From a virus: a DNA stretch of 64,000 bases. Every line of letters starts with the position of its first letter. Position 1 is the stretch's first letter. Under the pieces are notes generated by a model. It made no database searches and was not told the DNA's origin. It worked only from the letters and a program-made list of their open reading frames with translations. The stretch is from IMG/VR virus record IMGVR_UViG_3300027868_000008, one strand, 5' to 3'. The position numbers and the translations under genes are program-made. Below are positions 1-64,000 of the stretch, piece after piece.

Positions 1-142
1 CGGCCTGCGTCGACCCAAAGTGGCTCGATCCGCACTTTGGGCAGCGGAATGAGCACATGCCTGCGCCGCCCCGTATGCGCACTACCGCATCAACGAGTTC
101 TTGCTGTTCAGGGGTTCTGTCTGCCATCCTCTTTCCTTTGTG

Positions 143-1741
143 CTAGAGTGTGCCGCGGTTGATTCGCTTGCCTGGGAGCCATACGGTGCCATCTGTCATT
201 AGCTGCGTCCACCCGCGTTGGTGGTAGTCACGACGCCTATCAGCGGCGCGACCACGGAACTTTGCATCCCAGCTGTCGTTGAAGTCAATCAGGATGCCAC
301 ACTGCTTATTTGTGCTCGGGTCAATGCGACATACACGACCCGGTAGTTGGATGTTAGAGGTCTCGCTGGCTCCGGCGTCTGCCCGGATAAGTACATTCAG
401 CGAGTCGAAGCTGACGCCGACGGACCAGACGCCCGTAGCAATGCACAGCATCAAGTCGCGTGACTCAAAACGCTGGCGTAGCAGGACGCGTCGCTGCGTC
501 GTCATTGCTTCATCGTCAGCTGTCAACAGGTTGTCACGAATGAGGCGTCTGCGCTTCTCGATGTCAGCCAGGGCGCCCTCGGAATAGCAGAGCTCTGCTT
601 CGGGAAGCACCTTTCGAAGATGCAACGCATGATCCAGTGTGTCTACAAGGATCAGCACCTGTTGGTTGTCTTCGCGGAAGGATCGTGCGGCGCCAGCAAT
701 GGTCTGGTTGCGCCACTGATTGCGCCAGATACCATGGCGTTTCTGTGCCACTAGCGAGCTGTACGGCGCAGCAGGGTTACACTCAATCTCCACGGGCAGC
801 CACTGCACAATGACGGGCGCCACAAGGCTGTTTGCTTCGGCCTCTTGCTGTGTCATCTCGAAGATGCGCGGGCCGAATAGCCCCTCCATGCGATGATGCG
901 CATTGTCCAGGCGCATATCTGGCGTGGCTGTGAACGTGTAGTTGCGCGATGTGCCGTAGTACGCCAGTTGCTCGGACAAGCGGTCAGTCATCAGCTCATG
1001 CCCCTCGTCGGCCAGCAGGAAGTCCGCCGTATGGTCCGAGTGGTGCAGGGAGTCGGCTGTGAAGACGGTCACGCGTCCCGGCCGCTTCTTGCCGCCACCG
1101 ACCTGGCCCACGCTGGGGATCCAGCGGGTCAGCAGGTCGCGTATGCGGCCCACCACGTCCTTCCTCTTCGTCACGATGTCGATCTTGGCCTTGGGGTACA
1201 GTACGCCCATCATAGCCATCACGTACGTCTTGCCGAATGCTGGAGGCGCAACGATCGTGCCGTAGTCATGCATATCGATCTGCGCGAGGCACGCATCTTG
1301 CCGGGGGCGTAGCTCAAATCGCTGGAAGAGCCTGTCCCATTGTGCCTCATAGATGTTCGGCGCCTTCGGCGGGTCCTTGTCGATGTACTCGACTGTAAGG
1401 CCCTGTTCTTGCAGCATACCGCGGATTCGCGGGTAGAAGCCCTTCAAACAGACGAAACGGCCTTTGGCGTCGTACTGGAAGAGGCGCCGCTTCTCGGCCT
1501 TGCGTGGCTGGTGCTCGCCGGTCTTCGGATTGTAGGCCTTAGCACCGAACAAGTGCGTGATGTGTGTGTAGATAAGAGGCTGCTCTAGCGCCCGGTACAC
1601 ACGCGGGTGGAGAGGTTCTTGCCCGTTCGCGGAGACCTCAATGAACGGGCCTCCCTTTCTAACTACCGCCGAATTCGCCATGAAGTCCTTGCATCGTCCA
1701 CCCATTGGAGGGTTGACCGGCTGCGCAGATAGCGGTATCAT
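143..1741 (-). CDS. SF2 DEAD/DEAH-box DNA/RNA helicase
   Basis: 532 aa ORF; Walker A APPAFGKTYVM, DEGH (DEAH-like) box LADEGHE, helicase C-terminal motifs. Confidence 0.8.
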   Translation of the reverse strand: MIPLSAQPVNPPMGGRCKDFMANSAVVRKGGPFIEVSANGQEPLHPRVYRALEQPLIYTHITHLFGAKAYNPKTGEHQPRKAEKRRLFQYDAKGRFVCLKGFYPRIRGMLQEQGLTVEYIDKDPPKAPNIYEAQWDRLFQRFELRPRQDACLAQIDMHDYGTIVAPPAFGKTYVMAMMGVLYPKAKIDIVTKRKDVVGRIRDLLTRWIPSVGQVGGGKKRPGRVTVFTADSLHHSDHTADFLLADEGHELMTDRLSEQLAYYGTSRNYTFTATPDMRLDNAHHRMEGLFGPRIFEMTQQEAEANSLVAPVIVQWLPVEIECNPAAPYSSLVAQKRHGIWRNQWRNQTIAGAARSFREDNQQVLILVDTLDHALHLRKVLPEAELCYSEGALADIEKRRRLIRDNLLTADDEAMTTQRRVLLRQRFESRDLMLCIATGVWSVGVSFDSLNVLIRADAGASETSNIQLPGRVCRIDPSTNKQCGILIDFNDSWDAKFRGRAADRRRDYHQRGWTQLMTDGTVWLPGKRINRGTL

Positions 1742-1787
1742 GATAGCACTTTGCTACCGGCCGCTTGTCTACAAGGTCGCAAAACTT

Positions 1788-1822
1788 AGCCCGCCCCGAC
1801 AGGCGGGCTATCTCTTTCTTTC
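1788..1822. terminator. GC hairpin AGCCCGCC-N6-GGCGGGCT followed by T-rich tract; possible intrinsic terminator between minus-strand genes
   Basis: 8-bp perfect stem, then ATCTCTTTCTTTCG on plus and AAGTTTTG on minus. Confidence 0.45.
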
Positions 1823-1982
1823 GTATGTACCGTGTGGCTTATCGCATGGGGAACATGCAATCCTAGTACGCCCAAATCATCCTGTCAATGGCTCGCCACG
1901 CAGGTCACAGGTGGACCCACATTTTGTATGCAGACGACCCGCTACCCACTAGGTCTTGTGGGTCACTCATCACAGGCATGGC

Positions 1983-2495
1983 TCATGCCTCCTTAGCTGC
2001 AGCATTCAACTTGCGTTGCATATGCTTGCCGATCATCGAGCGATGGTGCTCATGGCCAGAGTAGTCCGGACCAACGAACAACTCAGATACCGCTTCGCAC
2101 GTCGACGCGCGCAGTGTCTTCAAGCAGTCCTCGCAGCCCTGCTTAACCGCCCGTGCCAACTTTTTCGCGTACGCGTCGGTGGCCATGATCTCTGCAGCCC
2201 GTTCACGCGCCTTCTCGGCGATGACGTCACGGATCTCTGACCTGATTTCCCAGCTACCGATCGTCTTTACGATCGCCTCTTGTAGCAATGCGTCTCGCGT
2301 CTCGGTGTCAAGGCCTTCGAGTATCTGTGCTGCGATAGTATCCCGAACGGCTGACTTAATCTCCTCTGGTGTCATCTGTCTGCTTTCGCATGAGTTGATG
2401 TAGTTCGTACGCGGCGATTTCGGACGGGTGCTTGAAGAAGTCGGCAGGACGGAAGAGCGGCGCTTGCTGCTCTGGTGTTGCCTGCGACGCCGCAT
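1983..2495 (-). CDS. hypothetical protein (true start may be internal Met near 2376)
   Basis: ORF only; overlaps upstream ORF by about 140 nt. Confidence 0.3.
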   Translation of the reverse strand: MRRRRQHQSSKRRSSVLPTSSSTRPKSPRTNYINSCESRQMTPEEIKSAVRDTIAAQILEGLDTETRDALLQEAIVKTIGSWEIRSEIRDVIAEKARERAAEIMATDAYAKKLARAVKQGCEDCLKTLRASTCEAVSELFVGPDYSGHEHHRSMIGKHMQRKLNAAAKEA

Positions 2496-3420
2496 ATAGC
2501 TCGCCTAGCCACGTATAACGTAGGAACCTGATGAAGCGTTGCGACGCGCGCAGGTCTGCAATGACGGGATCTGGCCGCACATGCGGCTCCGCTAGCCCGT
2601 AACCCATACGCATACCCCATATACGCCACGCAAAATCGCACGGCGCTACGCCGGTACGGTCGCTGCCTTCCACCGGTATCGGTGTAGTGATCTCAAACAG
2701 TTTGCGTACTGCGCTCTGCTGTTTGAGGTCCTTCCAGCTATGTAGCACCAGCTTGCAGCGGCGGTGGTGGCGCCATTGCGGAAAGTTCGCCACGGTAACG
2801 CCTGCCTGCGTCTTTGGGTTCAGCCCCATTGCCGCTTCCAGCTTACACGAGCGATCCGGTGCGCAGCCATCGATGTACCAGCGCGGATCCAGGATCTGTG
2901 CGAGTAGCCCCGCCACCATCGTCGGGTTGATTCCCTTGATGAACGATAGATGGTGCCACACCGGATGCGCACGCAATAGTTGCTGTGCACGCGGGCTGAG
3001 CTTGCTGTCGGGCCGGGCGTGTCGGCATTGTTGTACCTCTGCGGCCAGCGCATATGCGTGGTAATCCGCAGCTACGACCTCGTGGAGGCCACCCTGGCTT
3101 GGCGCCAAGTGGCATATTGGCATGTAGAGCAGTAACGCCTCCGGGCGCTGCCGCTCTTTTACCGTCTTACAGACGAGTGGCGTAACAACCTTGACGCTTT
3201 GCAACTGGCCATCACGTTTCAGCTCGTATAGCTTCGTGATCAACCTGGCATTGCTGTGGGTACCCACAACATGTACACACGTTGCTGCGCAGAAAATAGG
3301 CCCCTCAAAGAAGTCGTGTATCGCCATCTTGGTGGGCTGCGCATAGCCATCGTGGTCCACGTACCATACGTGGTCGTTGGCAACGTGCATGCGTAGGGCT
3401 AGCGTGTCCGTTGTTGTCAT
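2356..3420 (-). CDS. hypothetical protein
   Basis: 354 aa ORF in operon context, 4-nt overlap with sbcC-like stop; no motif recognised. Confidence 0.5.
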   Translation of the reverse strand: MTTTDTLALRMHVANDHVWYVDHDGYAQPTKMAIHDFFEGPIFCAATCVHVVGTHSNARLITKLYELKRDGQLQSVKVVTPLVCKTVKERQRPEALLLYMPICHLAPSQGGLHEVVAADYHAYALAAEVQQCRHARPDSKLSPRAQQLLRAHPVWHHLSFIKGINPTMVAGLLAQILDPRWYIDGCAPDRSCKLEAAMGLNPKTQAGVTVANFPQWRHHRRCKLVLHSWKDLKQQSAVRKLFEITTPIPVEGSDRTGVAPCDFAWRIWGMRMGYGLAEPHVRPDPVIADLRASQRFIRFLRYTWLGELYAASQATPEQQAPLFRPADFFKHPSEIAAYELHQLMRKQTDDTRGD

Positions 3421-5558
3421 ATCGTCGGCAACGTGATCGTATGGTCAAACAAGTGTTGGATCCTTGGTTCATGTGTTACGAATAGCACCTGCAAGCCGCG
3501 CTCCGCTGATAATTCACGAAGGCGGGCGATGGCTGTTGGAAGGCAGCCCAGATTGTGCTCATCCAGGCCTGCCGTAGGTTCGTCCAGCACAAGGACGCCG
3601 ACCTGCCCAGCAAAAGTTGAGTTCACGGTGACCCGGAAGGCCATAGCCAGCACAATGCGTTCGCCCACAGATAGGCGCTTGTCTGGCTGCACCCTAACAC
3701 CGTCCAAGAAGCGCGCGATGAAGCCTAGACTCTCATCCATCTCCACACGGAACGGTGCCTCGAACGTCTCCAGTACGCTGTTCACCTCGTCGAGCATTGT
3801 CTCGATGTAGGTGTAGGACACCATACGTGGTGACTCATTACGATGGAATACCTGTCGTATGTTTTCCAGGTGTGCCACTGTTTCCCGTGTCCGCTCACCT
3901 TGCTGCGTAATGCGCTGGATGTCGTCCAGTTGCGCCTGCACAGTTGTTACGTTCGCCTCAGCAACAGCGTGTTGCTTTTGCAGCGCAAGCATGGCGGCAT
4001 AGCGCCGGCGTACCGTATCGCGCGCACGTTGTGCTGCCTCCGCGTTTGCCTTCGTATACGGTGGGCTCGTAACAAGCACTGCACGCGCCTCTTCCGTACG
4101 CGCTGCCAACTGTGTCAGTTCGCCCTCTGCCTCGGCTAGCTGTGTAGCATGCGTACTTGATTGTGTTTGCAGCTCAGTAAGTGCTGTGGCAAAACTGTCA
4201 CGTTCGTCAAGGCAGTTGCGCAACACTACACGATCAGTGTCTGGAAGTACCAGCTCAGCCAATGCGTTGCTACGTTGCTCGAGCTGTGCTTGCTCTGTCT
4301 CCCATGTATGCTGCTCTTGGCGGTATACCACCATATCCACCGCATATTGCTTACGTGCGTCGTCCCGTGTGCACAACGGGTCGCGTTCTTGCACGATAGT
4401 AGCTTGCTCGCTCAGCAGCGTTGTACGTCGTGCTTCTGCCTCTGCAAAATCTGGCATGCGCTGTCCGCACGTGGGGCAGTTATCGAGTGACTGCGACAGC
4501 GCACTGAGGGCCACGACCACGCGCGTATGCGCTTCCGTAAGCCAGTCCAATTGCTCCCGCTCGGCATCCGAGAGCGCCGCGCAGGGCTCCTGCGGTACAT
4601 CGACGCCGTTGGCCCATCGTTCGGTGTAGGCCTGTTGGTCCTGCGCAAACTGCTCACGCGTAGCCTTTGTTGCATCGTATGTGCGCCACTGCTGCAGCTT
4701 TCCTTCGGCATTACGTACATCGTCAGCCATAGCAGTTATCGCCAACGCGATGTCGCCGATGTCGGCCGTAAACCGACGAGCAGCTGCTCTTTGCGCAAGC
4801 ACATCATGCCTTTTGCTGCTTTCGGCTCCTGCTGCTTGCAAGACCGTCGCATTCGCCGCTGTGCGTTCGTCGTAGCCCCTGATAATGGCAAGCTGCTGAT
4901 CCATGTATTCGCTAGCGTCAACAACGTCGCGGTAGGCCAAGAGCTCGCCACTGAGGCGGGCGCCTGTCTCTGCGTGCTGCGCCAGTTGTTGACGCAGTTC
5001 ATCCGCATCCAACGTCGTGGTAGGCACCTCGATGTTGCTGAGGAACTCGCCCATTTGGCGCCAGACCTTCTCCGCCTGGTCGATACCAAACAGCGCAGCG
5101 AGTGCTGCAGCACGATCAGCAGGGCGCTGGTCGAACATCTCGTCGATCTTGCGCTGGCGAACGAAGACATAGTCTTGGATCTGGCGCTTAGTCGCGCCCA
5201 GGCGCCGCCACAGCTCCGCATTCATCTCATTGATGGATGATATCTCGGTGTCGCCGATGCATAAGAAATTGGAGCTGTTGTACTTGCCCACGGCCCGCCG
5301 TACGTAGATGATCGAACCGCCGTGCGATAGGTTTGTCTCCACGAACGACGGTGCATCGTCAGCAATGCCCTGGGTAATATCGTCAGCCTTGTTGCGATCG
5401 CCGCCGGCGTCGCCGGTAAGCAACAGCTGCAGGGCGCGCAGGAAATTTGTCTTTCCGCTGCCGTTCGGCCCCACGATGAGGTTGAGGCCTGGTTCCAGCG
5501 TGACATACAAGTCACGGTGCTGGCAAAAGTTCGTCAGTCGGACATCGCCGATGATCAT
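3417..5558 (-). CDS. SbcC/Rad50-like SMC-family ATPase (DNA double-strand break repair)
   Basis: N-terminal Walker A GPNGSGKT, long coiled coils, CPTCGQ zinc-hook-like motif, C-terminal VLVLDEPTAGLD Walker B/D-loop. Confidence 0.85.
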   Translation of the reverse strand: MIIGDVRLTNFCQHRDLYVTLEPGLNLIVGPNGSGKTNFLRALQLLLTGDAGGDRNKADDITQGIADDAPSFVETNLSHGGSIIYVRRAVGKYNSSNFLCIGDTEISSINEMNAELWRRLGATKRQIQDYVFVRQRKIDEMFDQRPADRAAALAALFGIDQAEKVWRQMGEFLSNIEVPTTTLDADELRQQLAQHAETGARLSGELLAYRDVVDASEYMDQQLAIIRGYDERTAANATVLQAAGAESSKRHDVLAQRAAARRFTADIGDIALAITAMADDVRNAEGKLQQWRTYDATKATREQFAQDQQAYTERWANGVDVPQEPCAALSDAEREQLDWLTEAHTRVVVALSALSQSLDNCPTCGQRMPDFAEAEARRTTLLSEQATIVQERDPLCTRDDARKQYAVDMVVYRQEQHTWETEQAQLEQRSNALAELVLPDTDRVVLRNCLDERDSFATALTELQTQSSTHATQLAEAEGELTQLAARTEEARAVLVTSPPYTKANAEAAQRARDTVRRRYAAMLALQKQHAVAEANVTTVQAQLDDIQRITQQGERTRETVAHLENIRQVFHRNESPRMVSYTYIETMLDEVNSVLETFEAPFRVEMDESLGFIARFLDGVRVQPDKRLSVGERIVLAMAFRVTVNSTFAGQVGVLVLDEPTAGLDEHNLGCLPTAIARLRELSAERGLQVLFVTHEPRIQHLFDHTITLPTI

Positions 5559-5809
5559 TTCGTGTCCTCGTAGTACACGCGTCGTGTTGCTAAATTACCG
5601 GCGCGTCGATGGCGTCGCCAGTCAGCCCTGGAGATGCGTCCGCGCGAGCCAGGGCGCAGTCGCGCAAATTGAAGGTCCGGCTTTGGGCACCTGATGGCCC
5701 AGCCACTAAGCAGGAATGTCGTAATGGCGTCGCTACGACTACGTCGTAGTGTCCATACCAGCGGCCTATCGCGCCAGACAACGATCCACCCAAGTGTGTT
5801 ATTCGTCAT
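5555..5809 (-). CDS. small basic hypothetical protein
   Basis: 84 aa; stop overlaps sbcC-like start as ATGA (translational coupling); composition weak. Confidence 0.3.
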   Translation of the reverse strand: MTNNTLGWIVVWRDRPLVWTLRRSRSDAITTFLLSGWAIRCPKPDLQFARLRPGSRGRISRADWRRHRRAGNLATRRVYYEDTK

Positions 5810-6146
5810 CGTCCGCGGCCTCGGTCTCGAGGTAGCCCAGCAGATCCCATGTCTGCGTCAGCGTGCAGTTATCGCCGGGAAGGACACTGGCAGCACGTAC
5901 GTCGCTGATTGCTTCGTAGTCTAGCAGCGTCCAGCCCTCCAGCACACTGAGTGCGGTGCTTTCTGTGATCCAGCGCTCCCACGCGTCATTTGGATCTGGG
6001 TCGTCTGGTAGGTCGTCATGGATGTCGCCACGTGCTACGACATCATACGCTTCAGCCAGCAGCTTGCTAAGCTCGCGCGACTCGTGGACAAGCGCCTTCG
6101 CTAGGCGTAGACACTTCGTGTGTGCGAGGTTGATTGCCTTGCTCAT
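5799..6146 (-). CDS. acidic hypothetical protein
   Basis: 115 aa ORF, D/E rich. Confidence 0.4.
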   Translation of the reverse strand: MSKAINLAHTKCLRLAKALVHESRELSKLLAEAYDVVARGDIHDDLPDDPDPNDAWERWITESTALSVLEGWTLLDYEAISDVRAASVLPGDNCTLTQTWDLLGYLETEAADDDE

Positions 6147-6370
6147 GATTTGCCCAGCCTTGCGGCTGCTTCCCTTTCTACGGCCTTCTTGGCCTTCTCC
6201 AGATCATCGAACGTGGTATTCGCCCAAGACGAATTCATACCCATGCCATAGTAGTACCAGGAACCCGAGCCTGTACGCTCGAGCGTCATTAGTACTTTGT
6301 TGCCCTTACACAGCAAAAGGCCTGTGCTTGGCGCGGCAGCAGAACGCCACGTAAAGCGATGCTTGGCCAT
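6143..6370 (-). CDS. hypothetical protein
   Basis: 75 aa ORF with 4-nt overlap to downstream gene. Confidence 0.35.
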   Translation of the reverse strand: MAKHRFTWRSAAAPSTGLLLCKGNKVLMTLERTGSGSWYYYGMGMNSSWANTTFDDLEKAKKAVEREAAARLGKS

Positions 6371-6400
6371 AATGGCCTCCGCGGTTTGTGGCTGTATACG

Positions 6401-6991
6401 CTAGCGCTTGGCGCGGTTGGTACGTACGCCGCGCGGCTTACGTGCGGTAGGTGCAGCCTCAAGGAGCTCAAGGCTATTGGTGATCTCAGTCCAGAGTGTT
6501 TCCAGCTTGATGTGCGTAGGGCACAGCGCAATCTGATCTACAAACTTGTCTGTTTTCACCTGGAGGTCATGCAGCTGTTTGCCGATTGCATGCTCACGCG
6601 TAAGCAGCATCTCCTCATGCTTACACTGCGCACGCAGGACAGTACGTGCGCCGCCAGGGTAATTTGGGAAATCGGTAGAGTTGCGCGCATGATACGGTAG
6701 CGGCTCATCACGGGTATCGACATCAGGGGCTTTACGTCCAGTTGCGCGCTCCAGTAGTTTTCCTTCAATACTGTCAACCTTAGCGTTCGCAAACGCAACG
6801 TCGGTGCGTGCTTGCTCTAGTTTGCCCATCAGCTCGGCAAGGTCAAGCCGGTTCTCTGCTTGCTTCTGTGCCTTCGCTACGATATCGCGCTTCCATGTGG
6901 GGTTCGCGCCGTTAAGCCGGTCGCGTATCGCATGCGAGTGCTTCAGAAGTCGCGTCTTGAAGTGGTCCTTTTCGGTCTGGGTCAGGCCCAT
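6401..6991 (-). CDS. hypothetical protein
   Basis: 196 aa ORF; N-terminus overlaps sbcD-like C-terminus so true start probably internal. Confidence 0.4.
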   Translation of the reverse strand: MGLTQTEKDHFKTRLLKHSHAIRDRLNGANPTWKRDIVAKAQKQAENRLDLAELMGKLEQARTDVAFANAKVDSIEGKLLERATGRKAPDVDTRDEPLPYHARNSTDFPNYPGGARTVLRAQCKHEEMLLTREHAIGKQLHDLQVKTDKFVDQIALCPTHIKLETLWTEITNSLELLEAAPTARKPRGVRTNRAKR

Positions 6992-8081
6992 TCATGTGTT
7001 CCTTGAAGATGTCAGTAATCTCTGTTTGAATGTCACGAGTGTTTGCCAGGCGTACCGCATCGTCGCGTACTTGTACGTCATCGGCATAGAACTCAGTAAT
7101 ACATCCTGTAAGGCCAGCACGCAATACGGCGTGCTGTCGCCGTGTTGTGTCGGCAGCCTGCTGCGTTGTCGCTACAGGGATTGGAGACAGGAACAGGTGA
7201 GCAGCCTGGCCCACTGTGGTCTCGAGGCGCTTTTTGGCCTCTGGTAAGTCAGCAAGGTACCACACGCGCAGCAGGTTGGTGGCTATGTTAGCGGGCACAC
7301 CTTGCTGCGGTCTACGCGCAGGATGATCCAGCCAGCCCGCAATGAATGCGTCTAGTTCCTCTTGGGAGTGCAACCGTGCCTGGTAGTAACCACGGCTACG
7401 GAGCGCCAACCGTGTGATCGACAGATCGTCGTTCAGGATGAGTGCGTACTTGTCCGGCGGCTCGCCGATATTCTGCATGCAGAGCGGTCCCGGGGACACG
7501 ATCATCTGTCGGCCCTCTTTCTTCACAAGCGTCTTGTGAAAATCACCGGTGATGATCATCTCGACGCTGTCGGGTACGTCTGCAAACCACGCGTCCCCGC
7601 GGTCATGCCCCAGAAAGTCCTTCCAGACTTGGTGCGTGGCCAGCACATTGGCTTCTGCCGGGACACCCTCAAGCGCCTCACGCACAAGCGCCGGTATCTG
7701 GTAGTCCAGAAAGTAGATCACAATGTCAGGGGCCAAACGGAGGAAATCGCCGTGCATATGCGTCGGCCAGCTGTGCAGTGCCGATAACAGCGTAGGCACT
7801 GCTCGCTCGTGTTGACCCTGTATGAAATGCACAGCACGCTCTTGCCGCTGGCACGTGTCCAGGGCTTGCCGCATCGTCAATAGGGCATCAGACTGCTGCA
7901 GCTTCTGCTCGAACAGGTCGCCGAGCAGCAGTATATCGCGCAGATCGTGCTCCTCAGCGAGGGCTAGGACCTGCTGGATACCCCATTCAGTGTCACCCCA
8001 CAGGGCATCGCGGCGGTACCACACACGATCGAGTTTGCGTACGTGCCAATCGGCACTGATGAGGGCTAGCGGTTCTGGCAT
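6912..8081 (-). CDS. SbcD/Mre11-like nuclease (calcineurin-like metallophosphoesterase)
   Basis: Motifs ISADWHV, LLLGDLF, ITGDFH; start chosen at MPEPLALISADWH; directly upstream of the Rad50/SbcC-like gene. Confidence 0.8.
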   Translation of the reverse strand: MPEPLALISADWHVRKLDRVWYRRDALWGDTEWGIQQVLALAEEHDLRDILLLGDLFEQKLQQSDALLTMRQALDTCQRQERAVHFIQGQHERAVPTLLSALHSWPTHMHGDFLRLAPDIVIYFLDYQIPALVREALEGVPAEANVLATHQVWKDFLGHDRGDAWFADVPDSVEMIITGDFHKTLVKKEGRQMIVSPGPLCMQNIGEPPDKYALILNDDLSITRLALRSRGYYQARLHSQEELDAFIAGWLDHPARRPQQGVPANIATNLLRVWYLADLPEAKKRLETTVGQAAHLFLSPIPVATTQQAADTTRRQHAVLRAGLTGCITEFYADDVQVRDDAVRLANTRDIQTEITDIFKEHMNGPDPDRKGPLQDATSEALACDTRPA

Positions 8082-8103
8082 GATTTTGTTCCCATGAACA
8101 AGA

Positions 8104-8469
8104 TTAGAAGGTCTCAAGCATGCGCGTAAATGCTGCCAGCGAGAGCTTCGGATCATCGAAATCGATGACGTTGGGATCCGTGATCTTACGCGGTGCGATC
8201 TGGCCTGGCACGTACGCCAAGACGGTTATGCGTCTGTCTAACAGCATAACCTTTAGCCCCTCTGAAAACGAGTCACGCATGTCAATGAGCCGTCGTGCTT
8301 TCTCCATCACAGCGTCGCTGGGGAGCTTGTCCCAGAAACCGCCGCCAAGCGCTGACTGCGCTGCAGCATTTTCTGCCCCATGCAAAGTCATTGCAATGGG
8401 CATCGCCTGCTGGTCAAGCTCCAGCGCATCTGCATGCATCTGGGCAAAATGGTGTGCGCCCATTATCAA
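8104..8469 (-). CDS. hypothetical protein
   Basis: 121 aa ORF. Confidence 0.4.
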   Translation of the reverse strand: MIMGAHHFAQMHADALELDQQAMPIAMTLHGAENAAAQSALGGGFWDKLPSDAVMEKARRLIDMRDSFSEGLKVMLLDRRITVLAYVPGQIAPRKITDPNVIDFDDPKLSLAAFTRMLETF

Positions 8470-8496
8470 TCCTTCCGTGTTGGGTGATAGCCTAGA

Positions 8497-8850
8497 CTAG
8501 CAGCGCTGCGCACGCATTGCGCCAGCAATTGCCGTCGTGAGTTGTCGTTTCGCCGCTACGGCAAGTTTCTGTGCCTGTGCCGTACTGCCACAACGGACAG
8601 ATTTCGGTGTTCCGATGACTTGGCCGCGGCCGGAAGCAGGCCAGTAATCCGCAATATGCATAGCACCGAGATAGAATTGCCAGTGTCGAAATGCTTTTAC
8701 TGGAAGCAGCTCCGAGGCGGGATCGGTCTGAACGATATGAATCCGCTCAAACGCCAGCTCCGTCATCAGGGACGGCAGCTCCCGTTGAGCTGTCGCCAGA
8801 CGCTGGTGACGGAGTAGCTTCTTCGACGTCGACATTGTGTGGTTGGTCAT
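8497..8850 (-). CDS. hypothetical protein
   Basis: 117 aa ORF, overlaps hldE-like C-terminus. Confidence 0.3.
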   Translation of the reverse strand: MTNHTMSTSKKLLRHQRLATAQRELPSLMTELAFERIHIVQTDPASELLPVKAFRHWQFYLGAMHIADYWPASGRGQVIGTPKSVRCGSTAQAQKLAVAAKRQLTTAIAGAMRAQRC

Positions 8851-10300
8851 AGAGCACGGCTGACGTCGACGTATCGTGTTCGAGCGTCGTGATCAGCACC
8901 TTGCCTCCCCACCCTTCTACCGCCTCGCGCCCTTGTACGATCTTGTCAGCGTACTCTGGGCCTTTGACGAGAAGATCAGGCCGTAGTTGCCGGATCTCCG
9001 GGACCGGTGTATCGCCGTCGAACGGCAGCACCGCATCCACAGCAGGCTGCGCAGCCAGTGCTGCAGCCCGGATACTGTAGGGCTGTAGTGGCGTCCGCTT
9101 GATGCGGGTGGCAGATTTGTCGGTATTCAGCAGTACGCACAGGAAGTCGCACTGCGCACGTGCCTGCCTGAGCATCGAGATATGCCCAGGGTGGAGCACA
9201 TCAAAAACGCCGTTAGCGATACCAAATGTCTGGCCAGCAACAATCAGGGACCGGCGCAGCAGCGGTATTGATACGGGGTCTACTTGCTTCGCGGGTAGAT
9301 GCGCTCTTGAGGACGCGCAATGAATTGCGTGCAAACTGACTGGCTGCGCGCCGATCTGCTCAACAGCAAGCGCACCGGCAATGTTTGCAAACCGCATAAC
9401 CACTTCCGGCGGCATATCCGCAGCTACCCCATACGCTACGGCCGCTGCAACAGTGTCGCCCGCGCCACAGGTATCCAACTCATGTGCGGGTACAGCGGGG
9501 CAGTCAGTAGTAGTACCGTCAGAAGAGGCCCGGATTATGCCACCGCTTCCGAGCGTGACAAACAAGTGCGTGATGTTGTACTTAGCGCGCACCCATGCCG
9601 CAACTGCTTTCATAGTTGTGAGCGCTGAAGACGCTGGTGCAGCCGCCATGAGCTCCAAAGCATTTGGCGTTACAGCATAGGCGCCAGCGTAGTATTCCAT
9701 ATGCGACGGCGTTGGGTCGACAACCACGGGAATCTCGTGTTCCCGTGCAAACGTCATGATGAACTCTAACACAGCCGGCGTACACACGCCCTTGTTGTAG
9801 TCTGAGATCAGGATGACCAGCGGCGTGACTTCATCAAAACACTGACGCAGACGCATCAGCATGGGTTGCGACATGTCGCTGGTAGGCGGGCGCTCATGAT
9901 CATAGCGCGCCACCAACCGGTGATTCGCGTAGACACGGTGCTTGATTGGCGTTGTATACGCCGCTTCTACCGCAACATAGCGCGTAACACCCCGGCCCGC
10001 AGCCGGCTTGTCGAGGTACACGCGGCTGGCGTCGTCCTCGCCGACAACGCTAACAAAGGCTGTTGGCATTGCCAGGTAGGCTAGGCTATCCGCAGCGTTA
10101 GCCGCGCCGCCCGCGCCAACAAACTCGCGCTGGATCATCGTAACGGGTACAGGCGCCGTTTGGTCGAGCCCGCGGATGTTGCCGACGTGGTAGTGGTCCA
10201 GTATGACTGGTCCTACAACTACGGCACGCTGGTTCTTGCCAGGCTGTACGTCCGGCTGTGCCGCGTCTTCTGCTGGATTCGTCATTGAGTCGTCTTTCAC
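8747..10300 (-). CDS. hldE: bifunctional sugar kinase/nucleotidyltransferase, HldE (RfaE)-like: D-beta-D-heptose 7-phosphate kinase plus heptose 1-phosphate adenylyltransferase
   Basis: N-terminal pfkB carbohydrate kinase with DTCGAGDT signature; C-terminal cytidylyltransferase-like domain with GVFDVLHPGHISML (HxGH) motif. Confidence 0.75.
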   Translation of the reverse strand: MKDDSMTNPAEDAAQPDVQPGKNQRAVVVGPVILDHYHVGNIRGLDQTAPVPVTMIQREFVGAGGAANAADSLAYLAMPTAFVSVVGEDDASRVYLDKPAAGRGVTRYVAVEAAYTTPIKHRVYANHRLVARYDHERPPTSDMSQPMLMRLRQCFDEVTPLVILISDYNKGVCTPAVLEFIMTFAREHEIPVVVDPTPSHMEYYAGAYAVTPNALELMAAAPASSALTTMKAVAAWVRAKYNITHLFVTLGSGGIIRASSDGTTTDCPAVPAHELDTCGAGDTVAAAVAYGVAADMPPEVVMRFANIAGALAVEQIGAQPVSLHAIHCASSRAHLPAKQVDPVSIPLLRRSLIVAGQTFGIANGVFDVLHPGHISMLRQARAQCDFLCVLLNTDKSATRIKRTPLQPYSIRAAALAAQPAVDAVLPFDGDTPVPEIRQLRPDLLVKGPEYADKIVQGREAVEGWGGKVLITTLEHDTSTSAVLYDQPHNVDVEEATPSPASGDSSTGAAVPDDGAGV

Positions 10301-10302
10301 TA

Positions 10303-10989
10303 CTAGCGACGTTGCGGTGAGGGTGGGACTAAGCGGAGCACCTTGAAGGTACTATCAGGATAGCGAAACATGAAGTCCTCGTCCAATGTACGACACGGTT
10401 GGAGCGTTGGGTTCGGGACCGTTGGATGCACGCCGTCTGGGATGATCACGAATGGATCCAGATACGGTCCGCCGTTCTCGGGGCTGTTCCATGTCATCGC
10501 AATGGCACCAATGGCGCCGTCGGCAAAGATGTGATACCAGCCGCAAAGGATCTGGCCGTTCTCTGGTATCGTGTCATTCCGTCCTCGCCGGGTCGGGTCG
10601 TCGAGAAGGCCTTTAACAGCAGTCCACTCGTCTATCGGCAGCACCAGCCTGGCAGTATCGTAGCCCGCTTGCTCGTGGATCTTGCCGTCAGACGGTAGCT
10701 GTACCAGCCGCTGCAATGACGCCTTAGCAAGGCTACGGTCGAAGAAGCCCTCGAGCTCGGCACATTGGCCCGTGTAGGGCGTTTGCGCAGCCTCGGGTAC
10801 CTTCTGCGCAGCGGGCGCTGTCGACCGCGCTTCAAGCATTGCTTCCACGTAGTAGCCCATGAATTTGTCGAATTGCGCGCCAGCATGGTCCTGGATAAAG
10901 ATGAGCAAGATATCGCGCTGCTGCTCTACCGTTAGGTCAAACTGCCCCGCAATATCGCGAAGGCGTGCAGCAAGTGGTGATTCAGCCAC
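10303..10989 (-). CDS. hypothetical protein
   Basis: 228 aa ORF in operon. Confidence 0.5.
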   Translation of the reverse strand: MAESPLAARLRDIAGQFDLTVEQQRDILLIFIQDHAGAQFDKFMGYYVEAMLEARSTAPAAQKVPEAAQTPYTGQCAELEGFFDRSLAKASLQRLVQLPSDGKIHEQAGYDTARLVLPIDEWTAVKGLLDDPTRRGRNDTIPENGQILCGWYHIFADGAIGAIAMTWNSPENGGPYLDPFVIIPDGVHPTVPNPTLQPCRTLDEDFMFRYPDSTFKVLRLVPPSPQRR

Positions 10990-11839
10990 GGATTCCTCCG
11001 AAGGATGATAGAAACTTGATCCGGCGTGTTACGTTCAAGTACGCGGCCATGATGTACGGTTCTGCGGTCAGCCACAGCGGCCGGTACTTGAACGCACGGC
11101 CAACAAGCCATGCCAGAGTGAAATCGGTAGGAGCGGTGCGCACGACGTAGGGCCCAGGCAGCTCTGCCTCCCACGCTGGTGGCATCACTGCCACACAACT
11201 GTGCATGGAATACCAGCAGCCATTGCTGCCATCTTCGCTCGTGTATTCGCACGTCCTTGGTGCAAGACCATACAGGTAGAAACCACCGAGTGTTCCACTC
11301 AAGCGTTTCCGACGAAAAGCCGGCGGTACTGCAGCATGTGCTGCCAACACAGGTGTGAGTGTGCCTGCAAGACCGCCAGCGGAATCGAGGTAGAGGCCTG
11401 TCCTGTTGTCGGCCATGTGTCCCTGATAATGCCTATAACTCACGACGCGGACGGCAGGACCGCATTCTGCAAGTAGCTGCCGTAGGCGTGTATAGAGCCC
11501 TGCGATCTTCCGCGCATAGCAGAAGGGGCAGATGCTCAGCGTACACGGCCGCGTCTTCGGCGTGACGTGTACGCTACACGGGGGACAGTTTCGCGCATAT
11601 GCGTGCTTCGTACTGGCGATTGCTGCCCAGCCGCCGTCCAGTAGTTCAGCACATCGTCCTTGCCAACGCCTACGAATGTACTTTATGCGAGACACGAGGT
11701 CAGCATCAGCAACCGTGCTGTTGCGACACAACGGGCTCAGCACGCAGTAGTCCTCGACGCGCATCGTTGGCGACGTTCGTTTGGTGGCGTAGGTGAGGTC
11801 GATTGTGCGCATGAAAAGCACGTCGGGGCCCGGAACCAT
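10982..11839 (-). CDS. hypothetical protein (Cys-rich)
   Basis: 285 aa ORF. Confidence 0.45.
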   Translation of the reverse strand: MVPGPDVLFMRTIDLTYATKRTSPTMRVEDYCVLSPLCRNSTVADADLVSRIKYIRRRWQGRCAELLDGGWAAIASTKHAYARNCPPCSVHVTPKTRPCTLSICPFCYARKIAGLYTRLRQLLAECGPAVRVVSYRHYQGHMADNRTGLYLDSAGGLAGTLTPVLAAHAAVPPAFRRKRLSGTLGGFYLYGLAPRTCEYTSEDGSNGCWYSMHSCVAVMPPAWEAELPGPYVVRTAPTDFTLAWLVGRAFKYRPLWLTAEPYIMAAYLNVTRRIKFLSSFGGIRG

Positions 11840-11896
11840 GCTAGCTGCTAGCCGTCCGTCTACGGTGGCGCGGGCCCCGACGATTCCTGCTCGTTG

Positions 11897-12631
11897 TTAC
11901 TTGCCAGCCATGACCGCGTCGACCGCGGCGCGCCGCTGGCCGTTGGCTTGCCGCGTTTTGGCGGTCTCATAGCCTTTGATTCGTGCTTCGATCGTCTCAC
12001 AGCGCGTTACGGCGCTCTTCATGGTTGCGTAGGCCCGTTTGAGAAGGTCGCGCGCCTCGGTAAGCTGGGCGGTGAGCGACTGCTCGACCTTGCTGGGCGG
12101 TGTTTTGATGGCGCACGGCGCAATCGTGCCTGGGGCGACGGCGGCACACTTGGTGCCGACACCGGCCGCACGACGCGTGCTGCGCTTGTCTTGCTTCGCG
12201 GCTCCGGGGAACTTGGTTGCACCGTTGCGCTGCTTTCGCGACGCCAGCCGCTTCTTCGCCTCGGCGATCAGCGTCTTACACGCGGCGTCGGTAGCGACGG
12301 TTTTCGTGGACCATCCCGCGGCCTGCTTCTGCAGCGCCTGGACGGACGGCATACGGGTCTTCGTAGCCAGCCACGCAAGGCCAAGGCGGCGGAAGCGGGC
12401 GGCCGAGAGCTGGTGCTGTGCGACGCCGCACACGCGGTTGAGGCGCGCTTTCTTGGTGCCTTTCGTCTCCTCCAGCAGCTGCGGAAAAGCCGTGGTCAGT
12501 TGTTGCACGAAGTCAGGCGTCGACATGCCCTTGCGCTCGCAGCGCTGGGCCATGGTCTTGATCTTCTTCATGCGCTTTGCGTCGTGCTTCCGGTTGGTTG
12601 CAATACGCGTCGTGGTGCTCGCCATGCGAGT
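11897..12631 (-). CDS. lysine/arginine-rich basic protein, possible DNA-binding/histone-like
   Basis: Highly basic, Ala/Lys/Thr rich; start at MSKETR or MASTTTR uncertain. Confidence 0.45.
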   Translation of the reverse strand, partial: TRMASTTTRIATNRKHDAKRMKKIKTMAQRCERKGMSTPDFVQQLTTAFPQLLEETKGTKKARLNRVCGVAQHQLSAARFRRLGLAWLATKTRMPSVQALQKQAAGWSTKTVATDAACKTLIAEAKKRLASRKQRNGATKFPGAAKQDKRSTRRAAGVGTKCAAVAPGTIAPCAIKTPPSKVEQSLTAQLTEARDLLKRAYATMKSAVTRCETIEARIKGYETAKTRQANGQRRAAVDAVMAGK

Positions 12632-12782
12632 CTCCTTTGACATCGCCAGCCCCAGGCTGGCCAGACACACCCACCCGGGCGGGTAGGCAGAAATGAAAAG
12701 GACAGCGGAGCCGCCTCGAGAGAATCAGAGAGGCGGTCTCCGCTGTCCAGCTGTTTTGGTGGGCCCTTGCGGGCCGCGACAA

Positions 12783-12798
12783 TCTTGTTCCGCTGAAC
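12783..12798. promoter_or_regulatory. TTGTTCcgctGAACAA palindromic element (copy 1 of 4)
   Basis: 6-bp inverted arms, 4-nt spacer; about 120 nt upstream of basic-protein gene start; flanked by second IR AAGTTCC..GGAACTT. Confidence 0.5.
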
Positions 12799-13033
12799 AA
12801 GTTCCCGGTCAGAACAGGAACTTCTGCGCAATCGCAGTGACGCTAGCGCCCCACAGTACGAAGTGCCGCCACCGCGGTGCCGCTTGCACCAAACCACAAA
12901 CGGTCGGCGTGTACACGGCAGTGACAAAGACACCCAACAGGCAAACAGTCGACTGGAAATCCTCCAAAACGTCCTCCTTCTGGGGGGTGTACGATTACGT
13001 AGTTTGGGTAAGCTGGGTAAGCTCGAGGTATAC

Positions 13034-13138
13034 TACACTCACGTAGTGAGTGTAGCATACTATAGACTACCAAATCGTACAGCCAATTTGGCGTTCGATT
13101 TGGTAGTCTATCGTATAGCCTGATCGGCTATCCGATAG
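13034..13138. promoter_or_regulatory. array of three consecutive inverted repeats in long noncoding region
   Basis: TACACTCAC-gta-GTGAGTGTA; GACTACCAAATCG-N18-CGATTTGGTAGTC; CTATCGTATAGCC-tgatc-GGCTATCCGATAG. Confidence 0.5.
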
Positions 13139-13213
13139 AACCTTCGTCGGAACTCGGAGCTTACGCTCCTCATTCCAACAAAAGCGGGGGTGTTTATGTA
13201 TCTTACGCTAACA

Positions 13214-13386
13214 CCCTAGACTCTCTAGTCTGCCCCATTTGACATTGGGGGCAAACCGGGGTCAGTTTCGGTAGTCTCGACCTCGAGTTGTGACTCAAGA
13301 TCACGACGTGCATCAGAGCACGCACCACGAATGAGTAGGCACCCGAGGACGATTGCTACGATGCAGAGCCAAGCTTCTTTACTCAT
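13214..13386 (-). CDS. small protein with N-terminal signal/lipoprotein-like hydrophobic segment
   Basis: about 56 aa MSKEAWLCIVAIVLGCLLIRGACS...; ATG overlaps upstream stop (TGATGA); below ORF-track length cutoff. Confidence 0.3.
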
Positions 13387-13889
13387 CAGACCTTGTAGGG
13401 GTTACGTGATCCACGAAGCGCCAGGTCATCTCGAGTCATCTCGTAAATCGTGAACTTGGCACACTCGTATGTGATCGGCAGGTCCATTACGATGCGACCC
13501 TGCCATGTGCCGTCTGGGCGGTAGCCCAGCCGTGCCGTATCGCGCCGTACTGTGATGTAGGCGACCCCTGCGGGACGCTGCAGCCTTTCGAAGATACTGG
13601 CTAGAACCTCTAGACGCGTACTTCGATCGGGGATGACGCAAAGCACGTACGTGCACAGCACAACGTCAAAGCGAGTATGCGGCCGCTGCCACGGCGGACC
13701 GTAGTGCGGATCGTAGCCCTCGATATCGATGCTGCGATTGAACAGGTGCTTCACGTCGCCGCCGTAACCGCACCCGTAGTCGAGTACGGTTTGCGTCCTG
13801 TTGATCAGCCCCCGCCCGTACAGCCATCGTGCTGGTGCGGATAGTTTGGCGCGTTTGATGGCACTCCGGTACGTCATGTCGATCGGCAA
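13386..13889 (-). CDS. class I SAM-dependent methyltransferase
   Basis: Motif I VLDYGCGYGGD; 167 aa; target unknown. Confidence 0.7.
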   Translation of the reverse strand: MPIDMTYRSAIKRAKLSAPARWLYGRGLINRTQTVLDYGCGYGGDVKHLFNRSIDIEGYDPHYGPPWQRPHTRFDVVLCTYVLCVIPDRSTRLEVLASIFERLQRPAGVAYITVRRDTARLGYRPDGTWQGRIVMDLPITYECAKFTIYEMTRDDLALRGSRNPYKV

Positions 13890-14872
13890 ACCTCTTGCTC
13901 CTTTTTGTTCACAGAAACAAGATCTGCAGCGGGCTCCTCCTTCACATACGCGTCATGCGCATACGCGTCGAAGGACTCGAGCGCTATACGCAGTTCCCAT
14001 GTGTCACCGGCATGCAGCTTGCCGTTGCGGACCGTGATCTCTTCTGCCATGAAGTTGCAAAAGCGCTGGATCGTGTCCCGACTCCACTGCGAACCCGTGT
14101 TATACATGGACGAACGCGAGGCCGCAGCCGTCTTCTTCCAGTGCTCTTTGAGCTTACGGAAGGCCGGGTGCCGCCTGTGCGCGTTTTTACCGTGCAGCAT
14201 GTTGAGGAGCTTGATCGCTTCCATCGCACCGCCGCAGGCCCCGTACCGTGAGCTACATGACCAATCATGCCGCATTCGGACGTGGTTCCGTACGACGTCG
14301 TACACACTGTACGTCATGGAGACAATGTCGCACACGAGAACGCGCTGCGCTCTTACCTTCTTGCGCGCCTTTGCCCGCAGACGGCGTTTGATGAGATCCG
14401 GGACGTAGTCGATCTGTATGCGGCCGGACATGCCGTTGTGCATGATCTCACAACCTGCTGCTTCCCAGTCAATCTGGATCCGCCTATGGTTGCAGTCCTC
14501 GTCGTAGGTAAGCGCCCTACAGGTGATCGTGCCAAGCTCTTTCGCCAGCGCAAGCGCTTCCAGCGGATTCGTACCGATGTACCACGGTGCTTGCCCCGTA
14601 GCGACGGTGATGCAATCGTGCTGACTCCATGCCGTACGTGATCTGTAGCCATAGTGCCAGTACTCATGCACATACGACAATCGCGGATCTTCACACGGAA
14701 ACTTCTGCTGCAGCTTCGTTAGGCACGTCTCCCGATCATCGCCAAAAACGAGCCTGTTGATGTCAGCATGCAGAGCCGTTTCTTCGTCCCAGAATGGCTC
14801 CCACTTGCGTGTGTCCTCGTCATCCCCTTGGCACGCAAACCCGAGTAGCGGTGTGTCCTGCTCAAAAGACAT
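13874..14872 (-). CDS. hypothetical protein (Cys/His/Trp-rich)
   Basis: 332 aa ORF. Confidence 0.5.
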   Translation of the reverse strand: MSFEQDTPLLGFACQGDDEDTRKWEPFWDEETALHADINRLVFGDDRETCLTKLQQKFPCEDPRLSYVHEYWHYGYRSRTAWSQHDCITVATGQAPWYIGTNPLEALALAKELGTITCRALTYDEDCNHRRIQIDWEAAGCEIMHNGMSGRIQIDYVPDLIKRRLRAKARKKVRAQRVLVCDIVSMTYSVYDVVRNHVRMRHDWSCSSRYGACGGAMEAIKLLNMLHGKNAHRRHPAFRKLKEHWKKTAAASRSSMYNTGSQWSRDTIQRFCNFMAEEITVRNGKLHAGDTWELRIALESFDAYAHDAYVKEEPAADLVSVNKKEQEVCRST

Positions 14873-15502
14873 CAGCCAACGCCGAGCAGGCGCAGGCTCT
14901 CATCAAGCTCCCCAGCCAGCATCTCGACGAGCGCTTTGCCTTCGTCCGTTGCGGCCAGGCGATGCTCTGCGACGGCGGCTTTCGCGCGTCGTTCCAGTGC
15001 GGGCAGGTCGGCCAGCTTCTTGCGCCAGTCCTGCCACGTTGCCTTGTTGTCCGTGAGTTCTTTTTCCAGCTGCGCGCTCTGTGCGGCGAGCGTCGTGACT
15101 TCCTCGCCTCGCAGCACGTTGATGGATACGTTCCAGATGATGGCCGGGTCGCGTGCGCCGAGTTTGAGCGCGCAGCGAAGTTGTGTCTCGTCCGCCGTGA
15201 AGTGGTGCGTGAGCACTGTTTCGACGTCTTTGCACTTGAGCTTGGCTGCCGCCTCGCGCAGCGTGCCCTCTACGTCTGCCAGTGCCTTCTCGGCTTGTGA
15301 CTGCGCCGCAGCTGTCTGCTCTTTGTTGCGCGCCCGAATCTGCTTCTGCAGCGCGGTCTCCTGCTTGCGGCATTCCTGTATGCTCTTCTTGATCGCCTCT
15401 TCGGCGCGCGATAGCAAGATCGCGGCGACGTCGTCCTTGTCCATCTTCAAGCTGACGTCTACGAGGGCGGGCAATGCTTTCTTGTTCTCTTCGTCTGCCA
15501 TT
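14872..15502 (-). CDS. coiled-coil hypothetical protein
   Basis: Start chosen at MADEENKK; heptad-rich. Confidence 0.45.
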
Positions 15503-15506
15503 ATGG

Positions 15507-15821
15507 CTAACTCCTGCCTGGTGCGGCTCCGTGCCGTTTTTGGTGGAACTCCCACCAGATCTTCTTGTCTTGCACAAAGTGCGTTGGGTTCATACCCGTC
15601 GGGACTCCCCGCGGGCCGATTACCAGGATCTTGGTTTCACCCTGATATTGAATAGCCCGGTCAGAGATGACAACGTACTCCGTTGCTTCGTCCCCCGGTG
15701 CAAATCGAAAGTAGACTTTAGCGCCCAGCTTTAGGCGTTTCGCGTCAAAGGTGGTGATGTCCTTATGCGGCAGCTTGATCAGCGCGACATCAGGGCATTT
15801 GTCGACGAGAATTGCGGGCAT
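15507..15821 (-). CDS. hypothetical protein
   Basis: 104 aa ORF, first gene of minus operon next to divergent intergenic region. Confidence 0.45.
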   Translation of the reverse strand: MPAILVDKCPDVALIKLPHKDITTFDAKRLKLGAKVYFRFAPGDEATEYVVISDRAIQYQGETKILVIGPRGVPTGMNPTHFVQDKKIWWEFHQKRHGAAPGRS

Positions 15822-15969
15822 GTGCCTCTCCGATTCAGCAGTGTGATAGTGCTATGTTCGTCGCCATCATAGAAATTCTGTGCTGGCTTGTATTCTGCAT
15901 ACAGTTTGTTATACTCTACACAGTGAGCACTACGGTTGTGCTGATGTAGTCCTGAGTGTGAAAGGAGTA
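15822..15969. promoter_or_regulatory. divergent intergenic region between minus-strand operon and plus-strand operon
   Basis: AT-richer 148 nt; GAAAGGAG RBS before GTG at 15970; small IR AGCAC..GTGCT. Confidence 0.45.
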
Positions 15970-17067
15970 GTGGTGAGCAAGGATAACCCCCTGGAGGAGT
16001 TGGCGGGGCTCCAGCGCGTAGCTGACCTGTCTGACGACGACAAGATTCGGGAGATCCGTCGGCTTGAGTCCAGGCTGGCCAAGGCCAACATTGCCCGTAA
16101 GAACGCAGTAGCCAAGCACAAACAAGCAGAAGCAGATCTGCAGCTCTCGGCAGACCGCGAAGAGTTGCTGCTGGCTACGCAGGACCCAGTAGAGATCGCC
16201 AAGTTCGAGCGATCGCGTATGCGCAAAGGCCGCGGTAAGGCCTCTGCGATCATCTGTGTCAACGATTGGCACATCGAAGAGACCGTCGAAGCGTCCGTGG
16301 TCGACAACTGTAAGTTCAATCTGCGGATCGCCGAAAAGCGCATCAACAACACCTGGGATAAGGCTGAGTGGTTGCTAGACATGCTGCGCAGCATGGCCTC
16401 AATCAAGGAGGTTATCCTCTGGGCCGGCGGCGACATGATCAGCGGCTACATTCATCCTGAGTTGCAGGAGAACAACAGCCTGGGCCCCGCGGAGGCAATC
16501 CAGCTCGTACAAGAGCATCTGGTGCACGGCCTGAACCGCTTCATGAAAGACCCAAAGACGGACTCGGTGGTGTTTGTCACCAGCTTCGGTAACCACGGAC
16601 GTACGACGCGGAAGCGCCGGATCTCCACTGGTTACAAGTCTCATTGGGAATGGGCAGCGTACCACAATGTGGCCAAGCGGTGCCAGGACAATTCCAAATT
16701 CCGGGCCAAAATCGCGGACGGCTACTTCAACAAGCTGCCCGTACAGGGCCACCAGGTCCGCTTCCACCACGGCGACGATATCCGCTACAAGAACGGTGTC
16801 GGTGGCGTGCATGTGCCGCTGCGGCGTGCCATCGGCAACTGGAACCTCAACGAGGGGCTAGCCGCCTTTGACGTGCTTGGGCACTTCCACCAGTACGGCG
16901 ACGACCCGAACTACGTGCTGTGCGGATCGCTGATGGGCTACAACGCGTACGCCCAGAGCATCGCTGCGCCGATGCAGTCGCCATCGCAGACGATCATCGG
17001 GGTCGACTACGAGCACGGCAAGTGGATCACGATGCCCGTCTTCTGCGGAGAATCCCACACCATATGA
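15970..17067 (+). CDS. calcineurin-like metallophosphoesterase with N-terminal coiled coil
   Basis: Motifs GGDMISG, GNHG, GHFHQ; GTG start after GAAAGGAG (track ORF begins 15880). Confidence 0.65.
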   Translation: MVSKDNPLEELAGLQRVADLSDDDKIREIRRLESRLAKANIARKNAVAKHKQAEADLQLSADREELLLATQDPVEIAKFERSRMRKGRGKASAIICVNDWHIEETVEASVVDNCKFNLRIAEKRINNTWDKAEWLLDMLRSMASIKEVILWAGGDMISGYIHPELQENNSLGPAEAIQLVQEHLVHGLNRFMKDPKTDSVVFVTSFGNHGRTTRKRRISTGYKSHWEWAAYHNVAKRCQDNSKFRAKIADGYFNKLPVQGHQVRFHHGDDIRYKNGVGGVHVPLRRAIGNWNLNEGLAAFDVLGHFHQYGDDPNYVLCGSLMGYNAYAQSIAAPMQSPSQTIIGVDYEHGKWITMPVFCGESHTI

Positions 17068-17696
17068 CGTTCCATCGCATCTACGTAGACATGGATGGGG
17101 TGCTATGCGACCTGGTAAAGGCAATCCTTACCGAGCACGGCCGCATGGATCTCTATAATCGCATGCCGCATCGCAAAGTCACCGAATCGATTGACTGGGA
17201 CCGCCACGAGACATGGCTCCCAACGCTTGTAGATGGGCCTACCTTCTGGGCTACGCTGGACCGGTATCCATGGACTGATGAGATCATGCACTTTGCTCGC
17301 GACACCGGTGCCGAAGTGTATGTGCTCACGCGTCCGTTGGACTTGTCACTGTTTGACGCAACCGATATCGGCTACTGCGTCCATGGCAAGATGGCATGGC
17401 TACGCAGGCAATTCGGCGCTGACTTCAAGGACGTAGTGTTCACAGCCGAGAAGCACCTACTGTCACAACCAGGCGTGCTACTCATCGACGATGATGAGCA
17501 GTACATCGAACGCTTTGAGGCTGCAGGTGGTCGCCAGATCATCTTCCCGCAGAGCTACAACAAGTTTCGAGAACGCCTTGGCGACCGCATGGCGGCCGTC
17601 AGGGAGCAGTACAAGCACCTGCGAGGAAACGATGAAGATTGCGATTTGCGGTCCCGGCCAGTGCGGCAAGGACGCGGCGTCCCAGTGGCTAGCTGA
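17064..17696 (+). CDS. HAD-superfamily 5'(3')-deoxyribonucleotidase-like hydrolase
   Basis: N-terminal YVDMDGVLCD (DxDGVL) motif; ATGA overlap with upstream gene. Confidence 0.7.
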   Translation: MTFHRIYVDMDGVLCDLVKAILTEHGRMDLYNRMPHRKVTESIDWDRHETWLPTLVDGPTFWATLDRYPWTDEIMHFARDTGAEVYVLTRPLDLSLFDATDIGYCVHGKMAWLRRQFGADFKDVVFTAEKHLLSQPGVLLIDDDEQYIERFEAAGGRQIIFPQSYNKFRERLGDRMAAVREQYKHLRGNDEDCDLRSRPVRQGRGVPVAS

Positions 17697-18120
17697 CAAT
17701 ACGACACTGTGCTATCATGATAGCACAAGTGAGGCTGCGGCCGGGGTCTGTTTTGACGCCCTGCGCTACAAATACGCCTACGCAGACGCCAAAGAGGCCT
17801 TCGACGACCGCCGGAATCACCGGGAAGAATGGGCGAAGATCATCTGGGATTACAATCGCCCTGACGGTCTCACCCTCTATCGTGGTATGCTAGAGACCAA
17901 TGACATCCTGAACGGTATCCGTCGCGCTGGCGAGCTGCAAGCACTGCTGGACGCAGGCATGCTCGACCTGACGCTCTGGATTGCCCGCGATGTCCCGCGT
18001 GACCCGTCATGTGAGTTGGTAGCTAGCGACTGCGATATCACTGTCCCGAACGACGGGACGCTGGATGCGTTGTTCACCCGGCTTTCCCGTTTCGCTGCCG
18101 TAACACACATGTTGAGGTGA
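17632..18120 (+). CDS. small P-loop NTPase, putative (deoxy)nucleoside monophosphate kinase
   Basis: MKIAICGPGQCGKD Walker A at N-terminus; GAGGA RBS; about 162 aa. Confidence 0.5.
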   Translation: MKIAICGPGQCGKDAASQWLADNTTLCYHDSTSEAAAGVCFDALRYKYAYADAKEAFDDRRNHREEWAKIIWDYNRPDGLTLYRGMLETNDILNGIRRAGELQALLDAGMLDLTLWIARDVPRDPSCELVASDCDITVPNDGTLDALFTRLSRFAAVTHMLR

Positions 18121-18124
18121 CCTG

Positions 18125-18700
18125 ATGGACGTCGGCCTTGGCTGGATATCGGACTTGATGCGTACCCTCGCAAAGGTCTTCCCGCATTTGCTGCACGTGG
18201 ATGCAACGCAGGAAGGCGTCATGTTCTGGTTCCGCCATGCCTATCGCCTAGGGCCCGGCGTTCACTGGTATTGGCCTCCAGTTATGAGGCCGATGGTCCA
18301 TCCGGTCAAACGCGACACACTCAACCTGGCGCCACAATCTTTGCCCTTCAGTGGTGAGCTGCCAGTCGGCATCACGATTTCCGTTACGGTAGTATACACC
18401 ATCACGGATATCATGAAAGCCCTTGTTGACACTTTTGACTTCACGGCGACCATCAGAGATCGCGCGCAAGCCGGTGTCATCCGGTCAGTCATCGGCAAGA
18501 GCGTCGACGAGCTCGTACGTCGGCACCAGCGTGTGAACAACGCGATTACCAAGCGGATCCGTACAGACTTGGAGCCGTTTGGCGTACACGTGGAAGTCGC
18601 CTTCATGAGTGACTTCCATCTCACATCAATGCACAGAGTAATCGGCAGTACGACTATCTTGCCCGTAGCAGATGTTGCTGCTGATCCAGAAGAGGAGTAG
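18125..18700 (+). CDS. hypothetical protein (possible SPFH/band-7-like)
   Basis: 191 aa; weak resemblance only. Confidence 0.35.
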   Translation: MDVGLGWISDLMRTLAKVFPHLLHVDATQEGVMFWFRHAYRLGPGVHWYWPPVMRPMVHPVKRDTLNLAPQSLPFSGELPVGITISVTVVYTITDIMKALVDTFDFTATIRDRAQAGVIRSVIGKSVDELVRRHQRVNNAITKRIRTDLEPFGVHVEVAFMSDFHLTSMHRVIGSTTILPVADVAADPEEE

Positions 18701-18703
18701 AAG

Positions 18704-18970
18704 ATGGCGACCAAGATCGACCCGTTCGCAGAACTGGACCCAACACCCGTACGCATTACGCCGCGTAGACTCAAAGGAGAGCAGAAGGAACTTTGGGATA
18801 AGCTGGCTGAGCGCTTCGGCGACGGCACATACGCCGGCGTGCCCATGCAGGCGCTGTACACGTGGGGACAACGCCACCTGGGCCTGACGTGCTCAATCAG
18901 CTGTTTTCGGGGTCAGCTTCTTCAGGCGGCGTCGGTTCACGGAAATGGATCCGTCGCAGCGCACGCGTAG
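18704..18970 (+). CDS. hypothetical protein
   Basis: 88 aa, GAGGAG RBS. Confidence 0.4.
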   Translation: MATKIDPFAELDPTPVRITPRRLKGEQKELWDKLAERFGDGTYAGVPMQALYTWGQRHLGLTCSISCFRGQLLQAASVHGNGSVAAHA

Positions 18971-19664
18971 CCTCGCAATCGGGCACAACGTCCTGCGGCG
19001 ATATCCTCTGGATAGCGCCAAGAATGCGGCCGCGGAGCCGTTCGAGCTCCGCGGCCCGCCGGTTTAGCTGCTGGTGCGTTGTTACTGCTAGCTGCTCCCG
19101 CGTTTGGGTCGCCTGTACCTGCGTCTGCAACGCGCGCTGACGCACCGCAAGCACCTCCTGCGCCGTATCCATTATGCGGTTCTGCGATAACAGATCTTCC
19201 TCACGCTGCTCGATCGCGCGTTCACGTGCTTCGAGCTCCTTCTGCTGCGTTGCAAGTGCCTCGATCAGCTTGCCGTACTGTTCCTCAGCCTTGCTCATGT
19301 CCGGTCTCGTTCCAAACAGAAGCGGCGTTCGCGTTGCGGCTTGTTTGTGCCAATCTTTCCAGCGAGACCGCACATAAGCCCCGGCGGCGGCAGAAACTGT
19401 CTCGACGTCGCTGCTCTGCCAGCCCTCCCTGTCAACGATGTTCAGCCACACCCACGATGCAAGATCCTCAGCCGCTTCGCGGTGAAAGATACCGTGCTTC
19501 ATTGCGCGGCCAGAGGGCACATGTGTGATCGACCACCTGTCCTTTTTGTTGCGGTGCACGGCCAACGTTTCCTCGGTGCCGGTTACGTAGTAGGCAGCGA
19601 GCGGCATGTCGTTGCCACTTTCGTAGGCAGGCCTGATCGTAACTAGCTTGGGCTCATTTAGCAT
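18897..19664 (-). CDS. coiled-coil hypothetical protein
   Basis: 255 aa ORF; tail-to-tail overlap with plus ORF. Confidence 0.5.
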   Translation of the reverse strand: MLNEPKLVTIRPAYESGNDMPLAAYYVTGTEETLAVHRNKKDRWSITHVPSGRAMKHGIFHREAAEDLASWVWLNIVDREGWQSSDVETVSAAAGAYVRSRWKDWHKQAATRTPLLFGTRPDMSKAEEQYGKLIEALATQQKELEARERAIEQREEDLLSQNRIMDTAQEVLAVRQRALQTQVQATQTREQLAVTTHQQLNRRAAELERLRGRILGAIQRISPQDVVPDCEATRALRRIHFREPTPPEEADPENS

Positions 19665-21762
19665 CTGCCGTCTCGCCCAGTAGCGCTGTGAACTCCTGCT
19701 CTGTGAGCACGGCGATCCCCAACGACTGCGCCTTTGCCAGCTTGCTGCCGGCCTTCTCGCCGGCTACCAGGTAGTCCGTACCCTTCGACAGGCTCGACTG
19801 TGCCGTACCGCCGGCGTCCTTGATGCAGGCCTTGATGCTCTCACGCGAATAGCCGACCAGCTTGCCAGTAGCGCAGATCTTCTTGCCGGCCAGCGGCTGC
19901 GGTCCGGCGGGCAGTATCGACGGGATCTCATCGTTCGAGCCAAGATTGAGTCCAAGTTCCCGTAGATCCTCCAGCAGCTGCTGGTTGCGCTTCAGCGAGA
20001 ACCACTTCGTCAGCGATGTGACCACGGCAGTGCCGATGCCCTCGTACTCCAGCAATTCGGCCTCGGGCGTCTCGCGCAGGCCGTCTATCCCCCCGCAGGT
20101 GGTAGTAAACAGCTCAGAAAGCGTCCGGCCGACGTGCGGAATCGCCAGAGAGGCCAGCAAACGCCAGGATTCGCGTGATTTTGCCCCCTCTAGCGCCTCC
20201 AGCAGCTTCGACGTCCGTTTAGGCCCCATTCGCTCGAGGCCCTCTATGGCCTTCCTGTGGCCTTTCAGGCGCCACAGGTCTGGGAAGGATTTCACGATCT
20301 TCTTCTCGATCAGCCCAGAAACGAGCTTTTCGCCCAGGCCGTCGATGTCCAGCCGGGTGCGCTCGCCCGCGCTCTCGATGAGGCCCTGTAGCTGTGCTGG
20401 GCATTTCAGGGCTGTCGCGGTGCAGCGGACGTGGATGTGACCCGCCCTGCGCCCGGTGACCTTCGTCTTGGCGCTGCACACAGGACACTTGCCCGGGATC
20501 ATCAGTGGCTGCCGGAGCGGCGCCGTGGGCTTCCGCCGGTCTGTCAGGACTGCGCGCACCTTGGGAATCACCTGGCCGGCCCGCTCCACGACGATCGTGT
20601 CGCCCATGCGGATGTCCATGTCCTCGACGTAGTTGAAGTTGTGTAGCGTCGCCTTCTGCAGTACGGCACCAGCAACCTCAACCGGCTCGAAGTAGACTAC
20701 GGGCGTGATGATGCCGGTCTTACCGACCTGCGTCTCCAGCCGAGTAACCTTGGTCTCTTCCTCAAAGAGCTTCCACTTGTAGGCCACGGCCCAGCCAACA
20801 TGCTTGGACGAGTGCCCGATCGTCTTGCGCGCAGCAAAGCTATCGACCTTCAGCACCAGCCCGTCGATCGGGTAGTCCAGCTCGAAGTCCTCTGCTGCCA
20901 TTGCGGCTGTCTTCTTCTGGATCGCCGTGAAGAGCGACTCGAAGGCCATTGGCCCGGTAGCGTCTTGAATGGTCGGGATGCCAAAGGCCTGCAGCGTGCG
21001 CATCAGCGCCCAGTACGACTCACGTATGGACGGCGGGAGGAACGCGATGGCGCCGATGCCGTGCGCAACAAACTGCACCCGGTTTTCAACGATGTCGCCT
21101 GGCCGCTTAGACTTACACGCACCGGTGGTAGCGTTGCGCGAGCAGCTATGCGGCTCTTTCCCCGCGAGTCGCCGCTCTTTCTGGACGGCAGCAAAGTCCT
21201 CGTTACCGATGAACGCCTCGCCCCGAATCTCGATGCGACCGCGTGTGTCCAGCACCAGGGCCGTGCCGCCATCTGGCGGAAGCAGCTCGTGCGGTACGCT
21301 GGCCATCGCGCGGGCATGCGCTGTGATGTCGCTGCCAACTTTGCCGTCGCCGCGAGTAACAGCTTGTTTGAGCATGCCATCCTCGTAGATGAGCGCCACG
21401 GCCATGCCGTCGATCTTGTAGTCGAGGACGTACCGCAGGTCGTCATCTACGGCAGCAGCCGTGCGCGCGTGGAAGGCGCTGAGCCCACCGAGATCGAAGC
21501 TGTTGTCGATGGACAGCATTGGTACTGCGTGCGTGACCTTTGGCAGGCCCTTGAGAGGCTTGCCGCCAACGCGCTGCGTGGGGCTGTCAGGCGAGCACAG
21601 CGCGGGATCCCACAGCTCAAGCGCAACGAGTCGATCCATGAGCGTGTCGTACTGCCGATCAGTGACGTTTTTGATGCCCTCGCAGTAGTATGCGCGGTCG
21701 TGGCGCCGGATCTGGGCGACAAGCCCCGCGTGTTCGCGCACGCCCTGTGTCTTCTTTGCCAT
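19654..21762 (-). CDS. ligA: NAD-dependent DNA ligase
   Basis: Adenylation motif YKIDGMAV (KxDG), OB fold, 4-Cys zinc finger CPVCSAKT..C, HhH region, C-terminal BRCT. Confidence 0.9.
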   Translation of the reverse strand: MAKKTQGVREHAGLVAQIRRHDRAYYCEGIKNVTDRQYDTLMDRLVALELWDPALCSPDSPTQRVGGKPLKGLPKVTHAVPMLSIDNSFDLGGLSAFHARTAAAVDDDLRYVLDYKIDGMAVALIYEDGMLKQAVTRGDGKVGSDITAHARAMASVPHELLPPDGGTALVLDTRGRIEIRGEAFIGNEDFAAVQKERRLAGKEPHSCSRNATTGACKSKRPGDIVENRVQFVAHGIGAIAFLPPSIRESYWALMRTLQAFGIPTIQDATGPMAFESLFTAIQKKTAAMAAEDFELDYPIDGLVLKVDSFAARKTIGHSSKHVGWAVAYKWKLFEEETKVTRLETQVGKTGIITPVVYFEPVEVAGAVLQKATLHNFNYVEDMDIRMGDTIVVERAGQVIPKVRAVLTDRRKPTAPLRQPLMIPGKCPVCSAKTKVTGRRAGHIHVRCTATALKCPAQLQGLIESAGERTRLDIDGLGEKLVSGLIEKKIVKSFPDLWRLKGHRKAIEGLERMGPKRTSKLLEALEGAKSRESWRLLASLAIPHVGRTLSELFTTTCGGIDGLRETPEAELLEYEGIGTAVVTSLTKWFSLKRNQQLLEDLRELGLNLGSNDEIPSILPAGPQPLAGKKICATGKLVGYSRESIKACIKDAGGTAQSSLSKGTDYLVAGEKAGSKLAKAQSLGIAVLTEQEFTALLGETADAK

Positions 21763-21763
21763 G

Positions 21764-22102
21764 CTATGGCTCCTCGTTGTCAGTGTCGTCAGCCAGCACT
21801 ATACTGCTTGGCTCGATGAATGGGTGTTCTGTCTCAGACCACACGGGGTGCGCATTAAGCCACTCCGTTAGCGTACGCGTATAGTCGTATGCAACACCGG
21901 CGGTTGTAATTACCACCCACCCCCTGAATCCGTCGAAAAAGATCGGCCCCAGCGGCATCAGCCCGTTGAAGATCGGATGGTAGAACCACTGTCCTTCCTG
22001 TGGCTGGTACGTTCGCGGGAGCTCGAGCGTCGTCTCGACGATTTTGATCTCACGGCCGTGCAACGCTACAGGCATTTGTACGCCCACCGTGTGCGTTTTC
22101 AT
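21764..22102 (-). CDS. hypothetical protein
   Basis: 112 aa ORF, 2-nt gap to ligase. Confidence 0.45.
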   Translation of the reverse strand: MKTHTVGVQMPVALHGREIKIVETTLELPRTYQPQEGQWFYHPIFNGLMPLGPIFFDGFRGWVVITTAGVAYDYTRTLTEWLNAHPVWSETEHPFIEPSSIVLADDTDNEEP

Positions 22103-23931
22103 GTGGTAACCTCTGCTGCGGGTTCTGCAACAATTGCTGTTGTCCGCGGAATGAGTGCCGCTTCTTGCGGCAGCATCAGCGCTGGATGGTCATCAACGAA
22201 GGTATGTGCAGTCCGTGCTTCGACCGCAGCGGCGCGTGCTTCTGCTAGTTGGTCGTCAGTAAGCGTGTTCTCTGCGCTTGCGTATGCTGCCATTACGCGT
22301 GAGCACTCATACGTGAAGTGTGCTACCGCAAAATCGTTGAATGCCAGGTCGTGGTACCGCTTATAGAATGCAGCGGAATGCACATGTCGCTGACGCGTTG
22401 ACGGGCGGAGATGGCAGTACTCATGCATGAGTAGCGCAGCGTATTTCTGCCACGCGATTGGGCCCGCGCCCAAACGCCGTATGGTATCCCTGTTAAGCGC
22501 TATGACTGACCTTCCGTCAGTCCACGACTCGTTAGGGCCCAGCCCTGCCATAATTTCGCGCATCTCCGGATTCGGCGGACCGAAACGGCCTGTACCGTAT
22601 AGATACTTACGCTTCTCGCGCAGTACCCTGATCACAATGCGCTCAAACGGCATTAGCAGGTCGTCTGATACAAGTGAGCACTTCTTGTCAAGCACGGACT
22701 CGAGGTCGCGCCACGCCACGTAGCTAAGACGCTTCGAGTGCCACTGGCCCAGTATGCGGTTGACTACTGCTACCAGCTCTTGCCCGCTCGCAACGTTGAA
22801 GCGTTCCAGCATCCCGCGATTGAGCACGCAGGCTAGCTTATAGCTTTGGAGACGTGCAACGGTGCCGCCCGAATAGGTGCCTGCATAGGTACCCGCTGGT
22901 GGCAGAGTTACGCGGCCATTTGCCACCTTAAACACTGCGCGCACATTTGGGTTAACGCGTCGTCCGTGGTACATGAAGACGCCCGCGTTCTCAAACTGCC
23001 TGAGTGTCAGCTCCTTGTCGCGTGCCTGATTGACAAGGCGGACACGATCTGCCTCGGTGAGACGACGGCGACGATTTGCAGACACGCGTGCAGCGCGCTC
23101 ACGTTGTTCGCGGTCGCGTGTATCGCGCGTATTGGTATCCCGCTCAACGACATGGGCTGCAATAGCTTTCTTGATCACCTGCCACGTCGGACAGTTCTCC
23201 ATCACGTCATTGCGTGCAAAATTGACCAGGATCGGCTTCTTCGTTACAACGTCGCCGCCGATGCCCAAGTGGAACCGGGTGAAATCCAGTACCTTGATGC
23301 CCTGATTATAGACAACCAGGTTTCCGTATTCCTTGAAACGGATGTCGCCCTCGGGCAGCTCAAGATCCCAGTTGATCTTTGTTGGATCCTTCTGCAGCTG
23401 CAGGTTATTTAGCGTGACAGGTACCCGTGGAAAGCGGATAGCCTGCCGAAGGTTATCGCATGCGCCCCGAAGATCGGTGTGGGACAGTGGCTTGTAGAGC
23501 GCTACGCGTATCTCGCAGCCATCGTGATGCGGCAGTCCGCTGCGCAGGACGTAATCCAGTCCGTCCGTGTTGATGTCGATGTCCATCGCGAAGGTACCGG
23601 AGCGCCACGCGTTTACGCCGTAGGCAAAGAGCTGGCCGCGCCCCATACGAAAGGCCCCAAACTCCTTCTGCTCCCGATCGTCGTGCGGCTGCCCAAAGAC
23701 CTCGAAGTAGTGCTCGACGTCTTCTTGCGAGCGAAATCCCTTCCCGTCGTCCCGGATAGTCAGGCTATCCTGATCGAGCAAGATTGTACATTGTGAGGCA
23801 CCGGCATCGATGGAGTTCATAACGCCCTCGATGATGCCCCTCCACAGGCTGCCGGCCTGGCGCTTGATTACGCTAACCAGCAGCGCGCTGTGTGTCTGAA
23901 AACTACGCCGCTCACTCGTCGGTGTCGCCAT
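22099..23931 (-). CDS. GHKL-family ATPase (HATPase_c_3 / MORC-Hsp90-like) with C-terminal HExxH-containing region
   Basis: N-terminal IIEGVMNSIDAGAS...TIRDDGKGF...GAFRMGRGQLFAYG Bergerat-fold motifs; C-terminal LLMHEYCHL. Confidence 0.65.
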   Translation of the reverse strand: MATPTSERRSFQTHSALLVSVIKRQAGSLWRGIIEGVMNSIDAGASQCTILLDQDSLTIRDDGKGFRSQEDVEHYFEVFGQPHDDREQKEFGAFRMGRGQLFAYGVNAWRSGTFAMDIDINTDGLDYVLRSGLPHHDGCEIRVALYKPLSHTDLRGACDNLRQAIRFPRVPVTLNNLQLQKDPTKINWDLELPEGDIRFKEYGNLVVYNQGIKVLDFTRFHLGIGGDVVTKKPILVNFARNDVMENCPTWQVIKKAIAAHVVERDTNTRDTRDREQRERAARVSANRRRRLTEADRVRLVNQARDKELTLRQFENAGVFMYHGRRVNPNVRAVFKVANGRVTLPPAGTYAGTYSGGTVARLQSYKLACVLNRGMLERFNVASGQELVAVVNRILGQWHSKRLSYVAWRDLESVLDKKCSLVSDDLLMPFERIVIRVLREKRKYLYGTGRFGPPNPEMREIMAGLGPNESWTDGRSVIALNRDTIRRLGAGPIAWQKYAALLMHEYCHLRPSTRQRHVHSAAFYKRYHDLAFNDFAVAHFTYECSRVMAAYASAENTLTDDQLAEARAAAVEARTAHTFVDDHPALMLPQEAALIPRTTAIVAEPAAEVTT

Positions 23932-24367
23932 TATCAGATGTCGGCCGGATTCGAATACGACGGGCTTCCCGAGTGTCGGTGCCTTCGTCTGCGAATACGG
24001 ACGCTTTCGTGTTGTGTGTATGGAAGTATGGATGTCGATAGATAGTACTGTTTTTGGCCGTGTTTTCGACCTTCACGATCGAGTTCAGCATGATTCGCGG
24101 ACCCGCAGCTGCCAAAGGCAAATCGCATACGATCAGATGTGGCGTTTTGCCGGCGCTAAGGCGTACAAATCCCTCTGCAGTATCGCCCCAGGAGCGGCCG
24201 GTACGTACCTGTCCGTAGTGAAAACGATAGTGCTGTGTAGGCGTGTTGCGCCGTATGCAGCGCACGCGCCCCTCAAAGAAGCGGATAAGCACAAGCGGCG
24301 TATCATCGAAGTACAGCTCAGGATGGTAGATGGCCGCTTTAGGTCGAGAAATCGTAGATTGAGACAT
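23912..24367 (-). CDS. hypothetical protein
   Basis: 151 aa ORF. Confidence 0.4.
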   Translation of the reverse strand: MSQSTISRPKAAIYHPELYFDDTPLVLIRFFEGRVRCIRRNTPTQHYRFHYGQVRTGRSWGDTAEGFVRLSAGKTPHLIVCDLPLAAAGPRIMLNSIVKVENTAKNSTIYRHPYFHTHNTKASVFADEGTDTREARRIRIRPTSDNGDTDE

Positions 24368-24989
24368 CGTCTGGTATCCCAGGATAACGCCGTTGAAGCT
24401 TCGTCACCGCACGCCCGTACGTGTCTACAACGTCAAGTCGTGCCTGACGTGCGACCTCGTCGACCAGGACGTTCAGATTGACCCGATCGCGCGCAACGAA
24501 ATGAAAGCTGAGTACGAAACCGCGCTTCTGGTACTCGTTGAATGCGGACCAGAGTTCGCGATGGGACCGTCGTGATGCTGGATGGTTACCAGCTGTTGCG
24601 ATGATCTCTGAATCGGTGATGAGATGCGCCTGCATCTGACGGCCTGCCTGCTGGGCTTCCAGCCGTCGATTGCGTCCTGGTCCGTCTTTACCGGTATACC
24701 AGGACAACGCATGCAGATACGGGAAGAGCTCACCCAGTGTGATCGTCCCTGTGTTCATGGCGCCAAAGAAGAGCTTACGTGCGCCGCTCATCCTGTCGAT
24801 GAGTACCGAGGCCCAGCCTGCTCCTTGCTTCCAGCCCGTGCCGGAGCCGTCCCCTATGATGATTACGTCCCAGTCAGTGATCTTGAGATGAGTCAGGAGG
24901 TCCGCCAAACGCGGAATCCCTGGTAGCTGCACCTTCCGCTTGCCCGGCACCTTGCGGCGCGGCTTCGGCGGACTGTTGCTTGAGGGCAT
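24339..24989 (-). CDS. ribonuclease H (RNase HI-like)
   Basis: VIIIGDGSGTGWKQGAGWASVLI (DGS carboxylate motif) and later HFVARDRVNLNVLVDEVARQA (H..N..aD.LA). Confidence 0.6.
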   Translation of the reverse strand: MPSSNSPPKPRRKVPGKRKVQLPGIPRLADLLTHLKITDWDVIIIGDGSGTGWKQGAGWASVLIDRMSGARKLFFGAMNTGTITLGELFPYLHALSWYTGKDGPGRNRRLEAQQAGRQMQAHLITDSEIIATAGNHPASRRSHRELWSAFNEYQKRGFVLSFHFVARDRVNLNVLVDEVARQARLDVVDTYGRAVTKLQRRYPGIPDDVSIYDFST

Positions 24990-25281
24990 CTATTTCCTTC
25001 TGCAGCGTATCACGTGTCTGCGCTGCCAATGCGAAGTGGGCTGCCATGCCTTCTGTGTGCGTCTGTAGCAGACGCACGGACTGCAAGCACATGCGACCGA
25101 GCAAGTCCGGATCGTGGGGATTGCCTAGCACCAAACACTGGGGCAGGGGGTCACCAACGGACGGATTATAGGTCAATGCGATCGCAACACCATCCAGCTC
25201 TGGCACATCGTCGAGCAGCGTGCGGACAGCCTCTGTGAGGCGCTCAGCAACCTGCTCATTGAATCGTTTACGTTCAGCCAT
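24874..25281 (-). CDS. hypothetical protein
   Basis: Start moved to MAERKRF; palindromic element immediately upstream. Confidence 0.4.
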   Translation of the reverse strand: MAERKRFNEQVAERLTEAVRTLLDDVPELDGVAIALTYNPSVGDPLPQCLVLGNPHDPDLLGRMCLQSVRLLQTHTEGMAAHFALAAQTRDTLQKEIDALKQQSAEAAPQGAGQAEGAATRDSAFGGPPDSSQDH

Positions 25282-25283
25282 AC

Positions 25284-25299
25284 TTGTTCCTGTGAACAA
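25284..25299. promoter_or_regulatory. TTGTTCctgtGAACAA palindromic element (copy 2 of 4)
   Basis: 3 nt upstream of ATG of 24874..25281; followed by AATTGACTAGC. Confidence 0.45.
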
Positions 25300-25305
25300 A
25301 ATTGA

Positions 25306-25641
25306 CTAGCTATTTTCAGGATCGTCCTCGAGCCCCCAGCGGTCAGTATAGAGACCAATGAGGATGGACAAACGAGTAGCCGCCAGAGAGTAGATCGGCA
25401 CCTTGACGATCATACTCCATGGCGGCATCAGCCAAAGGCTGGGTAGATAGAGGAGCACTATGAGCCAGAACGCGACATGATATGAGAGACACAACCGGCA
25501 ACTAGCAAGCTGGGCGACTATGGCGGGCGCCCGCACACTGAGCCAATCACGCGTGTCCTCAAACAGGCCGTCGGGATGGAGCCACGCATTTACGATAGCC
25601 CCGGTTGCAGCAACGATAGCTACAAAATCCAGCCAGCACAT
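25306..25641 (-). CDS. small integral membrane protein
   Basis: 111 aa, 3 hydrophobic segments. Confidence 0.45.
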   Translation of the reverse strand: MCWLDFVAIVAATGAIVNAWLHPDGLFEDTRDWLSVRAPAIVAQLASCRLCLSYHVAFWLIVLLYLPSLWLMPPWSMIVKVPIYSLAATRLSILIGLYTDRWGLEDDPENS

Positions 25642-25829
25642 AGCTACTTATCCTATCATGGTGTGTGTTTCACTGCGTTGTGAAACCCTTCATGACGCAG
25701 TACGCCACGTAGATTGCACCACCCATACAAACAAGCGGTATCAAGGCCGGGAGCCCCTCACAGAGGCTCGCACAGCCGATGCCAACCGCTCCAAATAGGA
25801 TGGCGGTAGTTAGCCAGCTCTTGAACACG

Positions 25830-26066
25830 TTAGTCTTCCGGTCCAATGTGCCACGGGTCGTTCACGTCACCTTCATCGACGCCAGTAGAGGGACGGTCAG
25901 GTGCCGGGAAGCCATCGCGTAGCGTGCCCGGGAGCGGCAATGGCCGATCCAACGGATACGCATGCATCAGACTATCACCGGGGACCATGGTCGGTACTGG
26001 GCGACGGAACGTCGGCCGCAGTCCTGCCCTCTCCAAGAACAACCGCGCATTTCTGGTTACTGCCAT
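25830..26066 (-). CDS. hypothetical protein
   Basis: 78 aa ORF. Confidence 0.3.
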   Translation of the reverse strand: MAVTRNARLFLERAGLRPTFRRPVPTMVPGDSLMHAYPLDRPLPLPGTLRDGFPAPDRPSTGVDEGDVNDPWHIGPED

Positions 26067-26126
26067 AGCGGCTCCAGGCCGAGAGTATGAGGCTTCACAT
26101 TTCAGTAAGCCAGTGCTATCATATCA

Positions 26127-26174
26127 CAGATAGCGGATCACCATCAAGATTAGCCTAGCGGGGCAGATGGTGAT
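26127..26174. promoter_or_regulatory. inverted repeat ATCACCATC-N30-GATGGTGAT in divergent region upstream of terminase gene
   Basis: 9-bp arms, 35 nt upstream of terL ATG. Confidence 0.35.
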
Positions 26175-26210
26175 GATTTGTCGTAAAGTCAGGACGAACA
26201 CGGGGTCAAC

Positions 26211-28091
26211 ATGGACCAGCTGCTCTTCGACGAACCGCATGCGCTAGAGCAAGCGCACCAGCAAATACGGCCACTTCTCGCGGCAAAAGACGCAGATGAC
26301 GTGTCTGCTGGCGACCGCATAGCCGGCCTCACCTCCATGATGGAGAGCGGGCGCATGGATACGCTGGCGCAGGCATTGCCGCTGCTGCTGAACCTCAAAG
26401 GTGAGCCATATTCGCTGATAAATCACTTCCCGTTCGAAGAGATTTTCAGGTTCCGCATGCCGTCATCGCTGACATACAAGACCGGACGCCAGGTCTCCAA
26501 GTCGACGTCACTAGCCGCGCACGGCATCGCCACGTCGATATCCATCCCAGATCTTACTACGCTGTATGTGATGCCGCTGTTCGAGCAAGTGCGCCGCTTC
26601 AGCTCAATGTTCGTGGCACCGTTCATTGACCAGAGCCCGGTACGGCATCTGTGGTCCGGAACCGACACGGTGAACAGCGTACTGCATCGTAGCTTCCGCA
26701 ACCGCTCGAAGATGCTCTTCTCCTTCGCCTTCCTCAATGCGGATCGTGTCCGCGGTATTTCCGCAGACAAGGTCGCCATTGATGAAGTCCAGGATATGAA
26801 TCGCGAGCACCTGCCGATCATCCGTGAGACGATGTCGGCCTCCAAGTGGGCGCTACGGCAGTTCACTGGCACACCCAAGACGCTGGACAATACGCTCGAG
26901 GCGCTGTGGACAGAGTCATCGCAGGCAGAGTGGTTTATCCCGTGTATGCACTGCACCACGCATGGCAGCCCAACATGGAACATCCCGACTATGGAGTTCC
27001 ATCTTGAGAAGATCATCGGACCGTACCACAGCGGGATCAGCGAGGAACACCCCGCGACGATCTGCTTCAAGTGCGGTAAGCCGATATCGCCGCGGATGGG
27101 GCGCTGGGTGCACCGCTACCCAAAACGCGTGTGGGGGTCAGCTGGCTATCACGTGCCGCAGATTATCATGCCGCTGCACTACGCGAAGCCAGACAAGTGG
27201 GCCGAGCTGCTGGCCAAGATGGCCGGTAAAGGTAACACGCCGCTGAATGTTTTCTATAACGAAGTGTTGGGCGAATCGTACGATACAGCTGCCAAGATCG
27301 TCACGCTGACGGAAATCGAAGCAGTGTCGAACCTAGGCCCCAACGACTTCTCAGTGGCCAAAGGCAAGTGTGGTAAGTACCAGATGCGCGTGCTGGGTGT
27401 AGACTGGGGTGGCGGTGGCGAGAAGAAGCTGAGCTTCACGACAGTGGCACTACTTGGCGTCAAACACGACGGCAAGATCGACGTGTTGTGGGGCAAGCGG
27501 CTACTCACGCCGCATGACCATCTACGCGAGGCGCGCGAGATCAAGCAGTACTGGGACGCCTTCCGCCCGACCATGATCTGCCATGACTACACGGGTGCCG
27601 GCTCACTTCGTGAGACGTTCCTGATTCAGTCCGGCGTACCTAGCCGCTGCGTAATGCCATGTATGTACGTACGCTCGGCCAAGCAGCAGCCGTGCTACCA
27701 TGTGGCTCCAACAGTAGATCATCCGCGCTCGCACTACCGCGTGGACAAGAGCCGCTCGTTATTGCTGACATGCGCAATGATCAAGTGTAAGCAGCTGCGG
27801 TTCTTTGACTCCGACTACAGCAGCCAGGAAGACCCCGGACTGATCCGTGACTTCCTGGCGCTCGTCGAAGACAAGGTGACCACGATGGCTGCTGGCGAGA
27901 TCTACCGTATTGACCGGCAGGCAGGCTTCACCGACGACTTTGCACAGGCTGTGAACCTGGGCTGCGTCGGTATCTGGTACCGCACCAAGAAATGGCCACG
28001 GCTGCACGAGATTGCTGCGATCTCTGATGAGCAGCTACGCGCATCTGTGCCGCTGTCTGACTCCGAATGGGACGACGAGCTCATTCAGTAG
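26211..28091 (+). CDS. terL: terminase large subunit (ATPase plus nuclease)
   Basis: Walker A-like GRQVSKST, Walker B VAIDEVQDM, C-terminal RNaseH-like nuclease with VLGVDWGGGG and DYTGAG. Confidence 0.8.
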   Translation: MDQLLFDEPHALEQAHQQIRPLLAAKDADDVSAGDRIAGLTSMMESGRMDTLAQALPLLLNLKGEPYSLINHFPFEEIFRFRMPSSLTYKTGRQVSKSTSLAAHGIATSISIPDLTTLYVMPLFEQVRRFSSMFVAPFIDQSPVRHLWSGTDTVNSVLHRSFRNRSKMLFSFAFLNADRVRGISADKVAIDEVQDMNREHLPIIRETMSASKWALRQFTGTPKTLDNTLEALWTESSQAEWFIPCMHCTTHGSPTWNIPTMEFHLEKIIGPYHSGISEEHPATICFKCGKPISPRMGRWVHRYPKRVWGSAGYHVPQIIMPLHYAKPDKWAELLAKMAGKGNTPLNVFYNEVLGESYDTAAKIVTLTEIEAVSNLGPNDFSVAKGKCGKYQMRVLGVDWGGGGEKKLSFTTVALLGVKHDGKIDVLWGKRLLTPHDHLREAREIKQYWDAFRPTMICHDYTGAGSLRETFLIQSGVPSRCVMPCMYVRSAKQQPCYHVAPTVDHPRSHYRVDKSRSLLLTCAMIKCKQLRFFDSDYSSQEDPGLIRDFLALVEDKVTTMAAGEIYRIDRQAGFTDDFAQAVNLGCVGIWYRTKKWPRLHEIAAISDEQLRASVPLSDSEWDDELIQ

Positions 28092-28707
28092 TTAGCCGGC
28101 TATGAGGTTCCAAGCCGAGGCAAAAAGCACGGCGATGATGCCGGAGCACAGCCCGACAACAAGCCCGCCGGCAATGATGACCATGACGCAACAACCGGTA
28201 TCAACAGGATCACTCATCGGTTTTCTCCGTGGTTTTTGGTGTCTGACGAGTCGTCTCAAAACGGTATCTCCGGTTCAACGTATGTGTCCACTGTCGCGTC
28301 CGTGCTGGGTGTGTCCACAGGAACCGTGGATGGCCCCTTCTCATCCTTGAGGCGGACGCGTCGTGGCTGCCGGGGCGCCTCTTCGCCGCCTTCAAACAGA
28401 TCCAGCAAATGACAGTTAGCCCATATCGAGTCGACGAAGCAGGCCACTATGCAGGCCCAGCCCCAAACCATGCTTCTTGGCATCACGATTTCCTTTGTGT
28501 GTGTGAAATGGCGCTCTCCCGCAGCCACAGAGCCATAGCCCCTATCGCGCTGGTTTGGACATAGCGCGTATATTAGCGAGGAGCGGGTTCCTGCTTGTGG
28601 TCATAGCGAACGCCAAAGCTTGACACAAGAGACAGGGCCGCCGGATGGATTTGCACCATCTACTGGTCAATTACAAATCGACTCCCTCACTAAGTCGGGC
28701 TCGGCGG

Positions 28708-28914
28708 CTAGTAACTTTTGCCAGCAGCGTACCGCTGACGGCGGCTGTGCCGCCCATTGCCGCGATTCCTGCCTTTATAGGTTGGCAGCAACGCGTCGCA
28801 GTTGTTACAGATTAGTCGTAAGTTGCTGAGTGACGAATTGTTTGCACGCCCGTCGATATGGTCCAATACGAGCGGTATAGGCTTGCCCTGCCATTGCTTC
28901 CGTCTGCACAGCAT
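28708..28914 (-). CDS. short HNH endonuclease-like ORF (possibly truncated)
   Basis: LVLDHIDG...N...NLRLICNNCDA resembles HNH core; only 68 aa. Confidence 0.35.
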   Translation of the reverse strand: MLCRRKQWQGKPIPLVLDHIDGRANNSSLSNLRLICNNCDALLPTYKGRNRGNGRHSRRQRYAAGKSY

Positions 28915-28946
28915 GCATTGCCGTCTACACTACACCCGCACACTCA

Positions 28947-29351
28947 TTACACAGTAACCTTTGCGGGGTACTCGGTCCAGGCCTGCTTCCGTATCTCGAG
29001 CTCTGCCACAACAGCCGCCGATGTACTGAACACGTCGCGGAAGCATACCAACTCATGCCGCAGTCCGGCATACCGTTCCACGGTTATTCTAAGACCGTGC
29101 TCGGTAATCGCGTGCGCACAGCGCTCGACAACCCGGCCGGTCTCTATCGTCCAGAACTTGTACGGTAGGCTGGAGATGACATGTTTGTCCGCGGTCTTGA
29201 ACGGAAATGTGGCACGCAGCGTACTGATCTCTTCTTCTGCGGCCTCTATCCACTCCTCCGCCACGGCGATTGCTTTTAGCGCCGTGTCTGACTTGATAGA
29301 GAGCGTGAGCAGCGCCGCAATATCCGTGCCGGTCATTAGAACCTTGCTCAT
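28947..29351 (-). CDS. hypothetical protein
   Basis: 134 aa ORF. Confidence 0.45.
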   Translation of the reverse strand: MSKVLMTGTDIAALLTLSIKSDTALKAIAVAEEWIEAAEEEISTLRATFPFKTADKHVISSLPYKFWTIETGRVVERCAHAITEHGLRITVERYAGLRHELVCFRDVFSTSAAVVAELEIRKQAWTEYPAKVTV

Positions 29352-29412
29352 TCTTTCTCCTTGTCACTGAGTTCCTGTTGCAGCTTGACGCGACGCAAGA
29401 GCTTTATTCGAG

Positions 29413-29497
29413 CGGAACGGGTAGGATTTGAACCTACGTGACTTTCGTCAACTTGTTTTCAAGACAAGGGCCTTTAGCCAGACTCGGCCACCGTTCC
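29413..29497 (-). tRNA. tRNA-Ser (anticodon TGA), type II with long variable arm
   Basis: Hand fold: acceptor GGAACGG/CCGTTCC, anticodon loop CTTGAAA, variable hairpin, T-arm GTAGGTTCAAATCCTAC. Confidence 0.7.
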
Positions 29498-29499
29498 GT

Positions 29500-29620
29500 C
29501 GGCGTGTCGATCAGTGAGTAATCTCGAACCCGACCGACACGCCTTTTGTTGGCGTGCGAAGTTCTCGGCATCCGTTGTTGGCGTCACGGATGAACGACGC
29601 CTATGGTTGCTTCGCACGCC
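29500..29620 (-). ncRNA. structured spacer between tRNA-Ser and tRNA-Val (nested hairpins; possible degenerate tRNA or processing element)
   Basis: GGCGTGTCG..CGACACGCC and GGCGTGCGAAG..CTTCGCACGCC stems; TTCGAGA T-loop-like. Confidence 0.3.
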
Positions 29621-29623
29621 AGT

Positions 29624-29697
29624 AGGCGAGGAGGGACTTGAACCCACGACCGTCCGGATGTAAGCCGGAAGCTCTGCCAGCTGAGCTACTCGCCTAT
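29624..29697 (-). tRNA. tRNA-Val (anticodon TAC)
   Basis: D-arm GCTCAGCTGGCAGAGC, anticodon loop CTTACAT, T-loop TTCAAGT. Confidence 0.6.
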
Positions 29698-29704
29698 CCT
29701 AGAG

Positions 29705-29777
29705 TGGTACGGGGTGGAGTTGAACCGCCGACACCTGGATTTTCAATCCAGTGCTCTACCTGCTGAGCTACCGCACC
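29705..29777 (-). tRNA. tRNA-Phe (anticodon GAA)
   Basis: Acceptor GGTGCGG/CCGTACC, D-arm GCTCAGCAGGTAGAGC, anticodon loop TTGAAAA, T-loop TTCAACT. Confidence 0.7.
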
Positions 29778-30355
29778 TTTTCATCCACGACATAGCCGTG
29801 GTGCTCTAGCACTTCTTTACACAGCTGCAAGAATGCGTCGACAGACATGTCTGCTTTGGCCTTGTTTGCTGCGCTGCAAGCGATACCGAGATTATCTGCC
29901 TCACAGCTACCGCCATCCGCTCGCGGTACGATGTGGTCAAAATGGTACGTTTTTGGTTGCGACAGGTCGATAGGGCGTCCGGTCAAATAACAGGTAGTCG
30001 TCTCCCCGTATTTTTCACGAACAGTGGCTGCTGTGAGCGTATAGCTGCCGCGCTTACCGTAGCGATTACCGTTGACACGTTTACGTTGAAAGTCCCTACG
30101 CTTGTTATGCAGGCGTTGGCTGTCAGTTGTTTTGGCTTCGGGTACATGCTGACGCTTTGCGGGTCGGTTCTTGAAGTTGTCGCACTTCTTGAGCAGGACG
30201 TCATTACGGCGGTAATGCTGCTGGCGGCGCTGCGCTTTGGCTTTCTGTCCCTTGCCGCAATGATATGCAACTGTGCCTTTAGAGCATCCGAGCTCTGCGG
30301 TGATGCGGTTATAGGACCACCCCTTTGCGCGCAGCGCTAGTATCTGTTCTTGCAT
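29768..30355 (-). CDS. HNH homing-type endonuclease with N-terminal HTH
   Basis: N-terminal GWSYNRITAELGCSKGTVAYHC (HTH); C-terminal CYLTGRPIDL...HFDHIVPRADGGS...DNLGIACSAANKAK HNH motif; stop abuts tRNA-Phe 5' end. Confidence 0.75.
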   Translation of the reverse strand: MQEQILALRAKGWSYNRITAELGCSKGTVAYHCGKGQKAKAQRRQQHYRRNDVLLKKCDNFKNRPAKRQHVPEAKTTDSQRLHNKRRDFQRKRVNGNRYGKRGSYTLTAATVREKYGETTTCYLTGRPIDLSQPKTYHFDHIVPRADGGSCEADNLGIACSAANKAKADMSVDAFLQLCKEVLEHHGYVVDEKVR

Positions 30356-30417
30356 ACTTTGCTCCTTACCCCAAGCATAGCATGTTTAGGGTACGAAGAA
30401 AAGAGCAAGAAATTAAG

Positions 30418-30489
30418 CGAGCCATAGAGGAGTCGAACCCCTTCTTGCAGATCCGTAATCTGCCGTGCGATCCATCACACTCATAGCCC
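30418..30489 (-). tRNA. tRNA-Arg (anticodon ACG)
   Basis: Acceptor GGGCTAT/ATGGCTC (two G.U), anticodon loop TTACGGA, T-loop TTCGACT. Confidence 0.55.
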
Positions 30490-30491
30490 AC

Positions 30492-30563
30492 AACCCGGCC
30501 AAGACTTGAACTTGGAACCTCAGGGACCAAAACCCTGCGCTCTGCCAATTGAGCTACCGGGTA
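30492..30563 (-). tRNA. tRNA-Gln (anticodon TTG)
   Basis: D-arm GCTCAATTGGCAGAGC, anticodon stem CAGGG/CCCTG loop TTTTGGT, T-arm CCAAGTTCAAGTCTTGG. Confidence 0.7.
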
Positions 30564-30570
30564 CCGTTGT

Positions 30571-30843
30571 TCATACAGGCCCGTTGGGCAACTTGAAGAT
30601 TGCCAGCGCTGTGCCGATAACACCCGAAAGGACTACGGCCCATCCAGCCGCTCCGTAAGCAACGCACTGGATAAAACTCTCTTCGGTATTCGGGTTCACC
30701 CAGCCGACGAACCCGCACAGCAGCGATAACACCAGTACCACCAGGATACCGATGACGCCGCCAGCGAAGCCGACTAGCGCCGTAATGGCGCGGTCTGTCC
30801 ATACGCTGTTCATCGCATCTCCGTACTGTGGCCAAGTCGCCAC
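30571..30843 (-). CDS. small membrane protein (two TM segments)
   Basis: 90 aa, hydrophobic. Confidence 0.45.
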   Translation of the reverse strand: MATWPQYGDAMNSVWTDRAITALVGFAGGVIGILVVLVLSLLCGFVGWVNPNTEESFIQCVAYGAAGWAVVLSGVIGTALAIFKLPNGPV

Positions 30844-31043
30844 GCTTCGTACCCGGGGTGCTTGTAGCTCCGGTTTCTGTTGGCCATGTACCTGTCCAAG
30901 CTGCTCGCCTGGCAGGACGCCACCTTGACGCTACCAGGCGTAGCGTTGCCGCCCGGGCCCAGGCCCCTGTTTCTGCGCTTCCACTCGTGCTTGTAGGCCT
31001 TCCTGGCCTTCTCCTTGTCAGCTTTCGTCTGCTGCAATGCCAC
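30810..31043 (-). CDS. hypothetical basic protein
   Basis: 77 aa ORF. Confidence 0.3.
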   Translation of the reverse strand: MALQQTKADKEKARKAYKHEWKRRNRGLGPGGNATPGSVKVASCQASSLDRYMANRNRSYKHPGYEAWRLGHSTEMR

Positions 31044-31353
31044 GGTCGCTCTCCTTTTTTAGCTCTGGAAGGGTGAGCATGGCTACGTTCAGCCGTTGCT
31101 CTGTTTCTCTCCGGACGTTCGCCGCGGTCTCCGGCGTAGGGTCATCAAACATGTCCCTGAGGTGGGCGGCACGTTCCCGTCGATACAACGCCTGTAGCGC
31201 TGTGATCTGGCTCTGATGCTTGCGGTTGTCTGCCTCGTAGTTGGCACGCAAGGTCTCGAGAGCAGCGGTAAGCCGTGCAACCTCGCAGGTTTGCTTGACT
31301 AGCGCTTCGCGGCGACGACGGTTAGCGATTGCCTGCTTTATGGCGAAAAGCAT
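31018..31353 (-). CDS. coiled-coil hypothetical protein
   Basis: 111 aa ORF. Confidence 0.4.
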   Translation of the reverse strand: MLFAIKQAIANRRRREALVKQTCEVARLTAALETLRANYEADNRKHQSQITALQALYRRERAAHLRDMFDDPTPETAANVRRETEQRLNVAMLTLPELKKESDRGIAADES

Positions 31354-31583
31354 TGCTTGTCCATCTCCTTGGCCTGGCGCTCAATATCGTCGTTGTGCGC
31401 GCGTCGCCGCCGCCTGAGCAGTTCAGCCGTGTATCGACCACACTCGCACCTGCACATGTGCGCCATTACGACGGGATCCAAATTGTACCGCCAGTTGAAC
31501 TCGTCTTTGGGCTGCCGCAAGAACTGCCACCAGACCCAGATCCGCATCCATAGCGGCGTCCGCTTGTTCCAGATGCGTGTCAT
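31338..31583 (-). CDS. hypothetical protein (Trp/Cys-rich)
   Basis: 81 aa ORF with 4-nt overlaps. Confidence 0.35.
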   Translation of the reverse strand: MTRIWNKRTPLWMRIWVWWQFLRQPKDEFNWRYNLDPVVMAHMCRCECGRYTAELLRRRRRAHNDDIERQAKEMDKQCFSP

Positions 31584-32299
31584 TCATCGGCCTCCCCGGC
31601 AGATTGGTGCGCCGCGGCCCAAGCTTGCTCCTGCTCCGCCAGCTGCTGCTCCAGCTGTCGCTCCAGCTGTTCGATCCTGCGATCCTTGGCTGCAAGCAGC
31701 TCATTGGCCTCATTGGCGATGTCTCGTGCGGGATTCGGGATCTTTACGAGCTCCAGCAGCCGATTGAACTGGGCCGTCATCGCGCGAATACGCGCATCTG
31801 TTGCCGCCTGATGGGCAAGCAGCGCGCCGCGCTCTGCGTCCCAAGTCTTGGGCGTATCCGTATCGGGTGCAACTGCTACCTGCGCACGCACGGCTTCGAG
31901 CGTTACCCCGAGGCCCGTCAGCACCTGGGCCGCGACGCCTTCCTGCTCGCGCAGCAGGCCGATCAGGACCTGCTCGGTGCTCACGTAGTTGAACTCGGTA
32001 ACTCGGGCCTCCCCTTGCGCGTACTCGATGACCCTTTTAGCCCTGGGCGTTTGCGGTAGCTTGCCCACGGTGCCCATGTCGGGCCCGCTATGCATAAGCT
32101 TCTCTACCTCGAGCCGGACTTTCCGCGGATCGACGTCGAGGTTCTTCAGTATGTTGACTGCGACCTCGCCGTCCCCTTTGACCAGCCCAAGCAGGATGTG
32201 CTCGGTGCCGATGTATTCGTGATTGAACCGCTGCGCCTCTTTGTTGGCCCGCTGGAACAACCTCCTCGCATCATCTGTGAACCGCTCGTACATGAGCAT
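31580..32299 (-). CDS. Clp N-terminal (Clp_N) double-repeat domain protein with C-terminal coiled coil
   Basis: Two repeats of ERFTDDARRLFQRANKEAQRFNHEYIGTEHILLGL-type ClpA/B/C N-domain signature; no AAA+ module. Confidence 0.7.
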   Translation of the reverse strand: MLMYERFTDDARRLFQRANKEAQRFNHEYIGTEHILLGLVKGDGEVAVNILKNLDVDPRKVRLEVEKLMHSGPDMGTVGKLPQTPRAKRVIEYAQGEARVTEFNYVSTEQVLIGLLREQEGVAAQVLTGLGVTLEAVRAQVAVAPDTDTPKTWDAERGALLAHQAATDARIRAMTAQFNRLLELVKIPNPARDIANEANELLAAKDRRIEQLERQLEQQLAEQEQAWAAAHQSAGEADE

Positions 32300-32410
32300 C
32301 TCCTTTAGTCATTCAAGTAGGTAAGTGGCGCTCTCAGCCCTCTCTGGTACACACCGCCGCTCCTCAACGCCATCGTCCAGCCCAAGCGGCCCCGTGATCT
32401 GGATTCCCAA

Positions 32411-32485
32411 TAGTCCGGGTAGGATTCGAACCTACAACCGCCCGGTTTTGAGCCGGGCCGCTCTGCCAATTGGACGCACCGGACC
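32411..32485 (-). tRNA. tRNA, anticodon CAA (Leu-type codon UUG) but short variable arm
   Basis: T-arm GTAGGTTCGAATCCTAC, anticodon stem CCCGG/CCGGG loop CTCAAAA, D-loop CAATTGGCAG with 3-bp D-stem. Confidence 0.5.
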
Positions 32486-32489
32486 GTAG

Positions 32490-32563
32490 TGGCCCAGGTG
32501 GGATTCGAACCCACAGCATCCCGGATTTTAAGTCCAGGTGGTCTGCCACTTGCCTACTGGGCA
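32490..32563 (-). tRNA. tRNA, anticodon TAA (Leu-type codon UUA), short variable arm, non-canonical D-arm
   Basis: T-arm GTGGGTTCGAATCCCAC, loop CTTAAAA, variable GATGCT; paralog of 32736..32809. Confidence 0.45.
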
Positions 32564-32568
32564 TCGAG

Positions 32569-32642
32569 TAGGCCGAACAGGAGTCGAACCCGCACTGGCT
32601 AGGCCCTCGACCTAGCGCCTCTGCCAATTGGGCTATCGGCCC
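32569..32642 (-). tRNA. tRNA, anticodon GAG (Leu-type codon CUC), short variable arm
   Basis: Acceptor GGGCCGA/TCGGCCT, D-loop AATTGGCAG, anticodon loop TCGAGGG (C33), T-loop TTCGACT. Confidence 0.4.
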
Positions 32643-32645
32643 CAA

Positions 32646-32735
32646 TGGGAAATGGAGGAGTCGCACCTCTTGGTGACCGCCCGACATAATGCCAACAGAT
32701 TTACAGTCTGCCGTCGGGAACATCGCCCTGCTGAA
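32646..32735 (-). pseudogene. degenerate tRNA-Tyr-like element (anticodon GTA)
   Basis: GTTCCCGA...CAGACTGTAAATCTG matches bacterial tRNA-Tyr 5' half; D-arm truncated, T-loop TGCGACT, acceptor pairing poor. Confidence 0.35.
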
Positions 32736-32809
32736 TGGCTCAGGTGAGATTCGAACTCACAGCATCCCTGGTTCTAAGCCAAGGTGGTCTGCCAGTTGCC
32801 TACCGAGCC
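32736..32809 (-). tRNA. tRNA, anticodon TAG (Leu-type codon CUA), short variable arm
   Basis: Acceptor GGCTCGG/CTGAGCC, loop CTTAGAA, variable GATGCT, T-arm GTGAGTTCGAATCTCAC. Confidence 0.45.
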
Positions 32810-32841
32810 GGCTTCTGCCGGTTCTACGCTGCAGTCAGCTC

Positions 32842-33201
32842 TCAGATGGCCACGGGTGTACCGTCCGGGCCTTCGAGCTGTATCATTGTAGGGCATCGTT
32901 TCGGGATTACAAAGGCCGCAAAGCGAAAACCCTTGCCTTCGGTTGGGCGCTCATGCAGCGCTGTGGCGAAGCTCATGTTGTCGACACCGAGGGGCATTGC
33001 TGGCCCCCAGTAGACAGCATCAAGGTGGTTGGTGTAATGCCCGCCGCTTTTCTTGCAGCTACATGTCCGTGTCTCGCTTCGCAGCTTGACAATGTCGCCG
33101 CAGGCATCACAAAAGAGCAATTTCAAGTGCTGGTTCCTTGCTGCTGTCGTTGATGGTGGGCCTCGACCTCGGCAATGCGTACCTTGCGGCAAGCAGGGCA
33201 A
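32842..33201 (-). CDS. Cys-rich hypothetical protein (start probably internal/alternative)
   Basis: 119 aa ORF; overlaps upstream gene by about 80 nt. Confidence 0.35.
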   Translation of the reverse strand: MPCLPQGTHCRGRGPPSTTAARNQHLKLLFCDACGDIVKLRSETRTCSCKKSGGHYTNHLDAVYWGPAMPLGVDNMSFATALHERPTEGKGFRFAAFVIPKRCPTMIQLEGPDGTPVAI

Positions 33202-33551
33202 AGCGATTTAAGCCATCGCGGCCCGCATGCCTTGACGTCATCAGCACTGCCGCAGACCTCGCAAACCTTGTATGCTTGCGCCTCGGCCGCCGATATTAGA
33301 TCGTGGACTGCTGAGCTAGCGGCGCCAACGTAGAAGCGCAGGCCGCCGAACTTCTCCTTAATCTGGAAGATCGCGACGTCCTCGCTGTTAGGCTGCGCCG
33401 TAATGTCGGCGCACAGCTTGTCGAGCAGGTCGTACCACCCGTCGCCGCAACCAACTCCGTCCACCATACGCGTTTGTTGCGTATCGCCGTGGCGGTCGCG
33501 GAAGAGCCCCGGGTACTTAGTGAACAGTTGCTGCTCCAGTTCCTCTCTCAT
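33123..33551 (-). CDS. hypothetical protein (CxxC pairs)
   Basis: 142 aa ORF. Confidence 0.45.
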   Translation of the reverse strand: MREELEQQLFTKYPGLFRDRHGDTQQTRMVDGVGCGDGWYDLLDKLCADITAQPNSEDVAIFQIKEKFGGLRFYVGAASSAVHDLISAAEAQAYKVCEVCGSADDVKACGPRWLKSLCPACRKVRIAEVEAHHQRQQQGTST

Positions 33552-33722
33552 CTCGAATCCTCACTCTCCTTAGGTTACGTAAAGGCGGTGATGCCTGCGA
33601 CACACGGTTGAAGTGGCCCGCAGACCAGCGATTGCACCACTTAATCAGGTACGGCGCGCTGAGTTTGATGTCTGGATGTTCGTGGTCATGGCCTTTGCTC
33701 AGGTCAATGGCTTTGAGCGAGA

Positions 33723-34313
33723 TCATGTCCACATGGACCGGTAAATGGCAACAAGCCTGTGCATGTGTCGCTTCAGCGAGTTCTCCACGGCTATGTCATA
33801 GAAGCTGTACCACTCTGACAGCTCCTTAGCGCGCTGCGCGTCTTCGGGTATGCCATACGTCGGTTTCCACTGGCATATCCCGGGCCTATCGGGTATGTCC
33901 TGAAAGTGGCTAATCAGGTCGAGCTTCTCTCGTTCTTCGTGGATGTACTCAGCGAGCTCCTCGTACCTCTTGTTGTACTTCTTGTGCCACCAGTCATAGA
34001 GCTCCTGCATCTCGTCGCGGACGTACTTCTCTTCGCCGGCCACAGTGATCATGTGCGCATTCTCGCCGTACCACTCTACGTGGCCATCAGGGCCGCACTC
34101 TCCTTCGATGAACTGCGACAGTATCTCGAACATCATGTGTGGCAAGATGACGCAGCGGTCATGCCAGGTGTGCGACAGGTACCGTGGCTTGATCGTGGTG
34201 TGGCGCTTCCATGCCCAGCACTTGAAGCTGTACCACAGGTTTGCCGGGTGATACCATGGCCGGCAGATACGCTTGAAGCCCTTCCAGAATCCGTCAGCAA
34301 TCACTACGTCCAT
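33723..34313 (-). CDS. hypothetical protein (Trp/His-rich)
   Basis: 196 aa ORF. Confidence 0.45.
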   Translation of the reverse strand: MDVVIADGFWKGFKRICRPWYHPANLWYSFKCWAWKRHTTIKPRYLSHTWHDRCVILPHMMFEILSQFIEGECGPDGHVEWYGENAHMITVAGEEKYVRDEMQELYDWWHKKYNKRYEELAEYIHEEREKLDLISHFQDIPDRPGICQWKPTYGIPEDAQRAKELSEWYSFYDIAVENSLKRHMHRLVAIYRSMWT

Positions 34314-34628
34314 GGTTTACTCCTCTTTGGGTAGGGGCGCATTCTCCCAGCCATTAACATGGCACATCTGAGCAGCTGCACAGTATAGGCATCGGCGGCG
34401 GGGTGGCAGTGATCCAAGGATCTTCACCCATTCGTGAAAACCCAGGCGGCACAGCACCCACTGAATAGCAGCACCAATATGGTTAGTCATCTGTGTTTGG
34501 TGGGCGGCTTCCGGAAACTCCACTTCGGGTCGAAGCCCTTGGCCTCAACGTCAGATCCTGCCCCGCCGACGCGATTACGTCGTAGTAGTCCTTGAAGTCG
34601 CTGATGATCTGCATGCTTTCCTCGCAGG

Positions 34629-34932
34629 TTAGGCTTTGCCGGCGTTTTCGAGCACCTCAGTGAGGGTTTGTGCGTTTAGTGAGTAGATAATTGCTGCATG
34701 TACCCGCTTGCAGTAGGCCTCCGAGCCTGCCGCCAAAATGATTTGGCAATCGTCTACGCTGCGGAACCAGGCGCGGATGATCCACAGATCTGGGTCATTA
34801 ACCGACAGGCCAGGCGGCATGTTGTCTACATCATGCGGCGCCTTGTTTGCCGTATCGTACGCGTCGATAGTGATCAGATCGAAGCCATTGAGATCAGTCA
34901 GTGTGTCACCCTCAAGGGCGATCCAGTTTGCC
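34629..34932 (-). CDS. hypothetical protein
   Basis: Start moved to MANWIALEG with AAAAAGGAGAG RBS; track ORF N-terminus runs through tRNA-Pro. Confidence 0.45.
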
Positions 34933-34973
34933 ATGTGTCTCTCCTTTTTGTAGTGATTGTAAAGTCGGGCATG

Positions 34974-35047
34974 CTGGATTTGAACCAGCGCCTTCCTGCT
35001 CCCAGAGCAGGCGGGATACCAGGCTTCCCCAATGCCCGAGAAATACC
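34974..35047 (-). tRNA. tRNA-Pro (anticodon TGG)
   Basis: Acceptor CGGGCAT/ATGCCCG, D-stem GGGA/TCCC, loop TCTGGGA, T-arm GCTGGTTCAAATCCAGC. Confidence 0.75.
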
Positions 35048-35054
35048 CGGGGCT

Positions 35055-35089
35055 CCCCTTCGGTAGGAAGGAGCCCCGGGCCAAACCAC
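35055..35089. terminator. strong GC hairpin CCCGGGGCTCC-N13-GGAGCCCCGGG
   Basis: 11-bp perfect stem; on minus strand followed by TATTTCT; between palindromic element and tRNA-Pro. Confidence 0.4.
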
Positions 35090-35112
35090 GAATGGTCGTA
35101 GTTTCGTTGATT

Positions 35113-35128
35113 TTGTTCAGCTGAACAA
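35113..35128. promoter_or_regulatory. TTGTTCagctGAACAA palindromic element (copy 3 of 4)
   Basis: Perfect 16-bp palindrome; flanks GATTTTG...GGTTCAGCTAGAC resemble copy 4. Confidence 0.5.
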
Positions 35129-35989
35129 GGTTCAGCTAGACTCGCGTCGTCTCCGCAACGTCTCTTCCTCCAGCTTGTGGATCCATCTGTGGATCTCCAT
35201 TGCAAAAGTCTCTGATGGTGGGTAGAAAGCCCGGAAGCCCCGGGCGTGGCGTGGTAGTGCGCTACTAGCTGAACAGGGCCTCAAAGGCCTCAACGGCTGC
35301 AGGCTGCGGTCCGCGCGACACAGTGCCGCGTGGGCGCGAAATTGCGCGACGATTCCGTCGTGCTGGTCGCCGAGTAGGACCAACGCTCCGGAAGGTTTGT
35401 CGTGCGACCCAGCAATCTTCACAAAGGTCGCCGTACGGGCCAGTAGGCTGGCCACACTTACATGGCATCAGAAGTCTTCGGTCCTCTCTGGGTTGTAGAA
35501 AAAGGCGCTGCTTGGATGCGCGCCCTGGGCTGTACTAACCCTCTGGGCATCCATGAACACTTTCGACACACGGCCAGCCGACGATGTTGCCCCATAGGTG
35601 TTCAGAACCGGACTGAATCAACGGGTTCGGATCGGACTGGCCTTCCCCTACTATGCGTGATTCCTGTCGGATTGCCTTTCGGCCAGCGTCTGTAGAAAGA
35701 AGCGTCGGCTTGGCCCTCGGGGTCCTCAGAAAGGCCCTCTCTCCAAGCACAGATGCTTCGGGTTGCGCCGACTGTCGCAGAGCCCTTACATCCGTTTTTA
35801 AGCCGCTCGCGAACATAGTCCCGCTACCGTCGGCGATAGGGACGAGTTCTGTTCGCTTGAGCTCACTTGCCAGTAGACACGACACTTTACGTACGAAAGA
35901 GTGGAGCATACGTGTTTTGGCAAGAACACGTATGCTCGTATATACTGTAGAGGGAGTAGTGTCTCAAAAATCGGTTCGGCTTGCACAAG

Positions 35990-36570
35990 CGCCGGTGGCG
36001 CTTGGCCGGGATTCGAACCCGTTACAGACCTCCATGCCTTCTCGTTTAGTCAAAGGTCACCGATAAGTGCCCCTGCCGGGTTCGAACCGGCGTCTCCGGG
36101 TGTCCGCCCGGTGTCCTGCCCATTGGACGATTAAGGGACTGGAGTCCGCCCCACGCTAACCTAGTGGAGCGGACTGGTTTCGATACTAGCACTGATGCGT
36201 GCCACATCCTGTATCCGTTTAAGCCGTGGTTTTAGTCTGTCAAACAGATTGTATTACCGTTATACGACCCGGGCTTGTGGGTTGGTTAGCGAGTGCCCGG
36301 GGGAGAGAATCGAACTCCCATCCATGTGTTGTCATGGCACGGCGCTTGATGATGTGGCTGACTGTATCGGGGTTGTCAGCTTGGAGCGAGAATCTGGGTC
36401 TGATGGGCAATGCCTTGCCTCGACCACTGGGCTAGCCGGTGTGATTGTGACCTGACATCCTCATGGAACGTCAGGGAGTATGTTAGTCACCGGCCCTGGG
36501 ACTCGAACCCAGGCTCAAAGGCATGCGCCTCTTAGCCTCAATCTCAGTCTAAGCTTCGAAAAGCCATCAG
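35990..36570 (-). ncRNA. unresolved cluster of tRNA-like / structured RNA elements
   Basis: Minus-strand T-loop signatures at about 36005-36025, 36078-36096, 36301-36317 and 36490-36507; complementary acceptor halves could not be paired by eye. Confidence 0.3.
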
Positions 36571-37325
36571 CCTTCCGGCTGTGGCGTTGCTCCTTCGCAA
36601 ATGAAGTCGAAGATCGGCTTGCCGACCTTGTACGACGTAACTTCCATTTCGTTGGCCTTCTGTCGGGCGAACTTGACTGCGTCGTGCAGCTTCGTCACCC
36701 GCTCGACCATTTCACTGCGCTTCTGCGCCTGCATTGCGCCGGACAGGTGGACGGTGTGCCACCAACCGACGATCTCGTCCTCGTGGAACTCGTTGACCTG
36801 GGCCGGATGATGCTCCGTAGCCTCGGACAATACGTGCGCCTTCGGGACGCGCTTGGTTTTGCTTGTCTCCTCCGTCTTCGACTTGAAGCAGCCGTGCTCG
36901 GTGCTCCATACCCACTCCTTCTCCGGCGGCAGAAGCGGTAGCTTCGAGATGAACGTCCGGATGTCTTCCAACTGCTTGTCCAGGAAGAGCAGATTGGTAA
37001 CCGGAACGTCGCGCAGGATGACCTTGCCGTTGACGACAACATGGGCCGTCGCAGTGCAGTTGTTATAGTCTTGTGTGGCGACCGTGTCAAACAGGTCTGT
37101 CATGGCATCCGCCACCTGCTTGACCGCATGTGCGACCTGCATCTGCACGCCACGGGACTCCGGCGGAAGATCTACGCCCTCGTCATCGATGGGCCTGTAC
37201 TCGCGGGTGATGCCTGAGAACAGGGTGTCCTTCTGGATCCTGTGGTACACCTCGGTGATCTTCGCCTGGGTGCGTTTCTTCTTGCCGTTCGTTACGGCGA
37301 CAATCTGACTCAACTTTGTGGGCAT
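36567..37325 (-). CDS. hypothetical protein
   Basis: Start at MPTKLSQIV; 252 aa. Confidence 0.5.
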   Translation of the reverse strand: MPTKLSQIVAVTNGKKKRTQAKITEVYHRIQKDTLFSGITREYRPIDDEGVDLPPESRGVQMQVAHAVKQVADAMTDLFDTVATQDYNNCTATAHVVVNGKVILRDVPVTNLLFLDKQLEDIRTFISKLPLLPPEKEWVWSTEHGCFKSKTEETSKTKRVPKAHVLSEATEHHPAQVNEFHEDEIVGWWHTVHLSGAMQAQKRSEMVERVTKLHDAVKFARQKANEMEVTSYKVGKPIFDFICEGATPQPEG

Positions 37326-37335
37326 TGTGGCCCTC

Positions 37336-37605
37336 CTACTGCTGCTGCTCAACTTCTGGGTTGGCCGACTCTTGGCCTACTGTAACCTCGGTGGTGTTTC
37401 CCCGAGTGTCGCTGCGTACTCGCAGGTTGTCAATGGCTTCGGCTGCCGCGTAGTAGTGCCCCATAGCGAAGCCAGCCATCGCGCTGGCGTAGCTATTGAT
37501 ACGGCGCATACCGCCCGACCAGGTCTCAAAGTCATCAAGTTGGTAGTCTTCTGCTGGCGGTTCTCGCCAAAGACGTGACAGGGTCCAGCGGATAACCGCG
37601 TACAC
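37336..37605 (-). CDS. hypothetical protein
   Basis: 89 aa ORF. Confidence 0.35.
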   Translation of the reverse strand: MYAVIRWTLSRLWREPPAEDYQLDDFETWSGGMRRINSYASAMAGFAMGHYYAAAEAIDNLRVRSDTRGNTTEVTVGQESANPEVEQQQ

Positions 37606-37716
37606 CCGCCATAGCCACCATTTCGGTTGGTACCGCAGTTGCCGCCATGCCTTGATGTACCATGGCTGGAACTGGTGCCACAGTCAAACACCCACATTTG
37701 CTGGGCGAAACGTAAA

Positions 37717-37789
37717 CAGCCCGCTCAGGACTTGAACCTGAAACACCATGCTCCAGAGGCATGCGCTCTGCCGATTGAGCTAGCGGGCG
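37717..37789 (-). tRNA. tRNA-Gln (anticodon CTG)
   Basis: D-arm GCTCAATCGGCAGAGC, anticodon stem CATGC/GCATG loop CTCTGGA, T-arm TCAGGTTCAAGTCCTGA. Confidence 0.6.
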
Positions 37790-37994
37790 ATGCTATAACG
37801 CCGTCCGAAGTCGGAATTGGCTTCGGGGCCTTGTATGCCCCTACGCCAATCACCCCTCGGCCATCCGGTTGCGACCCCTCCGCGCTCGCCATAAGCCGAC
37901 GTTACAGGAGGACAATTCTAACCATAGCATGTTTTAAGTGGTTACTGGTTGTCCCTGGCTCCCCGGCACTGTGTGCCGGCGGTGTGTGTGTATG

Positions 37995-38069
37995 TGACCC
38001 GTGGGGGATTTGAACCCCGCGTTGCCGGCGTGAAAGGCCGGTGTCCTAGACCGACTAGACGAACGGGCC
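37995..38069 (-). tRNA. tRNA-Glu (anticodon TTC)
   Basis: Acceptor GGCCCGT/ACGGGTC, anticodon stem CCGGC/GCCGG loop CTTTCAC, T-loop TTCAAAT. Confidence 0.65.
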
Positions 38070-38072
38070 AGG

Positions 38073-38143
38073 CAAGACGGCAAGGAGTCGAACCTCATCT
38101 TTGCAGTTTGGAACCGCAAGCCGCTCCCAGGCGGACCGCCTTT
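38073..38143 (-). tRNA. tRNA-Trp (anticodon CCA)
   Basis: Acceptor AAGGCGG/CCGTCTT, D-stem CCGC/GCGG, loop TTCCAAA, T-loop TTCGACT. Confidence 0.55.
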
Positions 38144-38234
38144 TCTTTACATCAAGGTCTTGAAATGATTGAACAGCACCAGCCGCGGCGCCGGTGGCAG
38201 GGCCACGGATACGGCTTTCGGCCTACGATTACGG

Positions 38235-38420
38235 TCATGATCTACTGCAGGCCCCGCATATGGAGCAGAGCAGCGGCCAGTTGCTTTCTTTGCCCTGCGG
38301 CCAGTCACGGAACATCCAGCGGTGTTGGCAATGGTCCTGCGTACGACGCGACAACACCACAACGCCCACGATCCCGCACGCACCGCGGTAGAATCGATGC
38401 ACTACTTTTCTCATCACTGT
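38235..38420 (-). CDS. small Cys-rich hypothetical protein
   Basis: 60 aa; GAAAGGAG RBS; immediately downstream of tRNA-Asp on minus strand. Confidence 0.4.
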   Translation of the reverse strand, partial: TVMRKVVHRFYRGACGIVGVVVLSRRTQDHCQHRWMFRDWPQGKESNWPLLCSICGACSRS

Positions 38421-38430
38421 ACTCCTTTCA

Positions 38431-38500
38431 GCGCCCCCAGGAGAATTGAACTCCTGCCTCCGCGTCGACAGCGCGGCGCCCTACCATTAGGCTAGGGGGC
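38431..38500 (-). tRNA. tRNA-Asp (anticodon GTC)
   Basis: D-stem GCCT/GGGC, anticodon stem CCGCG/CGCGG loop CTGTCGA, T-arm AGGAGTTCAATTCTCCT. Confidence 0.55.
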
Positions 38501-38501
38501 C

Positions 38502-38529
38502 GACTCGAACACGCCTTGACGTTCGAGTC
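38502..38529. terminator. hairpin GACTCGAAC-N10-GTTCGAGTC between small basic-protein gene and tRNA-Asp
   Basis: 9-bp perfect inverted repeat. Confidence 0.35.
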
Positions 38530-38542
38530 TGTCCGTACGTTC

Positions 38543-38761
38543 CTAGCGCCGCTTCTCTTTCTGCTTGGCCTTGGCGTCCTTCTTCGCGTCCTTCGCGGAC
38601 ACCTTTGGCTTCTTGGGAGCGGCCTTGATGACGTCTTTGCCGCAGGAGGTACATCGTTCCCCGCCTACGGTCCCCACGCGTGTTCTGTTCACCACACGCA
38701 TGCCAGGACCGTATCTGTCATCCTGCCACGCATTACGGCAAACGCATTTCGTAATCGGCAT
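38543..38761 (-). CDS. small zinc-ribbon protein with lysine-rich basic tail
   Basis: 72 aa; C..C...C..C pattern then KKPKVSAKDAKKDAKAKQKEKRR; AAGGAG RBS. Confidence 0.55.
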   Translation of the reverse strand: MPITKCVCRNAWQDDRYGPGMRVVNRTRVGTVGGERCTSCGKDVIKAAPKKPKVSAKDAKKDAKAKQKEKRR

Positions 38762-38931
38762 CCGGGTCTCCTTTGTTGTGATTGTTAAGAGCGGATCGGG
38801 TTTGCACCGATACTTGTGGACGTACGAGAGTAGTCTCGTGGCGCTCCATACCCACGCTGCTGGCTCCTACGGCGCGTTATCATAGGCCTACATATGGCCC
38901 ACACTTGCCGGGCTTGCCACCGCTCTGAGGT

Positions 38932-39004
38932 CGGACGAGAAGGAGTTGAACCTCCGACTTCATCCTTATCAGGGATGCGCTCTACCAACTGAGCTATCGT
39001 CCGC
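38932..39004 (-). tRNA. tRNA-Ile (anticodon GAT)
   Basis: Acceptor CGGACGA/TCGTCCG, D-arm GCTCAGTTGGTAGAGC, loop CTGATAA, T-loop TTCAACT. Confidence 0.7.
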
Positions 39005-39138
39005 AGGCAGCAAGCAGCCGGCTCGACCAGCTGCTTGCCGCCATCAAAGATGTCAAAACACGAAGTTGCCTCAAAAAGTTGGCAGGCGGCCCGAGCACAT
39101 CGAGCCGCCTGCCGGGTCCTCCAACCCTAGGAGAAATT

Positions 39139-40032
39139 CTAGCGGCCGCGCCCGCCTGCAGCTGCGCGTGCCTGTGTTTCAACAGCGGCCTGGAGCGTAG
39201 ACAGTGCCTGACGGTTCGAGGAAGCCTCGACTGCCGCCGTAGCGACGTCCTTTGCGTCCTTCTGTGCTGTTGCCAGCTGATCCGCGAGCATTTCGATACG
39301 TGTCTGGAGCGATTGGACGTCGCCCGTCAGGTTCGTAATCGTTGCGGCTGCCAGCTGTGCTGCGGACTCGGCGTCCTTCTTCAGCAGCGCGCGCTCATGG
39401 CCAAATCCAGCCGTAAGCGTCTTGGTGGCCGCGTCCGTGGCCTCTTTTGCGGCTGTGGCGACCAGGTCCTCGATGCCGTCGACCTTGGTTTGCAGCTCTT
39501 CGGCTTTCTCTTCGCGCTCGGCGACGACGGCAACACGCGCGGCCAGATCCCTGTTGACGTCTTCCGTCCTGACTGCCTCTGCGCGTTGTGCCGTCGTGCG
39601 CGCGTCGTCAGCTTCTGCTGCAATGCGTTCTAGCCTACGGCCCTGCGCATATGTATGCTCTTCGCCGCGACGCTGCCACTCCTGGTCCTGCTCGGACCGG
39701 CGCAACGCAAACGCCTTGTCGGTGGCGGCCGCTGTCTCCGCAGCGCGCTCCTCCTCCTCTTCGATCTGCTGCTTGATGTTGGCAAGCGTGTCAGCATCCA
39801 TCTCGATCGAGTGGATCTCTTTTAGCTCATCCTTGCGGGCGGAGATCGCTGTCTCCAGCTGGGTGAGCTCTTCGATCTTGGTGGCCATGGACACGCCAAC
39901 GCCGGCTAGCGTGCCCTGCACGCTTACCTGTAGGTCGTTGAGCTGATCGAGTGTCTTCTTAACGTCGGCTTCCGACGTAGCAGCGAGCGCCGCTGCTGTT
40001 TCCACTGTTGTGCGCTTTTTGGCTCGTGCCAT
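39139..40032 (-). CDS. long coiled-coil protein (Ala/Glu/Gln-rich)
   Basis: 297 aa; AAGGAG RBS. Confidence 0.5.
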   Translation of the reverse strand: MARAKKRTTVETAAALAATSEADVKKTLDQLNDLQVSVQGTLAGVGVSMATKIEELTQLETAISARKDELKEIHSIEMDADTLANIKQQIEEEEERAAETAAATDKAFALRRSEQDQEWQRRGEEHTYAQGRRLERIAAEADDARTTAQRAEAVRTEDVNRDLAARVAVVAEREEKAEELQTKVDGIEDLVATAAKEATDAATKTLTAGFGHERALLKKDAESAAQLAAATITNLTGDVQSLQTRIEMLADQLATAQKDAKDVATAAVEASSNRQALSTLQAAVETQARAAAGGRGR

Positions 40033-40095
40033 CTCTGGAATCTACTCCTTTGGTGCACAATGAAAAACGGGCGACCAACACGGTCGCCCTGAAAG

Positions 40096-40168
40096 TGGCG
40101 CGGGGCAGACTCGAACTGCCGACTGCGTGGTTATGAGCCACGTGAGCTACCAACTGCTCTACCGCGCT
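40096..40168 (-). tRNA. tRNA-Met (anticodon CAT) with A1:C72 mismatch
   Basis: D-arm GAGCAGTTGGTAGCTC, anticodon stem CGTGG/CCACG loop CTCATAA, T-arm GGCAGTTCGAGTCTGCC. Confidence 0.65.
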
Positions 40169-40178
40169 ACGTTCACTC

Positions 40179-40466
40179 CTATTCTGGATGGTGCATGATA
40201 GTGTGGCAGTTCATGCATAGGATATCACACTTATCGACCTCAGCTTGAAGCATGGCCAGGCTGAAAGACCTGTTGGTCATCTGCTCGACGTTAGCCGTCT
40301 TCTCAGCAGGGACTCTGTGATGATAACACAGCGCCCGCCAGTCGTCAAAGCCACAGAGCTTACAGGCCTTGCCTTGTTTATGCTCACGTATGAACGTGCG
40401 ATTGCGCGCACAACAGCCGAGAGATTGCTGGTTTCTGGGGCAAAATCTACCCCTATCTACATGCAA
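40179..40466 (-). CDS. HNH endonuclease
   Basis: CKLCG...YHHRV...N...CDILCMNCH, canonical CxxC...HH...N...CxxCH. Confidence 0.75.
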   Translation of the reverse strand: MHVDRGRFCPRNQQSLGCCARNRTFIREHKQGKACKLCGFDDWRALCYHHRVPAEKTANVEQMTNRSFSLAMLQAEVDKCDILCMNCHTIMHHPE

Positions 40467-40795
40467 GAGCTATTGACAGCAGAACGGTGGGTCGCAACAC
40501 TTACGGGGTAAAACTGAATATCTGTGTCCCATGCGATCAATTTCTCATCTGCGAGTCGCACAAAGCAGGGGAGGCAGACGACGCGGTTGCGGTACTCGCT
40601 GGGCACAACCGCAGCCCATACGTCATCAGGCACGTCAAACCCAACAGGGTTTGGGTGATAGCAGAGCTTGCAGATTTCTCGTGACAACCCCCCGTAGGGT
40701 TGCCTAACACCTAGTTCCTGATCGAAGGAGGCTGACATGACGTACCGTCGAAAACGTGGAAGCGACACATGGCACTGGTGCAAGAATTGCTCCAA
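40457..40795 (-). CDS. putative zinc-binding hypothetical protein
   Basis: CKLCYH...CLPC; 10-nt overlap with HNH gene; start uncertain. Confidence 0.4.
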   Translation of the reverse strand: MEQFLHQCHVSLPRFRRYVMSASFDQELGVRQPYGGLSREICKLCYHPNPVGFDVPDDVWAAVVPSEYRNRVVCLPCFVRLADEKLIAWDTDIQFYPVSVATHRSAVNSSCM

Positions 40796-40923
40796 CTGGC
40801 CGACATCCGATTACGAAGGGAGTGCACGTGTACTTGCGAGGTACGTCTCTTTGTTTGCCTGGTAGTGCTTAGCGGCGTAGGCTTTCGGATCGCTGGCTGG
40901 CATGCGATACCTTGGTTAGAGTC

Positions 40924-40952
40924 ACATGCAGTGACTCTAACCTACCAGCAAC
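40924..40952. repeat. perfect palindrome GGTTAGAGTCAC-atgca-GTGACTCTAACC
   Basis: 12-bp arms, 5-nt loop, intergenic downstream of neuB-like stop. Confidence 0.45.
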
Positions 40953-40969
40953 GAACTTGCAACCCCACA

Positions 40970-41887
40970 TCATGTGCGCCGTAAGCGCGGGTCGAACGTG
41001 CTAGAAGTACCAAGATACTGTGTTCCGTACGCCTGGTCAACTAGAAACGGCTTTTCTGCGTCCGACATCCCGAAATCTGCTTCGGGAACATCCTTCGCCT
41101 CCAGCTCAACTATTGCCAGATCGTCACTGTGGACCGCGTCTGCCAGCGCCCTGAACTCCGCGGGCTCCAGGCTGCAATCGATGTGATGGACGAATGAGTG
41201 GCGGGACAGGCAGAAATGCCGCTCGACCATCTCAGCGCCCAGCTGTGCAGCCATGATTGATGACTTGATGCCCATCTCGTGCCCTGAGTAGCCAATACGG
41301 ATCCTATCTGACCCGAATAACCGCTTCAGCGTAGGGATGTTCTCCAGCCGAAGATAGAGGTCCGGGCACGGGTACACAGCGACACAGTGCAGGATCCAGA
41401 GCTTCTTGTGCTCCTCGAATATCGCGATCACCTGCTCGATCTCAGGCAGCGTGCAGCCAGCAACTGACAGCACGACCTCCCATGATACCGGCGTCTCTGC
41501 CGCAATCTGTCGCAGGACTTCTGGCTTATGCGCGTTCGTGGATGAGACCTTGATGCGCCGCCGTACTGAGTTTCCACGCAGGAATGCCATACTATCTGCA
41601 GTCTGCGCGGTAGCATACCACGGGATGTCCGCATAGCGGCACTCTGCGCTGAAGCGGTGCCAGTCACCATCATCGAGCTCGAACATGGTCCGATAGTCCC
41701 GATAGGTCTTCCCGAACGGGCTGGAATAGGGACTGTTCAGCTTTTCGGGGGTGTAGAACGACTTCACGTGCTTCTTCTGCATCTTGATGGTATCAGCGCC
41801 GGCCTGCTTGGCCGCTTTGACCATGCGGAGCAACAGCCCCATATGGCCCATGTGGTTTGTCGTAAACTCGGCTACGAGCTCAACCAT
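40970..41887 (-). CDS. neuB: N-acetylneuraminate (nonulosonic acid) synthase, NeuB/PseI/LegI family
   Basis: N-terminal VAEFTTNHMGHMGLLLRMVKAAKQAGADTIKMQK matches the NeuB TIM-barrel signature; 305 aa. Confidence 0.7.
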   Translation of the reverse strand: MVELVAEFTTNHMGHMGLLLRMVKAAKQAGADTIKMQKKHVKSFYTPEKLNSPYSSPFGKTYRDYRTMFELDDGDWHRFSAECRYADIPWYATAQTADSMAFLRGNSVRRRIKVSSTNAHKPEVLRQIAAETPVSWEVVLSVAGCTLPEIEQVIAIFEEHKKLWILHCVAVYPCPDLYLRLENIPTLKRLFGSDRIRIGYSGHEMGIKSSIMAAQLGAEMVERHFCLSRHSFVHHIDCSLEPAEFRALADAVHSDDLAIVELEAKDVPEADFGMSDAEKPFLVDQAYGTQYLGTSSTFDPRLRRT

Positions 41888-42066
41888 TGTCTGCCTCCCG
41901 TATCGGAACTACGTCACCGGCTGCAAGCAACGCAGCTGTATGTTGCTGTTCCGCCTTACGCTGTTTCTCGAGCTCTTTGATCCGCGCCTCTTTCTGGCGG
42001 ATGACTGCTTTGGCCTCTCGTACAGCTGCTGCCGTCTCCCGTTCCTGCTGGCCAAGATAGTAGGCA

Positions 42067-42723
42067 TTACCACCTCCCGTGTCTTGAGTACAGCGCCTCC
42101 GGCGTGAGCTCTTCCAGGTCTGCTCGGATCTTGTCTTCGATAACGGCCCGCGCTTCTGCGTGGATACAGATCTGTTCTGCCTTTGCATGCGGGATAACCA
42201 GTACGCCATCGTTATCTGCAAAGATGATGTCGTTAGGCTGTGCTCGGACCGTTGGACTGAGCCAAATCGGTTTTTGCCATGCACGAATTTGCCACCGACC
42301 GTACGCATCTACCGGCGTTACGCCCAAGCAATAGACGGGAAACTTGATCTGCCGGATCATGCGCGCATCGCGGGTATGGCCACGAATGACAGCACCAACA
42401 GCGCCAGCCTTACGTGCTAGCCTAGCCGAAATGTCGCCGTAGTGCGCAACGCTCAGGTCGTCACCGCCGTCGATCACCTGTACGCAGCCGGGCGTCATTT
42501 CCTGTAGCATCGTAAGTCGCACACTGTCGTCGAGTAGTTTATCGTCGGCTAGGTGCTGTCCCACACACGTAAACGCAGGGCCAACAAGCGGCCGCGGGGC
42601 GTGTCGCCCTAGCGGTTTGATAGTCGTACCCGGCGTGAAATTTCGTAGGTCCATGTCGAAGTACATCGTGTCATAGACCACGCCAGCATACAGCCGGCGC
42701 AGACGCTCAACTACTGTCTGCAC
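42067..42723 (-). CDS. RraA/MenG-like family protein (RNase E inhibitor RraA or class II oxo-acid aldolase fold)
   Basis: VIDGGDDLSVAHYGDISARLARKAGAVGAVIRGHTRD...FPVYCLGVTP family motifs. Confidence 0.6.
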   Translation of the reverse strand: MQTVVERLRRLYAGVVYDTMYFDMDLRNFTPGTTIKPLGRHAPRPLVGPAFTCVGQHLADDKLLDDSVRLTMLQEMTPGCVQVIDGGDDLSVAHYGDISARLARKAGAVGAVIRGHTRDARMIRQIKFPVYCLGVTPVDAYGRWQIRAWQKPIWLSPTVRAQPNDIIFADNDGVLVIPHAKAEQICIHAEARAVIEDKIRADLEELTPEALYSRHGRW

Positions 42724-43459
42724 GTGGGTCTCCTGGTTTCAGTGGAAACGCTGATAGCATTGGGTCAGCGGCAGCTGTAAACGCACCCTCGACACCGACG
42801 TCAAAGGCATCTGCATAGCGCTGGAGTAGCTCTGGATCGTCTTCTGTACGCAGACGGCGTACGAGATCCGGCATAGCACACCAGCACAGTTGGGTCGTAC
42901 ATGGCTGCCCAAGCCAACTGCCGTCAAGGATCTTGGCGAACAGCAGCTTCTCTTTCAGCATCATGTGCGGAAACCCAGCGTCAACATACGGGGTCCGCGC
43001 ATCGTAGTAGTGTGGTTGCTCGGGTACCGTCGAATCGAAGCCAAACAGTTTGAGTACGTCTGGCTTGAAGACCTTCATAGCCATAGCCACGGCAATGAAG
43101 CCTGTAGACGGACAAAGCTTGAGTCTGAAGGCTAGCCGCTTCCAGTACTCGTGCGTAAGCCACCGTATCGGCTGCATGTCAGCGAGCTTGTTGAACTCTC
43201 GCAGATTCCGCTTGCCGTTTACGGTGTTGTGCATTATCTGCGTCGGGCCGTGCGTGTACCAGTGCTCACAGTAGAGATCAGCAGGCCTGCTGTCCCACCC
43301 ATAAGGGTCACCAAACCAGGCGACCGCGTGGGTACGCTTACCCGCGTCCTCGGCAGCGTGCGCCCAAAAGGCCTTGATACGGACGACCTTGTCCGCATTG
43401 TCGATGCTCTTGCCCTTGCCGGCCGCAGATGGGCCGTTTGCTACAACAGAGACGATCAT
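42707..43459 (-). CDS. GT42/CstII-like nonulosonic acid (sialyl) transferase
   Basis: N-terminal VVANGPS (cf CstII IIAGNGPS); STGFIAVAMAMKVFKPDVLKLFGFD aligns with CstII TSGVYMCAVAIALGYKEIYLSGIDF; downstream His in FPHMM. Confidence 0.55.
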   Translation of the reverse strand: MIVSVVANGPSAAGKGKSIDNADKVVRIKAFWAHAAEDAGKRTHAVAWFGDPYGWDSRPADLYCEHWYTHGPTQIMHNTVNGKRNLREFNKLADMQPIRWLTHEYWKRLAFRLKLCPSTGFIAVAMAMKVFKPDVLKLFGFDSTVPEQPHYYDARTPYVDAGFPHMMLKEKLLFAKILDGSWLGQPCTTQLCWCAMPDLVRRLRTEDDPELLQRYADAFDVGVEGAFTAAADPMLSAFPLKPGDPRADSS

Positions 43460-43467
43460 AGTAGTAC

Positions 43468-44172
43468 CTAGTGCTTGGTTAGTGCATTCTGCCCGCGTGC
43501 GATTAGATCGGCAATGTCGAAGTCTTCTTCTGTGTTGATATCGATAGCCTCGAGGGCGTCGACGAAGATCATAGAGACGTTAGGCATCGGTGTGCGGCAG
43601 CGTGTGCGCATCAACGCCTCGCTGGTGACTACGTACAGCGCGGTGGTGTCCCAAACCGTCTCAGGTACAGTTTGGCTGTTGGGTAGGGGTTTCAAGTTGT
43701 AACACGGCTGGCAGATATCCTGGACGGGGAGGCCCCGACGATGCCAGCGGAGCAGGTGTGCTTTGCATACCAGGAATGCACCGTCATAGTCGTGATAAAC
43801 GACTTCCTTTATCGCCTTGCTGATCGTCTCCGGACGCACAAACGGACTGGTACAGAGGTACTGCACATAGATCCTTGCCGGTATACGTGACATGGTGTCG
43901 AGCAACAGATGGTTGCCGTCCGTGCTGTTTGTGTCCAGCTGCGACGACCGGCGTATGACGTGCGCGCACTCGTCTGTCTCTACGCTTGCGCGGATCTCGG
44001 GGCAGTCCGTATCGAGAAACACCTTGTCGATCTCGGGGACGCTCCGCAACTTGTTAAAGGCCCTGGCGGCCAATGGCGGACCCTGTCCGCCGAGTACACG
44101 CATGTTCTTTCCAGGCACGCGTGTACTGGTGCCCTTTGCCGGCACGACGCCGACGACCTTAAACTTCTTCAT
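43468..44172 (-). CDS. neuA: acylneuraminate cytidylyltransferase (CMP-nonulosonic acid synthetase), NeuA family
   Basis: Start at MKKFKVVGVVPAKGTSTRVPGKNM, matching CMP-NeuAc synthetase P-loop (VIPARGGSKRIPRKNI). Confidence 0.65.
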   Translation of the reverse strand: MKKFKVVGVVPAKGTSTRVPGKNMRVLGGQGPPLAARAFNKLRSVPEIDKVFLDTDCPEIRASVETDECAHVIRRSSQLDTNSTDGNHLLLDTMSRIPARIYVQYLCTSPFVRPETISKAIKEVVYHDYDGAFLVCKAHLLRWHRRGLPVQDICQPCYNLKPLPNSQTVPETVWDTTALYVVTSEALMRTRCRTPMPNVSMIFVDALEAIDINTEEDFDIADLIARGQNALTKH

Positions 44173-44440
44173 CTGGCTCCTTCTCCGCGGCGTCGGGGAC
44201 ACTTTGTAGGTGGTTGCGTGTTGCCGACAGGATCTGGCGGACATGTGATACCTGTTCAACGGTGACGCGATTGGCTGTCTCAAGCTTAGCGATATGCACC
44301 AGCTCTGCGACATCGCTACGTGCGGCGCAGATGAAACTAGCGATATCGCGGTCTACCGGAAAGCGTGGCAGTACCTTTTCCAGCGCATACAGCCGTTTAT
44401 GCGCCGCCCTACACAGCTTCAGCATATTACGCGCATTCAT
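44159..44440 (-). CDS. hypothetical protein
   Basis: Start at MNARNMLKL. Confidence 0.35.
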   Translation of the reverse strand: MNARNMLKLCRAAHKRLYALEKVLPRFPVDRDIASFICAARSDVAELVHIAKLETANRVTVEQVSHVRQILSATRNHLQSVPDAAEKEPDEEV

Positions 44441-47235
44441 CGCGAACCCCCAATCACCCGTAGGCGCTGTTGCTGATGGGCCTGGCATAGGTCAACCTGC
44501 CGGCTCCACCATGATTCGATAATGAACCACCCTGTCTCGCCATTATACTGGCATTCGCAGTCCAGCGCATTGGCAGCCCGCAGTGCGTCGGTGATACGCC
44601 CCGGGTCCGGAAGTGGCAGATAACGCTGCGTGGTAGCACGTGCGAGCATCTCGCGGCCGATGAAGACCCCAGGCGCACGCGTACCGTCATCGACTTTGAC
44701 GATGGCGGCTGTGCCCGCATCGGCGTCATAGCCCGCTTGCTCCGTACGTAGAACCCCGTCCATTACAAAGCGACATACCAGCGAAACGAAGCGCACCGCC
44801 TGGCTGCTTGGATCGTCGGTCTCGTCGTCAATGAGCGTATGTGCGCTCTGGATGAAGTCACTATCTCCGTACGGCGCCATCATGTGCGCCATGTCATCCA
44901 ATACTCGGTGGCCTTCGCTACCGGCGTCAGACTCCAGCAGCAGCTTGCGTTTGGCCACGCGTTCAAGCCACATCGGTATGACGTGCCTACCGTACAGTTG
45001 GACCTCTGGTCCTGGCTCAACTGGGTCAGTGCAGCGGACAAACCGCCACGGATCCAGCATGCCGGCGAGATCTGCCTGATACTTGTCAAGATACGTCATC
45101 ACGTTGCGCAGGAAGTCGCCGTTAAGCCAGTTACCGAGGATCGTCCTGCTGCATCCGCGTGTAAGTGTCAGGTACAGCGGCCACCGGTGCCGTGTTGTGA
45201 TTTGTGTGAGCTGGTTAGCGAGGCGCACTCCGTAGCGCCCGCCTGTGCTCATGCCAGAGAGCTCGCAGCAACCAGCAGCCGTGGCGGCGGCGTGCCCAAC
45301 CATCAACGCGCCGTGACCCACTACCCCGATACCGCGTACTGGTTGGCCCGTAGCTGGCGCAATGATGTTGGCCCCCAGACAGCCCATAGCCGCCCAGAAG
45401 ATGCGATTGGACGGCGTATCGCGCGTGATCATTGCAATGTCTGCTGGTGGGATACTGGGCGGCGTCAGGTTGCGGCCGGGCGTCCACTCGTCAACGGTAT
45501 GGGCTGCGGCTTCGCTGACCGAGCCGCCCAGGTGCACAGCGAACTGCGGCAGCAGGAACTGCGAGTCTCGCGGCTTCCAGCCAAAACGGCCGTCCTCATT
45601 GATGACCGTTGGTGTATAGAAAGCACGAGCAACGTCCATGAGGTGAACAGTCCAGCCCCGGCGAACAGTCACAAGCTTCTTCGCCTTGGCCAACAGCTTC
45701 TTCTTGAGCCACTCACCCGGGTTCTTGTCGACCTTCGACATGGGCTCCGTGAACTCGATTTGCTCCTCTTGGTAGAGTATGCGTCCGTGATAGTAGGCTT
45801 CAGCGTTTTCGTCGTCATCGCGGCAGATCACCTTCTCGACGCGGATTACAGCGTCTGAGATGCACTCGCTGGTCTTCTGCAGGAACCAGCCCGCCTCGGA
45901 CTCAGTGATTCGCTTCCCGCGGACTATGACAGAACTGAGCAGCCGTACGTCGTGCCGATGCCGGTCGAGGAGCTCCCGTACTTGCGGTGCGCAAGTTGCC
46001 TTGAAGTACTGCATGCGCCCAGGCGGCATGTTCATCTGCTGCAGCAGCGTCACTGCGGCAGCCTCTGGCAGTACGCGTAGCTGCGTCTCCAGGACCTCTG
46101 TCCAGTGCCGTGCGCGTTTCTGGATGTGCCGCAGCCAGAGCTGCATCGGCTGCTGTTGCAAGTCCAGCAAATGCCTGCTGATGTAGATCAGGCCGTCAGC
46201 GCGCGCAGCCATGTCAAACAGATCCGGCGACAGCTTTGCTCCCCAGAAGATGAATTTCTTGTCGGGACGTGCGCCCCAGATATCGTGGGATACGAGGCGC
46301 CACTCATGGGCGCGGCGTCTGACGCGTGCTGGGTACGTTCCGACAATCGGCAGCGGCAGCTCTGAGTCACGCATGAATCGTGCTTGCATCTTCAACGCCT
46401 GCAGCGGATCGTTCATCACGAAGATCGTGTTCTGGAACCACTCAGTGTGTGCTGTTGGCGCATCCATCACGTCGTACATGCAGCAGCCAATTTCTGTTGA
46501 GGGGTCTGCTGCTGCCCGTGTGTTCGTGTCTACGACCTTGAAGGCGTAGTCCTTGTCAGGCTTGCCCTTCCGCCCCAAGAACAAGACGCCGGCACATCGC
46601 CCCGGGAGATCGTGAAAAGGCACAGAAAGCACGTCGTGCCAAGCCTTACCCGGAAACAGCGTGCCATGTGGAGTGGTCGCGTAGCTCTGTTTCTCCGTGA
46701 CGGTGGGCGCAAATGTGCGCAGCGCCCGCAACCGCGGCACGCCACCCATAAATCGGCCCATCCGCGACTTCCAGTACTGCCGGTGCTGATCTTTCGGGAG
46801 CCCCAGCTGATGCAGGAGCCCGGCGACCTGCAGACCGCTCCCTAGCCGCTTCCGGCCCGCTATCGCCAGCAGGCGGCACCTCTCCTGCATTCCAGGGCAC
46901 TCGTAGGCGTAAGCCTCGATGGCGTCTAGGGTAAGCGTTGTCCCGGAGAACGGCGCCCCATGGCCCGTTAGCTTGTGAATCGCCTGTGGGAGGTCGCAAT
47001 CCCAGGTAGCAGCCGCCAGCTCGATCATATCGCCCGCAGAGCGGCAGTCAGGACAGTAGTGCCAGTTTCCGCCGAATTTGGTATCATCATAGATGTGAAG
47101 GCGGTGTCCGTGGCACAATGGGCACTGCACCATCAGCGGCATGGAGCCGGTGGTGGCCTTAACCCCAAGCAATGGTAGTACTTGGTGCCAACCGACATAT
47201 GCGTTGAGTGAACGTCGTTGTTGTCGTTGTCGCAT
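44437..47235 (-). CDS. large 932-aa protein with N-terminal DnaG-type CHC2 zinc finger (putative primase or primase-associated)
   Basis: QCPLCHGHRLHIYDD...WHYCPDCRSAGDMIEL matches zf-CHC2; rest unrecognised; no Walker A seen. Confidence 0.5.
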   Translation of the reverse strand: MRQRQQRRSLNAYVGWHQVLPLLGVKATTGSMPLMVQCPLCHGHRLHIYDDTKFGGNWHYCPDCRSAGDMIELAAATWDCDLPQAIHKLTGHGAPFSGTTLTLDAIEAYAYECPGMQERCRLLAIAGRKRLGSGLQVAGLLHQLGLPKDQHRQYWKSRMGRFMGGVPRLRALRTFAPTVTEKQSYATTPHGTLFPGKAWHDVLSVPFHDLPGRCAGVLFLGRKGKPDKDYAFKVVDTNTRAAADPSTEIGCCMYDVMDAPTAHTEWFQNTIFVMNDPLQALKMQARFMRDSELPLPIVGTYPARVRRRAHEWRLVSHDIWGARPDKKFIFWGAKLSPDLFDMAARADGLIYISRHLLDLQQQPMQLWLRHIQKRARHWTEVLETQLRVLPEAAAVTLLQQMNMPPGRMQYFKATCAPQVRELLDRHRHDVRLLSSVIVRGKRITESEAGWFLQKTSECISDAVIRVEKVICRDDDENAEAYYHGRILYQEEQIEFTEPMSKVDKNPGEWLKKKLLAKAKKLVTVRRGWTVHLMDVARAFYTPTVINEDGRFGWKPRDSQFLLPQFAVHLGGSVSEAAAHTVDEWTPGRNLTPPSIPPADIAMITRDTPSNRIFWAAMGCLGANIIAPATGQPVRGIGVVGHGALMVGHAAATAAGCCELSGMSTGGRYGVRLANQLTQITTRHRWPLYLTLTRGCSRTILGNWLNGDFLRNVMTYLDKYQADLAGMLDPWRFVRCTDPVEPGPEVQLYGRHVIPMWLERVAKRKLLLESDAGSEGHRVLDDMAHMMAPYGDSDFIQSAHTLIDDETDDPSSQAVRFVSLVCRFVMDGVLRTEQAGYDADAGTAAIVKVDDGTRAPGVFIGREMLARATTQRYLPLPDPGRITDALRAANALDCECQYNGETGWFIIESWWSRQVDLCQAHQQQRLRVIGGSR

Positions 47236-47262
47236 CTAGTCCTCCGGTACAGGAGCCCCAAT

Positions 47263-48486
47263 ATGTCCACCGTAATCGATCAGACGGACGACCGCAACGG
47301 TCAAGAGCTACACCGTATCGCAGCATTGTACCCGCTGCCTGACTTTGTCAAGAATGCGAACTCCGACGACGTGTGCGGTACTGACGACCTCCCACCGCAC
47401 CTGTTTGCCGACATAACGCGCCGGCGCTTTCCGATTCACACCGGACCAGCCACGCTGATCTCATCGGTGTTTTTCTATGAGAAGAAGGCCGAAATGCCAA
47501 GCGGCCGTGCCCAGCTGCTGGAGCAGAATCTGCTCAAAGCCGCCAAGTACTTCCGCATCGGCGGCTACCTCAAGACGATCCAGGAGAAAGCTGCAGCGCT
47601 TCAAACGCCCGAGCCGGTTACGCTGGAAGACGACACGTTCGCTATCGTATTCAAGCACACTGATGGCACAAAGGAACGCCACTACCCGATGCGGAATCCG
47701 CGGGAAGTGAAGACCGCAGCGGCCTGGCTTGAGGCCCGCCGCGATCTACTGCCCTTCGAGGATCGCCGGCAGGTCGCCGACAAGATCCTGCAGAAGGCCG
47801 CACAACTGGGCGCCGACGTCAGCGCACACCGCGATATGCTGGAGAAAACCGCCGGTATGGGCGGCTGCGCCAGCAAGGACGCCGCAGCGCTGATCCGTAC
47901 GCGCGTGCGCATCCTGGGCAATACCCTCAAGCCGACGCCGATCCAGCAAGAGCTGGAAAAACTGGCTCGACTGTGTGAGGAGTCCCCAGCTATTGCCGTG
48001 CAGCATTTTGCCCCGCTGACGAAGATCGCCAGCATCATCGACCAGTTCGATCGCGAGCACGGCTTGAATCGCCGGTACGACGACACCGTTGAACGCCCGG
48101 AGGACGTGCTGTTTGGCGTCACCACGAAGATCGCTGCCGAGGTCTCTGACGAGCTGATCGGCTCGCTGACTGGCAACTACTACAAACGCGCGGACCTGCA
48201 AGCGGTGCCGGTCCGTGATCTCGCAGACACGCTTGGCGAGGACTTTGCCGACGCGATCAGCACTGCTGGTGCCTGGGTAGACACCGAGAAGCTGGCCACG
48301 ATCGTGCCTACGCTGCCCCGGGACGACGCAGAGCAGTTCGACGAGGTCGTTGCTGCTGCTGGCATTCGTCCCTTTGCGCAGAAATCTGCATCCGTAGGTC
48401 GTGCAATTCCTGCAGAGGATCACGCAGCCATTGCAGCTGCGCACAATCCTACCCCCGGCGGCCTTTGGGATCGCCTGGGAAAATGA
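47263..48486 (+). CDS. hypothetical protein
   Basis: 407 aa from MSTVIDQ with GGAG RBS; divergent from primase-like gene, about 27 nt apart. Confidence 0.55.
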   Translation: MSTVIDQTDDRNGQELHRIAALYPLPDFVKNANSDDVCGTDDLPPHLFADITRRRFPIHTGPATLISSVFFYEKKAEMPSGRAQLLEQNLLKAAKYFRIGGYLKTIQEKAAALQTPEPVTLEDDTFAIVFKHTDGTKERHYPMRNPREVKTAAAWLEARRDLLPFEDRRQVADKILQKAAQLGADVSAHRDMLEKTAGMGGCASKDAAALIRTRVRILGNTLKPTPIQQELEKLARLCEESPAIAVQHFAPLTKIASIIDQFDREHGLNRRYDDTVERPEDVLFGVTTKIAAEVSDELIGSLTGNYYKRADLQAVPVRDLADTLGEDFADAISTAGAWVDTEKLATIVPTLPRDDAEQFDEVVAAAGIRPFAQKSASVGRAIPAEDHAAIAAAHNPTPGGLWDRLGK

Positions 48487-48590
48487 GCGTGAACAGTACG
48501 TACATACCGTAGCCAGCAACAAGCACTACGATGCCGAAGGTGAGACCAGACGGATGGTCTTTGGCAGCTAGGAGTAGTTGTGTGATCATG
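48456..48590 (-). CDS. small hydrophobic membrane peptide
   Basis: about 44 aa MITQLLLAAKDHPSGLTFGIVVLVAGYGMYVLFTLIFPGD...; GGAGAG RBS; ATGA overlap with upstream gene. Confidence 0.3.
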
Positions 48591-48822
48591 CGTGGCTGCT
48601 CTCCTCTGTATCCGCCTCGAAGTCATTGTCATCGTCGGCGAAGTCCCAATCGTCATCGAAGTCGTCATCGAAATCGGCGTCTTCTGCGGCAGTATTGGGC
48701 CTAGGCCCATCAGTCAGTGCGGGATCTTCGGGATCCTGCGGTGTCTGCGCTATGCGTAGCATTGGAAGCACGTCATCGCTGAGCGCCGTCGCATCGTTCT
48801 CGTCATCCGTGCGTACTGTCAT
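48586..48822 (-). CDS. highly acidic small protein
   Basis: 78 aa with DFDDDFDDDWDFADDDNDFEADTEE; AGGAGA RBS. Confidence 0.5.
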   Translation of the reverse strand: MTVRTDDENDATALSDDVLPMLRIAQTPQDPEDPALTDGPRPNTAAEDADFDDDFDDDWDFADDDNDFEADTEESSHA

Positions 48823-48900
48823 AGATACATCTCCTGGGTAAGGGGGAACGTGTCCACGGGCCCGGGGGCGATATTGCCCCCGGGCTGCGGATCACCGTCG

Positions 48901-49827
48901 TCAAGAATTGGTGGCTTCGGCGCCGGGTATGGCCGGAACCATGGTCGTAAGCGTTGGATCGGCTGTGACTTCCTGTATCACATGCTGCGGCGCCTGGTGT
49001 CCAAGTATGGCATCACCGCGCGCAATCCTGTCCATTGCCGCTTGCACTGTTGCCTTGTCATGTGGTAGCGCAGGCCGCGCAGCAATGCTTGCTGCTACAC
49101 TTTCGCGGGTCGGCTGGTGTTCCAACGGAAGCGCTGCCTGTAGCGGCACAGCTGGTGCCATCTTGGCAACATGCTGATCGACCGCAGCGATTACCACGTC
49201 GTTGACGCGTGACTCGCGGTTGTCGAACCAGATGGCGTTGCGGATGCTGTGAAGCACAGCTGGCTGGCTGTAGTACGGGAAACGTGGGACCCAAAGGCGA
49301 CGCCTACAGGTCGAACAACGCGTACCGGTTACAGGTAGCTCGTGCGCGCAGCCGCGCCGCTTGCCGCATATGAAATCCCACGGGGGCTCTGCCTTGCGCT
49401 GCGTAGCTAACGACGCATTTGGCCGCATGTAGGTCGGGATCGGCAGTTCGTGGAGATCTTCGGCGAAATCGCGTGGGACCTCTACGGCTGTGCGGAGTGC
49501 ACGCGCCTGACCGATGTATCTGTTCCACCGATCCATCTCGTTGCAGTAGGCGCCGCCAGCGCATAGTGTGCCGTCAGGCAGGAAGAACGCCAGGCCAAGA
49601 CCGGCCAACCGGCCAGTAAGGCCTGCTTGCTGCGACCGCAGCGTAAGGATCGGGGTGCCGTCATGGCGTGAGCCAATCTGTACCACGTACCGCATGTAGA
49701 CGTGACCGTTTAGTACGAGGTCACGCAGTGAACTCATCGCCTGCTTACTGGCTTGTATGTACGCGGATCGTGACCCGGAATGCACACACGCAGCATTGAA
49801 CGCTGTTTGAAGCTCTTGTAGTGTCAA
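48901..49827 (-). CDS. hypothetical protein
   Basis: 308 aa ORF. Confidence 0.5.
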   Translation of the reverse strand: MTLQELQTAFNAACVHSGSRSAYIQASKQAMSSLRDLVLNGHVYMRYVVQIGSRHDGTPILTLRSQQAGLTGRLAGLGLAFFLPDGTLCAGGAYCNEMDRWNRYIGQARALRTAVEVPRDFAEDLHELPIPTYMRPNASLATQRKAEPPWDFICGKRRGCAHELPVTGTRCSTCRRRLWVPRFPYYSQPAVLHSIRNAIWFDNRESRVNDVVIAAVDQHVAKMAPAVPLQAALPLEHQPTRESVAASIAARPALPHDKATVQAAMDRIARGDAILGHQAPQHVIQEVTADPTLTTMVPAIPGAEATNS

Positions 49828-49880
49828 CTGTGTCTCCTTGAAGTGGCATCTGCACGGTTGCTTACAACCGCTGAGCCGAA

Positions 49881-50795
49881 TTACGTTTTGACGTCAGGGT
49901 TATGCCTGTCCGTCTTGATTCGTCGTAGTGCGCGCCCGCCTGCCTGCAACTTACGTTTTCGTCGCTGTGGCCGCCCACCCAGGGCGCGTCGCGCAATGTT
50001 AGTTAGTTTCCGCCTGAGCAACCACTGCCGCAACCGTGTCCACGTTGGCTTGCCCAGGCGTTTGCAACGCTCACGCAGCTGCCACAAATTGTCGACAGTC
50101 ACATGCGTGAAGTCGTTGCCAGGTGTGGGTTGTACAGTAGCAACCAGATTACGGAAGTCAACTGCGCCATCTACGCGCATGAACGTCGGCCAGTTGCGTT
50201 CCATCTCCGTGCATACCTCGTGGCTGATGTCTTTGCAAGTATGCCCGATATGCGTGTAGATGTTGACGGCCTTCCCATTCACGTATCCGTAATTGCGAGT
50301 CCCGTGCTGCCATCCGCTCATCAGCTTCATGCCGTGCCAGCGCCCGGTTATGCTGTATGTCAGCTCGTCTTCAGGCAGAAGTAGCAGCATGAGCGGCGTA
50401 AGCATGCCTGACGTAGCCGTATACGGATGGCAAAGAATTCCTTGCCCAGTCGCAAATCGCGAAGAGCTTAGATACTCCTCCTTGTCCGTGCAGGCTACAC
50501 GATACGCACCGTCTCCTGGCGGACACGGATACCGTGGATGCCGACGCTCGTAGTCTTGCAGGCGCCCTAGCTCTTGCTCTCTGGCCTTTACGCCCATCCC
50601 CTCTGACGTGATACCGCGACACGGCGTAATCAACTCGAGCGCGCTGGGCTCGTCTACTAGCCGGGCACGGTACTTGCTGCGGAGCTGCGCGGTGACCTCA
50701 TCGATGCCCGTGGGACTGACCGCGCGCTGGCGCACAAGCGGCACCGGCTGCACTGCATCTTCGGCTTGTAGCTTTTCCCGTTCTCCCCTGGACAT
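49881..50795 (-). CDS. hypothetical protein
   Basis: 304 aa ORF. Confidence 0.5.
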   Translation of the reverse strand: MSRGEREKLQAEDAVQPVPLVRQRAVSPTGIDEVTAQLRSKYRARLVDEPSALELITPCRGITSEGMGVKAREQELGRLQDYERRHPRYPCPPGDGAYRVACTDKEEYLSSSRFATGQGILCHPYTATSGMLTPLMLLLLPEDELTYSITGRWHGMKLMSGWQHGTRNYGYVNGKAVNIYTHIGHTCKDISHEVCTEMERNWPTFMRVDGAVDFRNLVATVQPTPGNDFTHVTVDNLWQLRERCKRLGKPTWTRLRQWLLRRKLTNIARRALGGRPQRRKRKLQAGGRALRRIKTDRHNPDVKT

Positions 50796-51373
50796 ACTAG
50801 CCTCCCGGCTACAAATTTCGTTATGGTGTCACGCTTGTTGCGGAAGACCAGATCAGTATAGGCTGGAACACTGTCATCGTGTTCCAGCTGCAGGAAGGCT
50901 ACGCGTATGCTAGGCCACACCGGCGGTGCGCCATCCTGGCTATGCGTATCCTTATCTGCTGACCACCACAAGCGTACGTTAGGCAGTTGCGATAAATCGC
51001 GTAGCGCTGCTACCATTCGCGGTATGCGCCATGAGCGGGTAAACAAGAAGAATGTTGCACCCGGACACTGCTTGGCGATCCGTACCCACTTGCGGATGTA
51101 AGCCGCACTGTAGAGATCGCCACTGACATGGACCCTAAGAACCTTTACCTTTTGCTGCTTGATCTCAGCAACCATCTGCGGCACAAAACTCGACTGCTTC
51201 GACAGTGTGAAGTTGCGGCGATGACTCGCCTTCACTGTACACATGTGGAAGAAGCCCTTTGTGGCATAGCAGACAGACGCACATGCCTCTGTTTCTCCCG
51301 GGCAGCTCGTGTGTGCTGGCAGGGAGAAGGTGTGCATGTTTCCGAGCTTGGTGTTACCTCGTTGTAACATCAT
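50657..51373 (-). CDS. phage Gp37/Gp68-like (DUF5131) three-Cys-motif protein
   Basis: N-terminal TKLGNMHTFSLPAHTSCPGETEACASVCYA resembles Gp37/Gp68 family signature. Confidence 0.45.
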   Translation of the reverse strand: MMLQRGNTKLGNMHTFSLPAHTSCPGETEACASVCYATKGFFHMCTVKASHRRNFTLSKQSSFVPQMVAEIKQQKVKVLRVHVSGDLYSAAYIRKWVRIAKQCPGATFFLFTRSWRIPRMVAALRDLSQLPNVRLWWSADKDTHSQDGAPPVWPSIRVAFLQLEHDDSVPAYTDLVFRNKRDTITKFVAGRLVCPGENGKSYKPKMQCSRCRLCASARSVPRASMRSPRSSAASTVPG

Positions 51374-51478
51374 ACCTCTTTGCTACTGGTCAGAGGCACG
51401 CCTAAGCCCGCGGCTTCGGCATCACCCCTCAAAAATCAAGTAGCAGTCGAGGTTCAGGTTCTTAGGGTCGAGTCTTCG

Positions 51479-51856
51479 TTAGGAACGTCTCCTGATGTGG
51501 ACTCTACGTGGCTGTCGCTCACTGAAGTCGAGCTGTGGCCGCTTAGCCTGCAACCAGGAAGTCGGCGCAGGCACGAAGTCATCTACGGGTGTCATGTCGG
51601 CGTACTCTACGGCCAATGACTCCGTACAGTGCCTACATATCCGCGGTTTGGGTGTGCCGTCCTTGTGCTTCTTCCGAATGGCCCAGCCGCGGCAGTCGCA
51701 GGTCAGAACACCGTCGGACCACAGGATGGTCAGGTACTTAGTCAACCCGTTTGACGAGGTTGTCTCCTTGACCTTAGAGGGGTCACGACCGCGGCCCTGC
51801 GGACTTCCCGCAGCATACTTCTTGCCGTTACGGAAAGTCCATTCAAGCTGGTGCGC
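51479..51856 (-). CDS. SWIM-type zinc finger protein
   Basis: Start at MAHQLEWTF after GGAGGCACAAG; LTCDCRGW...ICRHC fits CxCxnCxH. Confidence 0.5.
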   Translation of the reverse strand, partial: AHQLEWTFRNGKKYAAGSPQGRGRDPSKVKETTSSNGLTKYLTILWSDGVLTCDCRGWAIRKKHKDGTPKPRICRHCTESLAVEYADMTPVDDFVPAPTSWLQAKRPQLDFSERQPRRVHIRRRS

Positions 51857-52194
51857 CATCTTGTGCCTCCGTCGGTTGTGGCATACGCGCTTTACGGCGT
51901 TCACGCATATGCCGCAGGACCCGCAGTTTTTCTCCCGCACAGCGATCGCACAAGCAATCTGGTGCGCAGATCGTACCCAACACAGCTCCTTGCTTATCAC
52001 CGGCAGCGTGCTCCATGAGCTCGAGTTCGGCACGGGCGGTCGCGAGTGCGCGCTGTGTCCGCCGTAGGATTTCGCTGGCGTGTCGTTTCGCGTGGCGCAC
52101 ACCTAAGCTCGCCAGCATATACCCCAAAATGCCGCCAATAACGCAGCCAACGAGGAGCAACAACATCAAGTCGAAGTCAGTTACTAGTCGCATC
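51843..52194 (-). CDS. small membrane-anchored protein
   Basis: Start at MRLVTDFDLMLLLLVGCVIGGILGYMLASL with identical GGAGGCACAAGATG initiation context. Confidence 0.45.
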
Positions 52195-52377
52195 TTGTGC
52201 CTCCGTTGTAGGTGGTTTTTGTTGATGCGCATGCAACATTGCGCGCACTTGTACGGCTGCCGCCTGTACGTCCTCTTCAATCGCAGCGATGCGTTGGCCG
52301 AGGATAGCCTGGCGTTTCTCGAATAAGCGCTCCAGCTTTGCGGCTGTGGCTGCCGCTTTACGCAGCCGGAGGTGCAT
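52177..52377 (-). CDS. small coiled-coil protein
   Basis: 66 aa. Confidence 0.35.
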   Translation of the reverse strand: MHLRLRKAAATAAKLERLFEKRQAILGQRIAAIEEDVQAAAVQVRAMLHAHQQKPPTTEAQDATSN

Positions 52378-52452
52378 CGATACGCGTGTCGCTATCAGCG
52401 CTACGAAGGCGCCAACGAAAAGCCTACAAAGAGCAACCCAATTACGTCGGCG

Positions 52453-53556
52453 TTAGTCACCATCTGCATTTGCGCGTCTCCTGATACGGATACCACGGAA
52501 ACGGCGTACGGCTGTGGCTGCTGCTTTGACGTCAGCAGCTTCGTCGCGTACGCCACGTAAGCCGGCAGCCAGTCTTGCGCCTACCTCCGCATCAGAGTTG
52601 AGTTGCTGCGGTGTGACGGCGTCTAGGCGCTTACGGCACTTGCCGATGCGCTTGACTAGCTCCGGTCCGGTAAGAAAAGCAAAGCCCTCAACCATCTCAA
52701 AGGCGCGGCGCACCTGCTCCAGCGTGCCGTTACGCACGACACGGTTTGTGTCTTGCAGCGCCTCTAGCAGGTTGTCTGCCGCTTTGCACAGCATTTCACG
52801 CGGCTCCTTGGACATGTCGTCAAGCATCCGCTGCGTAAACTTGTGCATCTGATCATGGGCCTCAGTGACCAGCTCAGCAGCTTGCTCATCCGTGAGCTCA
52901 CGCGTCTCCACCTGGGTACGCGCCTTCTCGAGGATCTCCAGCGCCGCTGCTACAGTTTCCTCGCTTTCAGCGTCTATGCTGAGCGCGCGGATCGTCAACT
53001 CGAGCACGTCAAGGTCGTCGCTGCGGATGTTTCCAGGGCCACCCATCGGGATGATCGCCCAGACGATGCTGAACTTTTCAGCGACCTCGTCAGCAGCGGG
53101 CAGCCGCTTCGCTGCCTTCTTATACAGTGCATCGCTCAGGCGGTCCTTCAGCTGTGCCAAGATTTCGGTGTACTCCGCAACGAACTCATCGCGGATTGTT
53201 TCCATCTCGGTACGCATCTTCTGGAGGCCAGCAAAGACCTCAGTAGCGCGCACAACGGGCAGGACAGAGATACCCTTCGCTTCAAAGCGCACAGACGCCT
53301 GATCCAGCAGTTTACGGGCGCGCCCTTCCCAGTTGACAATCCGCTTACGCCACGTAGCGGGCATCAGTGTCCACCGAGGATCACTCCGAAACTCCTTGTC
53401 GATCTCCTCGGTTGTGTCGTCGCCGTTTGCGACCTCCACGACTGCATCTGCGATCTGGTATGTCATCTTGGGCCAACTGATCGAGAGTGTGACCAAGAAA
53501 ACATGACGGGTAACTTTCTCCAGTAGTGGCAGCTGCGCGTCTGTAGCATCAGCCAT
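52453..53556 (-). CDS. hypothetical protein
   Basis: Start at MADATDAQ; about 367 aa. Confidence 0.5.
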   Translation of the reverse strand: MADATDAQLPLLEKVTRHVFLVTLSISWPKMTYQIADAVVEVANGDDTTEEIDKEFRSDPRWTLMPATWRKRIVNWEGRARKLLDQASVRFEAKGISVLPVVRATEVFAGLQKMRTEMETIRDEFVAEYTEILAQLKDRLSDALYKKAAKRLPAADEVAEKFSIVWAIIPMGGPGNIRSDDLDVLELTIRALSIDAESEETVAAALEILEKARTQVETRELTDEQAAELVTEAHDQMHKFTQRMLDDMSKEPREMLCKAADNLLEALQDTNRVVRNGTLEQVRRAFEMVEGFAFLTGPELVKRIGKCRKRLDAVTPQQLNSDAEVGARLAAGLRGVRDEAADVKAAATAVRRFRGIRIRRRANADGD

Positions 53557-53607
53557 TGCATTATTTCCTAGGCCATGGTGGCATGTATGCAACAGAAAGG
53601 ATGCCAC

Positions 53608-54084
53608 ATGACTACCAAGTTATGTCGACGTTGCCACCGGCGGCGGCAACTGAAATACTTTACGCGAGACCGTCGGAGCCCCGACGGCCTTGCATACTAC
53701 TGCCGTGACTGTAAACGGGAGTACTCACGTGCATTTTTCGAAAGGCGCCCCGAACGGCGCCGGCAGTATAATGCAGCACGCGCCCCTCGCGATCCCGCCG
53801 AAAAGCGACTATCCGGACGTAAATCGATGCTAAAGCAGTATGGCCTTACCGTCGAAGCCTATGAGAAGTTGGCACAGGATCAGCACCATAAGTGCGCCAT
53901 CTGTAACCAACCCGAAACAGCTACTTATGCCAGCAGGCCTCGTCGCCTTGCAGTGGACCATAACCATACTACGTCACAGCTGCGAGCATTGCTGTGTTAC
54001 CGTTGCAACTCGCTGTTAGGTTACGGGCAAGAGAGTCCGGCCATCCTGCGCGCAGCCGCAGACTACCTGGAAAAACACGCTTAA
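53608..54084 (+). CDS. recombination endonuclease VII (Holliday junction resolvase, T4 gp49-like)
   Basis: HHKCAICNQ...LAVDHNHTTSQLRALLCYRCNSLLGY matches Endonuclease_7 signature; AAAGGA RBS. Confidence 0.85.
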   Translation: MTTKLCRRCHRRRQLKYFTRDRRSPDGLAYYCRDCKREYSRAFFERRPERRRQYNAARAPRDPAEKRLSGRKSMLKQYGLTVEAYEKLAQDQHHKCAICNQPETATYASRPRRLAVDHNHTTSQLRALLCYRCNSLLGYGQESPAILRAAADYLEKHA

Positions 54085-54452
54085 CTGCCAATAGGCTCCG
54101 GAAGGTTATGGGCTCCTAGCCAGTCACGCTCGGCTATTATAGCTGCTGCGTGGCTGACATACGGGCCCAATACTGCGCCACCCACCGGGAGCATGTCTGC
54201 CCACCAGTGGTTGGTCAACTCCTCATCGTCCTTGAAGCAGCGCGTCCGCTCGTCCGACGTACGGCTGACATGGCCGTAGAGTACCAGCCATTCGCGCGCA
54301 TCGTGCGACAGCGACGACCAGGTTTCCACATGCGAGTTCCGCCACGTTTTGACCTTCGGGCCGATGACAGCGCCAACGGCCTCGGAAGCCGGATCCACCA
54401 GGTGTTTGGCAGATCCGTCCTTCTCGACGATCAGCTCAACTGATCTCGTCAT
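54081..54452 (-). CDS. hypothetical protein
   Basis: 123 aa ORF. Confidence 0.45.
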   Translation of the reverse strand: MTRSVELIVEKDGSAKHLVDPASEAVGAVIGPKVKTWRNSHVETWSSLSHDAREWLVLYGHVSRTSDERTRCFKDDEELTNHWWADMLPVGGAVLGPYVSHAAAIIAERDWLGAHNLPEPIGS

Positions 54453-54592
54453 GTCGCTCCTCTCGTTGTAATGCGCTGCACCCGTCCGCAGTTCTTACTA
54501 CGCTTGTGCGAATGCGGACTGCAGCTCTTTGGTTTCAACGATCTCGTCGTTGTGGTCTAGGCACACGCCCAGTAGCCACTGTAGCAGACGGA

Positions 54593-54798
54593 TCATTGCT
54601 GTTGCTCGGCCTTGATCTCCACCTGCTCGGGTGGCTCATAGGCCTCTTGCGTATCATTCGATGCGATGACGGCGCCGAAGCAGCCCTCAAACGCAGCCGA
54701 GATGGTCCGGCACTTGCCGCCGGCTACACCGATTACGTGTGTCTCTGTTTCGCCGTTAGGCTTCACAGTGATTTCGATTCGTTGCTCAGATGCCACGA
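54593..54798 (-). CDS. hypothetical protein (GTG start)
   Basis: AGGAGA RBS 8 nt before GTG at 54798; track ORF N-terminus reads through the palindromic element. Confidence 0.4.
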
Positions 54799-54805
54799 GG
54801 TCGTT

Positions 54806-54819
54806 CTCCTGATTCTGTT
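54806..54819. promoter_or_regulatory. TGTTCagctGAACA palindromic element (copy 4 of 4)
   Basis: Perfect 14-bp palindrome; flanks GATTCTG...GATTGGGCTAGAC mirror copy 3; between stop of 54838..55251 and RBS of 54593..54798. Confidence 0.5.
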
Positions 54820-54837
54820 CAGCTGAACAAGATTGGG

Positions 54838-55251
54838 CTAGACGCCGCCCCATCCGTCGCTGCAGGTGCTATCTCCACTGACCTCGTAATCGCCGCCCAG
54901 CGGGATCACACACTTAATCGAACCGTCGGCAAGCTGGGTCTCCTCGAAGTCGAGGTCCCTGGCTTCGGCCATGGCCTTGGCGGCCTCTACGGCATAGCCT
55001 TGCTTGAGCGAGTCGAGATGCTTCTCGTCGCCCCAGCGGCCGCCGTAGTTGTCAAAGGTGCACTCGCCGGTCTCCTGGTTGATGGTCACCGGGTAGTGCC
55101 ATTCAGGCAGCTGGACCTGGTGTCCGGTGCCCCTGACCGAGCCCTTACCCTTGCCGATACCGAGGTAGCTGGCGCCTGGTATACGCTTGACGGCCTTCTT
55201 CAGCGCATCTGCGTCCTTGATCTCACTCTTTCTGCGAGTCGTGTGGCTCAC
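54838..55251 (-). CDS. hypothetical protein
   Basis: 137 aa ORF. Confidence 0.45.
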   Translation of the reverse strand: MSHTTRRKSEIKDADALKKAVKRIPGASYLGIGKGKGSVRGTGHQVQLPEWHYPVTINQETGECTFDNYGGRWGDEKHLDSLKQGYAVEAAKAMAEARDLDFEETQLADGSIKCVIPLGGDYEVSGDSTCSDGWGGV

Positions 55252-55259
55252 AAAATCTC

Positions 55260-56960
55260 CTAGTTGTTTGCTGGATCACTCTTGGCAGCGCTGCGTCGAG
55301 TACTGACTCCGCGGGCTGCACGTGACTTGGTGGTATTCTGCAGGCGCTCCCCGTTCACGGGGTAGGTATTCTCCTGGCAGAACTTTCGGATGGCGGTGAC
55401 CGATTCGACGTTGAGACGGGAGACCGGCGAAATTTCTGCCGCGGCCGCCATCAGCTCCTCAATCGTTGGCTCGATATCAGCGATACCTGGGGGTGTGCCC
55501 TTCTTGCCCTTGTCTTCCCATGCGGACATTCTGTCGTCATAGGCGTCGTTACGGGCAGAAATGACAGTCTCCTCCAGCTCAGCCCCTGTGTACTCGTTGG
55601 TCTTGGTGACCACGCGCTTCAGGTGCTTGTCGTAGTTGTCGGGCTCGCAGTGCTGCAGCCTGAGATGAATCTTCAGGATCTCCGCACGCTCATCCGGGGT
55701 TGGCAGATCGGTCGACCATACTCGATCGAAACGGCCAGGACGTAGCAACTCTTCGGGCACGCCGGCGGTCCGGTTCATCGTCACCATGACGAATGTCCGG
55801 TTTTCGTCGCTGCCCATGTCCCGTTCGCTGAGCCAGTTCAAGAAGTAGCTCAATACGCGGGAGGCTACACCACTGTCCGCGGCTTGCCCTTCGTGGGCGC
55901 CGCCGAACGACTTGTCGATCTCGTCCACCATGAGAAACGCATTCGGCATGGCTTTCACCATCGCCAGGGCGTCCCTGATCTTCGCCTCGGATCCGCCGAC
56001 ATACTTATCGAACATGGAACCGATGTCAAGCAGAACCAGGTCCAGTCCCAACGCTTTGGCCGCTGTCTTTGCGACATGCGTCTTGCCCGTGCCTGGTGGG
56101 CCGATGAGTACGGCTCCCCGCGGCAGCGAGAGTTTCACGGTGCGAGCGTGCCGCGTGTACGCACGGGCACGGCGCCTCAGCCACTCAAGAAATCTGCTGA
56201 AGCCGCCTACAGTCTCGACATCCGGGATGTGTTCATTCGGGATGAACCTCAAGCCGTCGATCTTGCGGATCACTTTGGCCTTCTCGGCTGCGATGACGTT
56301 CAGGACCCCGTCGTTGAGGCCGCCGCACGTCGCAACAGCGAAGGCAAAGATACGCGCAGCTTCCTCAGCAGTGGTACCGAGCAGCGACCGTACGACCTTC
56401 TCTTTCAGCTCCGGCGCGCACTTCGCCGCCTTCTTGCCCTTGTTGCCCTTCTTGACGGAGTCGAGGATGAAGTCGACCACGTCGACCTCCATCTCGTCGT
56501 AAGTCGGCAGGTCGTAGTCGATGACATCGCAGTACTCTGCAATGCAGGGGTGCGGCGTCGGGGTATCGGACAGCAAGCAGATCACGCGTGTCTGCTTGTC
56601 GTTGCACAGCGCATGCGTAGTGCAGAGCTCAGAGAGTGCCCGCCGCAATGACAGGTTTTTGGGGCCCTCTCCGTTGAGGTACTTGTGCAGATCCTTCATG
56701 AGGATCAGGGCGTTACCGCCGATCTGGTCTCGGCACTGCAGCAGCGCCATCTGCGGATCAAGTACCTTGCTGTCCCACGTTGCGCCAGCGACGTTGTTCC
56801 AGCTGTGCCACTGGAGGTCATTGTCGGCTTGCTTGTTGTAGATCTCCACAAGCTGCTTGATCTGCCGCTCTGCGCGGCCCTCGTCGCCATTCAGGTAAAC
56901 CCAAATGATCGTAGACCCACTGTCGATTTTGTCCATAAACGTTTGGCTAAACGTTGCCAT
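55260..56960 (-). CDS. AAA+ ATPase (classic AAA clade, FtsH/Cdc48-like module)
   Basis: Walker A GPPGTGKT, Walker B FLMVDEID, second region of homology; AGGAG RBS. Confidence 0.8.
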   Translation of the reverse strand: MATFSQTFMDKIDSGSTIIWVYLNGDEGRAERQIKQLVEIYNKQADNDLQWHSWNNVAGATWDSKVLDPQMALLQCRDQIGGNALILMKDLHKYLNGEGPKNLSLRRALSELCTTHALCNDKQTRVICLLSDTPTPHPCIAEYCDVIDYDLPTYDEMEVDVVDFILDSVKKGNKGKKAAKCAPELKEKVVRSLLGTTAEEAARIFAFAVATCGGLNDGVLNVIAAEKAKVIRKIDGLRFIPNEHIPDVETVGGFSRFLEWLRRRARAYTRHARTVKLSLPRGAVLIGPPGTGKTHVAKTAAKALGLDLVLLDIGSMFDKYVGGSEAKIRDALAMVKAMPNAFLMVDEIDKSFGGAHEGQAADSGVASRVLSYFLNWLSERDMGSDENRTFVMVTMNRTAGVPEELLRPGRFDRVWSTDLPTPDERAEILKIHLRLQHCEPDNYDKHLKRVVTKTNEYTGAELEETVISARNDAYDDRMSAWEDKGKKGTPPGIADIEPTIEELMAAAAEISPVSRLNVESVTAIRKFCQENTYPVNGERLQNTTKSRAARGVSTRRSAAKSDPANN

Positions 56961-57004
56961 TGCTACTCCTGAGGCATGCGCCTCTTATCTGAGTGTTATG
57001 CCGG

Positions 57005-58279
57005 CTAGGTTGCTGGCTCTTCTGTGTCTGACCGCTCCCGTAAGCGGATACGGCGTGGTTGTCTTTCCGTTGTAGCGGGTGCTGTTGTTGGCTCTGCTGT
57101 CTCCCAGGGCCGTTCACGTAGGGTGCGCAGGGCGTCCCTGATCTCGATTACCGATGTTTCAACCGCGTAGTGCTCCTGCAAGTACTCTTTCAGCTCCGTG
57201 TACGGTATACCCAGGCGTCGACTGTGGCAGTAGGATGCCAGAGCATTACGCAACCTGGCGTCAAATACTGCATCGCCGGCGCGTATAAGGAAACCCAGGA
57301 TGCCGATAAACTGCCGACAACGCGCACGGTGTGTCTGCTCTGTTTCGATGGTGTGTACCGCTGCTGCAAGCATGTTGGTGGTGTTAGAGAGATCACGGTC
57401 CGAGCGTTGCGTGTCAGTTGAAATCATGTCCTGCAATGTGGTCTGCAAACGCAAATCGGGCGTAATGCCTACAGAGCCGCGTACGATGTTGCGGACCATT
57501 GACATGGAGCGGCCGCTGGTAGCAACACAGTGCTGACACCACTCTGTGAAGCTGGCACGAATTGAATCGTCGTTGACGGCGTGCGCGTTGGCGTGTATGC
57601 CACCAGTGACGCTGCCCATGACCTCTTCGAAATGCCGTATGGCTGCAGTAATGCTCACACGGTCAAGCTCGATCTCAGTGTGGGCTAGCTCTGTGCGCAG
57701 TGTTTGGTTTGCAAGGTAGCATGCGCGTACGATGCGCTGCTGGCGCGTTAGCGTGAACCACTCCAGCAACGGTCCGCGTATCATGCTTATCCAGCCCGGG
57801 TGGCGTACTACAAGCGGCATCTCTACAGTGAACCATAGGCCCGCTAGCAGATTGATGCAGATGTGGACCGCTATTGCGTCCTCAGGCATGCCCTCAGGCG
57901 CATTCCGTACAGGCGAGTGCACTACAAGTACGTCACCGGGGTAGAGCATAAGCACCGGAGGACCTGGGCGCCTAGAGCCATAAACAGACCACGTCAAACC
58001 GTGCATGTCATAGCTAGCGTTGCACGGCTGCTCTACTTCCAGTATCTGCCGCGCCCAGCGCGTATTTGCGGGCAGCAGCGTCTCTGATGTGGCTCGCATA
58101 CCGCTGGGCAGCGATGTCAGGCGCGCATGCAGTCGCCGCGTTGCAACCCGCTCCGGATAGGCACGTAACGACACATCAATGGTGCTGCCATCGTGCTGTC
58201 TGTATCGCCGCCGTGCGTCGCGATGCGGCGTGGGTGGCGACGTAGTATACGCCGCAGTTGCGTCTCCTGTTCTGGGCAT
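57005..58279 (-). CDS. hypothetical protein
   Basis: 424 aa ORF. Confidence 0.5.
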   Translation of the reverse strand: MPRTGDATAAYTTSPPTPHRDARRRYRQHDGSTIDVSLRAYPERVATRRLHARLTSLPSGMRATSETLLPANTRWARQILEVEQPCNASYDMHGLTWSVYGSRRPGPPVLMLYPGDVLVVHSPVRNAPEGMPEDAIAVHICINLLAGLWFTVEMPLVVRHPGWISMIRGPLLEWFTLTRQQRIVRACYLANQTLRTELAHTEIELDRVSITAAIRHFEEVMGSVTGGIHANAHAVNDDSIRASFTEWCQHCVATSGRSMSMVRNIVRGSVGITPDLRLQTTLQDMISTDTQRSDRDLSNTTNMLAAAVHTIETEQTHRARCRQFIGILGFLIRAGDAVFDARLRNALASYCHSRRLGIPYTELKEYLQEHYAVETSVIEIRDALRTLRERPWETAEPTTAPATTERQPRRIRLRERSDTEEPAT

Positions 58280-58308
58280 GGCTGTCCTTTGCCCAGGACA
58301 GCCCCGGG

Positions 58309-59019
58309 CTAAGCTGGTTTGAGTTCGTTGCTCCGTTGCTCCGTGCGGCGCAAGCCTATGAGGAGCTGCTTGACAGCGTCCTCGGCATCACCGTCCTCGA
58401 GTTGCAGAGCTTCCAGAGCTTCAAGCACGGCACGCAGCCGGCCCTTGACAATTACGTTGATCTCATCGGTTTTGGCCGTCTCCTTGTCGTAGATCGCGTT
58501 GAACATAGACGGATCATCAGAGAACTCCATCTGCACCTGCGCCCAGTCCTGGCTATCGCCAAGGCCAAGCCGCAGAATGTCAGGCGGGATCAGGATACCC
58601 TCGTCCCGTAGAACGGCCCCGATGTACTGGAGGATCTTCTGAGCGAAGGGTTCCTCGTCATTTGGTTCTGGTGGCCAGATCAGGATCGCCTCGGTGAGCC
58701 CCCAAGCGACCTCGACAGCGTCCGCCGGATCAAAGACCGCCGGATCGAAGCTGCCGTTGTACAGTACGTTGCAAGTACGAATGAAGTCGGGAAGGCTGAC
58801 GTAAAAGGCGTCACTGGTGACTAGCTCGACCGCCGCCATAAGCCTGTTGAAGCACGGTGGCGGCAGCTGCTGACCGAGCGCCTCCTCCATCTCCATGCTG
58901 ATTGTTTGGGGGTCCCATGCCACGAACTTCGGTCCCAGGCAGTCCGAAGCCAGTACTAGCAGGACGGTTGCCGGCGTGTTGGGGTCCAGCAATAGTTTCC
59001 GGATCTGGGCGTTGATCAT
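58309..59019 (-). CDS. hypothetical protein
   Basis: 236 aa; overlaps next ORF by 209 nt in another frame. Confidence 0.4.
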   Translation of the reverse strand: MINAQIRKLLLDPNTPATVLLVLASDCLGPKFVAWDPQTISMEMEEALGQQLPPPCFNRLMAAVELVTSDAFYVSLPDFIRTCNVLYNGSFDPAVFDPADAVEVAWGLTEAILIWPPEPNDEEPFAQKILQYIGAVLRDEGILIPPDILRLGLGDSQDWAQVQMEFSDDPSMFNAIYDKETAKTDEINVIVKGRLRAVLEALEALQLEDGDAEDAVKQLLIGLRRTEQRSNELKPA

Positions 59020-59500
59020 CCTTGGCTCCTTGCTGCGTACGTAGCCACTCTTTACGTGCGGGTAGCGCCAGGTTATACGAAATGCCTTCGAATGTCGTTG
59101 GTGCCTCGTCCAACCGTTGGCACAGCATCAGATCAAAACAACCCTTCACGCCGGTGATCGAGACCAGCCGGCGGTCGGCAATCGCGATGACTCGTGGCGG
59201 TAGCTGGGCAAGCGGGTCCTTCTCAAGGATCTTGCCGTACGTCCGCCCGATGTCCATCAACGGTACCGGATACATCTGGACCAGGCCTAAGAACGCGTCC
59301 TGCGGAAATATCTTGCGGGGCGTGATGTAGGCAAAGGCCCAGATAATAACGGCCTCCCGAAACGGAATCGGTAGTGTCGGTGGTAGCCCTGTCAGCGGGG
59401 TCGTGCCTGTTCTCAGGGCGTTCAAAATCGCGTGCACGGGCATCATATGCTGCCGAAGGAACGTATTCGGCCCAAGCACTTGCTGCAGTTCGAGGTTCAT
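58811..59500 (-). CDS. hypothetical protein (C-terminal 70 aa low-complexity, likely not all coding)
   Basis: 229 aa ORF. Confidence 0.35.
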   Translation of the reverse strand: MNLELQQVLGPNTFLRQHMMPVHAILNALRTGTTPLTGLPPTLPIPFREAVIIWAFAYITPRKIFPQDAFLGLVQMYPVPLMDIGRTYGKILEKDPLAQLPPRVIAIADRRLVSITGVKGCFDLMLCQRLDEAPTTFEGISYNLALPARKEWLRTQQGAKDDQRPDPETIAGPQHAGNRPASTGFGLPGTEVRGMGPPNNQHGDGGGARSAAAATVLQQAYGGGRASHQ

Positions 59501-59787
59501 GCTTTGTTTGCGTATGTGAACTCAGCGCGGAAGCCCACCACTGTGGTATTGGGGTCCAGCGCGGTTGCGTCGTTGATGATCTCGCCGTCTGTACCGATAG
59601 GCCCGATAACCGGGGGCGCGCATAGCCCGCCCATGCCGAAGCCAAAGGAGGCTGCAGCTTCCTGTGCCATCTGCCGTGTCGCTACAGCGTCCAGCTCGTC
59701 GCGTGTGGCGCCGTCGAGGGTAATGAGGAGCTTGTTGGCTCCCACACCGGGGATAACGCCGGATCTCTGATTGTTGATAACTGGCAT
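59497..59787 (-). CDS. hypothetical protein
   Basis: Start at MPVINNQ after GGAGGAACAG. Confidence 0.45.
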   Translation of the reverse strand: MPVINNQRSGVIPGVGANKLLITLDGATRDELDAVATRQMAQEAAASFGFGMGGLCAPPVIGPIGTDGEIINDATALDPNTTVVGFRAEFTYANKA

Positions 59788-59949
59788 CTGTTCCTCCAAG
59801 GCTATTCTACCGCATGACAGCCTAGACGCTCCAGGCTGAATCTACGATAGTATGCCCCCTTTTGGGTGGCATTACAACCGGTACAGCACCAATAGGTAAG
59901 AAAAGGGCTGGGAACTCTCGTCCCAACCCTGCTCTTTCATTACACGGGC

Positions 59950-61062
59950 TTAAGAAGGCAGGGGCTGGGAGCGCGTGGTATCAACAGTTGTTGATGCGCC
60001 CACAGACCCGGCCTCACGGCCCGCGATCTCCGCCGTTTCCGGCGGGGGTAATGCCGGCACATCGCCGGCGGGTTGTTGGTTGTCATGGCGTGCCATCGCG
60101 TGCGCGTACATGCTATCGTATCCACGATCCGCTACCTCCCTCTTCGACAGCTGGAGAAAACTGGCGTCGAAAAAGCCTTCTTTGGTTAGAGGTAACATCT
60201 GTGGCAGACACGTAGCACACACATGCATTGCACGCGCTGGGCCGTTATCACCGAGCTTCCCCATGACTAACGCGCACTCTGCGCTTTCGCCACTCTTGCA
60301 CTCCTTGTCTTTGTTGGCAAGGCATTGTCGCTTACCGGGCTCAACCCACTTCTGCGGGATGAGGCCAGCAAACAACTCGTCATTGCCGAGGACGGTGTTG
60401 TGCACGGCACGGATGTCATGTGCAGAGTTCTGCGTGAACTCGAGGAGTTCGCGCAGAACTCGCATTGTCGTTGCACTGTACTTGTGGAGGTCCATGAGCT
60501 TACCGCTAGCGGCGACAACGTCACTGGCGCCCTCGTTTATGCGTGTCAGCTGCTCCGTCAGCACCCCTACCTGCGCGAAGCCCACGCCCTCGTACTTGTT
60601 GCACTTGGCCTGGAGCCGCGCAATCTCCTTAATGTGTACCGCCTCCGCGGCCTTCGCCCGGTCGAGCTCATCGCGCATCTGCGCCGGGGAGATGATCTTC
60701 TCCCCTCTGTGCTCCTTCAGGTAGCCCGCAAACCCTGCGACGGCCTCATCGTGGTCTTGAAGGACCTTCCGTTCCTCCTTACGACCAGGATACTGCCGCC
60801 ACACGCGCATGGTCAGCAGCATAGTAACCACAACCAGCGGGATACCGTACACACAAAACAGCGCCGAAATGGGTGTGTTCTGCAGCCGCGCATTAACACC
60901 GATCAGCACGAAGCCACAGGCTGGCAGCACAGTTGGCACAAGCCATTTGCGGTGATACGTCTCGCTGACCCACGCCTTGAACCACGCTTCCAGAGCGATA
61001 CGCATTTCGCTCTTCTCCGTCTTTTTCGTCTGATCCACTGGGATATCTAGTCCACCACTCAT
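59950..61062 (-). CDS. membrane-anchored protein (two N-terminal TM helices, large C-terminal domain)
   Basis: 370 aa. Confidence 0.5.
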   Translation of the reverse strand: MSGGLDIPVDQTKKTEKSEMRIALEAWFKAWVSETYHRKWLVPTVLPACGFVLIGVNARLQNTPISALFCVYGIPLVVVTMLLTMRVWRQYPGRKEERKVLQDHDEAVAGFAGYLKEHRGEKIISPAQMRDELDRAKAAEAVHIKEIARLQAKCNKYEGVGFAQVGVLTEQLTRINEGASDVVAASGKLMDLHKYSATTMRVLRELLEFTQNSAHDIRAVHNTVLGNDELFAGLIPQKWVEPGKRQCLANKDKECKSGESAECALVMGKLGDNGPARAMHVCATCLPQMLPLTKEGFFDASFLQLSKREVADRGYDSMYAHAMARHDNQQPAGDVPALPPPETAEIAGREAGSVGASTTVDTTRSQPLPS

Positions 61063-61667
61063 GATTCACCTCCACCGGGTGGTCGGGCCACCCTAAAGTT
61101 TCAGGATACGGGCACGACAGCCCTGCGTAGCTCGCCACACACAGCGTGCAGCGAAGCATAGCGGTCACTCGATTCTCTCTGCTTGCAGGGCGTTTTATCA
61201 AGTGACAGGGCCTGCGCTCGCTCAAAAGGTCCGCTATCCATTGCGGGTGTCAATTGAGCAAACACAGAGTTGTACGTTATCTGTCATGCCAGTATCCCTA
61301 GCCCAAGGCGCAGGCCGTTTGCATCAACAAAGTGGCCGTTGCTTGTTGGGCGGTGTACGGGATAAGAACATTGCAGAACCGGCAGACGTGGGCGCCGAAG
61401 AGCCCTTCGCCTAACACGGTCCTACAATACAAGCCCCGACTCCGACGGGGGTGTACGAAAACCCCTCCGTGCATGTCGCCACACACGGAGGGTGTGACCT
61501 ACGGGCCACGGCGACTTCCGGTCTAGGACCGCCATCGCTCGCGTGAGCAAGCAAACTTTGGTCCGAACGGTGCCCCCGTGATACCTACCGTCACGACACA
61601 TTATAATGCCCGGAAAACAGTCGTATTTTACCCACATACCCGGGCGATACGACGCGTTTGCGGGCAG

Positions 61668-62438
61668 TTATGACGCAGCAACAACGCTCTCTGCCCACGC
61701 GCTAGCTGTAGTCGCATGACGCGTGGCCGCTTCGTCATCAGCGCTGTCGTTGTCATCGTCGTCATCGTCGTAGACATCGCTGCTGATTGGATCATACATG
61801 GTGTCAAAATCATCGAAGGTTCTCCGTCCGCGCGTGGCGTCGATCTCATTCTTCGCTGCCGCAAATGCTTCGGGCGAGATAGTTGGATCTTCGCCGCCCG
61901 CGCGCCGCAGCACACCGGCGTCGATCACTGCTTTGCGCACCGTAGATACATTCATGATGATATCTTCGCCGGCCAACGCAACCGCGGTCGCGCCGCAGCC
62001 CAGCTCGCAGTCTTCTCCCTCACCGGTGTACAGCTCCACTGCCCTTGCCCGCTCTTCGTCTGTATGCTGCAACGGTGGCTTGCCCACGTTGTGATCATGT
62101 ACCGCCGCCTCGCCGAACTCTGCGCGCACAGCGGCGTACACCGCACCGCAGCCAACCTCGTGATCGTGTGCCACTTTTGTCACGGCCACATCGTCTTCGT
62201 AAAACTGCTTCGCCATAGCTGTACGCGTATCTGGGGCCATGCCGCCTACACGACGTGGCACCTTTTTCTCGTTAAGGGTGCGGGTAACTACGAACGTCCC
62301 GTACCCAACTTTCTTCGCCACCTTCCTGATAGTTAGCTCCTCGTCCCGGTACAGCGTCACAATCCTGCTCTGTACCTCTTCCGGGACAATTACGATACGC
62401 GCTATCGGTTTGCGCCTTTTCGACGGCATGTGCATGCT
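61668..62438 (-). CDS. putative HTH transcriptional regulator with acidic C-terminal tail
   Basis: Start at MHMPSKRRK (GGGAGA RBS); ELTIRKVAKKVGYGTFVVTRTL helix-turn-helix; poly-Asp tail. Confidence 0.5.
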   Translation of the reverse strand, partial: SMHMPSKRRKPIARIVIVPEEVQSRIVTLYRDEELTIRKVAKKVGYGTFVVTRTLNEKKVPRRVGGMAPDTRTAMAKQFYEDDVAVTKVAHDHEVGCGAVYAAVRAEFGEAAVHDHNVGKPPLQHTDEERARAVELYTGEGEDCELGCGATAVALAGEDIIMNVSTVRKAVIDAGVLRRAGGEDPTISPEAFAAAKNEIDATRGRRTFDDFDTMYDPISSDVYDDDDDDNDSADDEAATRHATTASAWAESVVAAS

Positions 62439-62634
62439 TTTCTCCCGTCCGTGTGAGTTTGTCAAGGAACCCGTACATACGGTCATACGCGCCCCACAAA
62501 ACGATCGTAGCTAGAATGGCTGCAAGCGGCATGGCACCAATGATCAAAGCGATGATCCCTAGCAACATGCCGCTTGCAACTATCACACACCAACAAAGGA
62601 GTGTGATTATTGTCTGCCTTACCGCACTACTCAA
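62272..62634 (-). CDS. small membrane protein
   Basis: N-terminal two TM helices; C-terminal portion overlaps next gene and may not be coding. Confidence 0.35.
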   Translation of the reverse strand: MSSAVRQTIITLLCWCVIVASGMLLGIIALIIGAMPLAAILATIVLWGAYDRMYGFLDKLTRTGEKHAHAVEKAQTDSAYRNCPGRGTEQDCDAVPGRGANYQEGGEESWVRDVRSYPHP

Positions 62635-63295
62635 TGGTCTTGTACGGCTTCCGTGTCACGTCCAGTCCGTGACGCGCACGCTCCTCATTGACGTCTTCTG
62701 CGATCTCCGTCACCGTGTCCGGTGGCGCAAACGCAATGACGTGGTGCAGCACATAGCCGGTCCTTGCGATCTCCTTCACATCAAGGTACAGGATCTGCAC
62801 TGTCCGTAGCATGTACGCCGTAGGGTGGCGCTGATCACCCAACCGCTCCTCGAGCGTACCGGTGTGGTACGGGTTGAGGATACTGAATGACAACAGCCAT
62901 GCAAAGTCCCTGTCTAGCACCGCATCGGGCGTGTCGACATATGCGAACAACCTACCAAGCCGTTGCATCGCCGCATTTTGCGGCGTGTACCATTTGGCTT
63001 GCGCACCTAAGGCGTGACGATTCACACCGTGCGCAAGGTGGGCCTGCATGGCGCGGATCCCGTTCTCGGTTGGCAGGCGGACCCAGCCATCCAAGTACGC
63101 CGCTGCGGGGTGGCGATGCAAGTACGTCTCGAAGTTGAAGGCGCGCTGACTCGGCAGCTTCAGCACCCTGAAGGTAGCCTGGTCCGCGGCCGATGTCACA
63201 TAGGGCGCTACTGGTTCGACTGTGAGGTCCAGCGCGTCTTGCGCCAGGACTGCGCCTGGCGCTATGGCCAGCCACATAAGCAGAAAGGTACGCAT
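62627..63295 (-). CDS. secreted hypothetical protein (signal peptide)
   Basis: MRTFLLMWLAIAPGAVLAQD signal-peptide-like N-terminus. Confidence 0.5.
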   Translation of the reverse strand: MRTFLLMWLAIAPGAVLAQDALDLTVEPVAPYVTSAADQATFRVLKLPSQRAFNFETYLHRHPAAAYLDGWVRLPTENGIRAMQAHLAHGVNRHALGAQAKWYTPQNAAMQRLGRLFAYVDTPDAVLDRDFAWLLSFSILNPYHTGTLEERLGDQRHPTAYMLRTVQILYLDVKEIARTGYVLHHVIAFAPPDTVTEIAEDVNEERARHGLDVTRKPYKTIE

Positions 63296-63332
63296 GTCTC
63301 AGCTCCTAGGGGTTGGGAGGGTAAAAAACGAA

Positions 63333-63620
63333 TCACGTCGTTCGGTAGAGGTGCGGCGGGCGAGGATTCTCGCTGTGCGTCCCGCTTTCGTCCTGTCTTG
63401 CACAGAGCTCAACGTGTCGGGCGTCTGAGCAGGGCGTATGGCGCCCGGCGGCCCGATAGCGCTTGTCGTGGCAGCGCTTGTTCCAGTCTGTCTCAAAGCT
63501 GTTGTCCGCGGCCGTCAACTCACCGCAGTCGACGCACGGGCCAAGCATAACGTCATCCAAAAGCACAGGCATAATTGCACGCCTTATACGGGTAAGGAAG
63601 AGGGTGACACTAGACGACAT
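63333..63620 (-). CDS. small Cys/His-containing hypothetical protein
   Basis: 95 aa ORF. Confidence 0.3.
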   Translation of the reverse strand: MSSSVTLFLTRIRRAIMPVLLDDVMLGPCVDCGELTAADNSFETDWNKRCHDKRYRAAGRHTPCSDARHVELCARQDESGTHSENPRPPHLYRTT

Positions 63621-63668
63621 CAGGTTATAATGCCGTGATTCTGGTGCGCGTTAAGAGACCACAAACGC

Positions 63669-63998
63669 TCAAATCACGCGCGTTTGCGGCTGGCCGCGGC
63701 GGTCCCGATAACGGACCTTGAGAAGGGCAATACCCAGCTTCTTCTTGATGTCTTCGCGCTGAGGCGTATCAAGTCCGACTATGCGAAGCTTAAAAGCGTT
63801 GTAGTCGATTGGAGGCGGCACGCGTCTAGCCTGGCGGTTAGCGCGGCGCCGACAGCGACGACAATTGTGGCGCGCGGTGACCTTTGTGGTGCCCAGCTCC
63901 TCCCGTGGCGGGTCCTGGCAGAAGCCATACGTTTGGAACGCTGGCTCGCGTATCATGCGGTCAATGACCGGTGGCGACAACAGCAGACGTGTAGCCAT
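63669..63998 (-). CDS. arginine-rich hypothetical protein
   Basis: 109 aa ORF. Confidence 0.35.
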   Translation of the reverse strand: MATRLLLSPPVIDRMIREPAFQTYGFCQDPPREELGTTKVTARHNCRRCRRRANRQARRVPPPIDYNAFKLRIVGLDTPQREDIKKKLGIALLKVRYRDRRGQPQTRVI

Positions 63999-64000
63999 GG

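Follow-up and report, generated by a model that had tools for sequence, protein, structure and literature searches.

A phage operon combining a SAF-less NeuB-family synthase, an RraA-like aldolase, a CMP-sugar synthetase and a miniature GT29-like transferase: a probable route to an activated 3-deoxy-2-ulosonic acid

The minus strand of the window (the whole stretch of 64,000 nucleotides of DNA that was analyzed, from a large uncultured phage) carries four tightly packed genes at 40970-44172, encoding, in order of transcription, a CMP-sugar synthetase, a sialyltransferase-fold protein, an RraA-like class II aldolase, and a NeuB-family synthase. All four open reading frames of the preliminary description lie where it had placed them, on this strand, and the peptide strings that it quoted are found. 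The locus and its surroundings comprise the following features.

26211-28091: gpA-type large terminase
29.4-40.2 kb: 16 tRNA genes
40179-40466: HNH endonuclease
40914..40942, minus strand: perfect 12-bp stem with a 5-nt loop, 28 nt past the NeuB stop codon, with no U-tract after it
40970..41887, minus strand: predicted NeuB-family PEP-dependent ulosonic acid synthase of a SAF-less clade, 305 aa (Pfam PF03102, 154 bits, E = 4.9e-45)
41909..42067, minus strand: 52-aa basic ORF between the RraA-like and NeuB genes, coding status uncertain
42067..42723, minus strand: predicted RraA-like class II (metal-dependent) pyruvate aldolase/β-keto-acid decarboxylase homologue, 218 aa, GTG start (Pfam PF03737, 85 bits, E = 7.4e-24)
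42707..43459, minus strand: predicted miniature GT29-like sialyltransferase-fold glycosyltransferase, 250 aa (Glyco_transf_29, PF00777, E = 2.4e-8)
43468..44172, minus strand: predicted CMP-ulosonic acid synthetase of the CTP_transf_3 family, 234 aa (Pfam PF02348, 64 bits, E = 2.3e-17)
44159..44440, minus strand: 93-aa ORF from the gene calls on contigs L001-L004, joining an upstream 932-aa gene to the sugar genes

The identical gene order recurs on these independently assembled contigs (L001-L004, from ENA, JGI, and Logan samples), and the locus is therefore not an assembly artefact. The four sugar genes form one translationally coupled operon that continues from the upstream 932-aa primase-like gene. 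Gene junctions overlap (ATGA, TAATG, and 17 nt, the last between the end of the transferase gene and the start of the RraA-like gene), and ribosome-binding sites precede the synthetase, RraA-like, and NeuB genes. A terminator scan found no minus-strand terminator-like site within the operon; its sole minus-strand site, of the U-tract type, lies at 40069-40089, after tRNA-Met. The stem past the NeuB gene, in a 76-nt region with a ViennaRNA fold of -26.9 kcal/mol, is probably the 3' end or a stabilizer of the transcript. The ATG of the 93-aa ORF overlaps the stop codon of the 932-aa gene (ATGA), and its own stop codon falls within the beginning of the synthetase gene; this ORF has no Pfam match and no homologue in related loci. 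The 52-aa ORF, whose start overlaps the RraA stop codon (TAATG), is among the gene calls of four independent assemblies and likewise has no homologue in related loci. A second reading frame at this position terminates in ATGGTTGA, overlapping the NeuB start.

The phage setting of the operon is real, with the terminase, an NAD-dependent DNA ligase, the tRNA array, and the HNH endonuclease all present, and one ORF carries an endonuclease VII domain. Our Pfam scans took in nearly all ORFs of at least about 95 aa from a greedy ORF call. Among the ORFs scanned, none matched NeuC-, PseB/C-, or LegB/C-like models, in agreement with the preliminary description, which had seen no NeuC-like epimerase and no UDP-sugar dehydratase/aminotransferase. 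Nor does the window encode a homologue of the phosphatase (His_Phos_1 or HAD) found with the pathway elsewhere.

The synthase had been read as a NeuB/PseI-type enzyme. Its PF03102 family membership stands, but it falls outside the Neu, Pse, and Leg equivalog groups: it scores 140.5 against the NeuB model TIGR03569 (cut-off 399.65) and 114.2 against the PseI model TIGR03586 (cut-off 340.25). The best solved relative is PseI from C. jejuni (8h2c, E = 2.2e-22). The synthase has no Pfam match to a SAF domain and, judged by sequence, belongs to a distinct SAF-less clade of about 300 aa; it matches 359 database clusters at E ≤ 1e-10, the best 120 of which contain proteins of 294-350 aa with PF03102 only. 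Invariant across the clade are the equivalents of Glu-25, Lys-53, Gln-55, Lys-129, Ser-132, His-215, and His-236 of N. meningitidis NeuB, with the PEP- and metal-binding residues among them. In the same numbering, the sugar site differs throughout the clade by the exchanges E134→N, N184→A, and D247→H. Arg-314 in the SAF domain of the N. meningitidis enzyme reportedly contacts ManNAc; with the SAF domain absent, the phage synthase has no equivalent of this residue. Because three sugar-site residues differ, the product is probably not Neu5Ac, pseudaminic acid, or legionaminic acid. Naming the sugar sialic, legionaminic, or pseudaminic is thus unjustified, given the low equivalog scores, the missing SAF domain, and the clade-specific sugar-site residues.

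The RraA-like protein stays below the cut-offs of the RraA and HMG/CHA aldolase equivalog models (55 bits against 136 bits for RraA), and its best solved relative is of the yeast YER010c type (5x15, E = 7.6e-16). It retains the motif D97-X20-R118-D119, and a (D/E)-X20-R-D motif is kept in 12 of 12 aligned orthologues. This motif is said to be catalytic and metal binding, and E. coli RraA reportedly does without it. The gene had been described as merely embedded between the synthase and the transferase; that view is contradicted by its conservation as a pathway member in bacteria and other phages, and we conclude that it is part of the sugar pathway, not an insertion. The protein is 50% identical to the RraA-like protein directly ahead of NeuB in bacterial operons. 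It belongs to a small subfamily of 34 clusters (E ≤ 1e-20). At least 8 of them have a longest contig equal in size to that of a NeuB-clade cluster, which suggests that the two share a contig. In the literature, we found no published pathway joining RraA and NeuB.

The synthetase, with the N-terminal motif VVPAKGTSTRVPGKNM, had been described as NeuA-like. Pfam supports a CTP_transf_3 enzyme. The start at 44172 is favored over 44313: its ATG is preceded by a GAAGGAG ribosome-binding site and agrees with independent gene calls on other assemblies. Equivalog scores (55 bits for PseF, TIGR03584; 28-40 bits for the KdsB models) are all far under the cut-offs. With murine CMP-Neu5Ac synthetase (1qwj, E = 1.6e-8) as its best solved relative, the phage enzyme is 33-35% identical to its counterpart in bacterial RraA-NeuB operons.

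The transferase reaches 34.2 bits against PF00777 (cut-off 23), with a match to the C-terminal third of the model only. Fold and motifs are common to the phage protein and the GT29 sialyltransferases of eukaryotes and their viruses (e.g. the α-2,3-sialyltransferase of myxoma virus): motif L (VVANGPSAAGKGKSIDNADKVVRIK), motif S (PSTGFIAVAMAMKVFKPDVLKLFGFD), motif III (HYYD, residues 150-153), and motif VS (H165-x4-E170), whose H-x4-E lines up with the corresponding motif of ST8SiaIII. Of the CstII/GT42-like assignment made earlier, the sialyltransferase fold holds, whereas the family is GT29-like: the CST-I Pfam model gave no match, unlike the GT29 model, and a profile search returned ST3Gal-I at E = 4e-8 versus CstII at E = 0.16. 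The GT42 reading was nevertheless close, because GT29 and GT42 have a common fold. Similar to the bacterial GT29-like sequences described by Petit et al. 2018 (PMC5811610), the phage transferase has neither a membrane anchor nor the conserved L-S cysteine pair. At 200-250 aa, it has about two thirds of the length of crystallized mammalian GT29 chains (272-318 aa); it is cytoplasmic, shares 18-19% identity with the mammalian enzymes, and ends in a low-confidence extension (residues 200-250) unique to this phage. Unlike that of the GT29 sialyltransferases, its donor sugar is probably not Neu5Ac. The family signature occurs on 1 contig in 185,579 prokaryotic genomes versus 42 metagenome contigs, and wherever the flanks of these metagenome contigs could be identified, they include phage terminase or portal genes. 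By these comparisons, the transferase is a miniature relative of animal sialyltransferases from a family found almost only in phages. A CTP_transf_3 gene, in some cases KdsB-like, is also present in 9 of 12 loci that have a length of 5 kb or more and bear the GT29-like gene (L033 and L042 pair it with KdsB-like synthetases); phages recurrently link this family with CMP-sugar synthetases.

The RraA-like, NeuB, and synthetase genes of the window are orthologous to those of a conserved bacterial operon for an RraA-like protein, NeuB, a CMP synthetase, and a phosphatase. The synthase is 52-54% identical to the NeuB proteins of these operons. RraA-like, NeuB, CTP_transf_3, and His_Phos_1 genes occur together on bacterial chromosomal contigs of 183 kb and 170 kb. 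The quartet also occurs once inside a flagellar gene cluster, where TylF, Capsule_synth-like, and multi-glycosyltransferase genes follow it. In a variant operon, an SDR gene replaces the RraA-like gene. The His_Phos_1 phosphatase always stands beside the synthase and the CMP synthetase, and the bacterial operons of the clade that we examined contain no NeuC-, PseB/C-, or LegB/C-like genes. Among unrelated phages, genes for a GT29-like protein, RraA, NeuB, and a CMP synthetase recur together in L008, L017, and L041, next to TerL or portal genes, and some phage relatives carry a HAD phosphatase. None of about 50,000 deposited phage genomes contains this module variant.

Domain, fold, and gene-neighborhood evidence bears out the core of the preliminary description, a phage module that makes, activates, and transfers a sialic-acid-like (3-deoxy-2-ulosonic) sugar. 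The operon is probably the phage's own route to a CMP-activated 3-deoxy-2-ulosonic acid, together with an enzyme that spends this sugar, which is most likely acidic, sialic-acid-like, and built by an uncharacterized route. In the proposed pathway, the SAF-less synthase would condense phosphoenolpyruvate with an aldose, probably a common and possibly phosphorylated host sugar, so that NeuC-, Pse-, or Leg-type precursor enzymes would be unneeded. The RraA-like aldolase would work on the same 4-hydroxy-2-oxo-acid skeleton or its precursor and may make, trim, or 4-epimerize the carbon chain. The CTP_transf_3 enzyme would turn the free acid into its CMP ester, and the soluble transferase would pass the sugar from CMP to a cytoplasmic acceptor, with His-165 of sialyl motif VS as the base. 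Four elements of this scheme are inferences: how the RraA-like enzyme acts, which sugar results, that a host phosphatase is needed, and which acceptor is used.

In the Kdn/Neu5Ac-9-phosphate route of animals and Bacteroides, the synthase acts on a hexose 6-phosphate, and a dedicated phosphatase precedes the CMP synthetase. The bacterial orthologous operons similarly pair a phosphatase with the synthase and the CMP synthetase, and a HAD phosphatase is present in some phage relatives. The missing precursor genes would be explained if the substrate were a common sugar in phosphorylated form. The precursor had been expected to come from elsewhere; a common metabolite is more likely, as the bacterial operons have a phosphatase and no NeuC/PseB/LegB-type genes. 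However, the bacterial phosphatase is His_Phos_1 rather than a HAD enzyme such as KdsC or NANP, and the RraA-like step has no counterpart in the Kdn route. Should the intermediate carry a phosphate, the pathway of the phage would be incomplete alone, since the window encodes no phosphatase homologue.

As for the acceptor, phage virion proteins are our leading guess, held at somewhat less than even confidence; host envelope or flagellar glycans are less probable, and something else is rather unlikely. In mycobacteriophages, for whose virion glycosylation PMC12801897 cites Freeman et al. 2023, glycosyltransferases encoded next to structural genes reportedly add sugars to capsid and tail proteins within the cytoplasm. 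The module likewise adjoins a terminase or portal gene in L008, L009, L010, L011, and L017 (in L008, it sits between both). The mycobacteriophage system is said to differ in using host nucleotide sugars and unrelated glycosyltransferase families, and to involve neither an ulosonic acid nor sugar biosynthesis by phage genes. A module between terminase and portal also sets relatives apart from the window phage. Virion decoration is weakened as a reading because the operon here follows a replication-type gene, not structural genes. The same chemistry could instead remodel host LPS, capsule, or flagellin during infection, blocking superinfection or altering recognition. This is a serious though less probable possibility, favored by the coupling to an early or middle-type primase-like gene and by the flagellar and surface-glycan cluster around the bacterial orthologous pathway. 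It would resemble cyanophage KdsA/KdsB genes, read as "cell wall synthesis and modification" (PMC12801897). Against it, the transferase family is almost missing from bacterial genomes, and in other phages the transferase gene is placed between those for terminase and portal, in one case with a Maf-like protein and a portal gene as neighbors. Temperate phages are the ones that typically convert the host surface, and the Pfam scans of the window found no integrase domain.

Classical sialylation, in which Neu5Ac, legionaminic acid, or pseudaminic acid is made from a host-supplied hexosamine precursor and the RraA-like gene is an unrelated passenger, is unlikely. The clear NeuB domain with PseI as best solved relative, the closeness of the synthetase to CMP-Neu5Ac synthetase and the PseF model, and a fold shared with true sialyltransferases all fit it. 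Bacterial nonulosonic acid clusters (NeuB/NeuA with Cst-II or Lst; PseI/PseF or LegI/LegF with Maf flagellin glycosyltransferases) indeed follow the same logic of a PEP-dependent NeuB-family synthase, a CTP_transf_3 enzyme, and a GT29/GT42/Maf-fold transferase. In contrast to these clusters, the phage shows no NeuC-, PseB/C/H/G-, or LegB/C/H/G-type precursor enzymes among the scanned ORFs, its synthase is SAF-less, far under the NeuB and PseI cut-offs, and invariantly N, A, and H at the positions of Glu-134, Asn-184, and Asp-247, and its transferase is GT29-like, not GT42, GT52, GT80, or Maf. The RraA-like aldolase is a core member with conserved synteny, and the examined bacterial operons combine a phosphatase with an RraA-like or SDR gene.

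Phages interfere with host RNA turnover, and homologues of the RraA-like protein are annotated as "regulator of RNase E activity RraA". A regulator of host RNase E that shields phage transcripts separately from the sugar genes is nevertheless very improbable in view of the low equivalog score, the D-X20-R-D motif that E. coli RraA is said to lack, and the orthologues immediately ahead of NeuB in biosynthetic operons of bacteria and in other phages. Least probable is transfer of the acidic sugar to phage DNA or tRNAs as an anti-restriction or translational modification: co-transcription with a primase-like gene, the adjoining 16-tRNA array, and a soluble cytoplasmic enzyme are circumstantial, the window's Pfam scans found no thymidylate-synthase-like hydroxymethylase, DNA kinase, or known DNA glycosyltransferase domain, the module of relatives sits among structural genes, and the known targets of GT29, GT42, and Maf enzymes are glycans or proteins.

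A dedicated phage route to an activated ulosonic acid, the reading that we prefer, has a viral parallel in Kdo pathways, which also place 3-deoxy-2-ulosonic acid synthesis and CMP activation on a viral genome (Cafeteria roenbergensis virus, PMC9614988; KdsA/KdsB genes of cyanophage S-SCSM2R, PMC12801897). Their synthases are of the KdsA family, and no dedicated transferase has been assigned to them, whereas the window phage encodes a NeuB-family synthase with a transferase in the same operon. Phage sugar modules as such are known; new here is the variant that combines RraA, a SAF-less NeuB, a CMP synthetase, and a GT29-like transferase.

The module comprises six closely packed ORFs on the minus strand (40970-44440), four of which encode enzymes whose scores exceed the curated Pfam cut-offs. 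All functional statements made about it here are predictions. The ORFs are as follows.

44159-44440, minus strand, 93-aa ORF (ORF reading)
43468-44172, minus strand, CTP_transf_3 protein of 234 aa (Pfam E=2.3e-17)
42707-43459, minus strand, Glyco_transf_29 protein of 250 aa (Pfam E=2.4e-8)
42067-42723, minus strand, RraA-like protein of 218 aa (Pfam E=7.4e-24)
41909-42067, minus strand, 52-aa ORF (ORF reading)
40970-41887, minus strand, NeuB-family protein of 305 aa (Pfam E=4.9e-45)

Every peptide string cited for these genes in the preliminary description was found in the sequence. At the upstream end, a 932-aa gene and the 93-aa ORF share an ATGA junction, in which the stop codon of the former overlaps the ATG of the latter. 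The 93-aa ORF terminates within the start of the synthetase gene, which has GAAGGAG in front of it. Further downstream, the transferase gene shares 17 nt with the RraA-like gene, the stop codon of RraA overlaps the following ATG (TAATG junction), and a ribosome-binding site (GGGAGG) lies before NeuB. Read in this way, the gene junctions show apparent coupling. A scan of the minus strand found no terminator-like sites within the operon block, and downstream of the NeuB stop codon lies a perfect hairpin of 12 bp (40914-40942). The operon gene order recurs in independent assemblies of ENA, JGI, and Logan samples and is therefore no assembly artifact; with phage genes on both sides as well, assembly chimera and bacterial contamination are ruled out.

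No Pfam domain was recognized in the 932-aa protein encoded upstream (44437-47235, minus strand), whose PHROG match to a primase is weak (E=4.4e-4) and confined to the N-terminal zinc-finger region. The sugar genes seem to be translated together with this replication-type gene, as its stop codon and the start of the operon's first ORF overlap. On the other side, an HNH endonuclease gene (40179-40466, minus strand; PHROG 2255, E=5.6e-20) and an overlapping 112-aa, cysteine-rich ORF (40457-40795, minus strand) are placed between a tRNA-Met gene and the sugar operon. Placed at the module boundary, the HNH gene could be a sign that the operon was inserted or recombined at this point.

The window is phage DNA. 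It encodes a gpA-type large terminase, an NAD-dependent ligase, an SbcC-like ATPase, and a helicase, together with ORFs carrying endonuclease VII, Clp_N, and DUF7873 domains (Pfam). With only 26-31% identity between its terminase and those of 150-190-kb myoviruses, the window belongs to a large phage without a cultured relative. None of the four enzymes matched a PHROG. Among 50,697 deposited phage records, the operon DNA had no match and the transferase and CMP synthetase proteins had no relative; NeuB gave three weak matches (23-26% identity), and the RraA-like protein gave two, both to Acinetobacter phage records. The window also carries 16 tRNA genes (29412-40168, minus strand), with four tRNA-Leu genes in a row. 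One tRNA call (30417-30507) with a four-base anticodon (gatg), overlapping a tRNA-Gln (30491-30563), may be an ARAGORN artifact or a frameshift-suppressor-like tRNA.

Apart from the module, Pfam scans of the window's ORFs found no sugar-precursor gene other than an isolated HldE-like gene (8747-10300, minus strand). Its 517-aa product fuses a PfkB sugar kinase domain to a cytidylyltransferase-like domain, the architecture of bifunctional HldE/RfaE (heptose 7-phosphate kinase/heptose 1-phosphate adenylyltransferase). This second sugar-nucleotide gene of the phage lies ∼30 kb from the module, and its adjoining genes have no sugar-related Pfam match.

A NeuB-like synthase had been proposed at 40970-41887, and its TIM-barrel NeuB domain (PF03102) indeed scores 154.3 bits against a gathering cut-off of 22.1, with residues 22-254 aligned to profile positions 1-231 of 241. 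The chain stops 46 residues past the barrel, and Pfam gives no match to a SAF domain. In Neisseria meningitidis (Nm) NeuB, the C-terminal SAF (antifreeze-like) domain of one subunit reportedly places R314 in the other subunit's sugar site. The closest solved relative is Campylobacter jejuni PseI (E=2.2e-22), and a single solved relative, 6ncs, is similarly short (290-aa chain). The synthase falls outside the equivalog groups of Neu5Ac/Leg and Pse synthases proper, as it scores 140.5 against a cut-off of 399.65 for the NeuB equivalog (TIGR03569) and 114.2 against 340.25 for the PseI equivalog (TIGR03586).

Database searches gave 359 relatives of the synthase at E<=1e-10. The best 120 of these 359 share 48-56% identity with it, are 294-350 aa long (median 303.5 aa), and contain PF03102 only. 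Alignment with Nm NeuB (PDB code 1xuu) pairs E7, K35, Q37, K113, S116, H203, and H224 of the synthase with E25, K53, Q55, K129, S132, H215, and H236, which are said to comprise the metal-binding histidine pair and the PEP-binding residues. All seven positions are invariant in the best 120 relatives. In the same set, Nm E134 is replaced by asparagine in 119 of 120 members, and N184 and D247 are replaced by alanine and histidine, respectively, in all 120. Thus, the PEP and metal chemistry is predicted to be kept in this SAF-less clade, with a sugar pocket that is consistently different.

The NeuA-like synthetase previously suggested at 43468-44172 likewise stands at the level of its class. It matches CTP_transf_3 (PF02348; 64 bits, cut-off 22.6), the class of NeuA, KdsB, PseF, and LegF, and its closest comparison is murine CMP-Neu5Ac synthetase (PDB code 1qwj, E=1.6e-8). 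The P-loop-like motif PA(R/K)xxSxxxPxKN can be read near the N terminus as VPAKGTSTRVPGKNM. The protein stays below the cut-offs of the PseF equivalog (55.3 versus 205.7) and of the KdsB equivalog models (28-40 versus 193-281).

The transferase matches Pfam Glyco_transf_29 with 34.2 bits (cut-off 23) in an alignment limited to residues 103-177, corresponding to profile positions 187-267 of 272; its homologue P0002 matches the same family at 29.3 bits. A word-indexed homology search with the transferase returned 2 relatives only, and an exhaustive search returned 99 cluster representatives, nearly all of ∼200 aa, which we refer to as the mini-GT29 family. Their alignment contains the conserved blocks VVGNGPSA, ID..D.VVR, PSTGF.A..MA....L.L.GFD, and H....EK, and H165, E170, and K171 are conserved in at least 90% of the family. 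An AlphaFold2 model built from the family alignment is confident (pLDDT 88.4, pTM 0.84), except for residues 200-250, a low-confidence extension peculiar to this phage.

As a single sequence, the transferase found nothing significant among PDB sequences. The family profile, in turn, matched ST3Gal-I (E=3.9e-8), ST8SiaIII (E=8.6e-7), ST6Gal1 (E=7.6e-5), and ST6GalNAc2 (E=4.3e-4). The alignment to ST3Gal-I spans sialyl motifs L and S, and that to ST8SiaIII spans motifs L, S, III (YHYYD), and VS (H-x4-E), the last paired with the conserved His-x4-Glu of the family. The transferase thus has all four sialyl motifs, including the catalytic histidine of motif VS. It also has the GT-A variant 2 sialyltransferase fold. 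The preliminary description had named a CstII-like transferase of family GT42 at 42707-43459. The sialyltransferase fold that this implied is present, whereas the family is a different one, as the profile reaches CstII only at E=0.16 versus 3.9e-8 for ST3Gal-I. Membership in GT42 (CstI/CstII) was rejected, with neither a match to Pfam CST-I nor a significant CstII profile match. By its profile matches, the transferase is best described as GT29-like.

It begins at the first β-strand and lacks the type II membrane anchor, as well as the motif L-S disulfide, with no cysteine at either the motif L or the motif S position. Bacterial GT29-like sequences are likewise devoid of the anchor and of the L-S cysteine pair (Petit et al. 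2018, PMC5811610). Because a synthase of the SAF-less clade is co-encoded, the gene content suggests a donor sugar other than Neu5Ac. Distant phage proteins annotated as GT29 in BFVD (TM ∼0.5) appear to be without prior characterization.

The RraA-like protein (PF03737; 85.1 bits, cut-off 24.5) contains D97-X20-R118-D119, and the (D/E)-X20-R-D motif is kept in 12 of 12 aligned orthologues. This metal and catalytic motif is said to separate active aldolases and decarboxylases from Escherichia coli RraA. Scores fall short of the equivalogs for both the RNase E regulator RraA (NF006875; 55 versus 136) and the CHA aldolase (NF006731; 54.8 versus 179). With 34 clusters at E<=1e-20, the subfamily is a small one. 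For at least 8 of the 34 clusters, the longest contig equals in size that of a NeuB-clade cluster, which suggests that the two genes lie on the same contig. No RraA-NeuB fusion was found among the database relatives of either protein.

A bacterial operon of RraA-like, NeuB, CTP_transf_3, and His_Phos_1 genes occurs on a 183-kb MAG contig and on a 170-kb contig. On a 65,779-bp contig (JGI 3300050046), the same four genes, in the order RraA-NeuB-His_Phos_1-CTP_transf_3, directly follow flgA-flgL, fliW, csrA, and a flagellin fragment, and precede genes for a TylF methyltransferase, a Capsule_synth-like protein, and a 1970-aa multi-glycosyltransferase. From this setting, the operon is a candidate for a new bacterial flagellin or surface sugar pathway. 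Identities between the window and the bacterial operon are 50% for the RraA-like protein, 52-54% for NeuB, and 33-35% for the synthetase. A second operon type has a short-chain dehydrogenase (SDR) in place of the RraA-like gene and, in three of four cases, an additional protein of 322-328 aa. The 328-aa and 607-aa proteins of bacterial operons were rejected as relatives of the phage transferase (hhalign probability <2%); the former has only a sub-threshold match to polysialyltransferase PF07388. Searches of the window for the bacterial His_Phos_1, SDR, and 328/607-aa proteins found none of them.

The RraA-like gene had earlier been described as embedded in the module. Its position between synthase and transferase is correct, but it is no passenger: it is conserved in the bacterial operons and in three other phages (L008, L017, and L041), in which a GT29-like gene occurs together with RraA, NeuB, and CMP synthetase genes. 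By this conservation, it probably belongs to the sugar pathway. RraA-type aldolases act on 4-hydroxy-2-oxo acids, and all open-chain 3-deoxy-2-ulosonic acids contain this substructure. On chemical grounds, the RraA-like enzyme may therefore make, trim, or 4-epimerize the sugar skeleton.

To trace the mini-GT29 family, we used a degenerate DNA pattern for its N-terminal signature (GxGPSA-x6-ID-x2-D-x-VVR). It matched 42 metagenome contigs and, in 185,579 prokaryotic genomes, 1 contig, a 4.7-kb MAG fragment with a B12-radical SAM gene and an RraA-like gene. A scan of IMG/VR with the family alignment gave 4 loci, and scans with the single transferase or NeuB protein gave nothing. At loci with sufficiently long flanks, the mini-GT29 gene adjoins TerL, portal, or prohead protease genes, and a CTP_transf_3 gene adjoins the transferase in 9 of the 12 loci of at least 5 kb. 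By these matches and neighborhoods, the family is essentially phage-borne and linked to CMP-sugar synthetases. Some of the neighboring synthetases (L033 and L042) carry the KdsB-type motif VIPARYxSTRLPGKP, which suggests that the family handles CMP-ulosonic acids in general.

The relatives often contain extra genes, encoding B12-binding radical SAM, SPASM radical SAM, and 256-aa proteins, a HAD phosphatase, a sulfotransferase, and a GT31-like enzyme. A B12-binding radical SAM gene (467-512 aa by ORF length) adjoins the GT29-like gene in seven loci, mostly on phage-like contigs (L012, 1087-2490; L017, 3572-5029; L041, 2283-3776; also L027, L033, L037, and L044), and in six of them it lies between the GT29-like and RraA-like genes. 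Frequent neighbors are a 261-aa SPASM-domain protein (16 loci) and a 256-aa protein of no assigned family (19 loci). Together, these neighbors suggest further sugar modification in those phages, e.g. C-methylation. Four loci contain two mini-GT29 copies (L024, 418-2395; L031, 96-2256; L033, 2107-4150; L026, 3723-4960). The copies are directly adjacent in L026 and flank a CTP_transf_3 gene in the other three, that of L033 having the KdsB-type motif. A sulfotransferase-like gene in L033 and a GT31-like galactosyltransferase gene in L041 represent eukaryote-type glycan enzymes on phage contigs. In L010 (4227-6311; contig shared with L053), a gene for a 694-aa protein with an MptE-like/Maf-like domain below the Pfam cut-off directly follows the mini-GT29 gene and precedes an SU10-type portal gene. 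Maf proteins attach nonulosonic acids to flagellin; by analogy, this neighbor hints at protein glycosylation close to structural genes. Searches of the window for homologues of the B12-radical SAM, SPASM, 256-aa, HAD, sulfotransferase-like (L033), and Maf-like proteins found none, and Pfam scans of its ORFs gave none of these partner domains and no GT31-type domain. The module in the window is therefore a minimal one.

In the proposed pathway, the NeuB-like enzyme would condense PEP with a common, possibly phosphorylated aldose, and the RraA-like enzyme would edit the skeleton or supply the condensation partner. A phosphatase, in this phage that of the host, would take off the terminal phosphate, the synthetase would make the CMP ester of the sugar, and the GT29-like enzyme would move the sugar onto a cytoplasmic acceptor. 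The preliminary description had seen no NeuC-like or related precursor gene and had concluded that the precursor comes from elsewhere. Pfam scans of the window agree on the former point, finding no NeuC-, Pse-, or Leg-type gene; on the latter, this absence and the phosphatase in every bacterial operon argue instead for a phosphorylated common precursor, which would liken the pathway to the Kdn and Kdo routes.

As to the acceptor, we favor virion proteins, since in other phages the module is found between the terminase and portal genes, L010 has a Maf-like gene next to it, and the transferase is predicted to be soluble. Remodeling of the host surface is kept alive as the module's role by the coupling of the operon to a primase-like gene in this phage and by the flagellar and surface-glycan setting of the orthologous bacterial operon. 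It is conceivable, if rather doubtful in its full form, that this phage and scattered unrelated phages coat their own particles with an undescribed acidic ulosonic sugar, the product of a SAF-less NeuB route that depends on RraA and is uncharacterized in bacteria too. If so, the 200-aa phage proteins would represent the minimal form of the GT29 sialyltransferase fold and, at the same time, a viral reservoir of the enzymes with which eukaryotes carry out sialylation.

Several elements of such a system have precedents. A 2013 study counted orthologues of neuB and neuA in a few phage genomes (PMC3877843), cyanophage KdsA/KdsB genes (PMC12801897) and bacterial GT29-like sequences (PMC5811610) have been described, and among eukaryotic viruses, GT29 enzymes are encoded and a Kdo pathway is described for the giant virus CroV (PMC9614988). 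In the literature, we found no description of an RraA-like plus SAF-less NeuB pathway, nor of a phage GT29 system or a phage operon that joins synthesis, activation, and a GT29-like transferase.

Should the module function in this way, it points to an ulosonic acid pathway of RraA-like aldolase, SAF-less NeuB, phosphatase, and CMP synthetase that is widespread in environmental bacteria, and, with one case in a flagellar cluster, the product may be a new sugar of flagellin or of the cell surface. The transferases would form a compact, soluble sialyltransferase-fold family of 200-250 aa, attractive both for glycoengineering and for insight into the minimal catalytic core of GT29 and into how this family originated. 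As the pathway consists of four genes for four small proteins, heterologous expression can test the hypothesis directly, and with it both an uncharacterized sugar pathway and a minimal family of sialyltransferases become accessible to experiment. To our knowledge, self-glycosylation of phages is known so far from mycobacteriophages, with host sugars. The phenomenon would then extend to phages equipped to synthesize an acidic sugar of their own, activate it, and transfer it, with consequences for phage-host recognition, adsorption, and evasion of immunity or grazers.
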